From the NCBI GenBank assembly GCA_976551045.1, contig CDPCPM010000037.1, forward strand, positions 6,696,001 through 6,760,000: 64,000 nucleotides of DNA, given 5' to 3'. This document shows, piece by piece, positions 1 to 64,000 of the stretch. The position numbers were made by a program, and so were the translations under genes. The notes under the pieces were generated by a model. The model did no database searches, had not been told where the DNA came from, and saw only the letters and a list, made by a program, of their open reading frames with translations. This DNA is from Glaucostegus cemiculus (lineage: Eukaryota). How positions within the stretch are numbered: the stretch's first letter is position 1; each line of letters starts with the position of its first letter.

Positions 1-1569
1 CTGGCCTATCTCACTGGATGTACAGTGGGTATGGCAGGTTGGGTCATTAGGTACTCTGTATCTAGAAAAGGTTAATGCAGGTGGCGGGATGGGGTCGTGG
101 AGGGGGTGGAGTGCGTCGGAGGCTAGTGGGGAGGAATGGAGTGGAGAACAGGGGTGTGGTGTGTGGTATAGTGTGAGGGGTAGGGCTAGATTTCAGCTTC
201 AGGATGATTTGACTCACTAGCTAATGGGAGAAATATAAAATACCAACTGGAAATTTGTTCATTTGGTGACCAACCTACAGGGTTTGACTGCAAATTGACA
301 ACAAATACATTTTCTAATCCATCAAAGGCTTTTTCTGGAACTGGCGAAATCAACACTGGAAGTTGTAGGGATTAATTTTCAAGCTTCATCCAGAAATTTA
401 AACTTGAAAGTGAAAAATGTTGCTATACAATAACCAAATGAAAATGACTTAGCCATCTCTGTATTTTTACCTTTTCAATTAAAATGTAAGTCATTTCTTG
501 CTTTATCCCTTTATCAATTTCAAATTTCAGACATTTTTCCTTATTGTCTACATTCAATAAATTAATCTTTTGAAAAATTACATTGCCAGCAAAATTTAAT
601 TCACATTTAATGCAACCCTGTTGAGATTTTATTATGCCATTTTTTAAAAACTATTCAGGAAACCATCAAACTTTATCAAAAGTTTAAAAAAGGCTGACTT
701 TTCTTCAGTGTTAATTGCACATAAGCCAAAGTAATCAAGTATCTAAAATAAGGTGCTGAATATTATTGCAGAGCAATGTTGGATCACATGACACAACTTA
801 GTGACAAGTCCTTTCAAGTCTCAGTAAAGAATTATTCTTTGAATATCTCAAAGTGGTATGAACTGTAAGCAGTGCAGGATAATTCTACATTGTCATAGCT
901 TATTTTGAATGGACTTATAAGGATGCTGCAGGTCAAATTCACATGATGACCTTAAAGATACTTTCTTGTTCCATTTTATAAAGTTAAAAATAATTCCTGG
1001 AACATTAGCCCCTTGTCAAATCACAGGCAACTTTTTATCAGGACAGCCATTCATACATCAGCAGCTTTGATACTGATGAATGTCATCAAAACAAACATTT
1101 ACATTTAATGCAATCTGCCTAACAACAAGCAATGTGATGACCCTAATAAAGAAGTCACAGATCCAGAAAGAAATGGCTCAGAAGCTATTAAATTGTTGCT
1201 TGTTAATATTGATGTATGAACATAGAGTAACTTTGAATGGGCATTCCGATATGGCATTGGTCATTTTGAGTTGGGTGATTCCCTATTTGGTGCAGGCTCT
1301 GAAGATAATGAGGGTCATTTTCAAACACCACCTACGCCAGCTGGCTCCAGTAATGTAATGTAACAGATGATCCTCACACTATACAATACTCCCAACTTGC
1401 ATTTCTGGCAGGTTATTCCCCTGTAGGTAGAAGCAAAAGATAGCTGAATTAATTTATTTAAAATCATCTTCTCCAAACTCATGTTTCTAAACTTTTTAAA
1501 CTCTTCTCATGTGCATGTACATCCACATCAGAGGTTTTAATTATAAATGCTTCAGAGACTGACAGCAAG

Positions 1570-1888
1570 CAAATAGACTCTTTGTGCACCGTCTGTCCTG
1601 ACCATCAAGCATCCATTTATGCTAATCCCATTTTGTTCTCCTCGCATTCCCATCAACCCCCAGATTCTACCACTCACCTGCACACCAGGGGAACATTTAC
1701 AGTAGCCAATTAGCCTCACAACTCGAACATCTCTGGGATATGGAAGAAACTGGAGTACCTAAAGGAAAACCATGCCATCACAGGGAAAATGTATAAAATC
1801 CTCACAGACAGCACAGAAGGTAAGGATTGTACCTGAACTGTTGGCTGTGAGGAAGCTGCTCTACCAGCTACATTACTGTGCCATCCCA
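1570..1888 (-). mobile_element. Old tRNA-derived V-SINE (HE1-like), CR1-type tail
   Basis: Diverged reverse-strand V-domain (GGAAGAAACTGGAGTACCTAAAGGAAAACCATG) and tRNA-like head (GGATTGTACCTG...CTGTGAGG...ACTGTGCCATCCC); similar to other copies in the window. Confidence 0.75.
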
Positions 1889-4526
1889 AATGGTGAAATA
1901 ATTTGTTTAAAAAAGATGAAATTTATTTTTTTTAAGCAAATATAAACTTCCATCACCAATTGCCTCTGACGAATGGTGGCTACTTCCTGTTATTACTGTA
2001 CACTACGTACTCAATTCCAATATTTTTATCAATTTAAATTAAGTACCTATGTGTTAAATAAGTCCAACAACACAGTAGATGAAAATACAGATTAACTTCA
2101 GCCTAGGAGGTTGAGGCAAACTCTGTGGCACAGGCATAATGCAAAAACAAATAGGTTGTGCTAGAGTAGTCAAAGCCTATGTGAGCCTGCATGATCTAAA
2201 TGGATTGAAAACATTTCAGTCAGTGCATAACCCTAGGTTTGAGAAAAAGCCTTGCTTGAAGAAAGTGAAGAGAATTCTGAAATGGGCATTTAACTCACTT
2301 CAGTCTCTTTATTTGCAAATAAATTTACCACCATTTCATATCATAATAATTGGCCTTGAGCTTCAATGAACTTTGATCACCAATTGCTCATTTTCACTAC
2401 TGTCCAAGACAATTTATAATCAAACTAAAGTAAACTATTTAACATTCTCTGTTAATTGTTGCCTTAGTAAATACAGCAAATGCAAAGACAAGCAAAGGAA
2501 TCTGCCCTCAGTGCCATTTCCTCTGTGTGAGCAAATTGATGGAAAGCTACCAGACCACAAAGGAAAGCAAATGCTCACAAAGAGAAATATATCAAGGCGC
2601 AGTAAGTTATGAAAAAGGAAGGGATGATTCAAAGAGAAGAAGGAAAAAGTAGGGGAATATTCATACAGAAAGAGAAAGGAGGGGAAATTAAACAATAGAA
2701 GAATGAGAATATGTTTTACAATTTTCTTTTACGGATATATAGCTGTTTGAAGTTGAAAACAAAATATCACCAGAATTGTTTGCTAGGTCAGAAAAGTTGT
2801 TGAGTTATTACGATAAGACAATCAATTTTTTTTGAGTTGCAGTTGCAAGCAAAATGAGAGAGAAAAATAAAGTTGTTGTATCTAATATGTGATTCATATT
2901 GGTAGGTAGAAGTCCCTTCTAATCATACAAGTAATTTATTTCAAACAGAACATGAACAAAAATCACTAATCATACCATTTGCAGTGATTTTTTGTACATA
3001 AGAAGAATAGTGATTGCTTATTCTTGTAACCTGATATATACTTTGCTCTGCACTTTTAAAAATCTTTGTATTTTAATTTATCAGCAAACCTATTTACAAT
3101 ACTTGCATTTCTGATAAGCATTTATATAGTTAATTTTAATATATTTTGTTTGGCAAAAAGCACAAACAAAATCTTATTATTGCAAACTATAGATCTGACC
3201 ATGCATGTTTAATTGCTAAAGATTTATCGGCTCCAAAACCTTCTTGCTTTGACTTTTTATAGCAAAGTACAAATGCACCCAAATCTGTATTACATTGCCA
3301 GTATTCCTGGTGTCCGTATTCTATTGGAATCAAAACTGGCACTCCTTCTTAATTAATTCTATTCAGGTTTTTCAATTACTGCACTTAAATCATGAATTTA
3401 AAAGTTTCAAGTTGTCCCATGACTAGCAATTTTAAAAAATACGTAATTTTTGAAACTCATCTTCATCATCTACTCCCACTTTGGCAATTTCAATTAGGGT
3501 AGACAAACATCTGTGAATAAAGGAACTGACATCTCATGTAACCATTAAGGGAGTCCTGATGTTCTTTTTAAATGTTGTAGCCTTTATTAAGAGCTAAAGG
3601 CATTGAACTCCTTTTTCCTGATGAGTTCAAGTTCAATAACAATACAGCAAAGTAACAAAATACATGCAACAAATTGCAGATGAGTACTGTCTAACATTGT
3701 AACATAGCTTTCCTTTGACAAAAAAAAAAGATTAAGTGCCTGGGGTATAGCTTCATTCAGTGACACTTGAGTGCCTTTATAGGATCACATGTTTTAAGTA
3801 TCAGATAGGTAACTAAGAATAGTGATAATTTTTGGATGAAGTAGCTGGGTGAGAACTAATTTCCCGTAAAATCCAATTTATGTTTTCCCTTTGTTCCCTA
3901 ACTGTTACAGTTAGTTGTAGCACTTTTGGAATGGGAACATGGCTTCTCTCCCATGACCACACTTCATAAAGAAATGTAAAACATCAATTAACTATTTTGC
4001 AATTATCTGTTATTGAAGGCCTCAGTAGTAAATAATTGTATCTTAAATTTCACAGGTCTCAAACAGCATATTTAAAAATAATCTAACCATTTGCATTTTT
4101 GGCTGCACAATAGAGTCATCTTAAACTCCAGTCACATAAAAGGTTGATGTTATAGTCTTCCAAAGTGCCATTGCGAGATGCAACTCTCTTAAACAGCCCC
4201 CATTACACAGATTGATATCAAACTCTATTGCCACTTAAATGACAGCAAGGAGATAAAACAACAGCTATAAATACCAAGGAGAACAAAGATAATAGAAATA
4301 ATGACAGAATTCCAGAAGCAATACTTACTGCAATTTTAAGTGTTCAAAATTATGAATATTATTGCTTATGGTTACAATAATAGTGTGAGAAAAATCAGGA
4401 GTCCACAGTAAAGCTCCATTTACAGTTAATTTGCTCTATATCACATAAGTTGATCTGTAAATGAAAGCCAGTGGAATCTAAACCAATCCCTTTGTCCTAT
4501 GTTTGTAATTTCCCAATTGTTGTAGT

Positions 4527-4665
4527 ATCATAGAATACAGAAGTGGGTAATTTAGCTCATTGGGATTGTACTGGCTTTTTCAGAGAACAATAAAATTTGT
4601 TCTACTCCATTGCTCTTTCCTCATACTGCTGCAATTTTTCTTTTCTTGCATTTATCTGATTCCCA
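4527..4665 (-). mobile_element. Highly decayed CR1 3' tail
   Basis: CATAGAA-like start and weak similarity to CR1 3' UTRs elsewhere in the window. Confidence 0.35.
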
Positions 4666-5574
4666 TCTGTGTATCCTATTAGACATTACATTAGATATCT
4701 TAACTATGCTCTATACACTATTCCAACCCTACCTTAAACCTTGTCAGCTTTCCAGCTGAAGGAAATCCAAAAGACTTAAACAGTGAGCTCTATTGGAACA
4801 TTTGTCTAATGTCCACAAATTGCCACAGTTATGACCATGTGGTATAAGCCCAAAAAGAAAACGCACTGGCCACTCAGTCTGGTTAACTTTTGCTTGAATT
4901 ATTTGGATGAATATAGGTCCCACTTAATAAACATCTTTTTAAACTCTAGGACTAGAAATATTACTGCAACTAAAAGCAGGTGTCTGGTGCAAAGTCCATA
5001 CTCCTTGTATCTATGTATTGGTGTTGAGTGGGCTGTTTGTGTGATGCATACTTGGAGTTACTGCTCCTCAGATAGGCAGATAGGGCCATGTTCTTTTCTT
5101 GCCTCTTCTTAGTGCAATTGTTGTTCCCGTTGCACTCATTGCCCAGGCTATGATTAATGGTTGAGGCCTGAACAAGATAAGTTAATCAGTGTTTAACAAG
5201 CCACACTTGTGTATCAGGACTATGCTGCTAAAATCCACCTGAACAGCCCAGACTGTTGAAATGTTACTTCAATGCAACATTTCTTATGCAAACTTTACTC
5301 TTTAGTTGCAGGCATTTTCCTAAATGTGCCTAGGCTTCTGATGAGTGGCATTATCCATATCAAATGGAAGAGCAATCCCATCAGCCCAATTCAACAACTA
5401 TTTTTCTGTAACCTATTCTTTCCCACATCCCAGCCCAATATTCTCCCACTTATCACCCCTGTCCACAGAGCAGCAGAACTTCATAAAGGAGCCCAATAAC
5501 AATACACCCATAATTTGGGTATTAGATACTCTGCAGCATTCACTCTGGGCACACACAGAAGTGGCATCCAATAG

Positions 5575-6716
5575 TCAAGTCAAAAGTCAAAGTTGAGTTT
5601 ATTGTCATATGCACAAGTACATGTATGCACAGGTGCAATGAAAAACAATGAGCAGCATCAGAGGCACATAGCATCAAATAAGTAGCATTCATAAGAAAAA
5701 CATAAATTAAACATACATTATACACAATTTTTACAAGAGAGAACACAATTAGAAAAATAGTAGTGCAAAGTGACCAAAGTGGTTATAGTGTTGCTAAACT
5801 GTAGTGATTAGGGTTTTGCCAGTTGGTTCAAGAAGTGAATGGTTGAAGGGGAGTAGTTGTTCTTGAACCTGGTGGTGTGGGACTTCAGGCTTCTGTTTCT
5901 CCTGTCCAATGGCAGCTGTGAAAAGATGGCATGGTCCGGATGGCGGGGATGTTTGAAGATAGATGTGGCCTTCTTCAGGCAGTGCCTCCTGTAGATACTA
6001 CCAGTGGTGGGGAGGGATGTGCCTGTGATGTATGGGCAGAGTCCACTACTCTCTGCAGCTTCTTATGAGCCTGTTCATTCAAATTGCCTCACCAGACCAT
6101 GATGCAAGCAGTCAGAATAGTTTCAACAGTACATCTGTAGAAATTTGTTTGAGTGTTCAGTGAGAAGCTGAACCTCATTCACCTCCTAAGAAATTAAAGA
6201 TGCTGGCATGCTTTCTTTATGATTGCATCTATGTGGTAGGCCCAGGACAGGTCATCCAATAGTTTAATGCCCAGGAGTTTAAAGTTGTTGACTCTCTTCA
6301 CCACCAATCCCTCCATGCAGACTGGCAAATGTTCAGCCTCCTTCCCCCTCCTGAAGTCAACAATCAGCTCTTTAGTTTTGTTGATGTGGCACCACTCAAC
6401 CAGGTGTCCTATCTTACTCTGGTACGCTGACTCATCGCCACCTGTGATTCGTCCAACAACAGTAGCGTCGTCAGCGAATTTGAAGATGGCATTGGAACTG
6501 TGCTTAGCCACACATACATGTGTGTGTAGAGAGTAGAGCAGGGGGCTAAGCACACAGCCTTGAGGTGCACCTGTGTTGATGATCAGTGAGGAGGATATGT
6601 TGTTACCAATTCTCACTGATTGAGGTCTGTCGGTGAGGAAGTCAACTATCCAGTTGCAGAGGGAGGTACAGAGCCCCAGGTCTTGAAGTTGGATCTTGAA
6701 GCAATATGACAGGTAG
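5575..6716 (-). mobile_element. Rex1/Babar-clade LINE, 5'-truncated (RT C-terminal half plus 3' UTR)
   Basis: ORF 6194-6742(-): [56 protein letters not shown] are typical Rex1/Babar RT motifs; 3' end TGACAATAAAC followed by short tandem tail near 5575-5605. Confidence 0.9.
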
Positions 6717-7549
6717 TACATTGCTGACATTAAAGGATGCATTCATGCATGTGCTACATTGGATGCTTAAATGCCCTGTTTTAGGGGTTTATTATGGGGA
6801 CAGTGCTAACAGATTGCTGATCCACATGTTTTGTAAAATGCCAATTAATCACACTTTAGATGGAAGCCAGCTGGAGGAAATAATTGAAATCTACAATGTG
6901 TGTCTTGACAAAATCTTATGAGAGTTTTATGACATTGTGATAACTCATCATGGTTTTAATATTGATTTGCGGTAATATAATTAGTTGTTCAGAACCATCC
7001 CCTTCACTAATAAACTGTCATCACATTGCTGACGCCTCAAACTGACTGCTAATCTTATCAATGTTTATGTCTGAAATTGCTTTAGTTAATTGTTTGTATC
7101 CAATTGCAAAGCTCTTACTTTGCAGTTTATTTTCTGTCAATCAAAGGAACTTAAAATTGTGATTGTTTGTCAGCTCCCAGATAAAGACTATTTTGCTTGT
7201 TGATTTTGAACAAAATATAGTGATGAATAAAGATGATGTTAAAAAGTGTACATTTAGACTGAGGTAAATGGATGCTGTGTGTATCATGTTCAACAGATTT
7301 TACTACAAATTGTAATTGAAAGTGCTGGTGTTCAGTGACATTTTCCTGCATACATAATTGACAGCATCTTGCACGTACTGAAAATGAGTGTTAGTGGTTC
7401 ACTGATTGATGTTTCTGGCCCTCAGTGGAATGTTTGCTGCTCAACCCATGCCAAACATAAGGGGTAAAATCATCAAAGATGATGGTATTCTCCAATGTAA
7501 TTTGTCCATCATCATTGCCCCCCCACAAATTCTTCCAATTTACAGGTTT

Positions 7550-7834
7550 CGGTTAGCTTAACGCTTTACAGCGCCAGCAACCCAGGTACAATTCCAGATG
7601 CTGTCTGTTAGGAGTTTGTATATACTTCCCGTGTTTGCATGGGTTTCCTCCGGGTGCTCCGGTTTCCTCCCACATTCCAAAGACATATGGTTTAGGAAGT
7701 TGTGGGGACGCTATGTTGGCATTGGAAGTGTGGTGACACTTGAGGGCTGCCCCCAGAACACTAGGCAAAAAAAGCATTTCATTGTGTGTTTCAATGTATA
7801 TGTGACTAATAAAGATCTTATCTTATCTCATCTT
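7550..7834 (+). mobile_element. V-SINE with Rex1/Babar-like 3' tail
   Basis: tRNA-like head, V-domain GGGTTTCCTCCGGGTGCTCCGGTTTCCTCCCACA, tail GCATTTCATTGTGTG...GTGACTAATAAAG plus (ATCTT)n. Confidence 0.9.
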
Positions 7835-8099
7835 CTAGATGCTATAAGGATGCATCTTCTTTTTCCACTCCCTTTACTTACCAGTCCCTAATTTGGCAGC
7901 TCTGTCATATCAGATATTCATGAACTGAAACCTAGTCAGATTGTGAGGAACAGAAGGAAAATACCATTGATGAAATTGCACAGTCATTTAACTTCATACT
8001 TGCAATCACCAGGTCAGCTTCTGAATCCATGTGTGGTTTCAAAGACATGTTAAGACAATAACTGCACATGATGAGATACCAAGCATTAGAGTCCTATAG

Positions 8100-8600
8100 T
8101 TAGGGTAGGAAGTGTGTGACTCACTGGAGAGTGAGGTTGCACATGGGTTCCACAAGAGAGAATGGGGACGAGGATTTCAATCTGACTGAAGAAGGCAGAT
8201 GCGTATGCAGAATTACATCCTTGATGAGAAGGAGGTTCTGCCAGAGATGGAGGAGTATGGTCAGTGAACATTCAGGTCAATGTGGGACTGGGGTTTATGC
8301 TGATTTTGGAACCTATCCTTGCCGTCATGCGAATGGTGACCAGCTCTCTGCATACTAACTAACCCAATCATAAGGCACTGTCTGATAATGATCTTAGAGC
8401 TTCAGCTACAGCACATCACATTCTGCCTCTTTGTTGCAACGAGGAAGTTCAGAATGCTTTCATGTACGTTCAGCTTTCTGTGATCGTGGATTCTACTGTT
8501 TGAAGAACTGTGCAGTGCATTACAACAGTCCAGTAATCCATCGTCCAACAGATCACTAGGATCGTTGTGGGAGGCTGCCTTTTGCGAATGGCAATGTTCA
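8100..8600 (+). pseudogene. Very decayed PIF/Harbinger transposase remnant
   Basis: Collinear cross-frame motifs HMGST (cf. PGSTHD), GVYADFGTYP (cf. LLGDxGYP), FYCL..SALQQS (cf. RFRCLDRSGGALQYS), QITRIVVGGCLL (cf. RVSRIIVVCCVLHN). Confidence 0.45.
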
Positions 8601-8914
8601 AACACACTGTCCCTCTCTTGACATGACAACATTTATCCTCCCTGCTCTTATCAGTCTGCCAATGTCTTTATTGTTATTGGTCAGCCAGTTGCCCATTACT
8701 AGATCCTGCAGTCTAGAGAAGGAACTCCCAGGCCAACAGATGCTCAAGATTGTCCTCCAAGGTTCTTCTACAGTTTCTCCTATTGAAAGTCAATGGCTCT
8801 TCCACCAGCCATGTTTCAATGACTGTGGATCATAACATGAGAACACATGGAAGCAAAAGTACATTGATGACAAGGTGACAGGTTGGCTACTTTATGCAAT
8901 ATGACATAATTTTA

Positions 8915-9369
8915 TGTCATGATTCTGAGTACTGGCCCTTGATTTGGCTCCTTGGATGCCTCGTTGTACAGCACATGGATTCCATGCTGGACTGATTGCA
9001 CCTGAGCCCCATCAGGGGCCTAGCATAAGTACCTGGGTTTCTGTAGCACTAGTTGCCAGAGTATTGGTCAACCTACAAGATTCAGTTTGTGCTGGGATAC
9101 TCAGATCTTGGAGGCAAGATTTCCTTCCAGTGTTGCCTGTGTCCAGTCCTGAGAAAGTATCCTGACTCCAGTCTTGTACCTGTGTGTGTGTTCTCTAGTC
9201 CTGCTTGAAGATTCAGTTTGTGTTGGGATTACTACTCAGATCTCCGAGGCAAGATTTCCTTCTAATGTTGCCTGTGTTTGGTCCTGAGGAAGTATCCTGA
9301 CTCCTGTCTTGTACCAGTGTGCCGCATTTGGGTTCTCTGTGAGCTTGCTCTTCAATCAACATTGTGACA
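8915..9369 (+). mobile_element. Solo LTR (Gypsy-like)
   Basis: Starts TGTCA (8915), ends TGACA (9369); flanked by perfect 5-bp TSD TTTTA (8910-8914 and 9370-9374); internal GCACCTG and GCATTTGGGT motifs resemble fish Gypsy LTRs. Confidence 0.8.
9077..9321. repeat. Tandem direct repeat, period about 131 bp, about 2 copies, inside the solo LTR
   Basis: AAGATTCAGTTTGTG...GTATCCTGACTCC...CTTGTACC occurs starting at 9077 and again at 9208. Confidence 0.95.
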
Positions 9370-9847
9370 TTTTATTAATAAATATTAGTTCGGGAAGTCC
9401 ATTTTAAATTAGCTTTTATTTTTACCTTGTGGGTGAATATATACAATCAGCAACAGAGGAAGGTATGATCTTGTTCTGTTTGTGACTGGGCGCTGGGGTT
9501 GTTAACATCAGCACTGCAGGTTGATGAATCAGTTCCAGACAGCCCAAGCAAAAAAAAACCCTGCCTTTGTCTTCTCAGGTCCCTGATCATTTGCGGCTAT
9601 CTTACAGAGATGACAAAAGCTGTGGCTTTGTAAATGGAATGTGGGCAGCATGGAACACACCACCAAAAGCATTGATAATGACCATGTCGAGTACTATAGG
9701 CCTTCTCCACAGCAGTTTAGGCACTGAAGTAGTTGTTTGAGCAGAGATGTATCAAATTTCTGTGGCAAGATTACTCCTATTGTGTGCATGTTCATTTTGT
9801 GTGCATCTGTTATATACCAGGATCATGAATGTGATATATATTCTTCT

Positions 9848-10178
9848 CACAGCTACTATCAGGCAGGAGGTATAAACGTCTGAAGTCCCACACCACCAGG
9901 TTCAAGACCAGCTACTTCCCTTCAACCATTCGATCTTTGAACCAACCTGCACAACCCTAATCACAGCCTCAGTATAGCAACACTATGACCATTTTGCACT
10001 ACATTAGATTTTGGGTTTTTTTGCTCAAATTGTTTTTCTTGTATAATTTATATTTAATTTATGTTTTTTGTTTGAATATTATGTCTCTAATGCTCTGTGC
10101 CTGTGATGCTGCTGCAAGTTTTTTATTGCACCTGTGCACACATGGACTTGTGCATATGACAATAAACGAAACCTGACA
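9848..10178 (+). mobile_element. Rex1/Babar LINE 3' fragment
   Basis: ACCACCAGGTTCAAGACCAGCTACTTCCC (TTRFKTSYFP) and 3' UTR ending GTGCATATGACAATAAAC; inverted homolog of 5585-5900. Confidence 0.85.
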
Positions 10179-10244
10179 ATAAACTCGACTAGCTTTTAAT
10201 GCTCCTTGAAGAATGGAATGTGGAATGACTTTAGATACATTAAA

Positions 10245-10700
10245 GGTGGCACAGTGAACTACTGCCTCACAACTCCAATAACCTGAGTTCACTCCTGACT
10301 TCTGGTGCTGTCTGTATGGAAGACTTTAAAAACGTTATTTAAAACTTTATTCATACAGCATGGTAACAGGCCCTTACGGCCCAATGAGTCCATGCCGCCG
10401 ATTTACACCCATGTTAACCTGTTAACCCATATGTCTTTGGAATGTGGGAGAAAACCGGAGCACCCGGAGGAAACCCACACAGTCATGGGAAGAAAGTACA
10501 AACTCCTTACAGACAGCGGCGGGAATTGAACTCCAATTGCTGGTGCTGTAATAGTGTTACACTAACTGCTATACCATGGTGCCATGGAATTTACACATTT
10601 TCTCTGTGATCCCATAAAGTTCCCCTGGGTGCTCTGAATTTCTCCACATCCCAAAGTAGGAGAATCAGGGTGGAGTTGATGAGTCAGTGGAGTTGGGAAA
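10245..10700 (+). mobile_element. Older V-SINE interrupted by a nested younger V-SINE
   Basis: Head GGTGGCACAGTG...CTGTCTGTATGGA breaks at 10321 and resumes at 10584 (ATGGAATTTACACATT...CCCTGGGTGCTCTG...CACATCCCAAAG). Confidence 0.75.
10322..10583 (-). mobile_element. Young V-SINE (CR1-type tail), nested
   Basis: Reverse V-domain GGAGAAAACCGGAGCACCCGGAGGAAACCCAC; TSD ATGGAA at 10316-10321 and 10584-10589. Confidence 0.9.
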
Positions 10701-10921
10701 TAATTGGGAAAATGGAATCTTTGGGGTTGTACTGAAACATATAGTCATTATAAACTACATTACACATGGATTCAGTTTTGGTTGACTCTCTTGGTGGCAC
10801 TAGATGGAGTAGGTTGCATCTTGGCACTGTTCCACTCACTTTTTAATTTTTTGTACACCACCCTCTAATAAGACTTTTATAATACTTTTATAAGATTGAT
10901 TTTGATTTTTAATTTCTCAAA

Positions 10922-11730
10922 ATGAACACCAGAGCTAAAAGTGCAGCTGAAAGCAAGAGGAATGAAGACACTCATCTTACTGTGGAAGCTAGTTCTGAAC
11001 TCCTGGATAATAAACTTGATCAGAAATTTTCCACTTTGGAAATGCAGTTAAAGGAGATTGAAGACAGACTAACAACATTTAAACAGGAAAACATTAAACA
11101 ACAGCAATTAATTGCTGAACTGGATGAAGCAGGCAAAGAGGGAGATCGTAGACTGAGTTTACTGGAAAATGATTTAACTGAGACCACCAAATACTGGAAC
11201 AGCAAAGACAGAAGATTATTGATTTAGAAAGCCACAGTCGGAGGAACAATTTGAGGATTATTGGCCTTCGCAAAGATGCTGAAACTGGTAATCCTATTGA
11301 ATTATTTTCCAAACTTCTGATGGATGTGTTTGGCTCTGAAGTTTTCTCTGTATGTCCCATACTTGATCGTGCTCACCGAACATTAAGACCAAAATGCCTG
11401 GCAGAGCAAAAACCACGGCCAGTAATATTGAGATTTCACTATGTGAGTATGAAAGAGCATTTGATTCAAATCGCTCATCATCAAGGAATGATCCAATATA
11501 AAGATTGGAAGTTTCGTCTGGTTGAAGATTACAGCCCAGAAATTATGAAAGAGAGATTGTGTTATAAATTGATTATGTCGTGACTTTATCAAGGGAAGTA
11601 TCAACCTGCATTGCTTTTCCCAGCATGCTGGAGGATGGTACTCCCTGACAAATCACACAAATGGTTTAATTTCGTGAATGAAGCTGAGGAATTTCTCAAA
11701 GATTAACTTTTGATTTCAGATGGTTCATAA
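10922..11730 (+). pseudogene. L1 ORF1p (coiled coil plus RRM/CTD, Transposase_22-like), disrupted
   Basis: Coiled-coil heptads, then DLESHSRRNNLRIIGL, LDRAHR, PRPVILRF, EDYSPE; frameshift near 11200 and internal stop at 11581. Confidence 0.88.
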
Positions 11731-12413
11731 ATGTGCTATTCTTTGATATTTATACCTATTTGGTCTACAAGGTAATAATTAACTTACAGATTTGAACGTT
11801 TTAAGTCTGGAGATCTTTTTTTGTCCTTTGTTAACACTTTTGTGTTTGGTTCTGGAACATGGATACTTATCACGTTTCTATTTTACAATTCTTTTTACCC
11901 TTATATTATTCTATTTTATTATTTTAATGGTTTATTTTTGTAATAATTAAGAATCTGACTGGGTGACTGATTGCCTTTTTTCTTTTGAAATAATAGTAAG
12001 ATTGCATTTTTTAAATGTCGACTGTCAGTATTTTTCACTGTGTAGAATTCTCTCAGCAAACCCGTTTATAATTTCGAAATGCTGTTTGGGTACTTGTATC
12101 TTCATGTTTTGATTACCGGTGGTGTTTTGCACTCCTTTTAACTTGGAGATCTGCCACCAAAAGAGGTGGGGTTAAGAGATTTAGTGAGCAGCATTCTGGC
12201 TGTCTATTGGCCAGTTTTAGGGCTTTTGTGGCTGGGGGGTGGGGCTGTTTTTAGTTTAGTTTTTTTCTTCTTCTGGACTGATTTAAAACTACAAATATGC
12301 CTGAATTGTTCTCTTATCCGGCTCTTCTTTGAACTCTTTTTCCTCTTCCTATTAATAAGTCTCCTGTGCAGTAAGGTTAACCCTTTACATACCATATGTT
12401 TTAGTCTATTAAA

Positions 12414-15400
12414 ATGGATAATATGATTAATTTTGTATACGAATGGTTTAAATAATCCAATTAAGCAGAAGAAGATCTTTAAAGTTTTTCTTAGACTGAA
12501 CGCTCAGATTATTTTTGCTCAGGAGACTCATATTAGGAGAGAGGATAATCAATGCTTCCTTAGATCTTGGCGGGGGTCAACAGTTTCATTCTAATTTACA
12601 AGCAAAGATGAAAGGAGTCTCTATTTTTATAGACTCCTTGATTTCATTTGTTCATCATGACACAATCTCAGACCCGAATGGTAGATTTTTATTAATTATT
12701 GGCTTACTTCACAAGAAAGAAGTTGTTATGGTTAATGTTTCTGCACCTAATGTTGATCATCCCGAGCTCTTTAAACATTTATTTGCATACTTTCTGAATT
12801 TAAACGTATGTACGTTGATTATGGGTAGAGATTTCAACCCTTCACTGGATAGATCTGTGTCAAGTCAAGTACTTTCAAACCAATCCACTGTCTTTATTAA
12901 TTCCTTTTTTAGTTGGTTCCAGAATTTTCGAAGCGTACAGATTTCTACACCATTATAATAAAGAGTTTTCATTCTTTTTTTCATGTCTATCACAACTACT
13001 CTAGAATTGATTACTTCTTTATTGATTCTCGATTAGCTGCACTTGCTATTGATTGTAAGTACGATGCAATGGCCATTTCTGATCACGCACCATTGAAACT
13101 ATCAACCAAATTAGTGGACATACCCTCTGGTGTCAGACAATGGCGATTCAATTCTTCTTTACTTCAGGATTTAGACTTTGTTCATTTTATTAAAGAACAA
13201 TTTTCCTTTTTCTTCTCAATTAATTCAATGGAAGAAATTTCCAGTAGGATATTATGGGATGCCTTTAAAGCTTATATCTGTGGTCAAATTATTTCATACT
13301 CTGCTGGATTGAAAAAATGAACTAATAATGAATTACGCAAACTGGTTGATAAGGTTAAGGAAATTGATAAAAAATACTCTGATGTTCCTAATTTGGAGCT
13401 TTATAAAAAGAGAATTGAACTTCAATTGCAACACAGTTTATTATTAACATCTCCAATTGAAAATCAACTACTCAAAACTAGGAGTCAGTTTTATATACAT
13501 GGTGATAAATCTAGTAAATTATTGGCCAACCAACTGAAAGTTGCTTTGACTAAACATCAGATTATTAAAGTTCATAAACGAGATGATCAAATTAATAAAT
13601 CTTTTCAAGAATTTTATACTTCTTTATATCAATCAGAATTTCCTGAGGATTCTACATCAATGCATAAATTTTTAATGAATTTGATTTCAAAATTACCACT
13701 AATGAACATTTAATATTAGATGCACCCATTTCGGAGGAAGAAATAAAGAAAGCAATTTCTTCAATGAATTCTTGTAAAACATCTGGTCTTGATGGGTATA
13801 CAGTTGAATTTTTTAAAATCCTTTTCTGATCTTCTCTCTCCCTGGTTAGGTAAAATTTTTAAAGGTGCCCTATCAGCAGGTAAATTACCACAATCCTTTT
13901 ATGAAGCAACTATCTCTTTAATTCTTAAAAAGGGTAAAGATCCTACTGAATGTGCATCTTGTAGATCTACCTCTTTATTGAATGTGGACTCCAATTTTCT
14001 TTTCCAAAATATTGACTTCTAGTTTAGAAAAGGTACTTCCACAAAATAATTCTGATGACCAGACAGGATTTATTAAAAATCACTATTTGCATTTTAATGT
14101 CAGGAGGCTAATGAATATTGTATATACCCCTTCATCTACAATTCCAGAATGTGTTATCTTGCTAGATGTTGAGAAGGCTTTTGATAGTGTTGAATAGGAA
14201 TATTTACTTAACACACTTGAGAAATTTAATTTTAGCCCAAATTTTATATCAGCGATTAAATTGATATACCATACACCTTTGGCTTCAATACTTACTAATA
14301 ATCAGAGATTGCCCTTTTTCATGCTTTTTTGAGGCACTAGACAGGGCTGCCCTTTAAGTCCTTTAATTATTTGATATTGCTTTGGAACCCTGGGCAATTG
14401 CCTTTCAGGACTCTTCTATCATATTTGGTATCACTGGTGGAAAGGGGACCTATAAGATATCACTATATGTAGATGACCTGTTACTTTATATCTCTAACCC
14501 TGAGAAATCCGTCCCTGCAGCATTATCACTGCTTGCTCAGTTTAGTGTTTTCTGTGGTTATAGATTAAATCTTAATACGAGTGACCTTTTTTCATTAAAT
14601 ATGCAAGTCCCAATTTATAGACAATTACCATTTAGATTGGTGACTGATTATTTTACTTATTTGGGTGTTAAAATTACCAAGAAGCACATGGACTTATTCA
14701 AAGTTAACTTTTTACCCTTAATCAATCATGTTAAACAATTGTTTACTAAATGGTCCCCATTGTCTCTATCATTGATTGGTCAAATTAATGCGGTTAAGAT
14801 TAATATTTTACCAAAGTTTTTGTATTTATTTCAGGTGGTTCCAACCTTCAACTCAAAATCCTTTCTCAATACTGTTATTTTATAAAATTCTTTCACATAT
14901 ATAGCAGAATAAAAACCCAAGCTTAAGTAAAAAATATTTACAAAAATTAAAATGGGATTATCAAATTAAAAGTATGGCTTTGCCTAACTTTAGATTTTAC
15001 TACTGGGCAATTAATATTAGATATTTAATTTTTTGGACACAAGATTTAGATGAAATTCAATGTCCCCAAATCTTGAGTCTGTGCAAGGGTTTTCATTAGC
15101 TTCTATTTTAACAGCCTCACTCCCTTTTGCACTTACTAAATTGAGTAAACAAATGATTAACCCAATAACTAAACATACAATACGAATATGGTTTCAATTT
15201 CATTAATTTTTTGGATTGCATAAATTCATTTTATCAAGTCCTATCCAATCCCATTTTTTCAACCATCCAGAATTGATTTAGCTTTTTCTTTATGGAAAAT
15301 GAAGAGAATAACATGCTTTCATGATCTATTCATTGATAATTGTCTCTTGTCTTTTGAACAGTTGTCTAATAAACACAATTTGCCTAGATCACATTTTTTT

Positions 15401-16149
15401 AGCTATTTACAGATCAGAAATTTTTTAAATGTTATTTTATTTGCTTTTCCGATACCACATAAAATTGAAATTACAGAAAAATAATAGGTTTTAATCCTTA
15501 TCAGAAGGGCTTGATAGCAATAATTTATGATCTGATTATGAAAATACATTTAGAGACACTTGATAAAATTAAGAATGAATGGGAAAGAGAACTCCAGATA
15601 CTTTTACCTATAGAGATATGGAAGAAAATTTTCAAATTAGTTAATACATCTTCAATGTGTGCTGGACACTCTTTGATGCAGTTTAAGGTGGTTCACCAGA
15701 CCCATATGTCTAAGGATAAGTTAGCCCATTTTTATCATCATACAAATCCTGTATGTGACAGATGTAATTTGGGGGTGGCTTCCCTGACACATATGTTTTG
15801 GTCCTGCCCTCTTTTGGAAAAATATGGGGAAGACATTTTTAATATTATTTCAATTGTATTGAATATTGATTCACAACCTCATCCTATTACTGCAGTTTTT
15901 GGTTTCCCAATAATGGATTCTGACCATTTATCCATTTCAGCTTGTCGTATGATTGCATTTGTTACATAAATGACCCAGAGATCCATACTATTTAAATGGA
16001 AGGATCCAATACCTCCTACTACATTTCAACAGTTTTCTCAAACTATAACATGTTTAAACTTAGAAAAAATTAGGAGAGGTACTGTTGATCCTTCACTTAA
16101 ATTTGAGGATGTTTGGAGTCCATTTATTCAGTATTTCTATATGATATAA
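12414..16149 (+). pseudogene. L1 ORF2p (APE endonuclease plus reverse transcriptase), multiply disrupted
   Basis: NGLNNPIK, QETH, DPNGRF, SRIDYFF, ISDHAP, DQTGFIK, LDVEKAFDSVE, RQGCPLSP, ISLYVDDLLLY, YLGV, CDRC...HMFWSCP spread over track ORFs 12515-15969. Confidence 0.92.
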
Positions 16150-16599
16150 GCAGACCTTTTTTGAATCCCTTTCAACAACCTTTGAATGAATACAGAGGAG
16201 TGGAGCTAACAACATAATAATGTTTTTTTTTCCCTTGAACTAACAGTCCAGCTTTCTTTTGAAGTTTTTGGTTTGTTTTTGTTTATTTTTTTTAATTTTG
16301 GAGTTCTCTTTTCATATAATTAAATTTCTTTTCAAATTCTTTTGTATCATGTTCACTTAGTAAGAGATTGGGAGGTTCAGATTATATATTTTACTCCCCA
16401 TGACTGTATATGTCAACTGTTATTATTGTTATCCTGATCTCTTCTCACCATGTGTGTAATCACTATTGTTATGTATATTAATTTGAAATTCAATTTGAAA
16501 TTTAATAAAAAGATTGAAAAAGGATTTGGTTTTGGAGGGATATGCAAAAAAAATTTATATTGAACTTACTTACTTCAATTCACTTGTTTAAACATAATT

Positions 16600-17085
16600 T
16601 GATTGGACAAGCATAGGGTGGAGAACGTGTGCCATGAATGTTTAGGACATCATAAAAAGAATATACGGAGGATACAAAAATGATTGACTGCAATGTTACC
16701 AGAAAATTGAAGTTATACCTATCATGAAAGATTGATCCAGATGTAACACACTGAGATGTGACCTTATAACAGTCTTTAAGATTCTGAAGAAGTATGATGT
16801 GACACACATAGGGGAAATGATGTCATTTGCAGGCAAGACAAGAACCACATGCAATAAATAAAAGTGAAATCCAGTAGATGACTCAGGGGAATCTCTTTTA
16901 CAGACAGAGTATTTAAACTCACAGCAATAAGGGATAGGTGAGGTAAAATAAAAAGATGCATTTAAGAGGAAAGTAGAAAAATTGAAAATATGGGGTTTGC
17001 TGATGGGGTTAGATGAAGAAGGCCAGAGTACCCTTGTGCGTAACATAAACATCAATATTGCACTGAATAATCTGTTTTGAAATTG
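16600..17085 (+). mobile_element. Ancient CR1 3' fragment
   Basis: Decayed equivalents of QRRFTRMLP and RLRGDLIEVFKILKG, followed by CR1-like 3' UTR. Confidence 0.55.
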
Positions 17086-17088
17086 TAA

Positions 17089-17320
17089 ATAGAACATAGA
17101 ACATAGATACCTACAGCACAATTCAGGCCCTTCGGCCCACAAAGCTGTGCCGAACATGTCCCTACACTATTAAGCTTACCCATAGCCTTCTATCTTATTT
17201 ACCTCCATGTACCTATCCAACAGTCTCTTGAAAGACCCTAACGTATCCGCCTCCACCACCATCTCTGGCAGCCCATTCCACGCACTCACCACTCTCTGAG
17301 TAAAAAACTTATCCCTAACA
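17089..17320 (-). mobile_element. Young CR1 3' end
   Basis: (CATAGAA)n tail and CAGGCCCTTCGGCCCACAAAGCTGTGCC; closely matches 20350-20555 (inverted) and 53706-53853. Confidence 0.9.
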
Positions 17321-20056
17321 ACTAACTCCTAAATGTGGTACAAAAATATACAAAAAAATACATTGTGGCCCCAGGACTACAACACACTTGAATTTCCAGG
17401 AGTGGCAGCATGCCTGTTTTTCTCATTTTTCTTCCTGTGGTCCACACAAATTGGAACAGATCTTGCAGCAGCAGCTTGGTTCCTGAGCCCACTCTCAACC
17501 ATATCAGTGGGGCTTTGTGGAGCACAAGACCCCCTTATCCATAAATGGGACACACATTCTTTGTTTGCCTGATAAACCCCAGATGCAAGAGGCTGCCAAA
17601 CAGTTTGATTGTATTCACAGCTATTCAAAAAAGATCAGAAGCTATTAAAAATTAAACACTCAAATAGACTCTTGAGAAATTGAAAAAAAGAATTAAATAT
17701 TTAAATTAGCTTAATTCAAAAAACATGTAAATTGCCAATAACCTGCCTCTGTCTCTGGCAGTCATTCTCCTCTATTGAAATGAATGATGGCTGAACCTAC
17801 ACCATCCTGAACTGATTAAGGTTCAGTCAGCAGATTTCCCAGGAAGCAGGTGGTCCACTCTAAACCCTTGGGCACTCCAACATTGGACCAAGTGGGGAAA
17901 TCCCTAGAAGTCTGGCACTTCCACATTTATGTGGAAATCCCACACTTCCTGGCCGCTGCATATGGATTTTCTAGCTGCTACACATGAAATTACTGTCACG
18001 TCTCACAAAAATCTGGTCTAAGGCAGTCTCTTCATATACACTACTTACTAATATGGGTTCTCCTCTCTTTTTACAAGTCAGAATGAGAAACACTTTGGTC
18101 AGACATGGCATGATAATAAAGTAAGGAAACTGGATTTATTTTACAAGTACGCATCAAGTAGTAGAACATAATTTTTCCAACATGATTCATCTATTTCCCA
18201 TAACCTTCAATGTCTTTCAGTCAGATAAATGATAAAGAGAAATTGTCTCTGAATCTCACAATTTTGCAAAGCAATTCAATTTTAATAATCATCAGATCGT
18301 GGTAGTAATTTTGGGACTGCATACATTTTCATTCAGGGCTTGTCTGAGCCAACATGACAATCAAAATAAATGTAACTGCTTAAGTTGAAATAGCAATAAA
18401 TATCTCTGACACGTTTTAACTAATTTAAAGGCCTGAACTGACTCAGTCTCAGGATCTGTGACAAATCTAGGACACAATCTGTTTGCAAGTCATACCAGAA
18501 ATGTTAGTTATCCACTCAGTACCAACCCTAGACAGTTTGTATGTGAGCTAGCAGCCCTGTTCTCATTGTGGGAGCTTAATTACTAAATTTGATTCGAAAA
18601 ATGTGTACATAGTAGAAGGATGAGAAGCTAAAGAAATACAAAGAGTAGTCTGAGAATGTAATCCAGAAAAAGAACAAGAATAGAAGATGATTTGGAGGAA
18701 AGTACATTTGATGCTTAGGAGGACCAAGAGAGAACACTGCTAAGGGATATCAACCAGGATGATATTGATAAAATAGTAAAAAATACTTTGTAAATAGAAA
18801 TTAGTGGTGCAGCACTGCAGTATATGATGTGATAAACTATAGAAAAGGTGGTATTAGGTATTGCCAGTGACTGACATGACTTTCTTCCCTCTCCAGGCTC
18901 CCACAGGGATCTGTGTTTGGCTTCCTCTTTCCCAACATGCCTTTGTTACATCATCCTCAAGAATATCAACAATGTTACTTCTCTTAATCCTTTCACTTCC
19001 TTTGTGTCATCAGATTCTTTGTCTATTAACTAGTCTTGGATCTTTTCCTAAAAGCTCCTCCAACATATTGTGAAAAAAAGCAAGAGAGCTCTTTCAGTTT
19101 GTTTGATAACTTTAATCTTTGAATCAAATTACCAGATCTTCTGGTCATGTTCTGTACGCCACTATCACAAGCTCACAAAGTTTCCTTATTAATGAAAATT
19201 CATATTCTTTCTGTGTTATCCACTATAGTTACCATAGTTTCTTTCCCTCTCCTTCATTATAGAATGTACTTCAATATATTATCCCATTGTGACATTACAA
19301 TATAATTAGTATATTATCGTAATCTTCTCAAAGGAGTGATGCTGTTCTTAGCTGAAAATTAAGGATTTCTTTCAACCAATCAACATTCAACAACCACTCA
19401 GACATTACTGAACCACAATATAATGAAGACTTCTGAGTAGGTTAATAGGAGTACAGGCAGTTTTATTAAAAATGAAACAACTAAATCTTGAACTTTGATA
19501 AAGTGCGCGTTCCTGTGCTCCAAATTACCATGCAATCATATATTTGTTATTATTATCCAAATCATAATAATGCTTTAATGATACTTCTATATAAGAAATA
19601 ATTTAGTTTCTCTTTGTTATAGCTGCCCACAAGGTTATACTGATTGAAATGGGGACGCATTGTGAAGTCATCTTCAATTTATTATAACTATTATAAGCTG
19701 AGGCTTCTACAAGTCAATCATTGTCATTGCATTTTAATTAACTTTATTTGAACAATGGAGCCAGTCTCCACAATTATGATTAATGCTTTTTTTTTGTTCT
19801 ACTTCCTTTTTAATGCATAGTGCCAACTCCATTTGTATGAATGAGTAGATACGGAATTAAGAAGAAAGACATTTTCACATTTTTTTTGGCTGGGCAAATG
19901 ATAGATGAAATGACCTTGAGTGAAAATAATTTGATTGAATGTCATTCACAATATCTCAAGGTGAGGTTGAATGCGAAAGTGCTTCCGAGCTTCACCTTAC
20001 AATAGGAGATACCATTCTACAAATTGGTGAATTAGTAAAGCAGTTGCTACATTTAA

Positions 20057-20556
20057 TTGGAGTATTGTGCTCAGTTCTGGTCACCTCACTACAGGAAAGA
20101 TGTGGCAGCCATAGAGAGGGTGCAGAGGAGGTTTACGAGGATGCTGCCTGGAATGCGGAGCATGCCTTATGAAAGCAGGTTGTGGGAACTCGGTCTTTTC
20201 TCCTTGCAGAGAAGGAGGATGAGAGGGGATCTGATAAAGGTGTATAAGATGATGAGAGGTATTGATCGGGTAGATAGTCAGAGGCTTTTCCCCAGGGCTG
20301 AAATGGTGGCCACAAGAGGACATAGGTTCAAGGCTGGGGAGCAGATATAGAAGAGGTATCAGGGGTAAGTTTTTTACTCAGAGAGTGGTGAGTGCGTGGA
20401 ATGGGTGGTGGAGGCGGATATGATAGGGTCTTTCAAGAGACTGTTAGATAGGTACATGGAGCTAAGTAAAATAGAGGGCTATGGGAAAGCCCAGTAATTA
20501 GGCACAGCTTTGTGGGCCGAAGGGCCTGAATTGTGCTGTAGTTTTTCTATGTTCTA
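20057..20556 (+). mobile_element. Young CR1 3' fragment (ORF2 C-terminus plus 3' UTR)
   Basis: EYCAQFWSPHYRKDVAAIERVQRRFTRMLPG...RRRMRGDLIKVYK...TRGH; ends TTCTATGTTCTA; possible TSD ATTTAA. Confidence 0.93.
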
Positions 20557-21379
20557 AAATTTAAAAAAGGCATTAAGGAGAAAAATGACATGAACTTATA
20601 CTAAGAAAGAAATGGAAGCTAAGCTAGAATTAGGCTTCTAAAAAAAAATTCACGTATATGTCATTATGTTCCACTTAAATATTATAATCTCACATGTTCT
20701 GAGGTTGGCTCTGTGATTTCAGTAGACCAAAAATCTCCTTTGATCTGTTGGATAATTGGGAATTAACACTGACCTTACATTGCCAACTGCAAGATGACTC
20801 AAATGCAATGTTGTTTCTTGTTTTATTGGTATGCCACATCATGACGGATAAACTTTACTATATTCCCAAAACTGTATGCAATGTCTTATCTAAAATGTTT
20901 CTTCAGGTAACTTGTATTTATGCAGAGACAATAAACTGATGAAACAGACCATGTACCCATTTTGGAACCCGCATGATTTTATTTTCCTTAAATTGTTTTC
21001 AACATGAGTTCCATAATGAGCATAAAATTTTTCCCCTGATAACTGTTCTTAAGATAAAGGTGAAATTTAACTCCAATACATGTTATTCTCCCAATGTAGA
21101 ATTGCTGAGAAGAATCAATTTATCTGGCACAAACAGGGAACTATTACTTGGCGATTACATGACATCTAAACATATTCACCTCTTCCATGTCAAGTATTAG
21201 TTTCTACAGCAAATGGCAAAATGTGCATTAGCACAAAATAACCCAAGGTACGATATGCAACCAAGACATATACCTGTACAGAGATATTAAGGCAACTAAC
21301 TAAAAGTATAGTCAAAGAAGATAATTTTAAAAAATTAAAGGATGAGAAAATTTCAAAATATCATTTTTCTTCATTAACA

Positions 21380-22055
21380 GGATGTGACATTGCTGCTTAA
21401 AAAAAATGTCATTCATAGCTCCTGAGGTCCCTGTAGTGAGTGACCTTCCAGAACAGCTTCAGTACATGTAGTGACGGTACTCCCATGATGTAAACTACTA
21501 TTAATACATCCAGGTAGCTTAATGGATCATTCCAGAGGGCTGGTAAGAGCCAAACACATTGCTATGACTTTAGTGTCAAATGGATGGAAGATTTACTTTC
21601 TGGAAGAACATTCACAAAGCAGATGCACTTTACAAATCACAAATCGGTTATATATTTTTTTTATTTACAGCGTGGTAACAGGCCAGTTCGGCCCAACAAG
21701 TCCACACCACCCATTTTAAACCCCCAAGTTAACCTACCCGTACGTCTTTCGGAATGTGGGAGGAAACTGGAGCACCCGGAGGAAACCCACGCAGACACGG
21801 GAGAACGTACAAACTCCTTACAGTCAGCGACGGGAATTGAACCCCAATCGCTGGCACTGTAACAGCGTCGTCTACGCTATTTTTAATGATAACTAAAGTA
21901 TCATATCTGATACCTTTTAAATTCTAGTTTTACTTTTAATATTATTAACAAAATTTAAACTTGCCAGCTAACAAGAAGGGTTTTAAACTCACAGCATTCC
22001 ATCATTAGGTGAGATATCTGGATTACCAGATTAACAACGTAACTACTTTGCTGCA
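21380..22055 (-). mobile_element. Ancient tRNA-derived SINE relic, interrupted by a V-SINE
   Basis: TTCCAGAGGGCTGGTAAGAGCCAAACACATTGCT body and reverse head (AATTTAAACTTGCCAGCT...CTGGATTACCAG); homologous to 29490-29805. Confidence 0.5.
21652..21880 (-). mobile_element. Young V-SINE (CR1-type tail)
   Basis: CpG-rich; GGAGGAAACTGGAGCACCCGGAGGAAACCCACGCAGACACGGGAGAACG, B-box-like GGAATTGAACC. Confidence 0.92.
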
Positions 22056-22776
22056 AACCCTTTAGGGACTAAATAATTGAAGTCATAGTTGCCAATGAAG
22101 AGGGTGAGTAAGATCCCAATTGCTGAATGACTACCAGAGCAGAAAATCTTGCAGGTCAAGCTATAATTTACTGGCCAATCAGCATTTGGCAACAACATAA
22201 TTCTGGGTAGTCGAATGTGAAGTCCTGCTCTTAGAAGTGGTTATTTCAAGGTTGAAGTTGTTTGAATACTTCGGGGGATGGAACAAAAATAGTGAACATC
22301 AGTATGCAAGTTCTAGCAGTAATAGAGCTGCTGCTTCTTACTATGCATAATTTAAATGATTACCAATGTCCGGAAGCCAGCATGCTATTGGCAATCTTCA
22401 GATTTATATAAATCATCTTTACAGTTCTGTTGTAAAGTGAGAAACTAAAATACTGTTTGAGTGTATTTGCAAATGATCTTTCACTTTGACTTTATTGCAG
22501 TGAAAGGGTATCCTGTGGGATAATTCATTTTTGAAATTTTAAAAAAATTTTCAATTTACAAAAAAAGTTATATGTCTTTGAGTGAACTGTTGATGCTCTA
22601 AATGTGCTCAGTTGTGGGCAGAGATAGGAGACATTATAAAACAATGGAAACAGTGACAGAAGACTTTGAGGTAAAAGTACTGACCAGCAAATAGGGAGAC
22701 CGATACCTCCCGTGAGGGAACATAAAAGACAAAATATTTATTGGATTTAATCTTGGGATCTATAATAAACATTGGT

Positions 22777-23400
22777 AGCCAGGTGGTGCAGCAGTTAGTG
22801 CTGCTTCCTCACAGACTTGGAGACCTAGTCTTGATCCTGACCTCCAGTGATATCTGTGTGGAATTTGCATTGGTCTTTCTGAGACCTGTGCATTTCCTCT
22901 GGGTGCTCTGGTTTCCTCCCACATCCCAAAGATATGCTATTGGGTTAATTGGCTCCTGTAACTTTCAGTGTAGTTTAATGGAAAAAAATAAAGAGTTGAT
23001 GTGCATGTGAGAGAATAAATTAAAAGGGTACAGGGAAATAAAAAGAGGGGGATTAGCGTGGCGCGATAGCGTAGCGGTTAGCGCAACACTGTTACAGTGC
23101 CAGCGATCGGGGTTCGATTCCCGTCACTGATTGCAAGGAGTTTGTACGTTCTCCCATGTCTACGTGGGTTTCCTTCGGGTGCTCTGGTTTCCTCCCACAT
23201 TCTAAAAGACGTACGGGTAAATTAATTTGGGGGTTTAAAATGGGCATCGTGGACTAGTTGAGCTGAAAGAGCCTGTTACCACGCTGTAAATAAAACTTAA
23301 AATTAAAAAAAAAATAAAATTTAGAACTAATGAAATAGCTCCTTGGGAGCTGGTACGGACCGTATAGGCCAAATGGCCTCCTTTCTCTTGCACTGAAAAA
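22777..23400 (+). mobile_element. Older V-SINE interrupted by a young V-SINE
   Basis: Head GGTGGTGCAGCAGTTAG, V-domain TTTCCTCTGGGTGCTCTGGTTTCCTCCCACATCCC; tail ATAGGCCAAATGGCCTCCT resumes after about 23322. Confidence 0.75.
23057..23321 (+). mobile_element. Young V-SINE (CR1-type tail)
   Basis: A-box-like TGGCGCGATAGCGTAGCGG, B-box GGTTCGATTCC, V-domain, tail GCCTGTTACCACGCTGTAAATAAA plus A-rich end. Confidence 0.92.
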
Positions 23401-23566
23401 AATTTCAGAATATAAATAACATGTAACACTTAAAAAAAACTAGGCTGAAGAGATGTTTGTGTGAATAAATGGCAGTTCAGTCATATCTTGTATCAGACAG
23501 TTCAGCTGGTGTCAGAGCTACCTTCTGTGAATTTGAGCGATAAATTGGTTAATCAGTAAATAAAAT

Positions 23567-23813
23567 TTTAAATTTTTTTTTTAAACATGGTAACAGGCCC
23601 TTTCGGCCCTCCGAGTCCACGCTGCCCATTTTTAACCCCCAAAGTAGCCTACCCGTACGTCTTTCAGAATGTGGGAGGAAACCGGAGCACCCGGAGGAAA
23701 CCCACGCAGACACGGGAGAACGTACAAACTCCTTACAGTCAGCGACGGGAATCAAACACCGATCGCTGGCACTGTAGCAGCGTCGCGCTAACCGCTACGC
23801 TATCATGCCGCCC
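23567..23813 (-). mobile_element. Young V-SINE (CR1-type tail)
   Basis: Nearly complete reverse copy, CpG-rich; TSD TAAAAT at 23561-23566 and 23814-23819. Confidence 0.92.
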
Positions 23814-24018
23814 TAAAATAATACCCAAGGGAACCAACGATGAAAGATTGGACAAGTTTTATCAGCAATGGGAGATCTAGAAGACAGGTTTAATATTTCA
23901 ATTTGCTAGATCTCATACAGAAGGTACATTTCATGGGGTATCTTCCCTGAACAGTGGGCTCCACATGATACTGTACCTGTGAGGTATGAATGTTACAAAC
24001 AAAATTGTAAAACATAGT

Positions 24019-25775
24019 GGCCTGAATTTTAACAACAGTGCTGAAGTAGCACGTTTCACTGTGTGCTACTTGCCACAGGAGACCAGCAATTTTTGCGGCA
24101 TTGACTTTCCCTTTTTTGACATTGGTTGATTCCTTGCGTTATTCCTGCTATCCAGGAATAGTGATATCTTCAAACAGACTAACCAGCCAGTCAAGTTAAA
24201 GAAGTCTCTCAACCAGCATCCTAGGTAAAAAAAAATGGTTTTAAGTGTGTTCCAGGCATAAAATTAGGCCTGGAACACACTTAATTCAGAAGTATCATAA
24301 TACATATTTTTTTAATATGTATTCTTTAAAAATCCATATTCTTTAAAAATCCGTATTTTGAAATAATTGAAGGATTGACTTAATACATAAAATTAAATTC
24401 TTAGTGCTAGAGACATTACTTAGCAGTATCTAGCCATAATTTGATCTCAAGTTTAGCGATCTACTAAACAGCTTCAGGTGAATCAGTGTGAATAGTTGTG
24501 AATCACCAGAAATGGATCTCTGTGAGCTAGAGTTGAGTCTGGACAATGATCTGACTTGTGTGCCCACTGTCACACTCTTGAACATTCTTCATGTTTTTGT
24601 TGTGGAGCAGGTGTCCACATTCCTCTTTCCTGTACTCCATCCAGCAGTGAGTGTTGTCCTGGTGTTCCTTGGATTCATCGCTTGGTCCACATTATGCAAT
24701 ACAGATGGTGATGTTTGCAGGCAGACACAAGGTGCACCATTGGGAAGTGAGACCGTTGGGGTTGTAGGGTTCCGGGATTTCAGAACTTTAGTCAGGCAGT
24801 TTTTTTTAAAGTCCTTTGTCAATAAGAGTGTTTTGATGGCTGTTGGCCCATATTGTTCATTAAAAAGGATGTTTACCTCTGCAGATATCAGAAGGTTCAT
24901 TGTGACCTAACACAGGAGGTGACTACAGGTTTACTGGAACCTGTGCTCCAGAAGTGATCATAGTGGTTTCCTGGAGATCAACTGGATAGTAGATCCTGAG
25001 CCAAATTGTACAGCAGACCACACAAGTGAGGAAACGTTTAGTGTTTTAGCTCCGCTACCCCAGTTTCTATATGAGGTTTAACCATGTCCTCTGACGTTCT
25101 GAAGATGATCACTTTTTTTTGGATCTAGCGTAAAATGAAGGTTTTCCCTCAAGCTCCAGAATAAGTATTAGTTTGAAAAATCAGATGCAACTTTCTGAAA
25201 GGGTATGGGTCCAATGACTGAATTGCACAGTTACCCTTCCACTGATTCCAGCAAGGTTTTGTCTTTGAATTCATGAATGGTAGGTCAGGACTAATGTGAC
25301 TGAGATTCAGGCGATGTTGGAAATGGGAAAAATGGGCAGCATTTGTCAAGAGCACATCAGTGATTGGCCTTGCTGGCATGAAGCAAAGATTAGGTGCCCA
25401 GTCCTTCTCCACCTGGCACGATGGAAGGTACCTGTGTGCTTTGCATCCTGCATGAGGTTCAGATCTTGCTTTTACTAAAGGTGATTATGGTTAATGAGCA
25501 GTTAAATATATACTTAGATCTCAAAGCATGATATTTTCAGGGGCATTAGGATAGATCCTACATTTGTGAAGTTTTCAACAAACAAACATTGCTGTACATG
25601 TGGTGTTTGCTTACTTGCTGATTACTGGAGGTTACATAGAACATGCATTACTTGGATAAGCAGGAAATCACTGTTTAGGATTTCCAGATAACTGCCTTTA
25701 TCTATACACACATCTGTACTCCAGAAGTTAGAACCACAATATAAAAATGAAAGTGATTGTTGCAAAATCTGGCCC
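24019..25775 (-). mobile_element. Fossil PIF/Harbinger DNA transposon with imperfect TIRs and transposase remnant
   Basis: Ends GGCCTGAATTTTAACAACA (24019) and TGTTGCAAAATCTGGCCC (25775); ordered minus-strand motifs TGTFHRA, ITDVLLTNAAHF, LAGISG.RV, SDHLQ, FNE, CL, GTLQPQR, VLHN between about 25440 and 24690. Confidence 0.6.
24241..24284. repeat. 44-bp near-perfect palindrome (17-bp perfect arms)
   Basis: TTAAGTGTGTTCCAGGC-ATAAAATTAG-GCCTGGAACACACTTAA. Confidence 0.95.
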
Positions 25776-26966
25776 TTTCCAACATTGGTGGCTGAGAGGC
25801 TGTTTTTTTAATGAAGGCATTCTTGGAGTTGAAGTGATAAGGCAATGGTGAAATATTTCAGATTCATTCTACAATTAATTGCTTAGTTTAATAAATCACA
25901 GCCAAATTCTCATCAGTTTAGCAAGTCTTTTGTGCATAATTTTCTGTTATTAAATTTAAATATAACCAGAGCACTGTCTTGCTGTGGGAGTTATCTGTTT
26001 TTTGCTCCAGTTAATCAGTATTTTTATTGGGTTCAGGACTTTTTATGCAACAGGCTTGTGAATAGGCAGCAAGTCACCTCAGAAATTTATTAGAGATGTT
26101 GGAAATCAAGAACAAGTGAGTTACAGGCTTTATTTTGAAATTTCAATTCTCCTCACAAGACTCATTCTACATCCTTTGAAGGTTAAATCTACTATTCCAA
26201 GCTATTTGAAGAATGACTAAGATGTATTGATGTCTTATCACAGCATTGGTAAAAATTTAGAGGAAGCACTACACACACCAGGTATGGCTCACAATCATTA
26301 AGTGCAGAAATGTGATCATGTCAGCATTGTACAATTTTGAAATATGCATGTTACCTCCTTAAAAGATATAAATCTCCCCTGGAGTGCTATGCAGGTGTCT
26401 TTATTTTGATTTATTCTTGATAAATCTAATCTGAAATTCCCACTGTGTCATGTTACTTGGCTAAATGGTGACAAGTCATTGTGCAAAGATATTGAAACAT
26501 TATTTTACTTCACTTTATAACAAAGAATTAATACAAACACAGGGTGTGAACACAAAATGAAATGGTGCAAAGATCATCCAAAACAGACAGTCAAACACTG
26601 CTTCAGATTAACATAATACAGAAGGGATCTGTGGGTAGGACAAAAAACTGATTTGTAAAGTGTCAAGTTGTCACACTCTGCCCCTTGGTCCATGCTTACT
26701 ACAAGTGGGATTATCTAATGACCAAGTTTAAACCCGATGAGGTGACCCTCACTCCCATTTTGCATGTAGGAACCACAAAAGAATTTTTGACAGACAGCCA
26801 AGAAAGGGTCATTGACTTATCCAACTCAACTGTCGAAGATTATGTCCATTTCCGCATGTCCCTAGCATTCCAAAACACTCAAAAACATTCAGAAACTGAA
26901 AAATTTAAAGACTAGTAAAACATTTAAAATTAACTTTTAATGCAAATAAAATACAAAAATACAGAA

Positions 26967-27248
26967 AAGATAAGATAACTTTTTAGTCACATGTGCATCA
27001 AAACAGTGAAATGCATCTTTTGCGTAGAGTGTTCTGGAGGCAGCCCACAAGTGTCGCCATGTTTCCAGCACCAACATAGCATGCCCACAACTTCCTAATC
27101 TGTACGACTTTGGAATGTGGGAGGAAACCAGGGCACTCAAGAAACCCACACAGACACAGGAAGAATGTACAAACTCCTCACAGACAGCAGCTGGAATTGA
27201 ACCTGGGTCACTGGCGCTGATGCTAACCACTACACTGTCATGCCTGCC
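26967..27248 (-). mobile_element. V-SINE with Rex1/Babar-like tail
   Basis: AAGATAAGATA tail, TAGTCACATGT...CAGTGAAATGC, reverse V-domain and tRNA head; same subfamily as 7550-7834. Confidence 0.9.
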
Positions 27249-27309
27249 TAATTTGGAAATACACAAATTACCTTTTCTGCTTTCATAGTTCTACTATCCA
27301 AATGAATGG

Positions 27310-27523
27310 AGGCAGATGTTGGAATCTGGAGAAGCAAACAATCTGCTGGAGGAACTCAACTGGTCAAGCAGCATCTGTGGGGGAAAGGAACTGTCAATGT
27401 TTCGGGCATAAACCCTGCTTCAGGACATTGGGACTTCATACAGGTTCTCAACCCAAATCATGGACAATTTGTTTCCCCCTACAGATGCTACTCTATCTGC
27501 TGAGTTCCTCCAACAGATTGTTT
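27310..27523. mobile_element. Short fold-back element made of two inverted Penelope-like termini with hammerhead motifs
   Basis: Arms AAACAATCTGCTGGAGGAACTCA...GCAGCATCTGTGGGGGA and TCCCCCTACAGATGCT...TGAGTTCCTCCAACAGATTGTTT; arms match the end of the Penelope fragment at 51490-51550. Confidence 0.75.
27392..27427 (-). ncRNA. Hammerhead-ribozyme-like motif (variant core)
   Basis: Minus strand reads TGTC-CTGAAGC-AGGGTTTATGCCC-GAAAC-ATT-GACA: stem I and stem II pair; C at core position 9. Confidence 0.55.
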
Positions 27524-27934
27524 AAATGAGTTGCGATCCCCACATCAGGTTGAACCTAAAATGACCAGGTTTCCAAATGTTCACATGGGAATCCCAAGTT
27601 ACCTGACATGAAGCAAAATGCCAGTAAATTGATTGAATTTTATTGATTTCTTGGAGACTGTTGGAAATTTGTAATATGGAGTTGTGCGCAGGAGCCATTG
27701 TGCTTCAGTGAAATGCTGTCTGAACCTAACAAGGATGAGGTCAGGAAATTTCCAGCACTGGCAGATACTAGTAGAATCACTTATTGAATTTACTGCACTG
27801 ACTGCCTCCTCCCATTGCTGCTTCTTCTCTTGCCTGGATGGCAAGTTGAAACCCTATGTTCTCTGGAACACCTTTTCTAATATTTTCCTCTTCTAGTTGG
27901 ATTTCAAGACCCACTTTTTGAAACAAGGGCACAG

Positions 27935-28242
27935 GGCAGCACAGTAACAGACTCTGCAGTCCACCAAGTCTGCACTGACCGTCAAACACCTACTTACACT
28001 AATCCTATTTTATTCTCCCACAATCTAAATAACTGCCCTCAGGTTCTACCGCTCACTAGGGACACCTTATAAATGCCAACTAACATATCAATCAGCGCAC
28101 TTTTGCAATGTAGAGGAAACTAAAGCATCTGGAGAACACCCACATGGTCACAAGGAGAACAGGCAAACTCCAGTGCCAGATGTCAGGATTGAACTCTAGT
28201 CACTGGAGCTGTGTGGCAGCAGCTTTACCAGTTATGCCACCC
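27935..28242 (-). mobile_element. Old V-SINE (HE1-like)
   Basis: Diverged V-domain AGAGGAAACTAAAGCATCTGGAGAACACCCAC and head CAGGATTGAACTC...CTGGAGCTGTG. Confidence 0.75.
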
Positions 28243-29489
28243 ACTGTGCTTGTTCCAATATTTAATCAAAAGATTTCTCCCCATATTGAAGAATGGCTTT
28301 TGGCAATTTTTGTAGTCAGTTATCAACTCTAAGAAGTAGCATACTTTCAGCTGATAATGTCATCCCTATAATTACTCACCATCAGCCAGTGCTAATGTGA
28401 AAGGGATCATAATTTTCACCCATATATACTTAATTCCTGGTATGAAGTATGTGCAAGAACAGAGGAGGAGAGTTCCCAGATTTCTTTTCACATATGATTG
28501 GACTTTAAGGCCAACCAAAACTTTGAGTAAATTGATGCATTGAAAACCAATTCATAGTCTACAAAAACTTAAGTCATTTTGGAAGTGATAATAAGAAAAC
28601 ATTTTTAAATATCTATGACATTTCCATCAATACCAAACTAATTTGTAAAGTTAAATTGCCAAGGATATTATGAATCTTTCACTTCAGTTTAATATCAAAT
28701 CATCTCTTAGGAATAGAATCCTAGTATCTGTAATTTGTAATCTCTTCTTGTAATGGAACTATTGATCATGATGATGAATCAATCTCCTCGAGATCAAATC
28801 CTTTTCAAAATATACAGAGAGTATTCCATGTATGGGCTGACCATGGGTATGCATGGCTGTACTTCAAGTCACATGATAACACTACAACAATAAGGCCCTA
28901 CATTGACTTGACTTTTCAAATTCAGGTATTATTTGCCAGCAAGACAACACTGGGGGTCCTTTAAAGGGCAAGTATGGACTTTCCCCACATTTTAACTGTG
29001 AGTGTGGGTGAATCACTGCTCATAGTATGTTCTGGCCCCAAATTGCTTCTTGAATGCAAATTATGACTAATTTTAAAATACACTGGTACATACATTAATT
29101 ATGTAACATTCACTTACTTAATATATTTTATTTAATCTTGTTAATTTCTGGTCCAATTTCACTAAGAAACGAGTAGATTTGAGAAATACAAGATAACACT
29201 GTTTTCAATCAAACATCTGGCTTTCAATCCCATTCTGATTGGTGTACAGAGGTAACTACTTCTGTTTTTTGCAAGCAAGACAAATGGGTAGGTCTCATCA
29301 TTAAAATAGAGAGAAGAGAAATATGCAAATCTATAAAACATTTTTCACAATTGTGAAAGTAATTTCTGTAACTGTTCTAAGCACCACTCCTTCGTTGACC
29401 TTTTGTTACTCTCGCTTGCCATTTCTACAAAGGAATAAAAATCTTAATGCAGGTAGTCCTGAAGAGAGGATTAGTTTTCGATTCATTCA

Positions 29490-29805
29490 CAGGATGTGAA
29501 TATCATGGTAGTGATGTCACTTATTGCCTATCCCTTATTGCCCTTGAACCAAGGACAGAGTTTAGAGTCAATCACATTGGTAGGTTTGGAGTCATGTTTA
29601 ACCAGACCAGGCAAGTACAGCAAGTTTCCTTTCCATAAGTACATTAACAAACCACATAGGCTAATGCAACAGTCCATGTTGACAAGGCAAGGATTTGTCT
29701 TTTATTAAAAGACTTTGGATTTATTCAATTACTTGAATTAAAAATCCTCATACATCAGCAGGATTTGAATTTATATCCCCAGATTATAGGCACAAACTGG
29801 ATGTG
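29490..29805 (-). mobile_element. Ancient tRNA-derived SINE relic
   Basis: TTATTGCCTATCCCTTATTGCCCTTGA, AGAGTCAATCACATTG, ACCAGACCAGG and reverse B-box GGATTTGAA; homologous to 21380-22055. Confidence 0.55.
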
Positions 29806-30749
29806 TAATTTGAGTACTCTCCATGTTTGATCTTAGGCTGAAATATTACTGCTGTTACTGATTTCAGATTAGTAGTTGCATTTTTGATTCTTGACATTAT
29901 TTCAAGTCTTAAATTTCTTACTAGGTACTTGTCAATCATTTCCCAACTGTGCTCCAATATGAAATCCAGGGCTGGAGCAGAAACTTCCTGCAATTTCCCA
30001 ATAGCTATGCTGGAAAATCTGCCCAATGAATTTGCATTTACAGCAACTTAATTTTAATGGAAAGGAACAATGATGAATTGAGGAAAGTTTCAGGTAATTT
30101 ACCTTAAAATTAATTGAGTTAACAAATTGTTTTTACTTGTTTTAAGTGTGCTATGTATTCTAAATATTTAAATTAACTTATTTTTTGGTAATGATTCATT
30201 TCAGTTGCTTTTGGATATATTTTGAATGTTTGCAAAAGTTAGGAAGATACTCAATCTTTCAAAATGGCATTCAGTTCATCCTGGACACAGGTTAGCCAGC
30301 TTTAAGAATTCAGTGGTTTGTTCAGGACCCACCACATGTTACAAGTTGTGGCCTGAAAGCCTTGTTCTGTCCAGGATATCATGATCAGCTTGAAGGTGGT
30401 TTCATGGATGAAGTTGCTGCTTGAAGATCCATGCAAAGTGAATGCAGATCTGGCAAAGAGGATGGTGTTGAGCATGAGCAGCTCTGTACTCCCACCTTAT
30501 TCAGGGCCATTGTTTTCTCTTTGGCTGGCAGGATAATACTCCAAAAAAATATTTGCAAGTGCACACTCCTGGTTTTAGAAGTTTAATATTTTTAAAGTCA
30601 GTGGATTTCCCATTCACCTTCCCTTAATATTTATATTGACATTTTAAAACACAAGAAATCCACAGGAGTCCATTTTTTAAAATCCAGATGTTCCACAGTA
30701 CCAGATTCATTCTCAATTTTATGCTGGGGAAATGTGTGGCAACTTTCCC

Positions 30750-33700
30750 TACAGGAGTTTGCAATCAGTACAGGCCCTTCAGCCCACAATGTTGCACCAA
30801 ACTATATAAACCTTATCCCCATTCAATCTATCCTCCTCTCTATTTCACCTCCCATAACCCTCTAGCTTTTGTCCATGTGCCCATATAATAGTCTCTGAAA
30901 TGACCCTATCATATCAGCCCTTACCACCACCCCTAGCAGTGCATTCCAGGCACCCACCTCTGACATTCCCCTGAACCTTCCTCCACACACCTTAAACAGG
31001 TGACCTCTATTATTGGCCATTACCACCCTGGGGAAACATTTCTGGCTGCCACTGTCTATGACTCAATTTTATATACCTCTAGGAAGTCTTCTCCCATCTC
31101 CATCATTCCAAAAGAGAAAAGCCCCACTTGCTCAACCTCTTCTCATAAGAGATGCTCTCCAACTGAGGTAGCATCTTGGTAAATCTCCTCTGCACCCTCT
31201 CCAAAGTTTCCACATCCTTCCTATAATGTGGTGACCAGAACTGAACACAATATTCCAAGTGTGGTCTAAGTCTTATAGAGCTGCAAAATTACTCTTATAG
31301 AGCTGCAAAGTCTTGAACTCAATCCCCCAGTTAATGAAGGGCAGCACACCATATGCCTTCTTAACCACCACATCCACTTGTGCAGCAACTTTGAGGGGTC
31401 TATGTACTTGGATCCAAAGGTCTTTGTTCCTCCACACTGCTAAGAATCCTGCCATTAACCATGTACTCTGCCTTCAAGTTAGTTCTTCCAAAGTGTATCA
31501 ATTCACTTCCCCAGATTCATCTGCCACTTCTCTTCCAAGCTCTGCATCATCTAAATCCCATTGCAACCTATGACAACCTTCTTCACTGTCTACTACACCG
31601 ACCTTTGGGTCATCTGAAAATTTACCAACCTGTTCTTCCACTTACTCATCCGTATCATTTATAAATTGCAAAGAGCAGGGGTCCCAGAACAGTTCCCTGT
31701 GGAACACCACTAATCACTGAACTCCAGGTTGAATACTCCCCTCTGCAACCACCCTCCACCTTCTATGCACAAGCCAATTTCAAATACACAGAGTCAATTT
31801 TTCATGGATCCCATACCTCATGTTTTTTTGAATGAGCCTACTATGGGGAATCTGGTTAAACACCCTGCTAAAATCCATGTACACCACATCCACCACACTA
31901 CCTGCATCAATTTGCCTTGTCATTTCCTCAAAAAAAACTATTAAGCTCATGAGGCATGATCTGCCCTTCACAAAGCCATGTTGACCAGCCCTAATAAGAC
32001 AGTACTTCTCCAAATACTCATAAATCCAGTCCCCAAGAATCTTCTCCAGTATTTTGCCCACCACTGATGCAAAATTCACTGGTCTATAGTTCAAGATTAT
32101 CCCTTTTACCTTTCTTGAAAGAATGGAACAACATTTGCCATCCTCCAGTGCCACTCCTATGGCCAGGGAGTATTCAAAGATCATTGTTAATGCTCTAGCA
32201 GTCTCTTCCCTCACTTCCCATAGTAACCTAGGGTGTATCCTGTCCAACCCCAGGGATTTATCTATCTTAATGCTTTATAGTAGCTTCAACGCTGCTTCTT
32301 TCTTAACCTTGACATGCTCCAACACATTTGCCTGTTCCACACTAACCTCATTTGTCTAAGTCCCTCTCCTTGGTGAACACTCAAGCAAAATTCATTTAGG
32401 ATCTCCCCTCCCTCCTTCACCTCCAACCACATTTTCCTCCCTTATCCCTGAGTGGTCCCATCCTCACCTTGGTCATCCTCTTGTTCCTCACGTGTGTAGA
32501 ATGCCTTATGGTTTTTCTTAACCATACTTGCCAAGGTCTTCTCATATCCCTTTCTAGCTCTCTCAAGTCCCTTCCTGGCTATCTTATAACTCTCAAGAGC
32601 CCTATCTGATTTTTGCTTCCTAAACCTTAAATACACTTCCTTCTTCCTCTTGACTAAAGCTTCCACCTCTCTTGTTAACCATGGTTCCTTCACCCCACCA
32701 TCCTTTCCTTGTCTCAGTGGGACAAACCTACCTAGAACCCCTAGTATGTGGCCCCTAAACAACCTCCACATTTCTGTGGTGCGTTTACCACAGAACATCT
32801 GTTCCCAGTTTACTCTCCCAAAGTTAGTGCTTAATACCATTGTAATTTTCCCTCCCCCAATTAAATATTTTCCCGTACTATCTGCTCCTATGTTTGTCCA
32901 TGGCTATGCTAAAGGTCGGGGAATTGTGGTCAATATCCCTGAAATGGTCCCCACGGAGGGGCCTTTCACCTGACCAGGTTCATTGCCTAATATCAGATCC
33001 AGCATGGCCTCTCCTTTAGTTGGCCTGTCTACACAATGTCAGGAATCTTTCCTGTACTCACCTAACAAATTCTGCCCCATCTAAACCTTTTGCACTAAGG
33101 AGGTGCCAATCAATATGAGAGAAGTTGAAGACTCCCATGACTACAACCCTGTTATTTCTGCAGCTTTCCAAATTCTGCCTACTTATCTGCTCCTCAGTGG
33201 CCCTATAGAATACTCCCAGTTCAGTGATCACTCCCTTCTTTCTGACTTCCACCCACATCAACTCAATAGATGATCCTTCCTACAGCTGTGATTATCCTCG
33301 ATTAGCAATTCCAATCCCATCCCTTCTATCCCCCTCCTTATCCCTTTTGAAACATCCAAGCTCCAGAACCTTAGGCAACCATGCCTGTCCTTGTGACAGG
33401 AGAATCTCTGTAATGGCCACAACATTGTAATTCCATGCACTGATCCATGCTCTAAGTTCATCATCCTTATTCTTAACACTCCTCGCATTAAAGTAGACAC
33501 ATTTCAACCCTCCAACTGATTGCATTTATGCCCCATCCCCACCTATCCTTCCTCACCTTCTCCATACACACCACATCGACTTCTACACCAATTGATCCAT
33601 CTTCCAATCTAACATTCTGGTCCCCATCCCCCTGCCAACCTAGTTTAAACACTCCCCAACAGCTCTAGCAAACCTGCCTGCAAGGACATTGGTCCCTCTC

Positions 33701-34900
33701 CAGTTCATGTGTAACTTATCCCTTTTATACAGGTCATACCTACCCCAGGAAAGACTCCAATGATCCACACATCTGAACCCCTGCCCTGACTCTTCAGCCA
33801 CTCATTAGTCTGCCATATCTTCCTATTCATTCCCTCCCTGGTGCATGGCACATGCAGCAATCCAGAGATTGCTGACTTTGAGGTCTTGCTTTTTAGCTTC
33901 CTTCCTAACTCCCAATGCTCGTTCTGCAGGACCTCATCCCTTATCTTGCTCATGTCATTGGTGCCAATGTGCACCATGACTTGTGGCTCCTCCCCCTCAA
34001 ATGCTATACATTCGATCTGAGATATCCCTAACCCTGGCACCTGGGAGGCAACATACCATCCAGGAGTCTCATTCTTATCCACAGAATCTCCTGTCCATCC
34101 CCCACCCAATGAATACCTGATCACCATCACATTTCTCTTACCACCACCCAATTTCCCTTCTGAACCAGACTGTGCTAGAGACACAGCTGATGTGGCTCTA
34201 CCAGTGATTTATTCCCTCACTAAACCCCCCCTTCCCCACCAAAACAAACCATATAGTTGTTGTCCAGGGAAACGGTCACCAGGCTTTGAACGCAATCCCC
34301 CCAGCTAATGAAGGCCAGCACACCATACACCTTCTTAAACACCCTTTCCACATGCAGCAACTTTGAAAGATCCATATATTTGGACCCCAAGATCTGCCTA
34401 TTGTACTGACTGCCTATTCCTTTTCCTTACCCTAATGGTCACCCCACAACCTACGTCCCACATCCTTGATGTAACTGCCTACTGGTAATTCCTATCTATC
34501 ATCTCCAGAGCTTCCCGAATGATCCAGAATTCATTCAGCTGCAGCTCCAGCTTCCTAACATGGTCTGTAAAGTGCTGCAGCTGAACACTTCCTGCAGATG
34601 TAGTCCTCAGGGACACTGGAGATCTCCCCGATTTTCCACAATCTACAGGAGGAGCATACTTCTGCCCTGACTGCCATTCCCACTGGTCTAAAAAAGAAAA
34701 TTACAAATAATAGGAAGAACCCACCAGAAGCCTCAGCTCACCTACTTCACCTCCTCATCCTGAAGCCTCTTTAGCCAAAGCCTCAGCTCCCCACTCCAAC
34801 ACTGCCCACTCACAATAGCTGCTCCACTTGACCCCAAATTCTTTTATTTGGCAGCTGCTGCCTAATTATCCAATTTGCTAATCAACAGGCCTATCAACTC
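30750..34900 (-). mobile_element. Near full-length decayed CR1 LINE
   Basis: 5' UTR, ORF1 (CxxC...CRKC zinc finger near 34680-34570, esterase VHIGTND), ORF2 EN (YFNARS, AITE, GVFN) and RT (QHGFVKGRSCL, VDVVYMDF), 3' tail CAGGCCCTTCAGCCCAC. Confidence 0.92.
33620..34677 (-). pseudogene. CR1 ORF1p remnant (zinc finger plus SGNH esterase)
   Basis: MAVRAEVCSSC...PEDYICRKC; EGEEPQVMVHIGTNDM...ELGRKLKSKTSKSAISGLL. Confidence 0.8.
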
Positions 34901-35019
34901 ACCACAGCAACAAGAACAACAACAATGTACCTGTGGTTTCAAACTGCTTCACTCATTTTCTCACTGTACTTACCATGGCAATGAGACTCCCTGCTCCCAT
35001 ACTTGTACTAGTCACCATA

Positions 35020-35872
35020 GTAACAAGAACTACAGGGCTGTTTTTCATCAGTCAGTACTATTAAAGCAGATTATATCACAATCTCATTGCAATATCAGAA
35101 AACAAAAACTAGGATTGTATGTGCATCACATGACTCTTGAGTTTTCTCTGCCATCCAACAAGGTTATAACCAATCTTCTACCTCAAATCCACTTTCTAAC
35201 ATGACAAACTTGTCACTTGATTCTACTGAACTCCAAAAATCTATCACAATCAGTCTGGAATACAATAAGTACCTCCAGACCTCTGGGGAGAGAATTCCCA
35301 AAGATTCACACGCATAACTCCATATCTTCTAGTTCTATACCCTCCAGCCAAGAGAAACTACATCTCAGTAACCAATCTTTCAAACCTCTTCAGAAAGATT
35401 CACAATTCAATGAAATGACCTTTCTTTTCTATTCTTTTAAAGGCCTAATCTATCAAATTGGTAAACCTTCAATGTGATGCCTCCTAGTCAAGTATATCCT
35501 TCCATAAAGATCAAAAATTTTTACACCGTAACCGGAATACAGATTCCTCAAGGTGTTAAGCAATTATTGCAAGACTTTGTTCCTCTTGTATTCCAATCCC
35601 ACTTGTAGTAAAAAGACAAATGCCATGTGTTCCCAATTGCTTGTTAGCATCTGCATGATTGTTTTCTACAATTCCTGTTGAGAGTATCACAATCTGAAAG
35701 CCAACATCTAATAATTGATTACTATTTAAGTTGTGGGAGTTGCCATGTGCAATTTGGCTGCTGCATGATCAACATTACGAGTGTAACTGCCTTTCAAATG
35801 TATTTCATTGGCTGCCAAGCACTTTGGGACACACTGAGGTTTTGGAAAATGCAGCAGAAATCCAAGTTTTAA
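35020..35872 (+). mobile_element. Deu-domain SINE relic (SacSINE1/AmnSINE-like) split by an old CR1 fragment
   Basis: 5' part AAAGCAGATTAT...CTCATTGC near 35060-35090; 3' part TTGTGGGAG...GTGCAATTTGGCTGC...TTTCATTGGCTG...GCACTTTGGGAC at 35730-35870. Confidence 0.55.
35095..35680 (-). mobile_element. Old CR1 3' fragment
   Basis: CTCTGGGGAGAGAATTCCCAAAGATTCAC (reverse of VNLWNSLP) and flanking CR1-like sequence. Confidence 0.6.
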
Positions 35873-38271
35873 TTTTCTTTCAGCTACTTGACTACTCACT
35901 GATTCCCCAGCCAGAAGAAGTTGGCCTCGAGATTGATCGTGTCCAAAGCAAGTAAAACTAATGGAAGAAAATGTGAAAATAGGTAAGACTTGTACAAAAA
36001 GGTAAAAAGTAATTGAAGAACAGGAAATATGATAATATTATTTAATTTTAGCATGGATAAATATTTAATGGAAGCCTGAACTCTGTCGTAAATATGTAAA
36101 TTCTAATTATCCAGTTTCCATTTCCAGCAGTAGCAATGAAATGTGAACAACTGAACATTTTTATTCAGATTTCAGGTCACTGTATCCTGCAATATATTCT
36201 GAAATAAGATAAAACAAAACCAAGCAGAAGTTCAGAGCAATTCTTTCTAATGACTTCACATGAAGCAGAAAAAAACTCAAACATCTAACAGAACATGTAT
36301 ATGGAATCAGAGCACTACAGCACAGAAAGAGGCCCTGCAGCCCATCTCATCCATGCCAGCCTGCTTTTCTGCCTAGTCCCATCTACCTGCACCCAGACCA
36401 TAGCCCTCCATACCTCATTTATGCACCAATCCAAATTTCACTTAAATGTTACAACTGAACCCGCATCCACCGCTTCTGCTGGCAGCTCGTTCCACACTTG
36501 CACCACCCTGAGTGAAGTAGTTCCCCCCCCCCCCGAGATTCCCCTTACATATATCAGCTTTCACCCTAAACCTATGACCTCTAGTTCTAGTCTCACCCAG
36601 CCCAAGGGGAAAGCCTGCATGCATTCACCCTATCAACATGTCTCAGTTTTGTATACTTCAAGATCTCCCCTCATTCTCCTGTACTCCAGATAATAAAGTC
36701 CTGACCTATTCAACCTATCCCTGGAACTCAGGTCCTCAAGTCCTGAAAACATCCATGTAAATTTTCTTTGCACTCTTTCAAGCTTATTGATAGCTTTCCT
36801 GTAGGTGGGTGACCAGAACTGCACGCAATACTCTAAATTTGGCCTCTCCAATGTCTTATACAACCTTAACATAACATCCTAACTCTTGTACTCAATGCCC
36901 TGATTTATGAAGGCTAATGTGCCAAAAAGCTCTCTTTATCACCCTATCTACCGGCAATGACACTTAAGGCATTCTCCCAGCTCCCTTTGTTCTACTGCAC
37001 ACTCCTACCATTCACTGTGTAAGTCTTACCCCAGTATGTCCTCCCAAGGTGCAACACCTCACGTCTGCATTAAATTCCATCTGCCATTTTTCAGCCCATT
37101 TTCTCCGCTGGTCAGATCACACTGCAAGCTTTGATAGCCTTCCTCACTCTCCACTATGCCCCCAATCTTGATGTCATCTGCAAATTTGCTGATCCAGTTT
37201 ACCACATCTTCTAAATCATTGTTGTTTATCATCCACATTAATGGGCCCAGCACCAATCCCTGTGGCACACCACTAGTCACAGGCCTCCAGAGAGACATCC
37301 ATCTACCACTCCTCTCTGGCTTCTCCTGCTAAGCCAATGTTGAATCCAATTGACTACTTCATCCTGAATGCCAAGTGGCTTAACCTTCTGGACCAGCCTC
37401 CCATTTGACTTTGTCAAAGGCCTTGCTAAAGTCCATGTAGACAACATCCACCACCTTCCCTTCATTAACCTTCCTGGTAACCTCAATCTATTAGATTGGT
37501 TAGACATAACCTACCACACACAAAGCCATGTTGACTATCCCTAATCAGGCACTGTCTATTCAAATAGATAGATGTCCTGTCCCTCAGAATACCTTCCAAT
37601 AATTTACCGATAACTGATGTTGGGCTCACCAGCCTACAATTTCCTCATCTTGGTATTAGAGCCTTTCTTAAACAACAGAACATTAGCTATCCTCCAGCCC
37701 TCTGGAACCTCACCCATGGCCAAGGATGTTATAATACCTCTGCCAGGGCCCCTGCAATTTCTGCACTAGCCTCCCACAAGGTCCAAGGGAACACCTCATC
37801 AGACCCTGGGGATTTATCCACCCTAATTTGCATCAAGACAGCAAGTACCTCCTTTTCTGTAATCCAGATACAGTCCATGATCTCACTATTCTTTTTTCCT
37901 CAGTTATAGAATCTATGTCTGTCTCCTGAGTAAACACAGATGCAAAAAAAAAAAAATCATTTAAAAATCTGCCTCATTTCTTTTGGCTCCATGCATAGAT
38001 GACCACTGTGATCTTCAAGAGGAAGAATTTTATCCCTTGCTATCCATTTGCTCTTAATATAGCTATAGAAGCCCTTTGGATTCTCTTTCACCTCATCTGC
38101 CAGAGCAACCTCATGCCCTCTTTTAGCCCTCCTGATTTCTCTCTTCAGTGTTCTCTTGCACTTCTTATACTCCACAAGTGTCTCATTTATCCGAATGGCC
38201 TATCCTTTCTCTTTACCAGGGCCTCAATAACCAAGGTTCCCTAGACCTATTAGCCTTGCCTTTTATCCTTT

Positions 38272-38368
38272 TTAGGAAGGGGTTAGATGGACTTGGGTAT
38301 GGTTGAAAGGTCAGTACAACATAGTAGGCTGAAGGGCCTGTGTTGTGCTGTATTGTTCCATGATTCTA
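38272..38368 (+). mobile_element. Short CR1 3' tail nested in antisense within the second CR1
   Basis: TAGGCTGAAGGGCCTGTGTTGTGCTGTATTGTTCCATGATTCTA interrupts the minus-strand ORF2. Confidence 0.75.
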
Positions 38369-39259
38369 ACAGGAACATACAGATTCTGTCCTCTTAATAT
38401 TTAACTTCTGAAGGCCTCCCACTCACCAAGCATCTCTTTGCCAAAAACAAACTATCCCAATCCATGCCTGCCAGATCCCTTCTGAAGCCATCAAATTTGG
38501 CCTTCCTCCAGTTTAGAATCTTAACCCGAGGACTCGTCTTATCCTTTTCCATAATTATCTTGAAACTAATGGAATTATGGTCACTAGATCCAAAGTGTTC
38601 CCCTACACTCACTTCTGTCACCTGCCCTGTCTCATTCCCCAAGAGGAGATACAGTATCACATTCTCTCACATTGATTAAGGAAACTTCCCTGAACACATT
38701 TGACAAACTCGATCCCATCCAGTTCTTTTACAATATGGAAGTCTCAGTCAATATATGGAAAGTTAAAATCACTTACTATCTCAACTTCATATTTCCTGCA
38801 ACTGTCTAAAAATTTGCTCCTTTAAATCATGCTGACTATTGGGAGGTCTATAATACAGTCCTATTAACATGGTCATCTTTTTTTATTCCTTAGTTCCACC
38901 CAAATTGCTTCGGTAGTCAAACCCTGCAGTATGTCCTCGCTGCACACTGCTGTGACATTTTCCCTGATGAGTAATGCCACCCCTCTCCCTTTAATACCTC
39001 CCCCTCTATCATGTCTAAAACATCAGAACCCCAGAACATTGAGCTGCCAGTCCCACCCCTCCTGCAACCAAGTCTCACTAATGGCTACAACATCATAATT
39101 CCACATACAGATCTAAGTTCATCTGCCTTACCTACAATACTCCTTGCATTGAAATAGACAACTCAGAACGTTAGTCCCACCATGCTCAACCTTTCAGTTT
39201 CCATCATTGCTTGTAGTCTTGACATCTACTTTCCCCACAGCTATTCCACTTGCTATCCT

Positions 39260-40188
39260 GCCACTCTAGTTCCCACCCCCCACAGCCCTAGATTAAACCA
39301 CCCCCTCCCCCAAGCAGAACTAGCAAATCTTCCCACAAGGATATCCATCCCCTTCCAGTTCAGGTCCAAACCATCCTGTTTGTACAAATGGCCTGGAAGA
39401 GAGCCCAATGATCCAAAAATCTGAAGCTCTCCCTTCTGTACCATCTCCTTAGCCACATGTTCAACTGCACTATCTTCCTATTTCTTACCTCACTAGCATA
39501 TGACACTGGTAGCAATCCTGAGATCACCACCATGGAGGTCCTGTCTTTTAACTTAGCACCTAACTCCCTGAAGTCACTTTGCAGGACCTCAGTTATCTTG
39601 CCTATCTCATTGGCACCAATATGTACCACAACCTCTGGCTGCTCACATAAGAAAGCTATGGACTCAATCCAAGACATCACCAACTCTGACACCTTGGATG
39701 CAACATACAGTCAGAGTCTTGTTCTCAGCCACAGAACCTCCTGTCTGCTTCCCCAACTAATGGATCCCCTATCACTACCACATACCTCTTCTCCCCCTTC
39801 CCCTCTAAAGGGAAAGAGCCAGATTCAGTCCCCAAGACCAGACCACTGTGGCTTTCCCCTGGTAGGTCATCTCCCCCAAAAGTATCTAAAACAATATACT
39901 AGTAAGAGGTGAACAGCCACAGGAGTACTTTGTACTGACTGCCTATTCCCTTTGTCTCTCCTGACAGTCACCCAGCTACCTGCCTCCTTCAAATTAGGTA
40001 TGACTGTCCCCCATAACTACTCTGCCACACAAATGATCCAAAGATCATCCAGCTCCAGTTCCTTGGCACAGTCTGTAAGGAACTGTAGACTGATTAACTT
40101 CTCACAGATGTAGTCATCAGGGACACTGGAGGTCTCCTCGACTTCCCACATCATGCAAGAGGAGCACACCACTGCACTGGGTGTCATG
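39260..40188 (-). pseudogene. CR1 ORF1p remnant (zinc finger plus SGNH esterase)
   Basis: EQPEVVVHIGANEIG...VVISGLLPV...LNMWLRRW...FRFLDHW; LYKQDGLDLN (cf. DGLHLN). Confidence 0.85.
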
Positions 40189-40889
40189 TCCACTGCTCTA
40201 CCTGTGCAATAATAAAGAGAACTTAGCAGAACCTCACCTTAGCATCCATCTCTTCACACCAAAGCCTAACCTCCTCACTCTTACACTGACCTACTCCAAA
40301 ATGGCCACTCCACTTTACCCTACCTGTCTTTTATTGGCCACACACCTAGCCAATCAGAAACAACTTAAAAAATAAAAACTGCTGGCTCTTCCCTTCTGCT
40401 GCTCTGGCTGCTGGAACTGCAAAAAAACAAGTCCCAGCTGAAAAACAACTTTAAAAGAAAATCTATCAAGTTATTTCCTATGCTTGTGATAAAGTGGTTT
40501 CAAAAGTGTCTTTCAGAAAATGATTATTCAACAAAATGCAGCAAATTCAAATCATATCTTGTCTTGAGTTCAGAAAGTAGATACAGATGAAAAGACACCA
40601 AAAGTTATCAGTAACTTGCAAAAGCAAATTCACTTTCACATTACTGTTGCAGAATAATTATAACATATAACTTAATATATTGCCCTCATATCACTGGAAC
40701 TAGATGCTCAGTGTGGTAGCATTGAACTCAGTGGAACTGAATTGTGGAAGCAGAGTACAATGAACTACTTTGTAGCATGTTAGGCATCAATGATAGAGGA
40801 TAACTTTCTCCCACACCCATATACAAACATATTTATTGCATCCAGACATGCATTATGTATGTTATAATAGATTTCATCATTGGCAGTTA

Positions 40890-41130
40890 ATCTATCAACC
40901 AAATGCCTTCATCAGCAACTTGTCACCATGGCAACCCCATCTCAGCCTTCAGACATATTCACTTTGTCCTTTTCATGCCTCCCTCACTTCTGGATCTTAA
41001 GACAAACTTAACTTCTGTCTTTCCCAATTCTAAGGAAGGACCTATGACCTAAAACATTAACTCTGTTTCTCTTTGCACAGATGCTGCCTGACCTGCTGAG
41101 AGTTTCCAGCATTTTGTGTTTTTGTCTGAG
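40890..41130 (+). mobile_element. Old Penelope-like 3' terminus with decayed hammerhead relic
   Basis: TTCTAAGGAAGGACCTATGACCTAAAACATTAACT followed by CAGATGCTGCCTGACCTGCTGAG...CCAGCATTTTGTG. Confidence 0.65.
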
Positions 41131-41159
41131 GTTCTTTTCCCTTACTTGGTGTTCAAAGA

Positions 41160-41345
41160 TCACAGAATTATACAACACAAAATATGGCCACATTTGGCTT
41201 TGTGTCCGTGTCAGTTTTATTGAAATTATGCAATTAGAACCTCATCTCTGATTTTTCTAGAGTTCCCTGCAAACTTTTAAAAAATATCTCAAATTTCCTT
41301 TTTCAAGCTATTTTTCAATTTGCTTTCACCACATTTTCAGTATAA
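41160..41345 (-). mobile_element. Old CR1 3' tail
   Basis: CACAGAATTATACAACACA...GGCCACATTTGGC start and CR1-like 3' UTR. Confidence 0.4.
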
Positions 41346-42067
41346 TTTTTTTTGAAGTTCAGATAGATCTTGGAATAACCTTAGTCTGGTGAACTACCAG
41401 TCAAGAAAAATATGTGAAATTATTGCTGGAAATGCTTGAATATTCCCAACCAAATGCCAAGCGATTGTTGTGGGGCCACAGATATACTTCCAGCTTTGAA
41501 CTGAGATCTACTATTTAAGAGAGAGTTGGGACATGGAGATGAAATCAACCTGAAGGTAACAGTGAGTAAGGATGGTGCTGATGCATTTTTCCTTGACTCG
41601 ATGAATAAACTTGATCACTCAAAGCTATCATTCACAAATAATTGTGAAAGGAACAGGAGCTATCTGACGCAGATAGATTTCGATGGCATAGAGGCTGGCT
41701 TATCTGTCACATTTACCTTGATAGATTTGCTGAGGTAGTTTGTTATTCATATCACTTTCAAATTGTGGTCCTGTTGATGATGGGAGAGGATCTAAAATAT
41801 AGTCATTCAGTAATACTTTACTTTTCAGGACAGATCAAAATAATACAGTAAGTGCTTTTGATAACACATTGCTGCCTTTTGTAAATATAATTTCTACACA
41901 TCTCTGATTTTTTTAAATGCTATGTTTATTTTTTATAAAATAGAAATTATAATAAATTTTATTAGTTTCCAAAATGTCTGTGTTAACATCATACAATGTA
42001 ATATCAGTTTAGTTGGAACTAAATTAGAATCCATTTATCCAACACCACTTTCATGAATGAACAAGAG

Positions 42068-42182
42068 TGAGTCATCTTGCTATACCTTTTTATGAGTCAT
42101 GAACACCCACATACCACAGCTTCTGACAAGTTGTCACTGCTTTTCCAACAAATAAATAAAAGATGAGTCAGAGGTCACATGA
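42068..42182. promoter_or_regulatory. Candidate enhancer: AP-1/RUNX/E-box motif cluster
   Basis: TGAGTCA at 42068, 42093 and 42164; ACCACA at 42113; TGACA-n3-TGTCA at 42124; GTCACATGA at 42174; no repeat recognised here. Confidence 0.45.
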
Positions 42183-43248
42183 AGGAGCTATAATAATTTA
42201 TCCATTCACACTTCATTCCTGTGTGTTCTTTCTGCTTATTTCAGGAAGAATCATTCAGTTCATTTCCATTCCAGTTTAATTTATCATGGTGTGTTACTGA
42301 AAGGACATTTGCTGCTGTAAAGCTCAAGTCACTGTCAATCAAACACAAGAAAATAAAATCAATTAATGCCAATTATCACTTTCCAAATTCTCTCCAAAAC
42401 CTTCAGCCCCATATGTAGAGTTGCCTCATTATAATGTTAGTATTGCCAATTTGGCTACTCCCTGAGATAGTTGCTTTTGGAACCACATTTACAATACTTC
42501 AAACATGCCCAGTATGCTCGGTGGGAACAGCTCGCTAACTAACAGGAACAGATCAATTACATTCTGGGCATAGATCGCTAAAATGATAGGAAAGATCACT
42601 GTACAGATTGGGAACAGATTAGAGACACTTATTTTGGAAATCTTGAAAAATATAGTGAAGTACTTTACTGTTTGATCCAATCTCCAATGAAAAGTTTTAG
42701 CTAAAGCTGTTTTATCTGCTACATGTGTTGATTGAATTGCTGTGTATTTTCTAATTTACATTGAATTTGTAGTGCATCTTTTTAAATATCCTTGCCTTTG
42801 ATATTTCATATTACTCTCAGGCACTATTGTTTTAATATGGCTAGGCTATTAATTAGATTGTTTGAGAAAGATGTTATTTTACTTATGGAAAATAAATCAG
42901 AGAAATCATTATTTTAAAACTCAGGTGTGGCTGTCATCAGCCAAAATATGTGGGTGTGTTAGGAATGTGAAATTGATGTCAGACACACCAAACCAAGAAT
43001 TTTATGGAATTACATAAAAAATAGCCCAAAAAAAAACGTGCATTCTAGCCTCCTTTCTTCTTTCCTTTTCTAACCTTAGCACAGATCCCTCTATTCCTAT
43101 TCTTATTTGCTTATTTAGTCTCCCTTGAACACACTATATATTTTGTCTCAACTATCCTCTGAAGTAGCAAAGTCCACATTCAGAGAAAAATTGTCTCTAA
43201 ATTGCTGATTTAATTTCTTAGAAACTCTTATGTTGATGACTTCGAGTT

Positions 43249-43742
43249 TAGAATCAGAGAGTTATACAGCAAGGAAACAGGCCCTTCAGCCCAACTTGTC
43301 CATGCTGACCAAGATGTCTATCCAGGCTAATCCCATTTACCCATGTTTAGCCCATATCTCTCTAAACATTTTCTATCCATGTGTTCAAATGTCTTTTAAA
43401 CATTGCAATCGTTCTTGCCTCTACAGCTTCCTCTGGTAGCTCGTTCCTTCTTCCCACCACCCTTTGTGTGAAGAAGTTGCCCCTCAGGTCCCCTCTTTTC
43501 CTTCTCATCTTTAATCTATGCCCTCTAGTTTTAGGTTCCCCTATCCTGGGAAAAACCTGTGACCATTGACCTTATTTACACCCCTCATGATTTTATATAC
43601 CTCTATAAGGTCACCCCTCAGCCTCCTACACTCCAGGGAAGAAAAGTCTCTGCCTATGCAGCCTCTCATTACAACTCAAGCCCTACAGTCCTAGTAACAT
43701 CATTGTGAATATTTTCTGCACCCTGCACACAATACGCCAAGT
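43249..43742 (-). mobile_element. CR1 3' fragment
   Basis: TACAGCAAGGAAACAGGCCCTTCAGCCC tail; reverse strand encodes RLRGDLIEVYKIMRG and TRGH. Confidence 0.9.
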
Positions 43743-43879
43743 ATGTTCCAATTCAAAGCTGTTCCCATTCACATGCATCTGGATGGGTTGCAGTATATTA
43801 TACATAATGCATATTGCATATTTTGCATCTCACCAAGAACTTACTGGACTTAATAGTTCTAACTCACTTGTGGAACTGC

Positions 43880-44700
43880 TCTGTGTTTACTCCATTAAAG
43901 CATTCCATGATTTTAAAGTATTCTTATGTTTAATCCTTGGCCTTTTCAAGAGAAAAAAGGCCTACACATCCTTTCCTTTGTAGATCTTCAGAAACATTTC
44001 ATGTACACTATCAGTGCCTTTAATTCCTCTTAACAGTAACCCTCCAGGAAATAGGCAGTGTCTGCTTTTCAGTTCTTGTAGTTTTGACCTGCATTATTGC
44101 TTTATCTCTTTTGTGTGGTGTGAGACTACTTTGATGCTCCATCCTGTTCAATTTTTTAATTCTCAAGCAGTGTGAACTTCTTATATTTCTTCTCAGATGT
44201 CATGTTTCATGCTTTGCTGCATTTGAAGTTCATTTGCCAAATATATATCCATTCTTCAAATTTATTTTTGTCCTCCTGCAATTTATTGCAGCCAATTTGT
44301 TGTCATCTAGACTTTTGGAAATCATGATTCCAAACTCTAATCATTATTACAAGTTCTGAATAATGGTCACATTAGTGATTCTTGTTATTTTTGAGAATGT
44401 TAATTCCCATCCTTTCAACCCTGAATTTTGTATTTATTTTTGTATTTGTTGCTCCAGATTCCACCCTCTGAAGTTTCTGGTGTCTCTCACTTTTATTCCC
44501 CCTTCTACTTTCAATGTGGACACCAGTAAGCTATCTTTCTTCTCACTTCCTGACCCCACATTCTCTTGCTTAATTCATTCATCTATTATGTGGTCCTATA
44601 CTGAAGGCCTTTTTTAAACAGAAGTCTACATTAATCATAAATACTGTATACCCCAGATCTTCAAAGAATTCAGTGTTATTGATGAAGTACTATTTCTGGC
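43880..44700 (-). mobile_element. Ancient CR1 RT fragment
   Basis: Decayed reverse motifs equivalent to WQMNFN, FADDT (TTGTCATCT) and DFKKAFDKVPH (ATGTGGTCC...GAAGGCCTT...AAGTCTA). Confidence 0.5.
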
Positions 44701-44939
44701 TGACTAAGTGAAGGATGTTATCAAATTGAAAGAAGAGCTTAAAACGTTGTGCAGATTAATGGTAGGCCAGAGGTTTGGAATCATGCATTCTCTCCTGAAA
44801 TGTTCACTTCTTCTCCTTCAGCTTATCCAGCTCCTTCCTCTTGTTTTCTTCCAGGTCGGGTTTGTCTTCCAGACAAACAAAGAATGACAATAAAATTGTA
44901 AAGTGAGCTCACATGGAGGATGGCTATGCAGAAAATATT

Positions 44940-46410
44940 ACAAAAACAAACAGGTATATATAAAGAAGAGAAGCTAAAGCAAAGGTTGAACTTTCAGAGG
45001 GTGAGGCTGGGCAATCAATAATGGGGATAGAAAAGCGATAGAGTTTCCAAAGAACTATTTTGGATCAGTCTTCACAGTAGAAAACAGTAAAAAAAAAATC
45101 CAACAACAATAGATAATCAAAAGCAATAGGGAGGGAGGAATTTAAAATGATCTCTATCTCCGGGTATAAAGTACTAGGAGAATTAACTGAAGCTGATGAC
45201 CTACATCCTTGGGTTGTAAGGGAAGTGGCTGTTCAGACAGTGGATGTGTAGATTTAAATATTTCAAAATTCCCTTGATAAAGATTTGATAAATTTGCTCG
45301 AGTTCTTTGAAGATGATTAAATAAGATGAGTAAAAGAAAACTACTAGGTGTGTTTGGATTTCCAGCAGGCATTCAGTCAGGCACCACAGAAAAGGAAGCG
45401 CAGAATGGGAGCACATGGGGTTGTGGATGATATACTGACACAGAGAGGGGAATGGCAAATAAACAGAAAACAGAGAATGGGGATTAACATTGTCATTTTT
45501 GGATTGGAAATCAGCAACTACTGGGGTGCCACAAGGATCAAGGATCTGAGTGCTGGGGCCTTGTCAATGCACAACCTATCTGCACAGCTGGATGAAGGGA
45601 CTGAGTGAACTTCAGCCTAATTTGCTAATGAACAAAGACAGATGGGTTTGCAAGAGTTGAGGAGGATACTGGGTAGAGTGAGTGGGCAAAACATTGGTAG
45701 ATGGAGTATAATGTGGGAAAATGTGAGATTGTCCACTTTGAAAGGAGAATGAAAAAGAAATTACTGCTTCAATGGAGTAAGATTACAAAATGTTGTGATA
45801 AATAGGGATCTGGAGTGCTAGTGCATGAAACATTGAAGGTTTGCTTTCATGTACAGAAAGTAATTAGGAAGGGTAATGAAATAAAGGTTGGGAGGTTTTG
45901 ATGCATCTTTTCAGGGTACTGGTGTGATTGCACCTGAAGTTCTGTGTACAATTTTGGTCTCTATATTTTAGAAAATATGTTCTTCCTTTGGAGGAATTAC
46001 AAATAAAGTATCATTAGATTGATTCCCAGGATGAAAGTGTTGACATATGAGAAAAGGAACAGAAGGATGAGGGGTGATCTTATTGAAACATACACGATTC
46101 TGAGGAGGATTGTTAGGGTAAATACTGAGCAGATGTTTCCCCAGTAGGAGTATCCAGAAACGGGGGGCATAGTTTCAGAAAAAGTGATCACCCTCAGATT
46201 AAGACGAGGAGGAATTTCTTCTCTTGGAGGATCAAAGAACATGGTCAGGGTGGTGTTTGACAGACACTTAAACCAAAAGATTGTCAAGGGGAATGGGGAA
46301 AGAGCAGGCTGGTGGTGTTGAAGCTGAAGTTGGATCACCCATGATCTCAATGAATGTGGGACAGACAAGAGAGGATGACTGGCCTTTCCTGCTCTTGTTT
46401 CTCATATCCT
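44940..46410 (+). mobile_element. Decayed CR1 ORF2/3' fragment
   Basis: SVFT, CLDFQQAFSQAP, GVPQGS-like, WAKHWxMEYNVGKCEIVHF, RMRGDLIETY and CR1 3' UTR. Confidence 0.85.
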
Positions 46411-47366
46411 TAACTTACTTAGATCCAGCTGTCTGTTTTCATTATTTTCTCTTTTGCAAGGATTTACACTATTTTCATACTATTGGTGTTACATCTGAAT
46501 GGCTTCTAGTTTGTTGGGCATGCTTCACCTCTATTGTGCATGATCACCTGCTGCACATTCAACATTGTTAAGTTGAGGTGTTCCTGGCAACCATGCAGTG
46601 ACACAATTGGACCCTCTTTAGAAGACTAAAACTGCTTCCTCTCACCTATCCATCCCTGCCCCTTGAGAGCCATAGAATACTTCTGCACCAAAGACACCAC
46701 AGACAAAGCCAGCCTCCGTGAGAATAGAAGAAAGTAAAGTAGCCGCCTAGAGTCAGAATGCAACAATGCCTTGGGCAGAAATGGTGTGAAGCTTCCTGGA
46801 ATGCAGCCTCACCTTTAGTTCATTATCATATACAGTAGATTTTAATTTTACATAAACCTCTTGTAAATTTGTTAAATATACCATGAATTGATTAAAGCAT
46901 TTGAAACTCACGTTTTTTTAACTCAAATAGTGATAAGAAATCTTCCGCCTGGAAATTATCCATATTGCAGAATCGTACAGAGCAACTGTTATATGAAACC
47001 CAAACCAGAGCTGAATATTCTTATGGATTTTAGTCTTTATATCAGTGGCTAAACAGACACATTGCTGCTCAATAAAATGAACATACCACACAAGTTCTTT
47101 ATTGTTTAGTAATGTACTACTGATGCTCATAATTTTATGTGTTGTTATTATTAGAAATATACATATACTATTCTTAAAGTGGATAAACAATAACAAAAAA
47201 ACCCTCAAAAGCTACGGGGATATTTTTGCTAAATGGCTGCTATTGATCAGAGCAGAACATTCAATATTTCCTTCATTCTGTTATATTTTACTACACTAAA
47301 TATATTATAGATTTAGTCTAAGATATAAACTTCTTTCACATATAAAAAGGACAAGTAACTCTCACC

Positions 47367-48260
47367 TTGATCTTGATCAGCTAGGTAAGTGGGCTGGGGA
47401 TTGGCAAATGGTTTTCAATCTAGATAAGTGTGAAGTGTTGAACTTTGGGAATTCAAACCAGGGTAGAATTTATACAGTGAACGTTTGGGTCCTGGGGAGT
47501 GTTGTGGAACAGAGGGACCTAGGAGTACAAGTACGTAGTTCACTGAAAGCAGCGTCATAGGTAGACAGGGTGGTGAAGAAAGTGTTTGGCACACTAGCCT
47601 TCATCAGTCAACACAAGTGTTTGGCACACCGGCCTTCATCAGTCAATACACTGACTGTAGGAGTTGGGACATTATGCTGCAGTTGTACAAGACATTGGTG
47701 GAATCATACTTGGAGTATTGTGTAGCGTTTTGGTTGCTGTGTTCTAGGAAAGATGTCATTAAACTGGAAAGAGAGCATAGAAGATTCACAAGGATGCTAC
47801 CAGGAATAGAGGCTCTGAGTTATAGGGAGAGGTTGGTCAGGCTAGGACTTTATTCCTTGGAAGGTAAGATAACTGAGGGGTTATCTTATAAAGGTGTATA
47901 AAATCATAAGGGGTATAGATCAGGTGGATGCACATAGTATTTTCCCTAGAGAAGGGGAACTAAAGACTAGAGGGCACAGGTTTAAAGTGAGAGGTGAAAG
48001 ATTTAAAAGGGACCAGAGGGGCAACTTCTTCAAACAGAGGGTGGTGCATATATGGAATGAGCTGCCAGAGAAAGTGGTTGAGGAGGTACAATAATGACAT
48101 TTGAAAGACATTTGGATAAGTACATGGATAGGAGGGGTTTAGAGGGATATGAGCCAAATGCAGGCAAGTGCGACTAGCTTGGTGGGCACCATGGTCAGCA
48201 TAGATGAGTTGGGCCGAAGGGCTTGTTTCCATGCCGTGTTACTCTATGGCTCTATCTATA
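47367..48260 (+). mobile_element. CR1 3' fragment
   Basis: LQLYKTLVESYLEYCVAFW, RRFTRMLPG, KTRGHRFKVRGERF, WNELPE; tail GGGCCGAAGGGCTTGTTTCC...CTCTATGGCTCTAT. Confidence 0.93.
47580..47649. repeat. 35-bp tandem duplication within CR1
   Basis: AAGTGTTTGGCACAC(TA/CG)GCCTTCATCAGTCAA(C/T)AC twice, at 47580 and 47615. Confidence 0.9.
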
Positions 48261-49379
48261 GAATGTAATAGAGTATATGATGATTGTGACCTACGTGGAC
48301 AGGAAGAGTTCATGCCAACAGTAGTTTACAACAGAAACTCTTTTTACTCAGATACTTAAAAGCTCCAAACTATGGGCTTTACCAGGTCAGTGTGAAGTGC
48401 ACAAACACACATTAGAATATAAATAAAACGTTGCTAAACACATGAACAAGTCAAGACTAATTCATTTTTAATTTCCTTCAATTTAGCAGGCACAATCCAA
48501 GTTAAGAAGATGCTTGCATTTGAAGCATCAATTGTTCTGAGCATAGATTGCATGTTTTATCTTTGTCAGATTGTGTCCATTTAGCACGGAAGGACACGCA
48601 GCATAAAAACAATTATTTTCTACTTAATATTATGCTTCTGTTTTATTCACATTATTTGCTAAAGGGTAATTGCTTCCTTTTCTCTTTAGGGGCTAAAGGT
48701 GGAGCCATGTATCACTTCAGATCAAAACATATCTCCCTCAATGCACATTGACCTTTCACAGCTCAGACAGCACACACATTCTTTTTATTACCCTCAAGGA
48801 TACTATCTTTCTAATGTATAGCAGAGAGATTCTCAGGAAAATTACTTTCAAGTGGAATTTCAATTTCTGAACTCACTTTTTGAAGCTTTAAGAATGAAGA
48901 TTGTATTCAATATTATTTAAAGGACACATGCATAACATTCATCCTCCATCAATAACGCTACACATACTATAGATTAGCCTCAGAAAGTTGTACTCAATCC
49001 CTAAAATTTATTCCATTAACCTCATTGTAAAGTATACTAAATTACTTGAACAATACAGAATGCCATTCTTGTTCATCATGAAACTTATCTCAGATGACAA
49101 ATGGTCATTTATTATCAAAGCGGAGATAAATTTAAATTGAGTGAATAATCAGAGGGGGTAACCGCTTCTTCCAGCATTTTTATAAGTCAGAGCACTAATG
49201 TGAAGCAACATTCTGTATATCAGTCGGAACATACCATTTAGAAGACCATGTAAGAGCCAGTCCCCATGATGGCAGAAGTTATTTCTTACAGGGAGAAAAA
49301 ATTCCATTTATATGTTATTCAGGAAATGACATAGAATAAATCGTTAATCACACTAACATATTCATGAATAAAGAGAGAT

Positions 49380-49580
49380 ACAAGAGACTGCAAAAGCTGG
49401 AATCTGGAGCAACAAACAAATCATTGGAGGAATTCAGTGGGTTGATCAGCATTTGTTGGGGGAAAGGGATTGTCGATGTTTCAGGTCCTGATACAGGGTT
49501 TTGACTTGAAGTGTCAACAATTCCTTATCTCCCATAGATGCTGCTTAACCTACTGAGTTCCTCCAGTAGATTGTTTGTTA
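49380..49580. mobile_element. Fold-back element of inverted Penelope-like termini (same family as 27310-27523)
   Basis: AACAAACAAATCATTGGAGGAATTCAG... versus ...CTGAGTTCCTCCAGTAGATTGTTTGTT; central hammerhead relic GTCCTGATACAGGGTTTTGACTTGAAGTGTC. Confidence 0.72.
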
Positions 49581-50059
49581 TTCAAGCAATAACTTGTAAC
49601 CTCCAATTGTTTTCCTTTAAGTCACTCTTCAGCCTAACTTATCAATGGCACGTTGAATATAAATTAATGCATGGGTAAACATTTGCAGCAGAAGCACAGT
49701 GGTTCACTGAAAGTAAGGAATTGTTTAAACTTCATTCAATAATTTATTTCAGTATTGAAATCAATTTAATTTAGATCTTTCTGAAGTTACCCACATAATT
49801 TAAACTTTGAACTCGAGGGTGGAAATTGTGCCGGGGTTTTACTCTACTTAATCTTCTAACAACAATACATGAGAAACCAGAAGGGGCCTTCCAGACATTG
49901 GTAAACTGATTCCCTATTTTCACCCATCAAATGCTAGCTAAATTGTCCCAAAGGCACTATGTTTTCGCCCTAGAAAAAGCATACAATGCTCAGACAATAA
50001 GAGTTAACAATTCTCCAGGATCCTCCTGATTATTTCAGGAATTAAGGTATTTATTAAGG

Positions 50060-50346
50060 TATTTATTTATTAGTCACATGTACAGTACATCGAAACACAC
50101 ACTGAAATGTATCTTTTTTTGCTTTACTGAGAATATGTTGGGGGCAGCCCACAAGTGTCTCCTCTCTTCCAGTGCCAACATATCATGCCCATAGCTCCTA
50201 ACTTGTACGCCTTTGGAACGTGGGAGGAAACCAGAGCACCCAGAGGAAACCCATGCAGACATGAGGAGAACATACCAGCTCCTTACAGACATTAGCAGAA
50301 TTGAACCCGGGTTGCTGGCACTGTAATAGCATTACGCGAACTGCTA
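50060..50346 (-). mobile_element. V-SINE with Rex1/Babar-like tail
   Basis: TTTATTAGTCACATGTAC...ATCGAAACACAC..TGAAATG tail, reverse V-domain, GAATTGAACCCGGG. Confidence 0.9.
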
Positions 50347-50591
50347 ATCTCCATTCAAAATTCAGTCCTGATGGTGCGAGGCGAGGCGTGTGTTTATGCG
50401 AGGCACCACAGAAGTACATTTCTCATCAGTGATCATACTCATGATAATTTCACAACATATGCAAAGGAACCTTTCAGACCAGACAGATAAATTCATGAAG
50501 GATTTAGTGGAAGTATGATTAAAGGTGGATCAAGCTCCATATAGCACCCTCTCTCAACACTATACAGGCCTCTAAGATTTAAGTTTGTGAC

Positions 50592-51032
50592 TCAAGTTCA
50601 ACTTCAAGTTTATTGTCATGGGCATACATACACAGTATAAATGCCATGAAAATCAGCTTTTTCTTTTTGCAGCAGCAGCACAGTACATTGCAAACATGAA
50701 CAACGTAAGATAACATAAACTTAAATTAACATAAATTATACATAACTTACATGACAAAATAAACATAACAATACCAGTGCTACTTGAGAGAGAGAGAGAA
50801 AAGAAGAAATATAGTCCAAGGTGGTGTTGGGGATTTTCAGGTCAGTTCAAGAACCTGATGGCAGTTGGGAAGAAGCTGTTGTTGAACCTTGAGGTGTGGA
50901 TCGTCAAGCTTCTGTACCTCCTGCCTAATGGTAACATTGAGAAGAGGGCACAGCCTAGATGATGGGGGTCCCTGAGGATGGATGCCACCTTCCTGAGACA
51001 TCACTTGTAGTAGATGTCCTTGATGGCGGGGA
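50592..51032 (-). mobile_element. Rex1/Babar 3' fragment
   Basis: TCAAGTTCAACTTCAAGTTTATTGTCA tail; GGGAAGAAGCTGTTGTTGAACCT (reverse of RFNNSFFP). Confidence 0.85.
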
Positions 51033-51556
51033 GAGCACCTTTGTTCCATCAGCCGCAACAGCCAGGACTTCCTGGTGGTCAGCCACTTCAATTCCACTTC
51101 CCAATCCACACTAACAATCCACACTATCCACAGACTCCTCTGCTGCCACTTTGCGGCCAGATACAATTTGGAGGAGCAGCATCTCATATTCCGTCTTGGT
51201 AGTCTCCAACCCGACAGCATCAACATCAATTTCTCTAACTTCTCGTAACCACTCCCCTTCCCCTTTTTTACCTCTCCCTTTGTCTTCCCTCATTCCTGTG
51301 GCCCCCTCACCCCTTCTCTTTCCTCTTGTCTGCCCTCATGACCTGCCCATCACCCACCTACCTTCCTCCTCTCACCTGGACTCACCTGTCACCTGCCAGT
51401 TTGTACTCCTCTCCCGCCCCTTACCTTTTTATTCTGGCTTCTACCATCTACCCTTTCAGTCCTGATGAAGGGTGTCAACTGGAAACGTTGGCTGTTTATT
51501 TCCCTCCATAGATGTTGCCTGACCTATTGTGTTGCTCCAGCATTTTGTGTGTGTTG
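51033..51556 (+). mobile_element. Penelope-like element 3' fragment (GIY-YIG endonuclease C-terminus plus terminal repeat)
   Basis: EHLCSI...VVSHFNS...LEEQHLIFRLGSLQPDSININFSNFS-stop (51248), pyrimidine-rich UTR, then hammerhead motif and ATAGATGTTGCCTGACC...CCAGCATTTTGTG end. Confidence 0.88.
51457..51494 (+). ncRNA. Minimal type I hammerhead ribozyme motif (partly decayed)
   Basis: CAGTC-CTGATGA-AGGGTGTCAACTG-GAAAC-GTT-GGCTG: intact core, stem I CAGTC/GGCTG, palindromic AACGTT at stem III, weakened stem II. Confidence 0.7.
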
Positions 51557-52096
51557 ATTTGAAAAAACTACCAGTTGTGAACCTCTCTGGCGCTGATAGT
51601 TTGCATGCATGTATCAGATAATTCACGTTGTTGAAGAGGAATGCCAAGACTCCTCAGAAATGTATACATTTGTATATGATATGTACAATTGAATAACCCC
51701 ACGTGTTTCCATTCAAGCAAATCCAATAGTTAATTGAATGACAAAGGTTACATCAAGTTTATAAAGTGCACCATGCACCATTCCAGTATTTCTAATATCA
51801 CTCCATCTGCAGTATTCATTGAAGAGCAGATAGCACTAATGGCTAAGGAAACTTACTAACATTGCAAAGAACAAGAACCATGGATTGATAAACATTGATA
51901 TTAACTAATCATCCTTATACTATCCTTTTGTAACAGCGTTCTTTTTTGGTTTTCTTGTCCTGCTACATCAACACAGTGTCTGTCCCCACTCCATCACCAC
52001 AGACAGGGGAAAGGCTGCTCCATTTCAGTTGCATGAACTAAAGATGACCAAATATATCTCTCGGCCGGAGGGTGGTTAGCTGTGGAGTAAACTGTT

Positions 52097-53265
52097 AAAT
52101 TGGTTTATTATTTTCACATGTACTGAGCTACAGTGAAAAACCTGTCTTACATACAGTCCATATAGATCAGTTCATTACAACAGTGCATTATATGGTACAA
52201 GGTGAAACAAGAACAGAATGCAGAATAAAGTATCACAATTACAGAGAAGTGCAGTGCAGGCAGACAATAAAGTGCAAGGTCATAACAAGGTAGATTGTGA
52301 GGTCAAGAGTCCATCTTATGGTACTAGGGAACCATTCAATAGACATACAAGAGTGGGATAGAAGCTGTCCTTGAGCTTGGTCAGATGTGCTTTCAGGCTT
52401 TTGTATCTTCTGCCTGATGGGAAGGGGGAGAAGAGAGAATGTCCAGAGTGGGTGCGGTTTTTGAGTATGTTGGCTGCTTTACCGAGAAAAGTGTAGACTT
52501 GGAGGGGATGCTGGTTTTCGTGATGTGCTGAGCTGTGTCCACGATTCCCTGCAGTTTCTTGTGGTCATGGGCCAGAGGAGTTTCTGTATCAAGCTGCGAT
52601 GCATCCAGATCGGATGCTTTCTATGGTGTATCAATAAAAATTGGTGAGATTCAATGGGGATGTGCCAAATTTCTTTAGCCTCCTGTGGAAGTAGAGGCGC
52701 TGGTGGGCTTTCTTGACTGTGGCATCAACGTGGTTGGATCAGGACAGGCTACTGGTGATGTTTACTCTGAGGAACTAGAAGCTCTCAACCCTCTCAACCT
52801 CAGCACTGTTGATATAAACAGGAGCATGTGCACCACCATCTACCTGAAGTCAATGACCAGCTCTGTTGTTTTGCTGACATTGAGGGAAGGGTTGTTGTCA
52901 TGATACCATGTCACTAAGCTCTCTGTCTCCTTCCTAAACACCAACTCATTGTTATTTGATATTAGACTCACTATGGTGGTGACATCTGCAAACTTGTAGA
53001 TGGAGTTGGAATAGAATCTAGCCACACAGTTGTGAGTGTATAGGAAATAGTTAGGGGGCTGAGGACGCAGCTTTGTGGGGCACCAGTGTTGAAGATAATC
53101 GTGGTGGAGATGTTGCTGCCTATCCTTACTGATGATGGTCTGTTAGTCAAGAAGTCAAGGATCCAGTTGCAAAGGGAAGTGTTGAGTCCCAGGTCTAAGA
53201 GCTTGAATATGAGTTTGCTTGAAAGTATAGTATTGAAGGTGGAGCTGTAGTCAAGAAACAATAGT
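52097..53265 (-). mobile_element. Rex1/Babar LINE, 5'-truncated
   Basis: [59 protein letters not shown]; 3' end CATGTGAAAATAATAAACC. Confidence 0.92.
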
Positions 53266-53397
53266 CAGAGAAGGACATCGCCTGAAAACTAGTGAAGGGA
53301 CGTGAGATTCTGATATTCTGAGAGAGTACAGCTATTTCATACCACACAATACTGTTCCAGAGTTGGTCACATAATTGAATAAGACCCAGATGGTACT

Positions 53398-53527
53398 GTC
53401 ATAGAGCTATACAGCATGGAAACATGCTCCCAGACCAATTCATCCATGCCAACCAAGGTGCCTACCTGAGCTAGTCCCATTTGCCTGTGTTTTGCACCCT
53501 TCTTATCCATATACCTGTCTACACCTG
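53398..53527 (-). mobile_element. CR1 3' tail
   Basis: GTCATAGAGCTATACAGCATGGAAAC...GCTAGTCCCATTTGCC. Confidence 0.8.
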
Positions 53528-53705
53528 CCAAAAAGCCCTTCAAACCCATAGCAAAACTACAGCTCAGCACCAGCAGAGTGGCTTCTGCAAAAGGTATGTT
53601 CCCATTTGTCAACTTTCTGCCCTGTACTATAGCAGCTTACTCTTGGGTGACCTCAGCAGAGATCTGATTGGAGATGCCTGAGACTAAGTTCTGGAGACTT
53701 AATAA

Positions 53706-53853
53706 AACATAGAACACCTACAGCACAATTCAGGCCCTTCGGCCCACAAAGCTGTGCCAAACATGTCCCTACACTAGAAACTACTAGGCTTACCCATAGC
53801 CCTCTATCTTATTTTGCTCCATGTACCTATCCAACAGTCTCTTGAAAGACCCT
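53706..53853 (-). mobile_element. Young CR1 3' tail
   Basis: Nearly identical to 17100-17240. Confidence 0.9.
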
Positions 53854-54150
53854 TCAGGTGGCTTCTGTCTATACCAGAAGGGAATAATGTATCTGTTGCA
53901 TTTCCAGCTAGCATTGAGGTGTACATCACTTCCACAGCTGACAGAAAGCTTTACTGGCTCTGTGTAAGATTCTGTGAAAGATTGGATTTGGAGTCTTCCT
54001 ATGTTCTTCAACATTTTTTTATATTCTGTCATGCAAGCCAGATAATGCACTGTGAGAAACAAAGGACTGCAGATGCTGGAATTTAGATGAAAAACACAAT
54101 GATGCTGGAGGAACTCAGCAGGCCAGGCAGCATCTGTGGAGAAAAGCAGG

Positions 54151-54188
54151 CGGTCAATGTTTTCGGTCAGGACACTTCTTCAGGACTG
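54151..54188 (-). ncRNA. Hammerhead ribozyme motif (decayed)
   Basis: Minus strand reads CAGTC-CTGAAGA-AGTGTCCTGACC-GAAAAC-ATT-GACCG. Confidence 0.6.
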
Positions 54189-54213
54189 AAGATAGGAAAG
54201 GGGGAAGCCCAAT

Positions 54214-54802
54214 ATTGGTATTGGTATATTATTATCACTTGTACCGAGGTACAGTGAAAAGCTTGTCTTACAAACTAATCATACAGGTCAATTCATTACA
54301 CAGTGCAGTTACATTGAGTTGGTATAAAGTGCATTGATGTGGTACAGGTAAAAACAGTAACGGTAAAGTGTCACAGCTACAGAGAAAGTGCAGTGCAATA
54401 AGGTGCAAGGTCACAACAAGGTAGATTGTGAGGTCATAGTCCATCTCATTGTCCAAGGGAACCGTTCAATAGTCTTATCACAGTGGGGTAGAAGCTGTCC
54501 TTAAGTCTGGTGGTATGTGCCCTCAGGCACCTGTATCTTCTACCCAATGGAAGAGGAGAAAAGAGAGAATGTCCCGGGTGGGTGGGGGTCTTTGATTATG
54601 CTGGCTGCTACTCCAAGACAATGAGAGGTAAAGACAGAGTCCAAGGAAGGGAGGCTGGTGTCCATAATGCGCTGGGCTGTGTCCACAACCCTATGCAGCT
54701 TCTTGCAGTCCTGGGAAGAGCAATTGCCATACCAAGCTGTGATACATCCAGATAAGATGCTTTCTATGATGCATCGGTAAAAGTTGGTGAGAGTCAAAGG
54801 GG
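54214..54802 (-). mobile_element. Rex1/Babar 3' fragment
   Basis: LTNFYRCIIESILSGCITAWYGNCS...KKLHRVV..AQRI...IIKDPHPPG; (TTGGTA)n tail. Confidence 0.92.
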
Positions 54803-54880
54803 AGGGAAAAGCAGAGCAGTGATAGGTGGATAAGAAAGGGGAGGCGGGGTGGACACAAGGTGATGATAGGTAGATGTAAT

Positions 54881-54977
54881 ATGTTTGTATGTGTGTTTGT
54901 ATGTTTGTGTGTGGGTGTGTTTTTGTGTATGTGTGTTTGTGTTTTGTGTGCATGTGCTCATGTGTATGTGTGCACAC

Positions 54978-55010
<33 letters not shown>
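54881..55010. repeat. Imperfect (TG)n microsatellite
   Basis: Visible TG/TTTG/TATG run. Confidence 0.95.
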
Positions 55011-55875
55011 TAGTTATCTGAGATATTATCCAAATCTTCACAGTTAGCACTTGGTCTGTCACAGCACCCATAAGAAGACAAATAATTCAAGGAAAAAGCT
55101 GGAAATTACAGAAGAGAATAACAAATGAGCTTCATCAGCTGGTACAAGCAACTGCCTAGCAAGCTGTTGGTTTGGTAATATGTGAACATTTATCAGAGGT
55201 TAAGCTGTTATGTATTTGCACCTTGAGACCTAGTGATCTATTGTCTATATAGATAATAACCAATTTCAGACAGGACTGTAGTACAATTATTTCTCATTCC
55301 ATCTTTGACAACTGCTATTTTGTGGTTTTGGTCTTCTAGAAACACCGGACAAATTAATTACATTTCGAAAACAGAATTTGGAGTATGTTTCTGCCTTTTG
55401 ATCTTTTCCCCCAGCTTTCTCTCAAGGGTCACCCTCCACCCAGCAGTTCCCTGGCCAACAGGAAAGCACAATATTATTCCACACCTTCTTTTAGCTGAAG
55501 GAAACTATTTCCACTGCTGTTACACAGGTTAAGTATGTCTGTGTACATGTGGCAAATGCATACATAATTTGTAATCATAATATAGACACATATGATTTTT
55601 ACTCATGCAGTTGGGTGCAAATAAGATATAAAGAGATATTTTACTATTCACTGCTATCTCTTTTTCTCCCATTAAGGTTGTTTGGGGCCTGTCTACTTAA
55701 ATATTCACTGTGTCTTCATGGTCCACATTACTAAAGTCCCTCATCTGCTTTAAGTCTCTATGTATGTTCTCCAATAACTGATGGCATCATGAAATTGTAT
55801 TGCCCAGAATGTTTCATGAAGGCTATCAATGCATTGGAGAAGATACAGAGACTTAAAACAGATGAGGGAATTTAG

Positions 55876-56645
55876 TAGAGTCATAGACTCATACAGCACA
55901 GAAACAGGCCCTTCAGCCCAACTCTTCCATGCGGCCAAGATTCCCATCTAAGCTAGTCCCATTTGCCTATATTTGGCCCATATCCCTCTAAACCTTTCCA
56001 ATCCAAGTATCTGTCCAAGTTCCTTTAAAATTGTTGTTAATGTACCTGCCTCAACCACTTCCTCTGGCAGCTCATTCCATATACTGACAACCCTCTGGGT
56101 GAAAAGGTTTCCCCTCAGGTTCCTACCAAATCTCTCCCCTAAACCTATGTCCTCTAGTTCATGATTTTTCAATGCTGGGAAAAAGACAGTGCACTTTCAC
56201 CCTACTTATACCCCTCATGATTTTATATACCTCTATAATATCACCCCTAATTCTCCTACACTCCAATGAATAAAGTCCCGACCTGCTCAACCTCTTTCCA
56301 TAATTCAGTACGGGCAACATCCTCATAAATCTCCTCTGTACTCCTTCCACCTTAATGGTATCTTTCCTAATGGCTGACCAAAACTGAACACAATATTCCA
56401 AATGCGTCCTCACCAATGTCTTGTACAACCACAAACATAACATCCCAACTTCTATACTCAGTGCCCTGGCTGAAGAAGGTCAACATGCCAAAAGCCTTCT
56501 TCACCACCCCATCTCCCTGCAATGTCACTTTCAGGGAACCACATACTTATACTCCTTGGTTCCTTTGATCTACAATACTCACCAGGGCCCTACTGTTCAT
56601 TGTGAAAGTCCTACCTTCATCTGTCTTCCCAAAATGTAACACAGT
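55876..56645 (-). mobile_element. CR1 3' fragment
   Basis: LYKTLVRTHLEYCVQFWS, RRIRGDIIEVYKIMRG, FTQRVVSIWNELPEEVVEAG; tail AGAGTCATAGACTCATACAGCAC. Confidence 0.93.
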
Positions 56646-57139
56646 GATGTAGACTGCAAAGACTCAGTGAATATTTAAGTAGATATGCCCCACTGTTGGG
56701 GGGGGGGAGCGGGGAAAAGGAGGTACTGGTGAACATATCTCTTTATATCTCATCTCCACCCAATTGCACATGATTACAAACCATGTATGTATGTATTATG
56801 ATTACATATTATGTATGTAGTTCTCGTATGTACACAAACATTTTCAACATGTGTAAGAGCAGTGGAAATGAGGCAGAATCAATGGGTTGTAAATGACTTC
56901 CTTGCCTTTGCATTTACGTATTTAATTACGGCACTTGCTTTTTCAGTAGCCTTTTTAACTAGATCTACCGACATCACAGTCCTAATTCCTACTGCTCTTG
57001 GAGCTCTCTAGAAATAGCACTACTTAGATTGTACTGTTTCGCCATGTTTTCTCTCCAAGGTTCATCTCATCAGATTTACCTGCGTTAAATTGTCTCTGCC
57101 ATGTCCCTGCTGATCCATCTTCATTGATGACCTTCTTTC

Positions 57140-57710
57140 CTTCATAAAGTGAAATGTGGAACGCTCATTGATAATTGCAGTGATCAATTCCATTCGCACT
57201 TCCAGAGGAAATGAAGCAGCACTGTCCTAAATGCAACAAACTTAGATAACATTCAGACACATGAAAATAAATGACATGTAAATTTGGACTGCACAAGTTT
57301 GACATAATGATCATCTCCAATGAGGGAGAATCTAACCATCTATCTTTATCCTCCAATAGAATTACTATACCCCAAGACCTCACTATCAACATCCTAAGGA
57401 TCAACAATGACTAGAAACTCAACTGCATAAACTATGCAAGTCCTATGCCTATAAGAGCAAGTTACAGGCTGGGTTTCCTGCAGTGGATGACTCACTCCCT
57501 GACTCCCAGGATCAACACCCAGGATACTACACAAGACAAAGCAGTCCACTTGATTGCCAACCCATTTGCAACACAAATTTCTTTCCCTCCATGGTAGCAG
57601 TGTGTATCATTTACAAAATAAACTGCAGTAATGTGTTTCGGCCACTCCAAAATAATCCTCCAAACTTGCAGCTCTACCACATGGAAATACAAGTGCAGCA
57701 GAATGAACCT
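57140..57710 (+). mobile_element. Decayed L2/CR1-group LINE ORF2 C-terminal fragment
   Basis: Cross-frame MQQxLDNIQ, MIISNEGESNHLSL, TINILRI, RASYRLGFL, QDKAVHLI. Confidence 0.65.
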
Positions 57711-59691
57711 CAAACTAAGGCACATTTGTAATAACCCATGCAAACCATCACAATCTTGCAAATGTTTTTATTTATACATTCTGCAGCAGGACCTGCAATC
57801 AACTGCAACCTACAACTGAAAGTCTTGAGATGTTCACATCTTCAAAGATTTTTGTGAATAAAATAATTATGATACAACCTACTTGTGCAATAAATAGTCA
57901 TTTTCTGATGCACAGAATGAGGTTGAGGATGGTTAAATTGCTGCATTTCAAGAAATATGGCCATGCTGTGATATTCAGCTGTTCTGATACTGATGTTACT
58001 ATTTAGAAAGTGTTAGCATTATGGATTGAATATGATATGTGATGCAAGAACCTTGACTAAAATTGCAGATTGCTTTGTTCATGTAGAAGTTTACCAAATT
58101 ACAAATCCATGTACAGAATGTTCTCTCTCTTTCTCACTCTCTCTGTCTCTCTCTCATAAGTACTATGACACCAGATGACATAGATCTGCAATGAATTGTA
58201 TGCTCATCCAGACAATGGCACTGATCATCCATCATCTTGCAACTGTCCAATTATGAAATTCCATGTTGATATATACCTAAACCAATGCTCTTTAGTAATT
58301 TTAGCTGTCACATACATATAATCCATCACCTAGGTGGTGAGTTAATTCTTCAGTTCTAATGACATTTCTGTACTGCGATGTTGCCACCAAAACTCTTCTC
58401 AAGGTACTGCACCACACATCACCATTGCAACAATCAGTCCAGAAACAAAATCCAACCATTCAAATTTATCTAAGGTACATAAGCCTTTTAAAACTTTGTA
58501 ATAATCAAAATGGGTAGTGTTATTTTGTCATGCAGATTACTGCCCTTCTTTTAAGATTGAAATTCTGTTAAAGTATAATTGACTAGTTAATTAAAATTGT
58601 AATATAGATTGCAAAGTGATCTCACTTTAGTAATTTAATTCTGCTGTTGAGGTCACATTGGCTTAATATTTCAATCATTCTTATCTCATTTGTATTGTTA
58701 CCTTAATGGGTCCAATAGATTTCTTCAGATTCAAATCAGCATGACTGGTTTACTAAATTAGTTTTATCTTATTTATCTTATATATAAAAAAAACTTTGAT
58801 GTACAATTGAGTGCGGTGAAAGAAATGGACCAGAAGAGAAGAACTTGTTTTCCAGAGCTAATTTATATAGATTTAGATGAATGAGAGAATTGACTGCAGG
58901 CAGAATCTTTAAAATTGCTGATGGAGAATTGTGTTGAATAATTAATTATGTCAGGAAGATAGATGTTATTTAGAGAGGTTTATCATTTGAATAAAAAACT
59001 AGGACATGGATTATTGATGCCATAAACACCAAAAGGCTATGAAATTGGTATACATTGGAATATGCCATGGAAATGCAAGATGCTATGTAATCAATGTGAA
59101 GTTATCTTTTCTCACTGTTAAAATCTGTTATTAGAAATGTGGGCGTTTACTTCAAAAGCTGTATCTACATAAACATTTCCTGACAGATCCTTACAAGAGG
59201 AAACAGAGATGTCACCCAAAATAATGGAGGTTTTATTCAAATGAAGGAATAACAAGTCTAAAAACCTATCTGACATCTTAATCAAATCACCTCCATTTCA
59301 AAGATCCTGAGAAATTCATCCTCCTTCAGTAAATATTTGAGCCACATTAACATAGTTGAAGAATAAGTCATTAATTTTGCACAATTGCACATTAGGTGTC
59401 AGGCTTCATCTGCCAAGACAAATCCTGACTTTACCAGGCAGGTTTCTCAACAGCATTGAAATAGCCTTCAACTTTAGGAGAAGCATCTTTCTAGCTGTAG
59501 GGGAAATATTAACACCACTCTCTGCAGCTAAAAGGTGGAATTCATCAAGTACATTGAAACTATTCTTCAGTATTGGTATGAATATTTATGATGGTTTCCA
59601 TTTACCCAAGGAAATATCTTCCCAGTATTGTGCAGCATTGTTTTGTCAGGCTGTATAGCTTCCAGAAATTAAATGAAAATATCATTGGACT

Positions 59692-60047
59692 GTCATAAAG
59701 TCATACCACATGTAAATAGACCCTCTGGTTTATCAAATTCATGCCAACAATCAAATGCACATTTACATTAATCCTGCTGTAATACTATTCCCCCACATTC
59801 CCATAAACTGCTCCCAGATTTCACCACTCACCTGCACACTTGGGGCAATTTATGGTGACCAATTTAACCCACTAATCCACACATCTTTGGGATGTGTGAG
59901 TATGTGAGATGTGGGAATTTATCAGTGCATTGTTTATTAATAGGTCATTATATCCTGGTCCATGAAGGTAGAACTGGTGGTCAGAATTGAACCTGGGTCA
60001 CTGGATTTGTGAGGCAGCAACTCCACTGACTGTGCCATTGTGCCATC
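59692..60047 (-). mobile_element. Old V-SINE (HE1-like) with central segment replaced
   Basis: CCACTCACCTGCACAC...GGGGCAATTTA...CATCTTTGGGATGTG and head CAGAATTGAACCTGGGTCACTGG...GTGCCA. Confidence 0.8.
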
Positions 60048-60143
60048 TTATCATTATTACATATGTTACTTTTATAGTTTTTACTTCCTGGCCCCCAACT
60101 GTTCAGGATTACAATATTTGTAAAATAGGATTTAATCATTGTA

Positions 60144-60248
60144 AAAAGATGTACGGATAGGTTAATTTGGGGGGTTAAAATGGGCGGCGTGGACTCATTG
60201 GGCCGAAAGGGCCTGTTACCACGCTGTAAATAAAATTTAAAAAAAAAT
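60144..60248 (+). mobile_element. 5'-truncated young V-SINE (3' tail only)
   Basis: GGGCCGAAAGGGCCTGTTACCACGCTGTAAATAAA plus A tail; TSD TTGTA at 60139-60143 and 60249-60253. Confidence 0.85.
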
Positions 60249-60895
60249 TTGTACTCTGTCCCACTTATTCACTGGGAAAATTACATTCATTTGTCAAATA
60301 TGTAGCTGAGCAAGTTTATTAATGGTGTAGTTCCTCCAGTTTAAACAGTTGTTGCATTCATCTCTAAAATTCTTAATTTCAATTCAATTCTTCTCATTGA
60401 TACTCACCAAAGGTCAGAAGTAAAGTAAGATCTGGGAGCATCAGAACTAATGTCCAGGTATCTAATTCAGTTGCACAATACTACCTTCAATTTGACATCT
60501 GTCCTAATGCACCTGATCGCAAGGAATTGGGAACAGTTACGGGAAAGAAAATGAAAACTTTGCCATTCCTCAAGCACCATTGTCTCTGAGTGAAATAAAT
60601 ATAGTGGAGGTTCTCAGCAATGCTTGCTTTGGCAACTGAGTAATGTTTATTGATATGAGGAAGTTCTTTCAAGGAATTTATGAATTAAGTGTGTAGCTTA
60701 TTAATAGATCATTATATCCTGGTCCATCAGCAAATGTAGCCAACCATGGTTCTTGAAAGAGATTGTAATTACTGTATATGCGGAAACCTGAAGAAGCCTC
60801 CGGTGAGTGAGAAAATCCATTTTTTTTTATCAGCTTTTAATGCTTTTAATGGTTAAGATGGCAAAGTGGGTTGGATGCTCATTTTGCCTGTTTTT

Positions 60896-61000
60896 CAGAA
60901 TCAGAATCAGAATCAGTTTTTATTGTCACTACTATATACACATTCAGTATGCGTAGGAACGAAATACCATACTCCATAGGTCAAGGTGCTCGTCACATTA
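60896..61000 (-). mobile_element. LINE 3' tail (Rex1/Babar- or L2-like)
   Basis: (TCAGAA)3 followed by TTTATTGTCA, the same tail architecture as the Rex1 copies. Confidence 0.6.
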
Positions 61001-61149
61001 AAAGAAACAAACAATGAGAGACACAAAGACAGAAATACGCTAAAAACATTGAAACCACAAAATTAAATAGCACAATTTAAATAAATAATCTTAAATTGAG
61101 CGTACTGGCAACGGACAAAACCAATTTCTCCAAATGAAAATATTAAAAA

Positions 61150-61318
61150 AAGTAGATGCTTGAAATCTAAAATAAAAACAAAAACTGCTGAAAATAATCA
61201 GCAGGTCAGGCAAGTGTCTGTGAACAGAGAGATAAGAGTTAATGTTTCAGGCTGAAGACCTTTCGTCAGACCCAGATGCTGCCTGAGCTGCTGAATATTC
61301 CAGCATTTTCTGTTATCA
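61150..61318. mobile_element. Fold-back element of Penelope-like termini with hammerhead core
   Basis: AAAACTGCTGAAAATAATCAGCAGGTCAGGCA versus TGCCTGAGCTGCTGAATATTCCAGCATTTT; minus strand 61236-61272 reads CTGACGA-AAGGTCTTCAGCCT-GAAAC-ATT-AACT. Confidence 0.72.
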
Positions 61319-63679
61319 TTCCACTTCCACGAAATGCACTTATTTATTTTGCCCTTACCTGAAGCAGTGATGGGAGTATTAATAATAAGTGCCAGTTATG
61401 CTACAAGCCTGAGTTTCCTACTTGAAGAATTATTATGCATTCATTGCAAATTAGGTGAGAATTGTGTGTCAAAGCTTTTGCCCGGATCAGCTACACAAAG
61501 CAGAAATGTTTCAGTGTTTCAGCAGTGAATGTGAAACTGGGAACCAATTTTTGTAGTGGTTTTATTTTGCTTTTTGGCTACATAGTCTTGCTCCAAAAGT
61601 GACAGACCATTGGGAGACTTTTACATGATTCACCATTGAGAAAAAATCTCATTCCATCCAGAACATTTAAATTTCTTTGTTATCAGTTACAAATACTTCC
61701 GTGACCTGAATGGGAAGAGGAAAAGAGAACCACATTGAAATGAGGATGGAAAGGAACTGGAAAATGTGGAGAGAAGTGCCTGCTTTAATCTGAATGGTGT
61801 GCAGGAACAGATTCAGGGGTATTGGGCTTCAGGGAGATGGATGCCTGGTTCAGTTTGGCAATGAGAAAGAAGTGCCTCCATGTTCTGGGTTTACAGAGAT
61901 GAGTGTCTTTTTGACAATAATACCATTTAACATTTCCATCAACAGGCTATTTCCACACAAAATTCACAATCTCTATAAGAAAATAATAAAATCTGCAACT
62001 TTGGCCAATAAATCTGACAATCTGTTGGAAAGTTGCAGAAATCTATAAACTAAGTTATGACAAATACATGCTGCAAAGTAGTTTTGGGTTAACTTGATAA
62101 CAAAGACCTGTTTTCAAGTTTGTCATTTCATTATCAGCTTTAAGAAGCTGTTGTTCCACTTCTGCTCGTTTTCCATCCAAGCAAATTTGCAAGTCTAAAT
62201 TTTGGTTTGGCTTTTAGCTCAATTTCACAAGAGTATGTCTGTCACCCTTCTGTGAACCCTTTCCAATGTCCAATGCAACACATACAGTATCTTTTGAAGT
62301 ACAATCCAACCAATACATTACAATTACATTTTTAGTGATTTGTATTTATTGTGCCTTAGAAATTCACAAACAACTGGATGAACAGTTTCAAAGGCCTTTT
62401 ATGTCTTTATGCTCTTTTGGCTCTTTCAGGGGCTCTTTATAAAGATGGGGAAGACTAAATGAAAAAGTAGTAAGAAAATTATCAGCACATGGAACATTTC
62501 TTTGGAGAGCAGCAGAGCGGAGCAGTGATTTGTAGGTAATAATGCTCACTGTGTTTAAATTAATCAAATGCAGATTTTTAATTTAGAATCGTTCACTATC
62601 AGTTTTCCATGATTTTTAAAATTCTTTCCTCCTATTTTAAAAATATTACAGTTCTTGGCAAGAAATGTTAAGGATTGAATCAAATGTCAGTTTCACAACC
62701 TGCTCGATATTATTTATTAATTTCAATGGGGAAAATCACAGTGTACAAATCTAGCAAAATATCAATTGTAATCTATTTCTGATGGTACTCAGTTAATATT
62801 CTCCTAATCTAAGTAACAAAGAAGGAGAAGGTCAGAACTTGTATTGCAATATTACTTCTTTCCTACAAAAATGGTAACAAAAAATTGAAAAATATTTTTA
62901 TTGTGAATTACTAAAAAGACAAACCTTTACTTCACCATTCAATAGTTACTTCACCATTCAACAAAACAACTTGATGAATAAGTCTGTATCAACAGCTAAT
63001 GACTGGAGCTGTACAATAAGAGACACAATAATGACTTCATGATTTAATGATGAAGTGGCTGCTTTTGGCTAATGACATGGAGAAATTGTGCAGAGATTTT
63101 ACCTGTATGGTCTGTGGCTTCATCATTTGTCAAAGAATTATGATATTTGAGTTCCATTAACATGTCATCCAACATTGTAAGATTGTGTAATGAATCAGTG
63201 CAAGTTTCATCAGCATGTTTACTGTGATTTCAGTCGCTGCCCCAACCCTCAAATCTAACAGATCTGTAAGTGACTTGTGGGCCATCAATCAACAGAGGAG
63301 AAATTGGGTTTCCCAAGGCCATTCAAGCAGCGCTTATATCTTAATGTAATTAAGTGAAATTAATGTGTGGATCATTCAAAACCTCTTATTTCCTTCAAAC
63401 CTTGACCTTCATTTTTAAATCCCATTGCTGATTGCACATGTCCTGGTGGTAAGTACAACACTAAAATGTCTTACTACCACCAGAGAAAAAAAACGTCATT
63501 TCCCCTGCAGGCATTGCGCAAGGAATGTTTAATGTTAAATATTAGACTTAATTGACTTGCTTCAGGCAATGCCCACCTCTGCTGTAATTTTGCAATTCAA
63601 TTAACCTTTTCACCGACATAAACATTTGTTTAAGATTGAAAAAAGAATGATCTGCCTTTCTCCTCAAGTAAGGCACTGG

Positions 63680-63760
63680 TGAAATAAAAACAGAAAATGC
63701 TGAAAATTTTCAGCACATCAGGTAACTTCTTATAATGTTTCATGTTACTGACATGTCGTT
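63680..63760 (-). mobile_element. Short Penelope-like terminal relic
   Basis: GAAATAAAAACAGAAAATGCTGAAAATTTTCAGCACATCAGG resembles 61170-61210. Confidence 0.5.
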
Positions 63761-63771
63761 TTCTTCTCAGT

Positions 63772-64000
63772 AATCTTCGTAGGCAGTCCCTCTGCATTGG
63801 GAATCACTTACTCCCACTTGACTGGGTCTGAAGTGGTTGAAGAGAAAAATGTGAAAACCATACACTCTGCCACAGATAGGGTCAGAGGTGCTTGTTGGAG
63901 CAGGTGGATGGTGGTTTGTGAGGTGGTTCATTACTTTTGCTGCTTACGCTGGACCTCTGTGTGTTCCTGACACATGGCTTTAAGGTTGTCAACACCGCTC
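63772..64000 (-). mobile_element. RTE-clade LINE 3' end (runs off the window)
   Basis: TAGGCAGTCCCT 3' terminus; minus strand encodes TSDPICGRVYGFHIFLFNHFR, resembling the RTE C-terminal CPxCGR...IGLxSH zinc finger. Confidence 0.72.

Follow-up and report, generated by a model that had tools for sequence, protein, structure and literature searches.

The window analysed here, the whole 64-kb stretch of DNA, contains at 27306-27523 a hairpin-shaped stretch of 218 bases, which raises the question of whether such a structure is a mobile unit in its own right or a scar left by another element. The stretch is formed by two decayed Penelope-like element (PLE) ends arranged head to head, with the parts given below (the left hammerhead was read against the descriptor of PMC4209133 which, like the other papers cited here, is drawn on in partial text).

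27300-27305: candidate target-site duplication, left copy (AAATGA), an exact 6-mer found again at 27524-27529
27306-27335, minus strand: PLE 3' 'tail', which only the left arm has, similar to the tails at 49373-49413, 54054-54092 and 44452-44490
27336-27426, minus strand: left arm, a 5'-truncated end of a PLE pLTR, beginning with hammerhead stem I (nhmmer 94 bits, a partly circular score because the profile was made from arms of the window)
27392-27426, minus strand: decayed minimal type I hammerhead of the left arm, which fails the strict scan
27427-27431: centre junction of 5 nt, bridged by single-copy-depth contigs of organisms B and C
27432-27468, plus strand: dead hammerhead remnant of the right arm, with core positions 3, 5, 8, 12 and 15.1 changed
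27432-27523, plus strand: right arm, a 5'-truncated PLE pLTR end without tail (nhmmer 74 bits, partly circular in the same way)
27524-27529: candidate target-site duplication, right copy, pairing with 27300-27305

The arms at 27336-27426 and 27432-27523 are 74% reverse-complementary, with a p-distance of 0.26 over 91 sites (13 transitions and 11 transversions), and the segment 27336-27523 matches itself in inverted orientation at 72% over 189 columns (blastn self-comparison, E 2e-28), bearing out the original prediction of two arms of about 90 bp that are reverse complements. The self reverse-complement score of the 27-kb element is 111, while 1000 shuffles peak at 42, and this is the third highest score among 1182 sliding windows of the 64 kb; the two that score higher overlap each other and both come from another hairpin at about 55.7 kb. 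This other hairpin, at 55729-55872, is stronger than the 27-kb element (score 131), has chance-level microRNA model matches on both strands, is not matched by the PLE arm profile, and is possibly a MITE-like remnant. There is also a short near-perfect palindrome at 24239-24286 (score 68), with weak mir-3116 matches. The predicted RNA fold of the 27-kb element has an energy of -95.7 kcal/mol on the plus strand (z -8.4) and -111.8 kcal/mol on the minus strand (z -12.2), and 0 of 200 shuffles are equally stable in either case. The element is non-coding, as had been proposed: no open reading frame of at least 120 aa overlaps it, and its single 100-aa stop-to-stop frame has no Pfam match.

The two arms are asymmetric, the left one being longer by about 30 nt because of the tail, which extends to about 27306 with an uncertainty of about 3 nt at its left boundary. 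This tail lacks about 12 nt compared with the family tail as found at 49 kb and in paralogous contigs, and the paralogous contigs run on beyond 27312 with letters that are absent from it; we infer that its shortness reflects an internal deletion. On the right arm, five tail queries gave nothing significant beyond 27523 (p 0.16-0.996), and the best candidate for a decayed tail, 10 of 12 letters at 27534-27545 (p 0.16), was rejected. The depth of paralogues drops to the single-copy level in the bin 27534-27556.

The origin of the arms can be traced through a further PLE copy in the window, which consists of two adjoining parts:

51066-51248, plus strand: C-terminal remnant of a GIY-YIG endonuclease from a PLE, with 37 relatives at E<=1e-3
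51249-51553, plus strand: pLTR of the truncated 51-kb PLE, without tail; its hammerhead core, at 51457-51494, is better kept than any other in the window

Because the solo end at 51459-51551 lies behind this endonuclease remnant, which has 60 residues and sits 210 nt before it, the arms can be recognized as the pLTR 3' ends of an EN+ PLE. For the left arm, the match to the terminus 51459-51551 is 74% over 93 columns (blastn, E 7e-13), and the right arm has a p-distance of 0.37 to it and no blastn match at E<1e-3, so that the proposed match of both arms to the terminus at 51457-51550 is clear for the left arm and weaker, below the blastn threshold, for the right. The broader proposal, that these are Penelope termini with hammerhead remnants placed by Penelope RT/GIY-YIG, is supported by the GIY-YIG C-terminus before the 51-kb solo end.

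The 60-aa remnant itself gave nothing relevant in Pfam and a single match in a word-index protein search. GIY-YIG Pfam matches are present in three of the 18 relatives scanned, although these are weak and below the cut-off (E 0.001-0.008); relative P0024 starts with RT-like motifs when read by eye, and the seven relatives that were traced are gene models of Hypanus, Leucoraja and Rhinoraja, of which many are chimeric predictions; from these matches alone the genome would probably be that of a batoid. In three of four aligned relatives a CX2-5CxxC linker precedes the GIY-YIG domain with an internal CxxC, a region that the 51-kb remnant does not include, and this linker marks Neptune/Nematis (PMC8557442). 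Judged by this linker, the autonomous partner PLE is probably of the Neptune/Nematis type; we note that the 51-kb remnant belongs to a different subfamily from the 27-kb element. In five of the relatives (P0002, P0003, P0035, P0036 and P0037) the PLE GIY-YIG C-terminus is fused to host domains, namely ATP synthase c, a GPCR, LAMP, RecQ5 and DUF4518, and these fused gene models are likely either annotation artefacts or exonised PLE ends.

Two hammerhead-like motifs had been proposed at the centre of the element, and both are found at these positions, 5 nt apart, but neither is intact; a strict scan for CUGANGA...GAAA...UH finds no match in any of the four arms of the 27-kb and 49-kb copies. The core of the left motif reads CUGAAG-C-A with an extra C, stem II has 4 bp, GAAA is intact, and the predicted cut site lies between 27396 and 27395. 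Its helix III palindrome is broken (ACAU), and thus what is needed for dimer folding has been lost; minimal hammerheads have no activity as monomers (PMC4209133). In the window as a whole the strict scan identifies six places, of which 51462, 54183 and 61269 are PLE ends and the other three lie outside these repeats, and an Rfam search of the whole window at E<=5 gave seven weak matches, none of them a hammerhead and none within the 27-kb element. According to the fold model, the hairpin sequesters the motifs: the pair probability of hammerhead stems I and II is 0.0 in the whole element, and 0.01 and 0.17, respectively, in an isolated arm. The expectation that a transcript of either strand would form a long hairpin carrying a ribozyme motif is therefore borne out as to the fold, which is strong on both strands, but the motifs are broken and buried. 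Metazoan PLEs have dual minimal hammerheads on opposite strands about 100-700 bp apart (PMC4209133); the 27-kb element resembles them in having a minimal type I motif in the pLTR, an opposite-strand pair and a link to truncated PLEs, and differs in its spacing of 5 nt, its decayed cores and the C between core positions 8 and 9. This C, located near 27417, 27441 and 49495, is present in each of the three 27/49-kb subfamily arms in which the site is covered and absent from the 51- and 54-kb ends, and it may be either a subfamily-wide variant or an inactivation older than the insertion.

Ten matches to the arm profile are present in the window at E<0.01, and together with a tail-only fragment found by blastn these define eight loci, which are three fold-backs (27, 49 and 61 kb) and five solo ends (41, 44, 51, 54 and 63 kb). 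Those not yet listed are:

41022-41133, plus strand: solo PLE terminus of the subfamily of the 61-kb copy
44415-44490, plus strand: short PLE end fragment, mostly tail
49373-49580: second fold-back, of the subfamily of the 27-kb copy, with the tail on the left arm (about 39 nt) and the left hammerhead cut in stem II
54054-54220, minus strand: solo PLE terminus with hammerhead and tail
61156-61317: third fold-back, of a different subfamily, with tail and hammerhead on the left arm and a right arm of 47 nt
63679-63730, minus strand: short PLE end fragment of the subfamily of the 61-kb copy

All three fold-backs carry the tail on one arm only, and the solo ends at 41 and 54 kb extend only a few tens of bases past the hammerhead start. 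The proposed recurrence of the same architecture at 49380-49580 and 61150-61318 is correct in that both are fold-backs, but back-to-back hammerheads are present in only one of the three, since the left one at 49 kb is cut and the 61-kb right arm has no hammerhead. Evidence for target-site duplications is similarly mixed. The candidate of 6 bp at 27 kb extends to 8 bp with one mismatch, which is equalled by 3-4% of 400 random position pairs, and position 27304 is the same in organisms A and D and altered in B; at 49 kb the candidate has 10 bp with two mismatches (49359 and 49579), equalled by 4% of random pairs (thus p of about 0.04 in each case), and none was found around the 61-kb fold-back; no empty site was seen. 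Elsewhere in the window there is a near-full-length decayed L1/Tx1-like LINE at 11000-16000 on the plus strand, with Pfam matches to an ORF1 RBD-like domain, RT and zf-RVT, and there are CR1-like LINE remnants with RT on the minus strand at 31780-34208 and 37062-39710, with an esterase-like ORF1 domain at 39363-39710. An abundant SINE-like family (26975-27232, 50075-50340 and others) adjoins the 27- and 49-kb fold-backs and forms many inverted pairs in the window. In the 91 frames scanned with Pfam, out of 143 in the window with at least 75 aa, the matches are to retrotransposon domains only.

Comparison of the centres and arms provides the main evidence as to whether the fold-backs form a family. 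The 27-kb centre joins hammerhead start to hammerhead start, the 49-kb centre joins stem II to hammerhead start, and the 61-kb centre joins hammerhead start to a point well beyond the hammerhead start. In a tree of the arms, the four from 27 and 49 kb form one clade without internal resolution (95/95), and the 61-kb arms group with the solo ends at 41 and 63 kb (97/97), so that each fold-back derives from a single subfamily and the form has had two or more origins. We have also aligned contigs of four of 15 sequencing runs at 80% (8,655, 30,361, 21,705 and 16,651 records, nearly all on the arms; run X1, which may come from the source sample, is not counted as independent). Left-arm-to-right-arm joins account for 13 of the 15 joints listed out of 122, with coordinates that are all different and one contig per run, the fill letters being unknown for seven of these 13. 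All 11 of the left-right junctions with known fill differ, with core lengths of 52-147 nt vs 188 at 27 kb, in a joint table that is blind to paralogues in register with the 27-kb centre; several of these junctions contain letters matching neither arm. The random centres and lengths that, according to the original prediction, would indicate independent truncated insertions are thus largely what is found, with three different centres in the window, two subfamilies, and no two known-fill junctions alike. The joints 27381>27335 and 27373>27335 show some paralogues to be short direct tandems restarting at the tail-less end, which is the other known PLE arrangement.

Among the 32 contig pieces listed (with 78,205 others besides) there is no paralogue spanning the 27-kb centre, and no listed piece bridges the right junction of the element; the depth of the centre relative to the arms gives no count of shared centres, as the 27-kb right hammerhead is too diverged at the 80% cut-off. 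However, 11 of the 20 paralogue-type pieces among those listed stop at 27424-27428, which makes the hammerhead start a favoured inner boundary, and a shared-centre class of fold-backs may exist.

We favor the explanation that the 27-kb element is an insertion by-product of a PLE, which we regard as probable, and it is likely the product of a single aborted insertion that has been inert since. Within this explanation two-ended priming has not quite an even chance, and the events could be as follows. An autonomous PLE protein, probably of the Neptune/Nematis type, would make nicks in the two strands of an AT-rich site, about 6 bp from each other, and each free end would prime a cDNA on the PLE RNA, a distal start site giving the arm with the tail and a proximal start site about 39 nt inward giving the tail-less arm. 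Synthesis of both would end after about 90-130 nt, in this case where the structured hammerhead region has its 5' edge, and the two short cDNAs would then be joined, perhaps aided by a short self-complementary stretch at the hammerhead start; the hammerheads would be passengers of an uncleaved template and no working part of the scar. At the hammerhead start of the 51- and 54-kb termini there is a small hairpin with energies of -4.9 and -3.7 kcal/mol as DNA, which could promote stalling or annealing. That the candidate duplication encloses the entire unit speaks for a single event. Both arms start upstream of the predicted cut site, and their template must accordingly have been uncleaved; in the anole system, too, cleavage by the ribozyme can be dispensed with, and reverse transcription proceeds from two internal sites at the limits of the tail (PMC11167929). 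The purified anole Poseidon PLE protein cuts and extends both target strands and prefers AT-rich DNA (PMC11167929), and two-ended priming as suggested here would be an extrapolation from that in vitro system.

Snap-back of one cDNA would be the other route to the same by-product, and we consider it possible but rather doubtful. Self-priming is favoured for PLE inversions in PMC3846280, but of the two arms the one with the tail is internally the shorter at 49 kb and the longer at 61 kb, which in these two cases only is a better fit to independent truncations.

A related process is L1 twin priming, in which two target-strand primers act on the element RNA and an inversion arises within one insertion. 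The 27-kb element could share with it the two target-strand primers and the inversion within one insertion, but in twin priming the second primer is internal and an inversion-deletion results, whereas both 27-kb arms start near the 3' region and the outcome is an inverted duplication. A literature search on twin priming together with Penelope gave nothing on PLE inversions by title or abstract. The closest counterparts are the complex insertions of EN+ PLEs, which have head-to-head inverted pLTRs, only one of which bears a tail (31 bp), as well as duplications of 8-10 bp and junction palindromes (PMC3846280), with tails of 30-40 bp at one end (PMC8557442). The inverted ends, the tail on one arm, the junction palindrome, the heavy 5' truncation and the candidate short duplication around the unit (short and variable duplications being usual there) are all in keeping with these insertions (PMC3846280; PMC8557442), and the architecture of fold-back PLE ends is thus already known. 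The difference is that both copies at 27 kb are cut to about 90 nt, leaving no open reading frame and no direct pLTR, and that such minimal units make up three of the eight loci in the window.

Perfect palindromes can lose their centres after formation. Such later loss would also vary the junctions, and the 49-kb centre could be a deletion of this kind. This bears on a second explanation, in which a non-autonomous palindromic PLE derivative is transcribed and re-inserted whole by PLE RT/EN, its centres being varied by later deletions. The 27- and 49-kb copies are alike in subfamily and polarity and have nearly the same outer ends, many paralogous left-arm pieces end at one inner point, and pLTRs suffice for mobilisation in trans (PMC3846280), all of which such a family would account for. 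A G to A change at core position 8, a site outside the four-arm comparison, is also common to the 27- and 49-kb right arms; within that comparison, which is a weak test, none of the five informative sites groups left with left and right with right, three group by locus and two are crossed, so that no arm-specific lineages are seen. Fold-backs in two subfamilies, 11 differing junctions of 11, and the lack of a centre-spanning paralogue among the pieces listed also argue against re-insertion as a unit, and a hairpin RNA of 90 bp would be a poor template. We therefore regard this explanation as unlikely, while retaining some weight for it because of the in-register blindness of the joint table, the unknown fills, the common inner boundary and the possibility of later centre loss. 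An amplifying retrozyme- or MITE-like family, as originally predicted, is not supported, given the variable centres and lengths, the two subfamilies, the absence of arm-specific sites, the asymmetric ends and the broken ribozymes.

Copying back by the PLE RT of a self-cleaved small (circular) RNA, as in a retrozyme, is highly improbable for the 27-kb element. Retrozymes are tandem direct repeats with at least two same-sense hammerheads and a circular RNA (PMC7229834; bioRxiv 10.64898/2026.07.22.740005), and derivation of the non-LTR kind from pLTRs has been proposed, with examples found in the sole chondrichthyan sampled (bioRxiv 10.64898/2026.07.22.740005). The 27-kb element is like these in being non-coding, pLTR-derived and dependent on PLE enzymes, with type I hammerhead-derived motifs on both strands; however, it has one motif per strand together with its antisense, in inverted rather than direct arrangement, both cores are broken where those of retrozymes are intact, monomeric minimal hammerheads are inactive (PMC4209133), and the stems have no pairing probability in the hairpin. 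We give as little credence to a DNA-transposon MITE with long terminal inverted repeats. The element is short, non-coding and palindromic, with high-copy arms and a candidate duplication, but its arms correspond to the terminus behind a PLE GIY-YIG remnant, and the only partner-like sequence in the window is this PLE remnant; moreover, the outer ends are unequal and the tail is one-sided, so that the inverted repeats do not reach both ends, length and structure are not uniform across copies, and most copies in the window are solo ends.

The age of the element can be estimated from related organisms. Single-copy-depth contigs bridge the 27-kb centre in organism B with 8/103 differences and in organism C with 6/93, flank divergence is 21/332 in both (centre vs flank, Fisher p 0.65 and 1.0), and because their divergence equals that of the flanks we read these contigs as orthologues. 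The 27-kb centre is therefore fixed at the same locus in two related organisms; the left junction is bridged in organisms B and D. The equal rates suggest no constraint on the centre, in a test of low power. The corrected distance between the arms is 0.32 vs 0.066 for the flanks, and assuming that the arms started out identical, the insertion would be about five times older than the splits of these organisms. In B, C and D alike the contig pieces begin at 27569, which suggests an indel at 27568-27569 in this genome relative to its relatives. Co-option of an old scar by the host as a regulatory hairpin (a small-RNA or editing substrate) is scarcely to be expected, as the strong fold on both strands and the occupancy of the same locus in related organisms are set against a centre that diverges at the flank rate, arms that are 26% apart and the lack of an Rfam match.

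The literature search, which covered papers and not Repbase or Dfam, found none on this batoid family by title or abstract, and the main text of the Squalomix preprint, in the part available, does not mention Penelope; it is quite possible that an entry for the family exists in Repbase or Dfam. Pattern matches in viral sequences (13 loci) and metagenomes (0 and then 19 loci) were set aside as uninformative, as 30 of the 32 extend only a few bases past the pattern. Two metagenome loci, L025:1474-1522 and L029:895-943 (46% GC), match the arm profile over 49 nt with 20 bits.

As an old, neutrally decaying transposon scar, the single locus at 27 kb matters little. However, the origin of PLE inverted ends and tails is described as unresolved in PMC8557442, and the in vitro PLE work, in the text available of PMC11167929, is without inversions; many minimal scars, each of them independent, could separate two-ended priming from snap-back through the end points of their arms. 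Fold-back hairpins of this type also risk being mis-annotated as MITEs, microRNA precursors or ribozymes. It is a speculation, and one that we consider improbable, that the genomes of rays and their relatives contain thousands of minimal fold-back scars recording two-ended priming at the two start sites that delimit the tail, and that a subset with back-to-back hammerheads and a fixed short spacer constitutes a palindromic non-autonomous retroelement that amplifies itself and has no counterpart described so far. Such a shared-centre family, if true, would represent a new architecture of non-autonomous retroelement.

Follow-up and report, generated by a model that had tools for sequence, protein, structure and literature searches.

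The element end at 51 kb in the analysed window, by which we mean the whole 64,000-nt stretch of DNA, raises the question of whether a hammerhead ribozyme is preserved in a mobile element here and whether it could still act. Our analysis indicates that this locus is very probably the 5'-truncated 3' end of an endonuclease-bearing Penelope-like element (PLE), with a terminal repeat that carries a minimal type I hammerhead motif, and that, like its relatives in the window, it is likely to be an old, inactive insertion.

A truncated PLE end at 51 kb

The focal locus consists of the following parts.

51030..51248, plus strand: 3' end of the PLE ORF, the C-terminal 71-72 codons of the GIY-YIG endonuclease, assigned by homology; stop codon at 51246-51248
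51249..51456, plus strand: pyrimidine-rich 3' untranslated part of the pseudo-LTR (81% C+T over 51246-51461)
51457-51494, plus strand: minimal type I hammerhead remnant; stem I formed by 51457-51461 with 51490-51494; G12 at 51482; ACGU at 51485-51488
51495..51514, plus strand: pyrimidine linker ending in TAG at 51511, then ATG at 51512-51514; candidate splice acceptor and candidate ORF start
51515..51556, plus strand: conserved 3' end of the pseudo-LTR, without the tail extension in this copy

Translation of 51033-51245 gave 71 residues before the stop. This fragment has 11 homologues among longer proteins, the best named of which is Mobula hypostoma LOC134353856 (59% identity, E 1e-13), and it aligns to the extreme C-terminus of its relatives, with both His of the CCHH motif kept. 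LOC134353856 itself matches GIY-YIG below threshold; PF00078 is found in most of its 63 longer relatives and PF01541 also in many, and a wider protein search returned 750 relatives at E<=1e-30. Pfam analysis of the 71-residue fragment alone gave no GIY-YIG hit, and a sub-threshold Vanin_C match was rejected. The GIY-YIG C-terminus that had been placed upstream of the motif in the first-pass annotation was thus confirmed by homology and not by a direct Pfam hit.

A CX2-5CxxC linker is a mark of Neptune and Nematis (PMC8557442), and a linker of this type precedes the endonuclease in 58 of the 65 homologues of at least 300 aa (lenient regular expression), as well as in the closest named homologue. 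The focal copy is 5'-truncated and lacks the GIY-YIG motif, the Cys linker and the reverse transcriptase; with the linker region missing, its clade is assigned via homologues only. Its 5' end adjoins an unrelated LINE fragment on the minus strand, which we take to be of the Rex1/Babar type. No target-site duplication above the null was detected for the focal copy. When the window was searched with 221 homologues, there was no PLE protein match besides the focal one and no reverse transcriptase. No full-length element was present in the window, nor a tandem copy with direct pseudo-LTRs, which is not expected among short truncated copies. The CpG observed/expected ratio of the window is 0.18, a vertebrate-like depletion; taken with the single named Mobula hit, it points to a shark or ray as the likely host. 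Expansion of PLEs has been reported for the whale shark (10.1101/443036).

A hammerhead core with a mismatched stem II closing pair

When anchored by hand with C3 at 51462, the plus strand of 51457-51494 matches the minimal type I hammerhead core at 12 of 12 single-stranded positions (CUGA.GA, GAAA, U16.1 and a non-G at 17). Stem I is 5 bp long, within the 3-5 bp of helix I in minimal PLE hammerheads, and all five positions are paired, one of them as G-U. The cleavage triplet is GUU, with the cut predicted after 51489. An extra base (A) lies between position 9 and 10.1, the palindromic 15.2-16.2 is CG, and ACGU stands where helix III would be. These features fit the consensus CUGANGAH..GAAAN-palindrome-NUH given in Fig. 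S3 of PMC4209133. In stem II, 3 of 4 positions are paired, one as a wobble: G·G at 10.1-11.1 is followed by G-U, G-C and U-A. Because the conserved closing pair of helix II, G10.1-C11.1, is replaced by G·G, the focal copy is likely dead, and we classed it as a decayed derivative rather than a working member.

The first-pass annotation had described this sequence correctly as regards stem I with its one G-U, the core and the NUH triplet (GUU). Its statement that the core is intact holds for the 12 single-stranded positions but is too strong in view of the G·G in stem II. It had also proposed that a palindrome, AACGTT, replaces stem III; helix III is limited to the central ACGU of this word, since its first A and last T belong to the core, as positions 14 and 17. 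Of the two kinds of scan that it had proposed, a strict minimal-hammerhead descriptor applied to both strands of the window gave one match, the focal motif, versus none in 30 dinucleotide-model nulls, whereas an Rfam covariance-model scan yielded 7 hits at E<=5 with no hammerhead among them. A descriptor match at 708 (minus strand) was dropped as chance.

Related arms in the window

Profile searches detected 10 arms, in one search at E<=6e-4 (best E in a reversed-window decoy, 1.2) and in another at E<=3e-5 (seven of the ten belonged to the training set). Together with a tail-only fragment at 44.4 kb, these make up 11 related arms in 8 insertions, which by their approximate boundaries cover ~1,521 bp (2.4% of the window). 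Six profile matches with E 0.02 or worse were dropped as chance, as was the single 27-nt match obtained when prokaryotic genomes were scanned for extra copies. The insertions other than the focal one are listed below.

27312..27523, both strands: head-to-head inverted PLE ends with weak target-site-duplication-like flanks
Minus arm of the 27312..27523 locus: C3 at 27423; core 11/12; C at position 9; tail
Plus arm of the 27312..27523 locus: C3 at 27435; core 5/12; no tail
41022..41125, plus strand: single PLE end with hammerhead remnant; C3 at 41030; core 10/12; no tail; 61 kb subfamily
44440..44498, plus strand: tail-only fragment; 27/49 kb subfamily
49374..49581, both strands: head-to-head inverted pair with 13-14 nt target-site-duplication-like flanks
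Plus arm of 49374..49581: C3 at 49488; core 9/12
Minus arm of 49374..49581: starts inside stem II; tail
54055..54212, minus strand: PLE end with hammerhead remnant and tail; C3 at 54183; core 11/12; palindrome CA; adjoins the 3' end of an unrelated LINE fragment
61141..61316, both strands: head-to-head inverted pair, a minus arm with hammerhead remnant and a plus arm
Minus arm of the 61141..61316 locus: C3 at 61269; core 12/12; A-U at 10.1-11.1; U-A at 2.1-1.1; palindrome CA; weakly scoring tail
Plus arm of the 61141..61316 locus: starts at AG-ATG; no tail
63684..63760, minus strand: degenerate, internally deleted PLE end; 41/61 kb subfamily

Judged by diagnostic bases, these sequences may fall into three groups (51/54 kb, 27/49/44 kb and 41/61/63 kb), which are only loosely separated at pairwise identities of 57-76%. 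The hammerhead could be aligned in seven arms (51, 54, 27 minus, 27 plus, 49, 61 and 41 kb), in which the core matches at 12, 11, 11, 5, 9, 12 and 10 of 12 positions; it is complete in two. None of the seven keeps the core, the stem II closing pair and the palindrome together, and we therefore regard the arms in the window as remnants of ribozyme-bearing source elements, not as working ribozymes.

The first-pass annotation had listed five further sites besides the focal one. All are real homologues at about the positions it gave, but decayed, with cores of 9-12 of 12 and no CG palindrome. Its figure of at least six motifs is lower than the number of arms that we found, and as a count of motifs it is overstated, none of the alignable arms being complete. 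The multi-subfamily, high-copy system that it had inferred is borne out in its several subfamilies and in the density of insertions, while its genome copy number rests on this one window. That the locus is a PLE end and that its motif derives from a minimal type I hammerhead is likewise supported, the association itself having already been published (PMC4209133).

Position 9 is C, where A is expected, in all three alignable arms of the 27/49 kb group (27417-27423, minus strand; 27435-27441 and 49488-49494, plus strand), with an A next to helix II. This C may reflect a source element that was already dead, or else a variant of the core in which the extra base precedes A9. The base after position 9 is A in all seven alignable arms, with an ambiguous register in the 41 kb arm. 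Elsewhere in the window, a 135-bp unit at 9077-9321 is present in 1.8 tandem copies and contains words like the first half of the hammerhead core, with no GAAA; the hammerhead-like words at 9143 and 9279 were dropped for lack of GAAA.

Anatomy of the insertions

Head-to-head inverted ends with a tail on one end are a signature of PLEs, as described in PMC8557442 and PMC3846280. Inverted ends were found at three of the 8 loci (27, 49 and 61 kb), the focal one not among them, and in all three the tail is on one arm only. The tail, an extension of ~30 nt, is present in 5 of the 11 arms and missing from the focal copy; that at 61 kb is weak (score 10, reached by 31 of 2000 nulls). Among the inverted loci, the target-site duplication is clear at 49 kb (score 9, 0 of 200 nulls), weak at 27 kb (28 of 200 nulls) and absent at 61 kb. 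Identity between the two arms of an inverted pair is 69-72%, so the inverted insertions are old, provided that their arms began identical.

The two 3' ends, with and without tail, match the two reverse-transcription starts reported for the anole element (PMC11167929). Sequence from both sides of the cut position is present in nine of the 11 arms, and no arm starts there, so the RNA that was copied was uncut or had been re-joined. No two same-strand copies in tandem occur within the window.

It is possible, if doubtful, that the short ends and inverted pairs represent non-autonomous SINE-like or retrozyme-like families with source genes of their own, mobilised in trans by PLEs, at least one of which (27/49 kb) would have been ribozyme-less before it spread. 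Seven of the 8 insertions are indeed non-coding and ~220 nt or shorter, and the 5' ends of several lie only a few bases from the 5' edge of the hammerhead; however, 5' truncation is already the rule for PLEs (PMC8557442), and the inversion junctions differ among all three inverted loci, which fits formation at each insertion. The C at position 9 shared by the three 27/49 kb arms, where the metazoan rows of PMC4209133 Fig. S3 have A, would suit such families, and PLE-derived non-autonomous hammerhead repeats have been reported in vertebrates, including one chondrichthyan (bioRxiv 10.64898/2026.07.22.740005), but none of the 8 tandem arrays found in the window overlaps the PLE loci. This alternative overlaps with the preferred explanation, truncated ends of an endonuclease-bearing PLE, and is inapplicable to the focal copy, which keeps coding sequence.

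Stem pairing, CpG decay and predicted activity

Over the first four pairs in the seven alignable arms (28 cells per stem), 21 cells were paired in stem I and 23 in stem II; slid controls gave 2-16 and 5-17, respectively, and the background was 38% in both cases. For this count the arms were anchored by hand: in the automatic alignment, the two arms whose stem II region is 14 nt long are misplaced, and RNAalifold run on that alignment missed the hammerhead fold, reporting no more than a small hairpin downstream and a competing stem on the 5' side. At 2.1-1.1, four arms have C-G, two (41 and 61 kb) have U-A, and in one the pair is broken. Pair 10.1-11.1 is G-C in two arms, G-U in one, A-U in two (41 and 61 kb) and G·G in two, where the change to A-U hinges on the register of the 41 kb arm and U11.1 could also be a product of CpG decay. 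U4, A6, A13, A14 and U16.1 are invariant in all seven arms, and identity to the majority base is 60/70 in the core versus 46/70 in the linker and 12/21 in loop II, the value for the core being inflated in that six of the seven arms were originally picked for their hammerhead likeness. With covariation limited to about two between-subfamily events, in seven hand-anchored arms within one window, and with most arms chosen by motif, the stem changes support but do not prove selection on structure. The dinucleotide at 15.2-16.2 is CG in the focal arm, CA in five arms and TG in one; CA and TG at this site are the products of CpG decay on either strand.

We consider it very improbable that the focal copy is a still active ribozyme that cuts host or element transcripts. 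It is the only copy to keep a 12/12 core together with a 5-bp stem I and ACGU, but one CpG kept among seven arms is within chance, the G·G lies at a pair that is highly conserved according to PMC4209133, and no same-strand tandem partner is present in the window. The predicted monomer fold, moreover, sequesters the focal core by pairing it with upstream sequence, leaving stems I and II at near-zero probability, as in six of the seven arms, the focal one included. Single-strand folding z-scores were not significant in any of 7 segments (best, -1.76). Intact minimal motifs are themselves reported to cleave poorly (PMC4209133), and 8 of 9 Xenopus dimers remained uncut (bioRxiv 10.64898/2026.07.22.740005).

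In the predicted folds, an upstream flank that can form 6-8 bp with the core and the first part of stem II was seen at 51451-51472 (plus strand), 54176-54192 (minus strand) and 41017-41040 (plus strand). Such pairing would block the active fold, and may only mirror the pyrimidine-rich flank.

That the hammerhead likeness is due to chance, in a repeat end conserved for protein binding, an ORF start or the like, is hardly credible, since the motif lies just 3' of a PLE endonuclease, agrees with the consensus of PMC4209133 down to the palindrome and the additional base that follows position 9, and has stems paired above slid controls with compensatory changes, even though the bare CTGANGA..GAAA pattern is only about twice as frequent as chance (12 matches versus 6.5 expected, with 12 reached in 4 of 100 shuffles; weak alone), relaxed descriptors discriminate poorly (4 versus 1.4 in the null, and 10 versus 5.5 at two mismatches) and the downstream 60 nt are also conserved.

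A proposed course of events

The endonuclease C-terminus, the pyrimidine-rich repeat, the hammerhead core, pairing above controls, inverted ends, one-sided tails and CpG decay are all present in the sequence. By analogy with published PLEs, the source elements would have been transcribed from tandem copies, and the element protein would have nicked DNA through its GIY-YIG domain. Reverse transcription may then have been primed internally, close to where the next ORF begins, at either of two sites separated by ~30 nt, so that some ends received the tail and others did not. Early termination would account for the predominance of end fragments of 100-220 nt, and priming on both strands for the head-to-head pairs.

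In the source RNA, the motif may have cut weakly after GUU, two copies pairing through ACGU as helix III, probably with the help of protein. Published minimal motifs are inactive as monomers and weak as dimers (PMC4209133), and one of nine Xenopus dimers tested was cleaved (bioRxiv 10.64898/2026.07.22.740005). Cleavage of the anole motif needed protein and was dispensable for insertion in vitro, and no read ends were seen at its cut site (PMC11167929). After insertion, decay of methyl-CpG would have removed the palindromic CG from six of the seven arms.

A candidate intron end and ORF start after the ribozyme

A pyrimidine tract, a YAG and an ATG lie 21-23 nt after the cut, and for this reason the ribozyme may sit in a retained intron. 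On this candidate reading, which is rather unlikely, a spliceosomal intron would have been retained and its 3' end would contain the hammerhead, with the cut overlapping a branch-point-like word and the acceptor AG directly before the ATG of the ORF. The pyrimidine tract and YAG are found 21-23 nt after the cut in all seven alignable arms, and of the nine arms that cover the site, eight have the AG and eight the ATG. Pyrimidines make up 72-83% of the 18 nt that precede the YAG, compared with an average of 49% for the 3984 YAG sites of the window, 3.4% of which reach 78%. A yTnAy word, the branch-point consensus, spans the cut in four of seven arms, not including the focal one. Against an intron, the whole repeat is pyrimidine-rich, the AG-ATG can pair with the tail instead in two of four tailed arms, and no donor site was established.

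The ATG is followed by ~13 codons in arms without the tail and ~22 in those with it, close to the 12 and 22 of the Adineta pseudo-LTR, and by this analogy it is a plausible candidate for the ORF start. Conservation after the ATG is equal among codon positions (53, 49 and 49 of 60), with no bias, and a search for proteins beginning with the peptide after the ATG gave no homologue. If the intron reading is true, cutting and splicing would be mutually exclusive, and one transcript would be sorted into spliced mRNA, uncut template and a 5'-OH RNA starting ~22 nt before the AUG. Beyond a Drosophila case, no literature on an intron or branch point overlapping a PLE hammerhead was found in a search that left most subscription papers outside.

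Other features of the window

Between the 54 kb PLE end and a pyrimidine-rich minus-strand stretch of 80 nt lies a LINE fragment (54212-55009); the stretch adjoins a TG/CA microsatellite. This stretch is possibly a split-off upstream part of the 54 kb pseudo-LTR; it gives no significant alignment to the focal one.

The window also contains a decayed, near-full-length L1-type LINE (10913-15969, plus strand), with matches to ORF1, reverse transcriptase and a zinc-binding domain, and a cluster of decayed CR1-like LINE fragments (30800-40300, minus strand), which matches reverse transcriptase and a GDSL/OSK-like ORF1 and coincides with a strong negative GC skew. Copies of a SINE-like dispersed repeat of ~260 bp, 75-90% identical, occur at 7550-7830, 10330-10580, 21660-21870 and 23060-23300, and further copies at 23570-23800, 26960-27220, 50070-50340 and 60140-60250. 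A long inverted repeat at 55729-55877, with sub-threshold matches to microRNA precursors, is flanked by an inverted pair (55507-55732 and 56643-56869).

Pfam analysis of 20 of the 41 long ORFs gave hits for 7, mostly to retrotransposon domains, and no host exon was identified among them. Overlapping open frames of 142 codons (plus strand) and 105 codons (minus strand) at 24482-24910 lie outside any repeat found and have no Pfam match; they may include a host exon.

Comparison with known systems

Minimal hammerheads in PLEs have been known since the work of Cervera and De la Pena in 2014 (PMC4209133). The arms described here share with these motifs CUGANGA with an extra base, GAAA, a two-base palindrome for helix III, NUH and a short helix I, as well as a position at the 3' end of 5'-truncated PLEs that are mostly single dispersed copies with occasional opposite-strand pairs. 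They differ in a helix II of 4-5 bp, in the absence of G10.1-C11.1 from the focal copy, in the A-U found at this pair in one subfamily and in the C at position 9 in another. No cartilaginous fish appears among the examined entries of Table S1 and Fig. S3 of that paper. In a search that left most subscription papers, Repbase and Dfam outside, we found no paper describing a PLE minimal hammerhead in cartilaginous fish, with the exception of a preprint that, using canonical and minimal models, detected both PLEs and tandem repeats with hammerheads in the single chondrichthyan genome it covers (bioRxiv 10.64898/2026.07.22.740005).

With our results, the known association of minimal hammerheads with PLEs also takes in a probable shark or ray, in which the remnants are dense, old and of several subfamilies. 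They also carry a warning that counts of hammerhead motifs in such genomes are largely counts of dead copies, since helix III depends on a CG that, as a CpG, is lost by decay once the element has inserted. According to PMC8557442, what PLE hammerheads do is still an open question; that the copied RNA was not cut at the ribozyme site is a small mechanistic message, in agreement with the in vitro work on the anole element (PMC11167929).

Endonuclease-bearing PLEs of the Neptune and Nematis type (PMC8557442; PMC3846280) likewise have a C-terminal GIY-YIG domain and the CX2-5CxxC linker found here in the closest homologues, and show 5' truncation, head-to-head inverted copies and a tail of 30-40 nt on one end. 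The linker and the reverse transcriptase are missing from the focal copy, so that the likeness rests on homologues, and Neptune and Nematis are not separated by it. The pseudo-LTR of Adineta Pen2a includes the first 12 codons of the ORF, or 22 with the tail (PMC3846280), compared with roughly 13 and 22 codons after the ATG in the arms studied here.

In the Poseidon element PAc of Anolis (Frangieh 2024, PMC11167929), the hammerhead also lies in the pseudo-LTR, two 3' ends define a tail and uncut RNA serves as template. PAc belongs to the Penelope/Poseidon clade, however, and has an ORF that begins within the ribozyme, at stem II, whereas the conserved ATG here is 21-23 nt past the cut. Non-LTR retrozymes (PMC7229834; bioRxiv 10.64898/2026.07.22.740005) resemble the short ends in being short, non-coding relatives of PLEs with a type I hammerhead, in one case from a chondrichthyan; they are arranged as head-to-tail tandems, unlike any of the 8 loci in the window.

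The 5'-UTR intron of Drosophila virilis Penelope (PMC2377424; PMC4209133) offers a precedent for a retained spliceosomal intron beside a pseudo-LTR hammerhead. That intron ends at the 5' end of helix I, whereas the candidate acceptor-like site described here lies 3' of the ribozyme. If this site is real, a splice-or-cleave model could be tested directly by elasmobranch RNA-seq.
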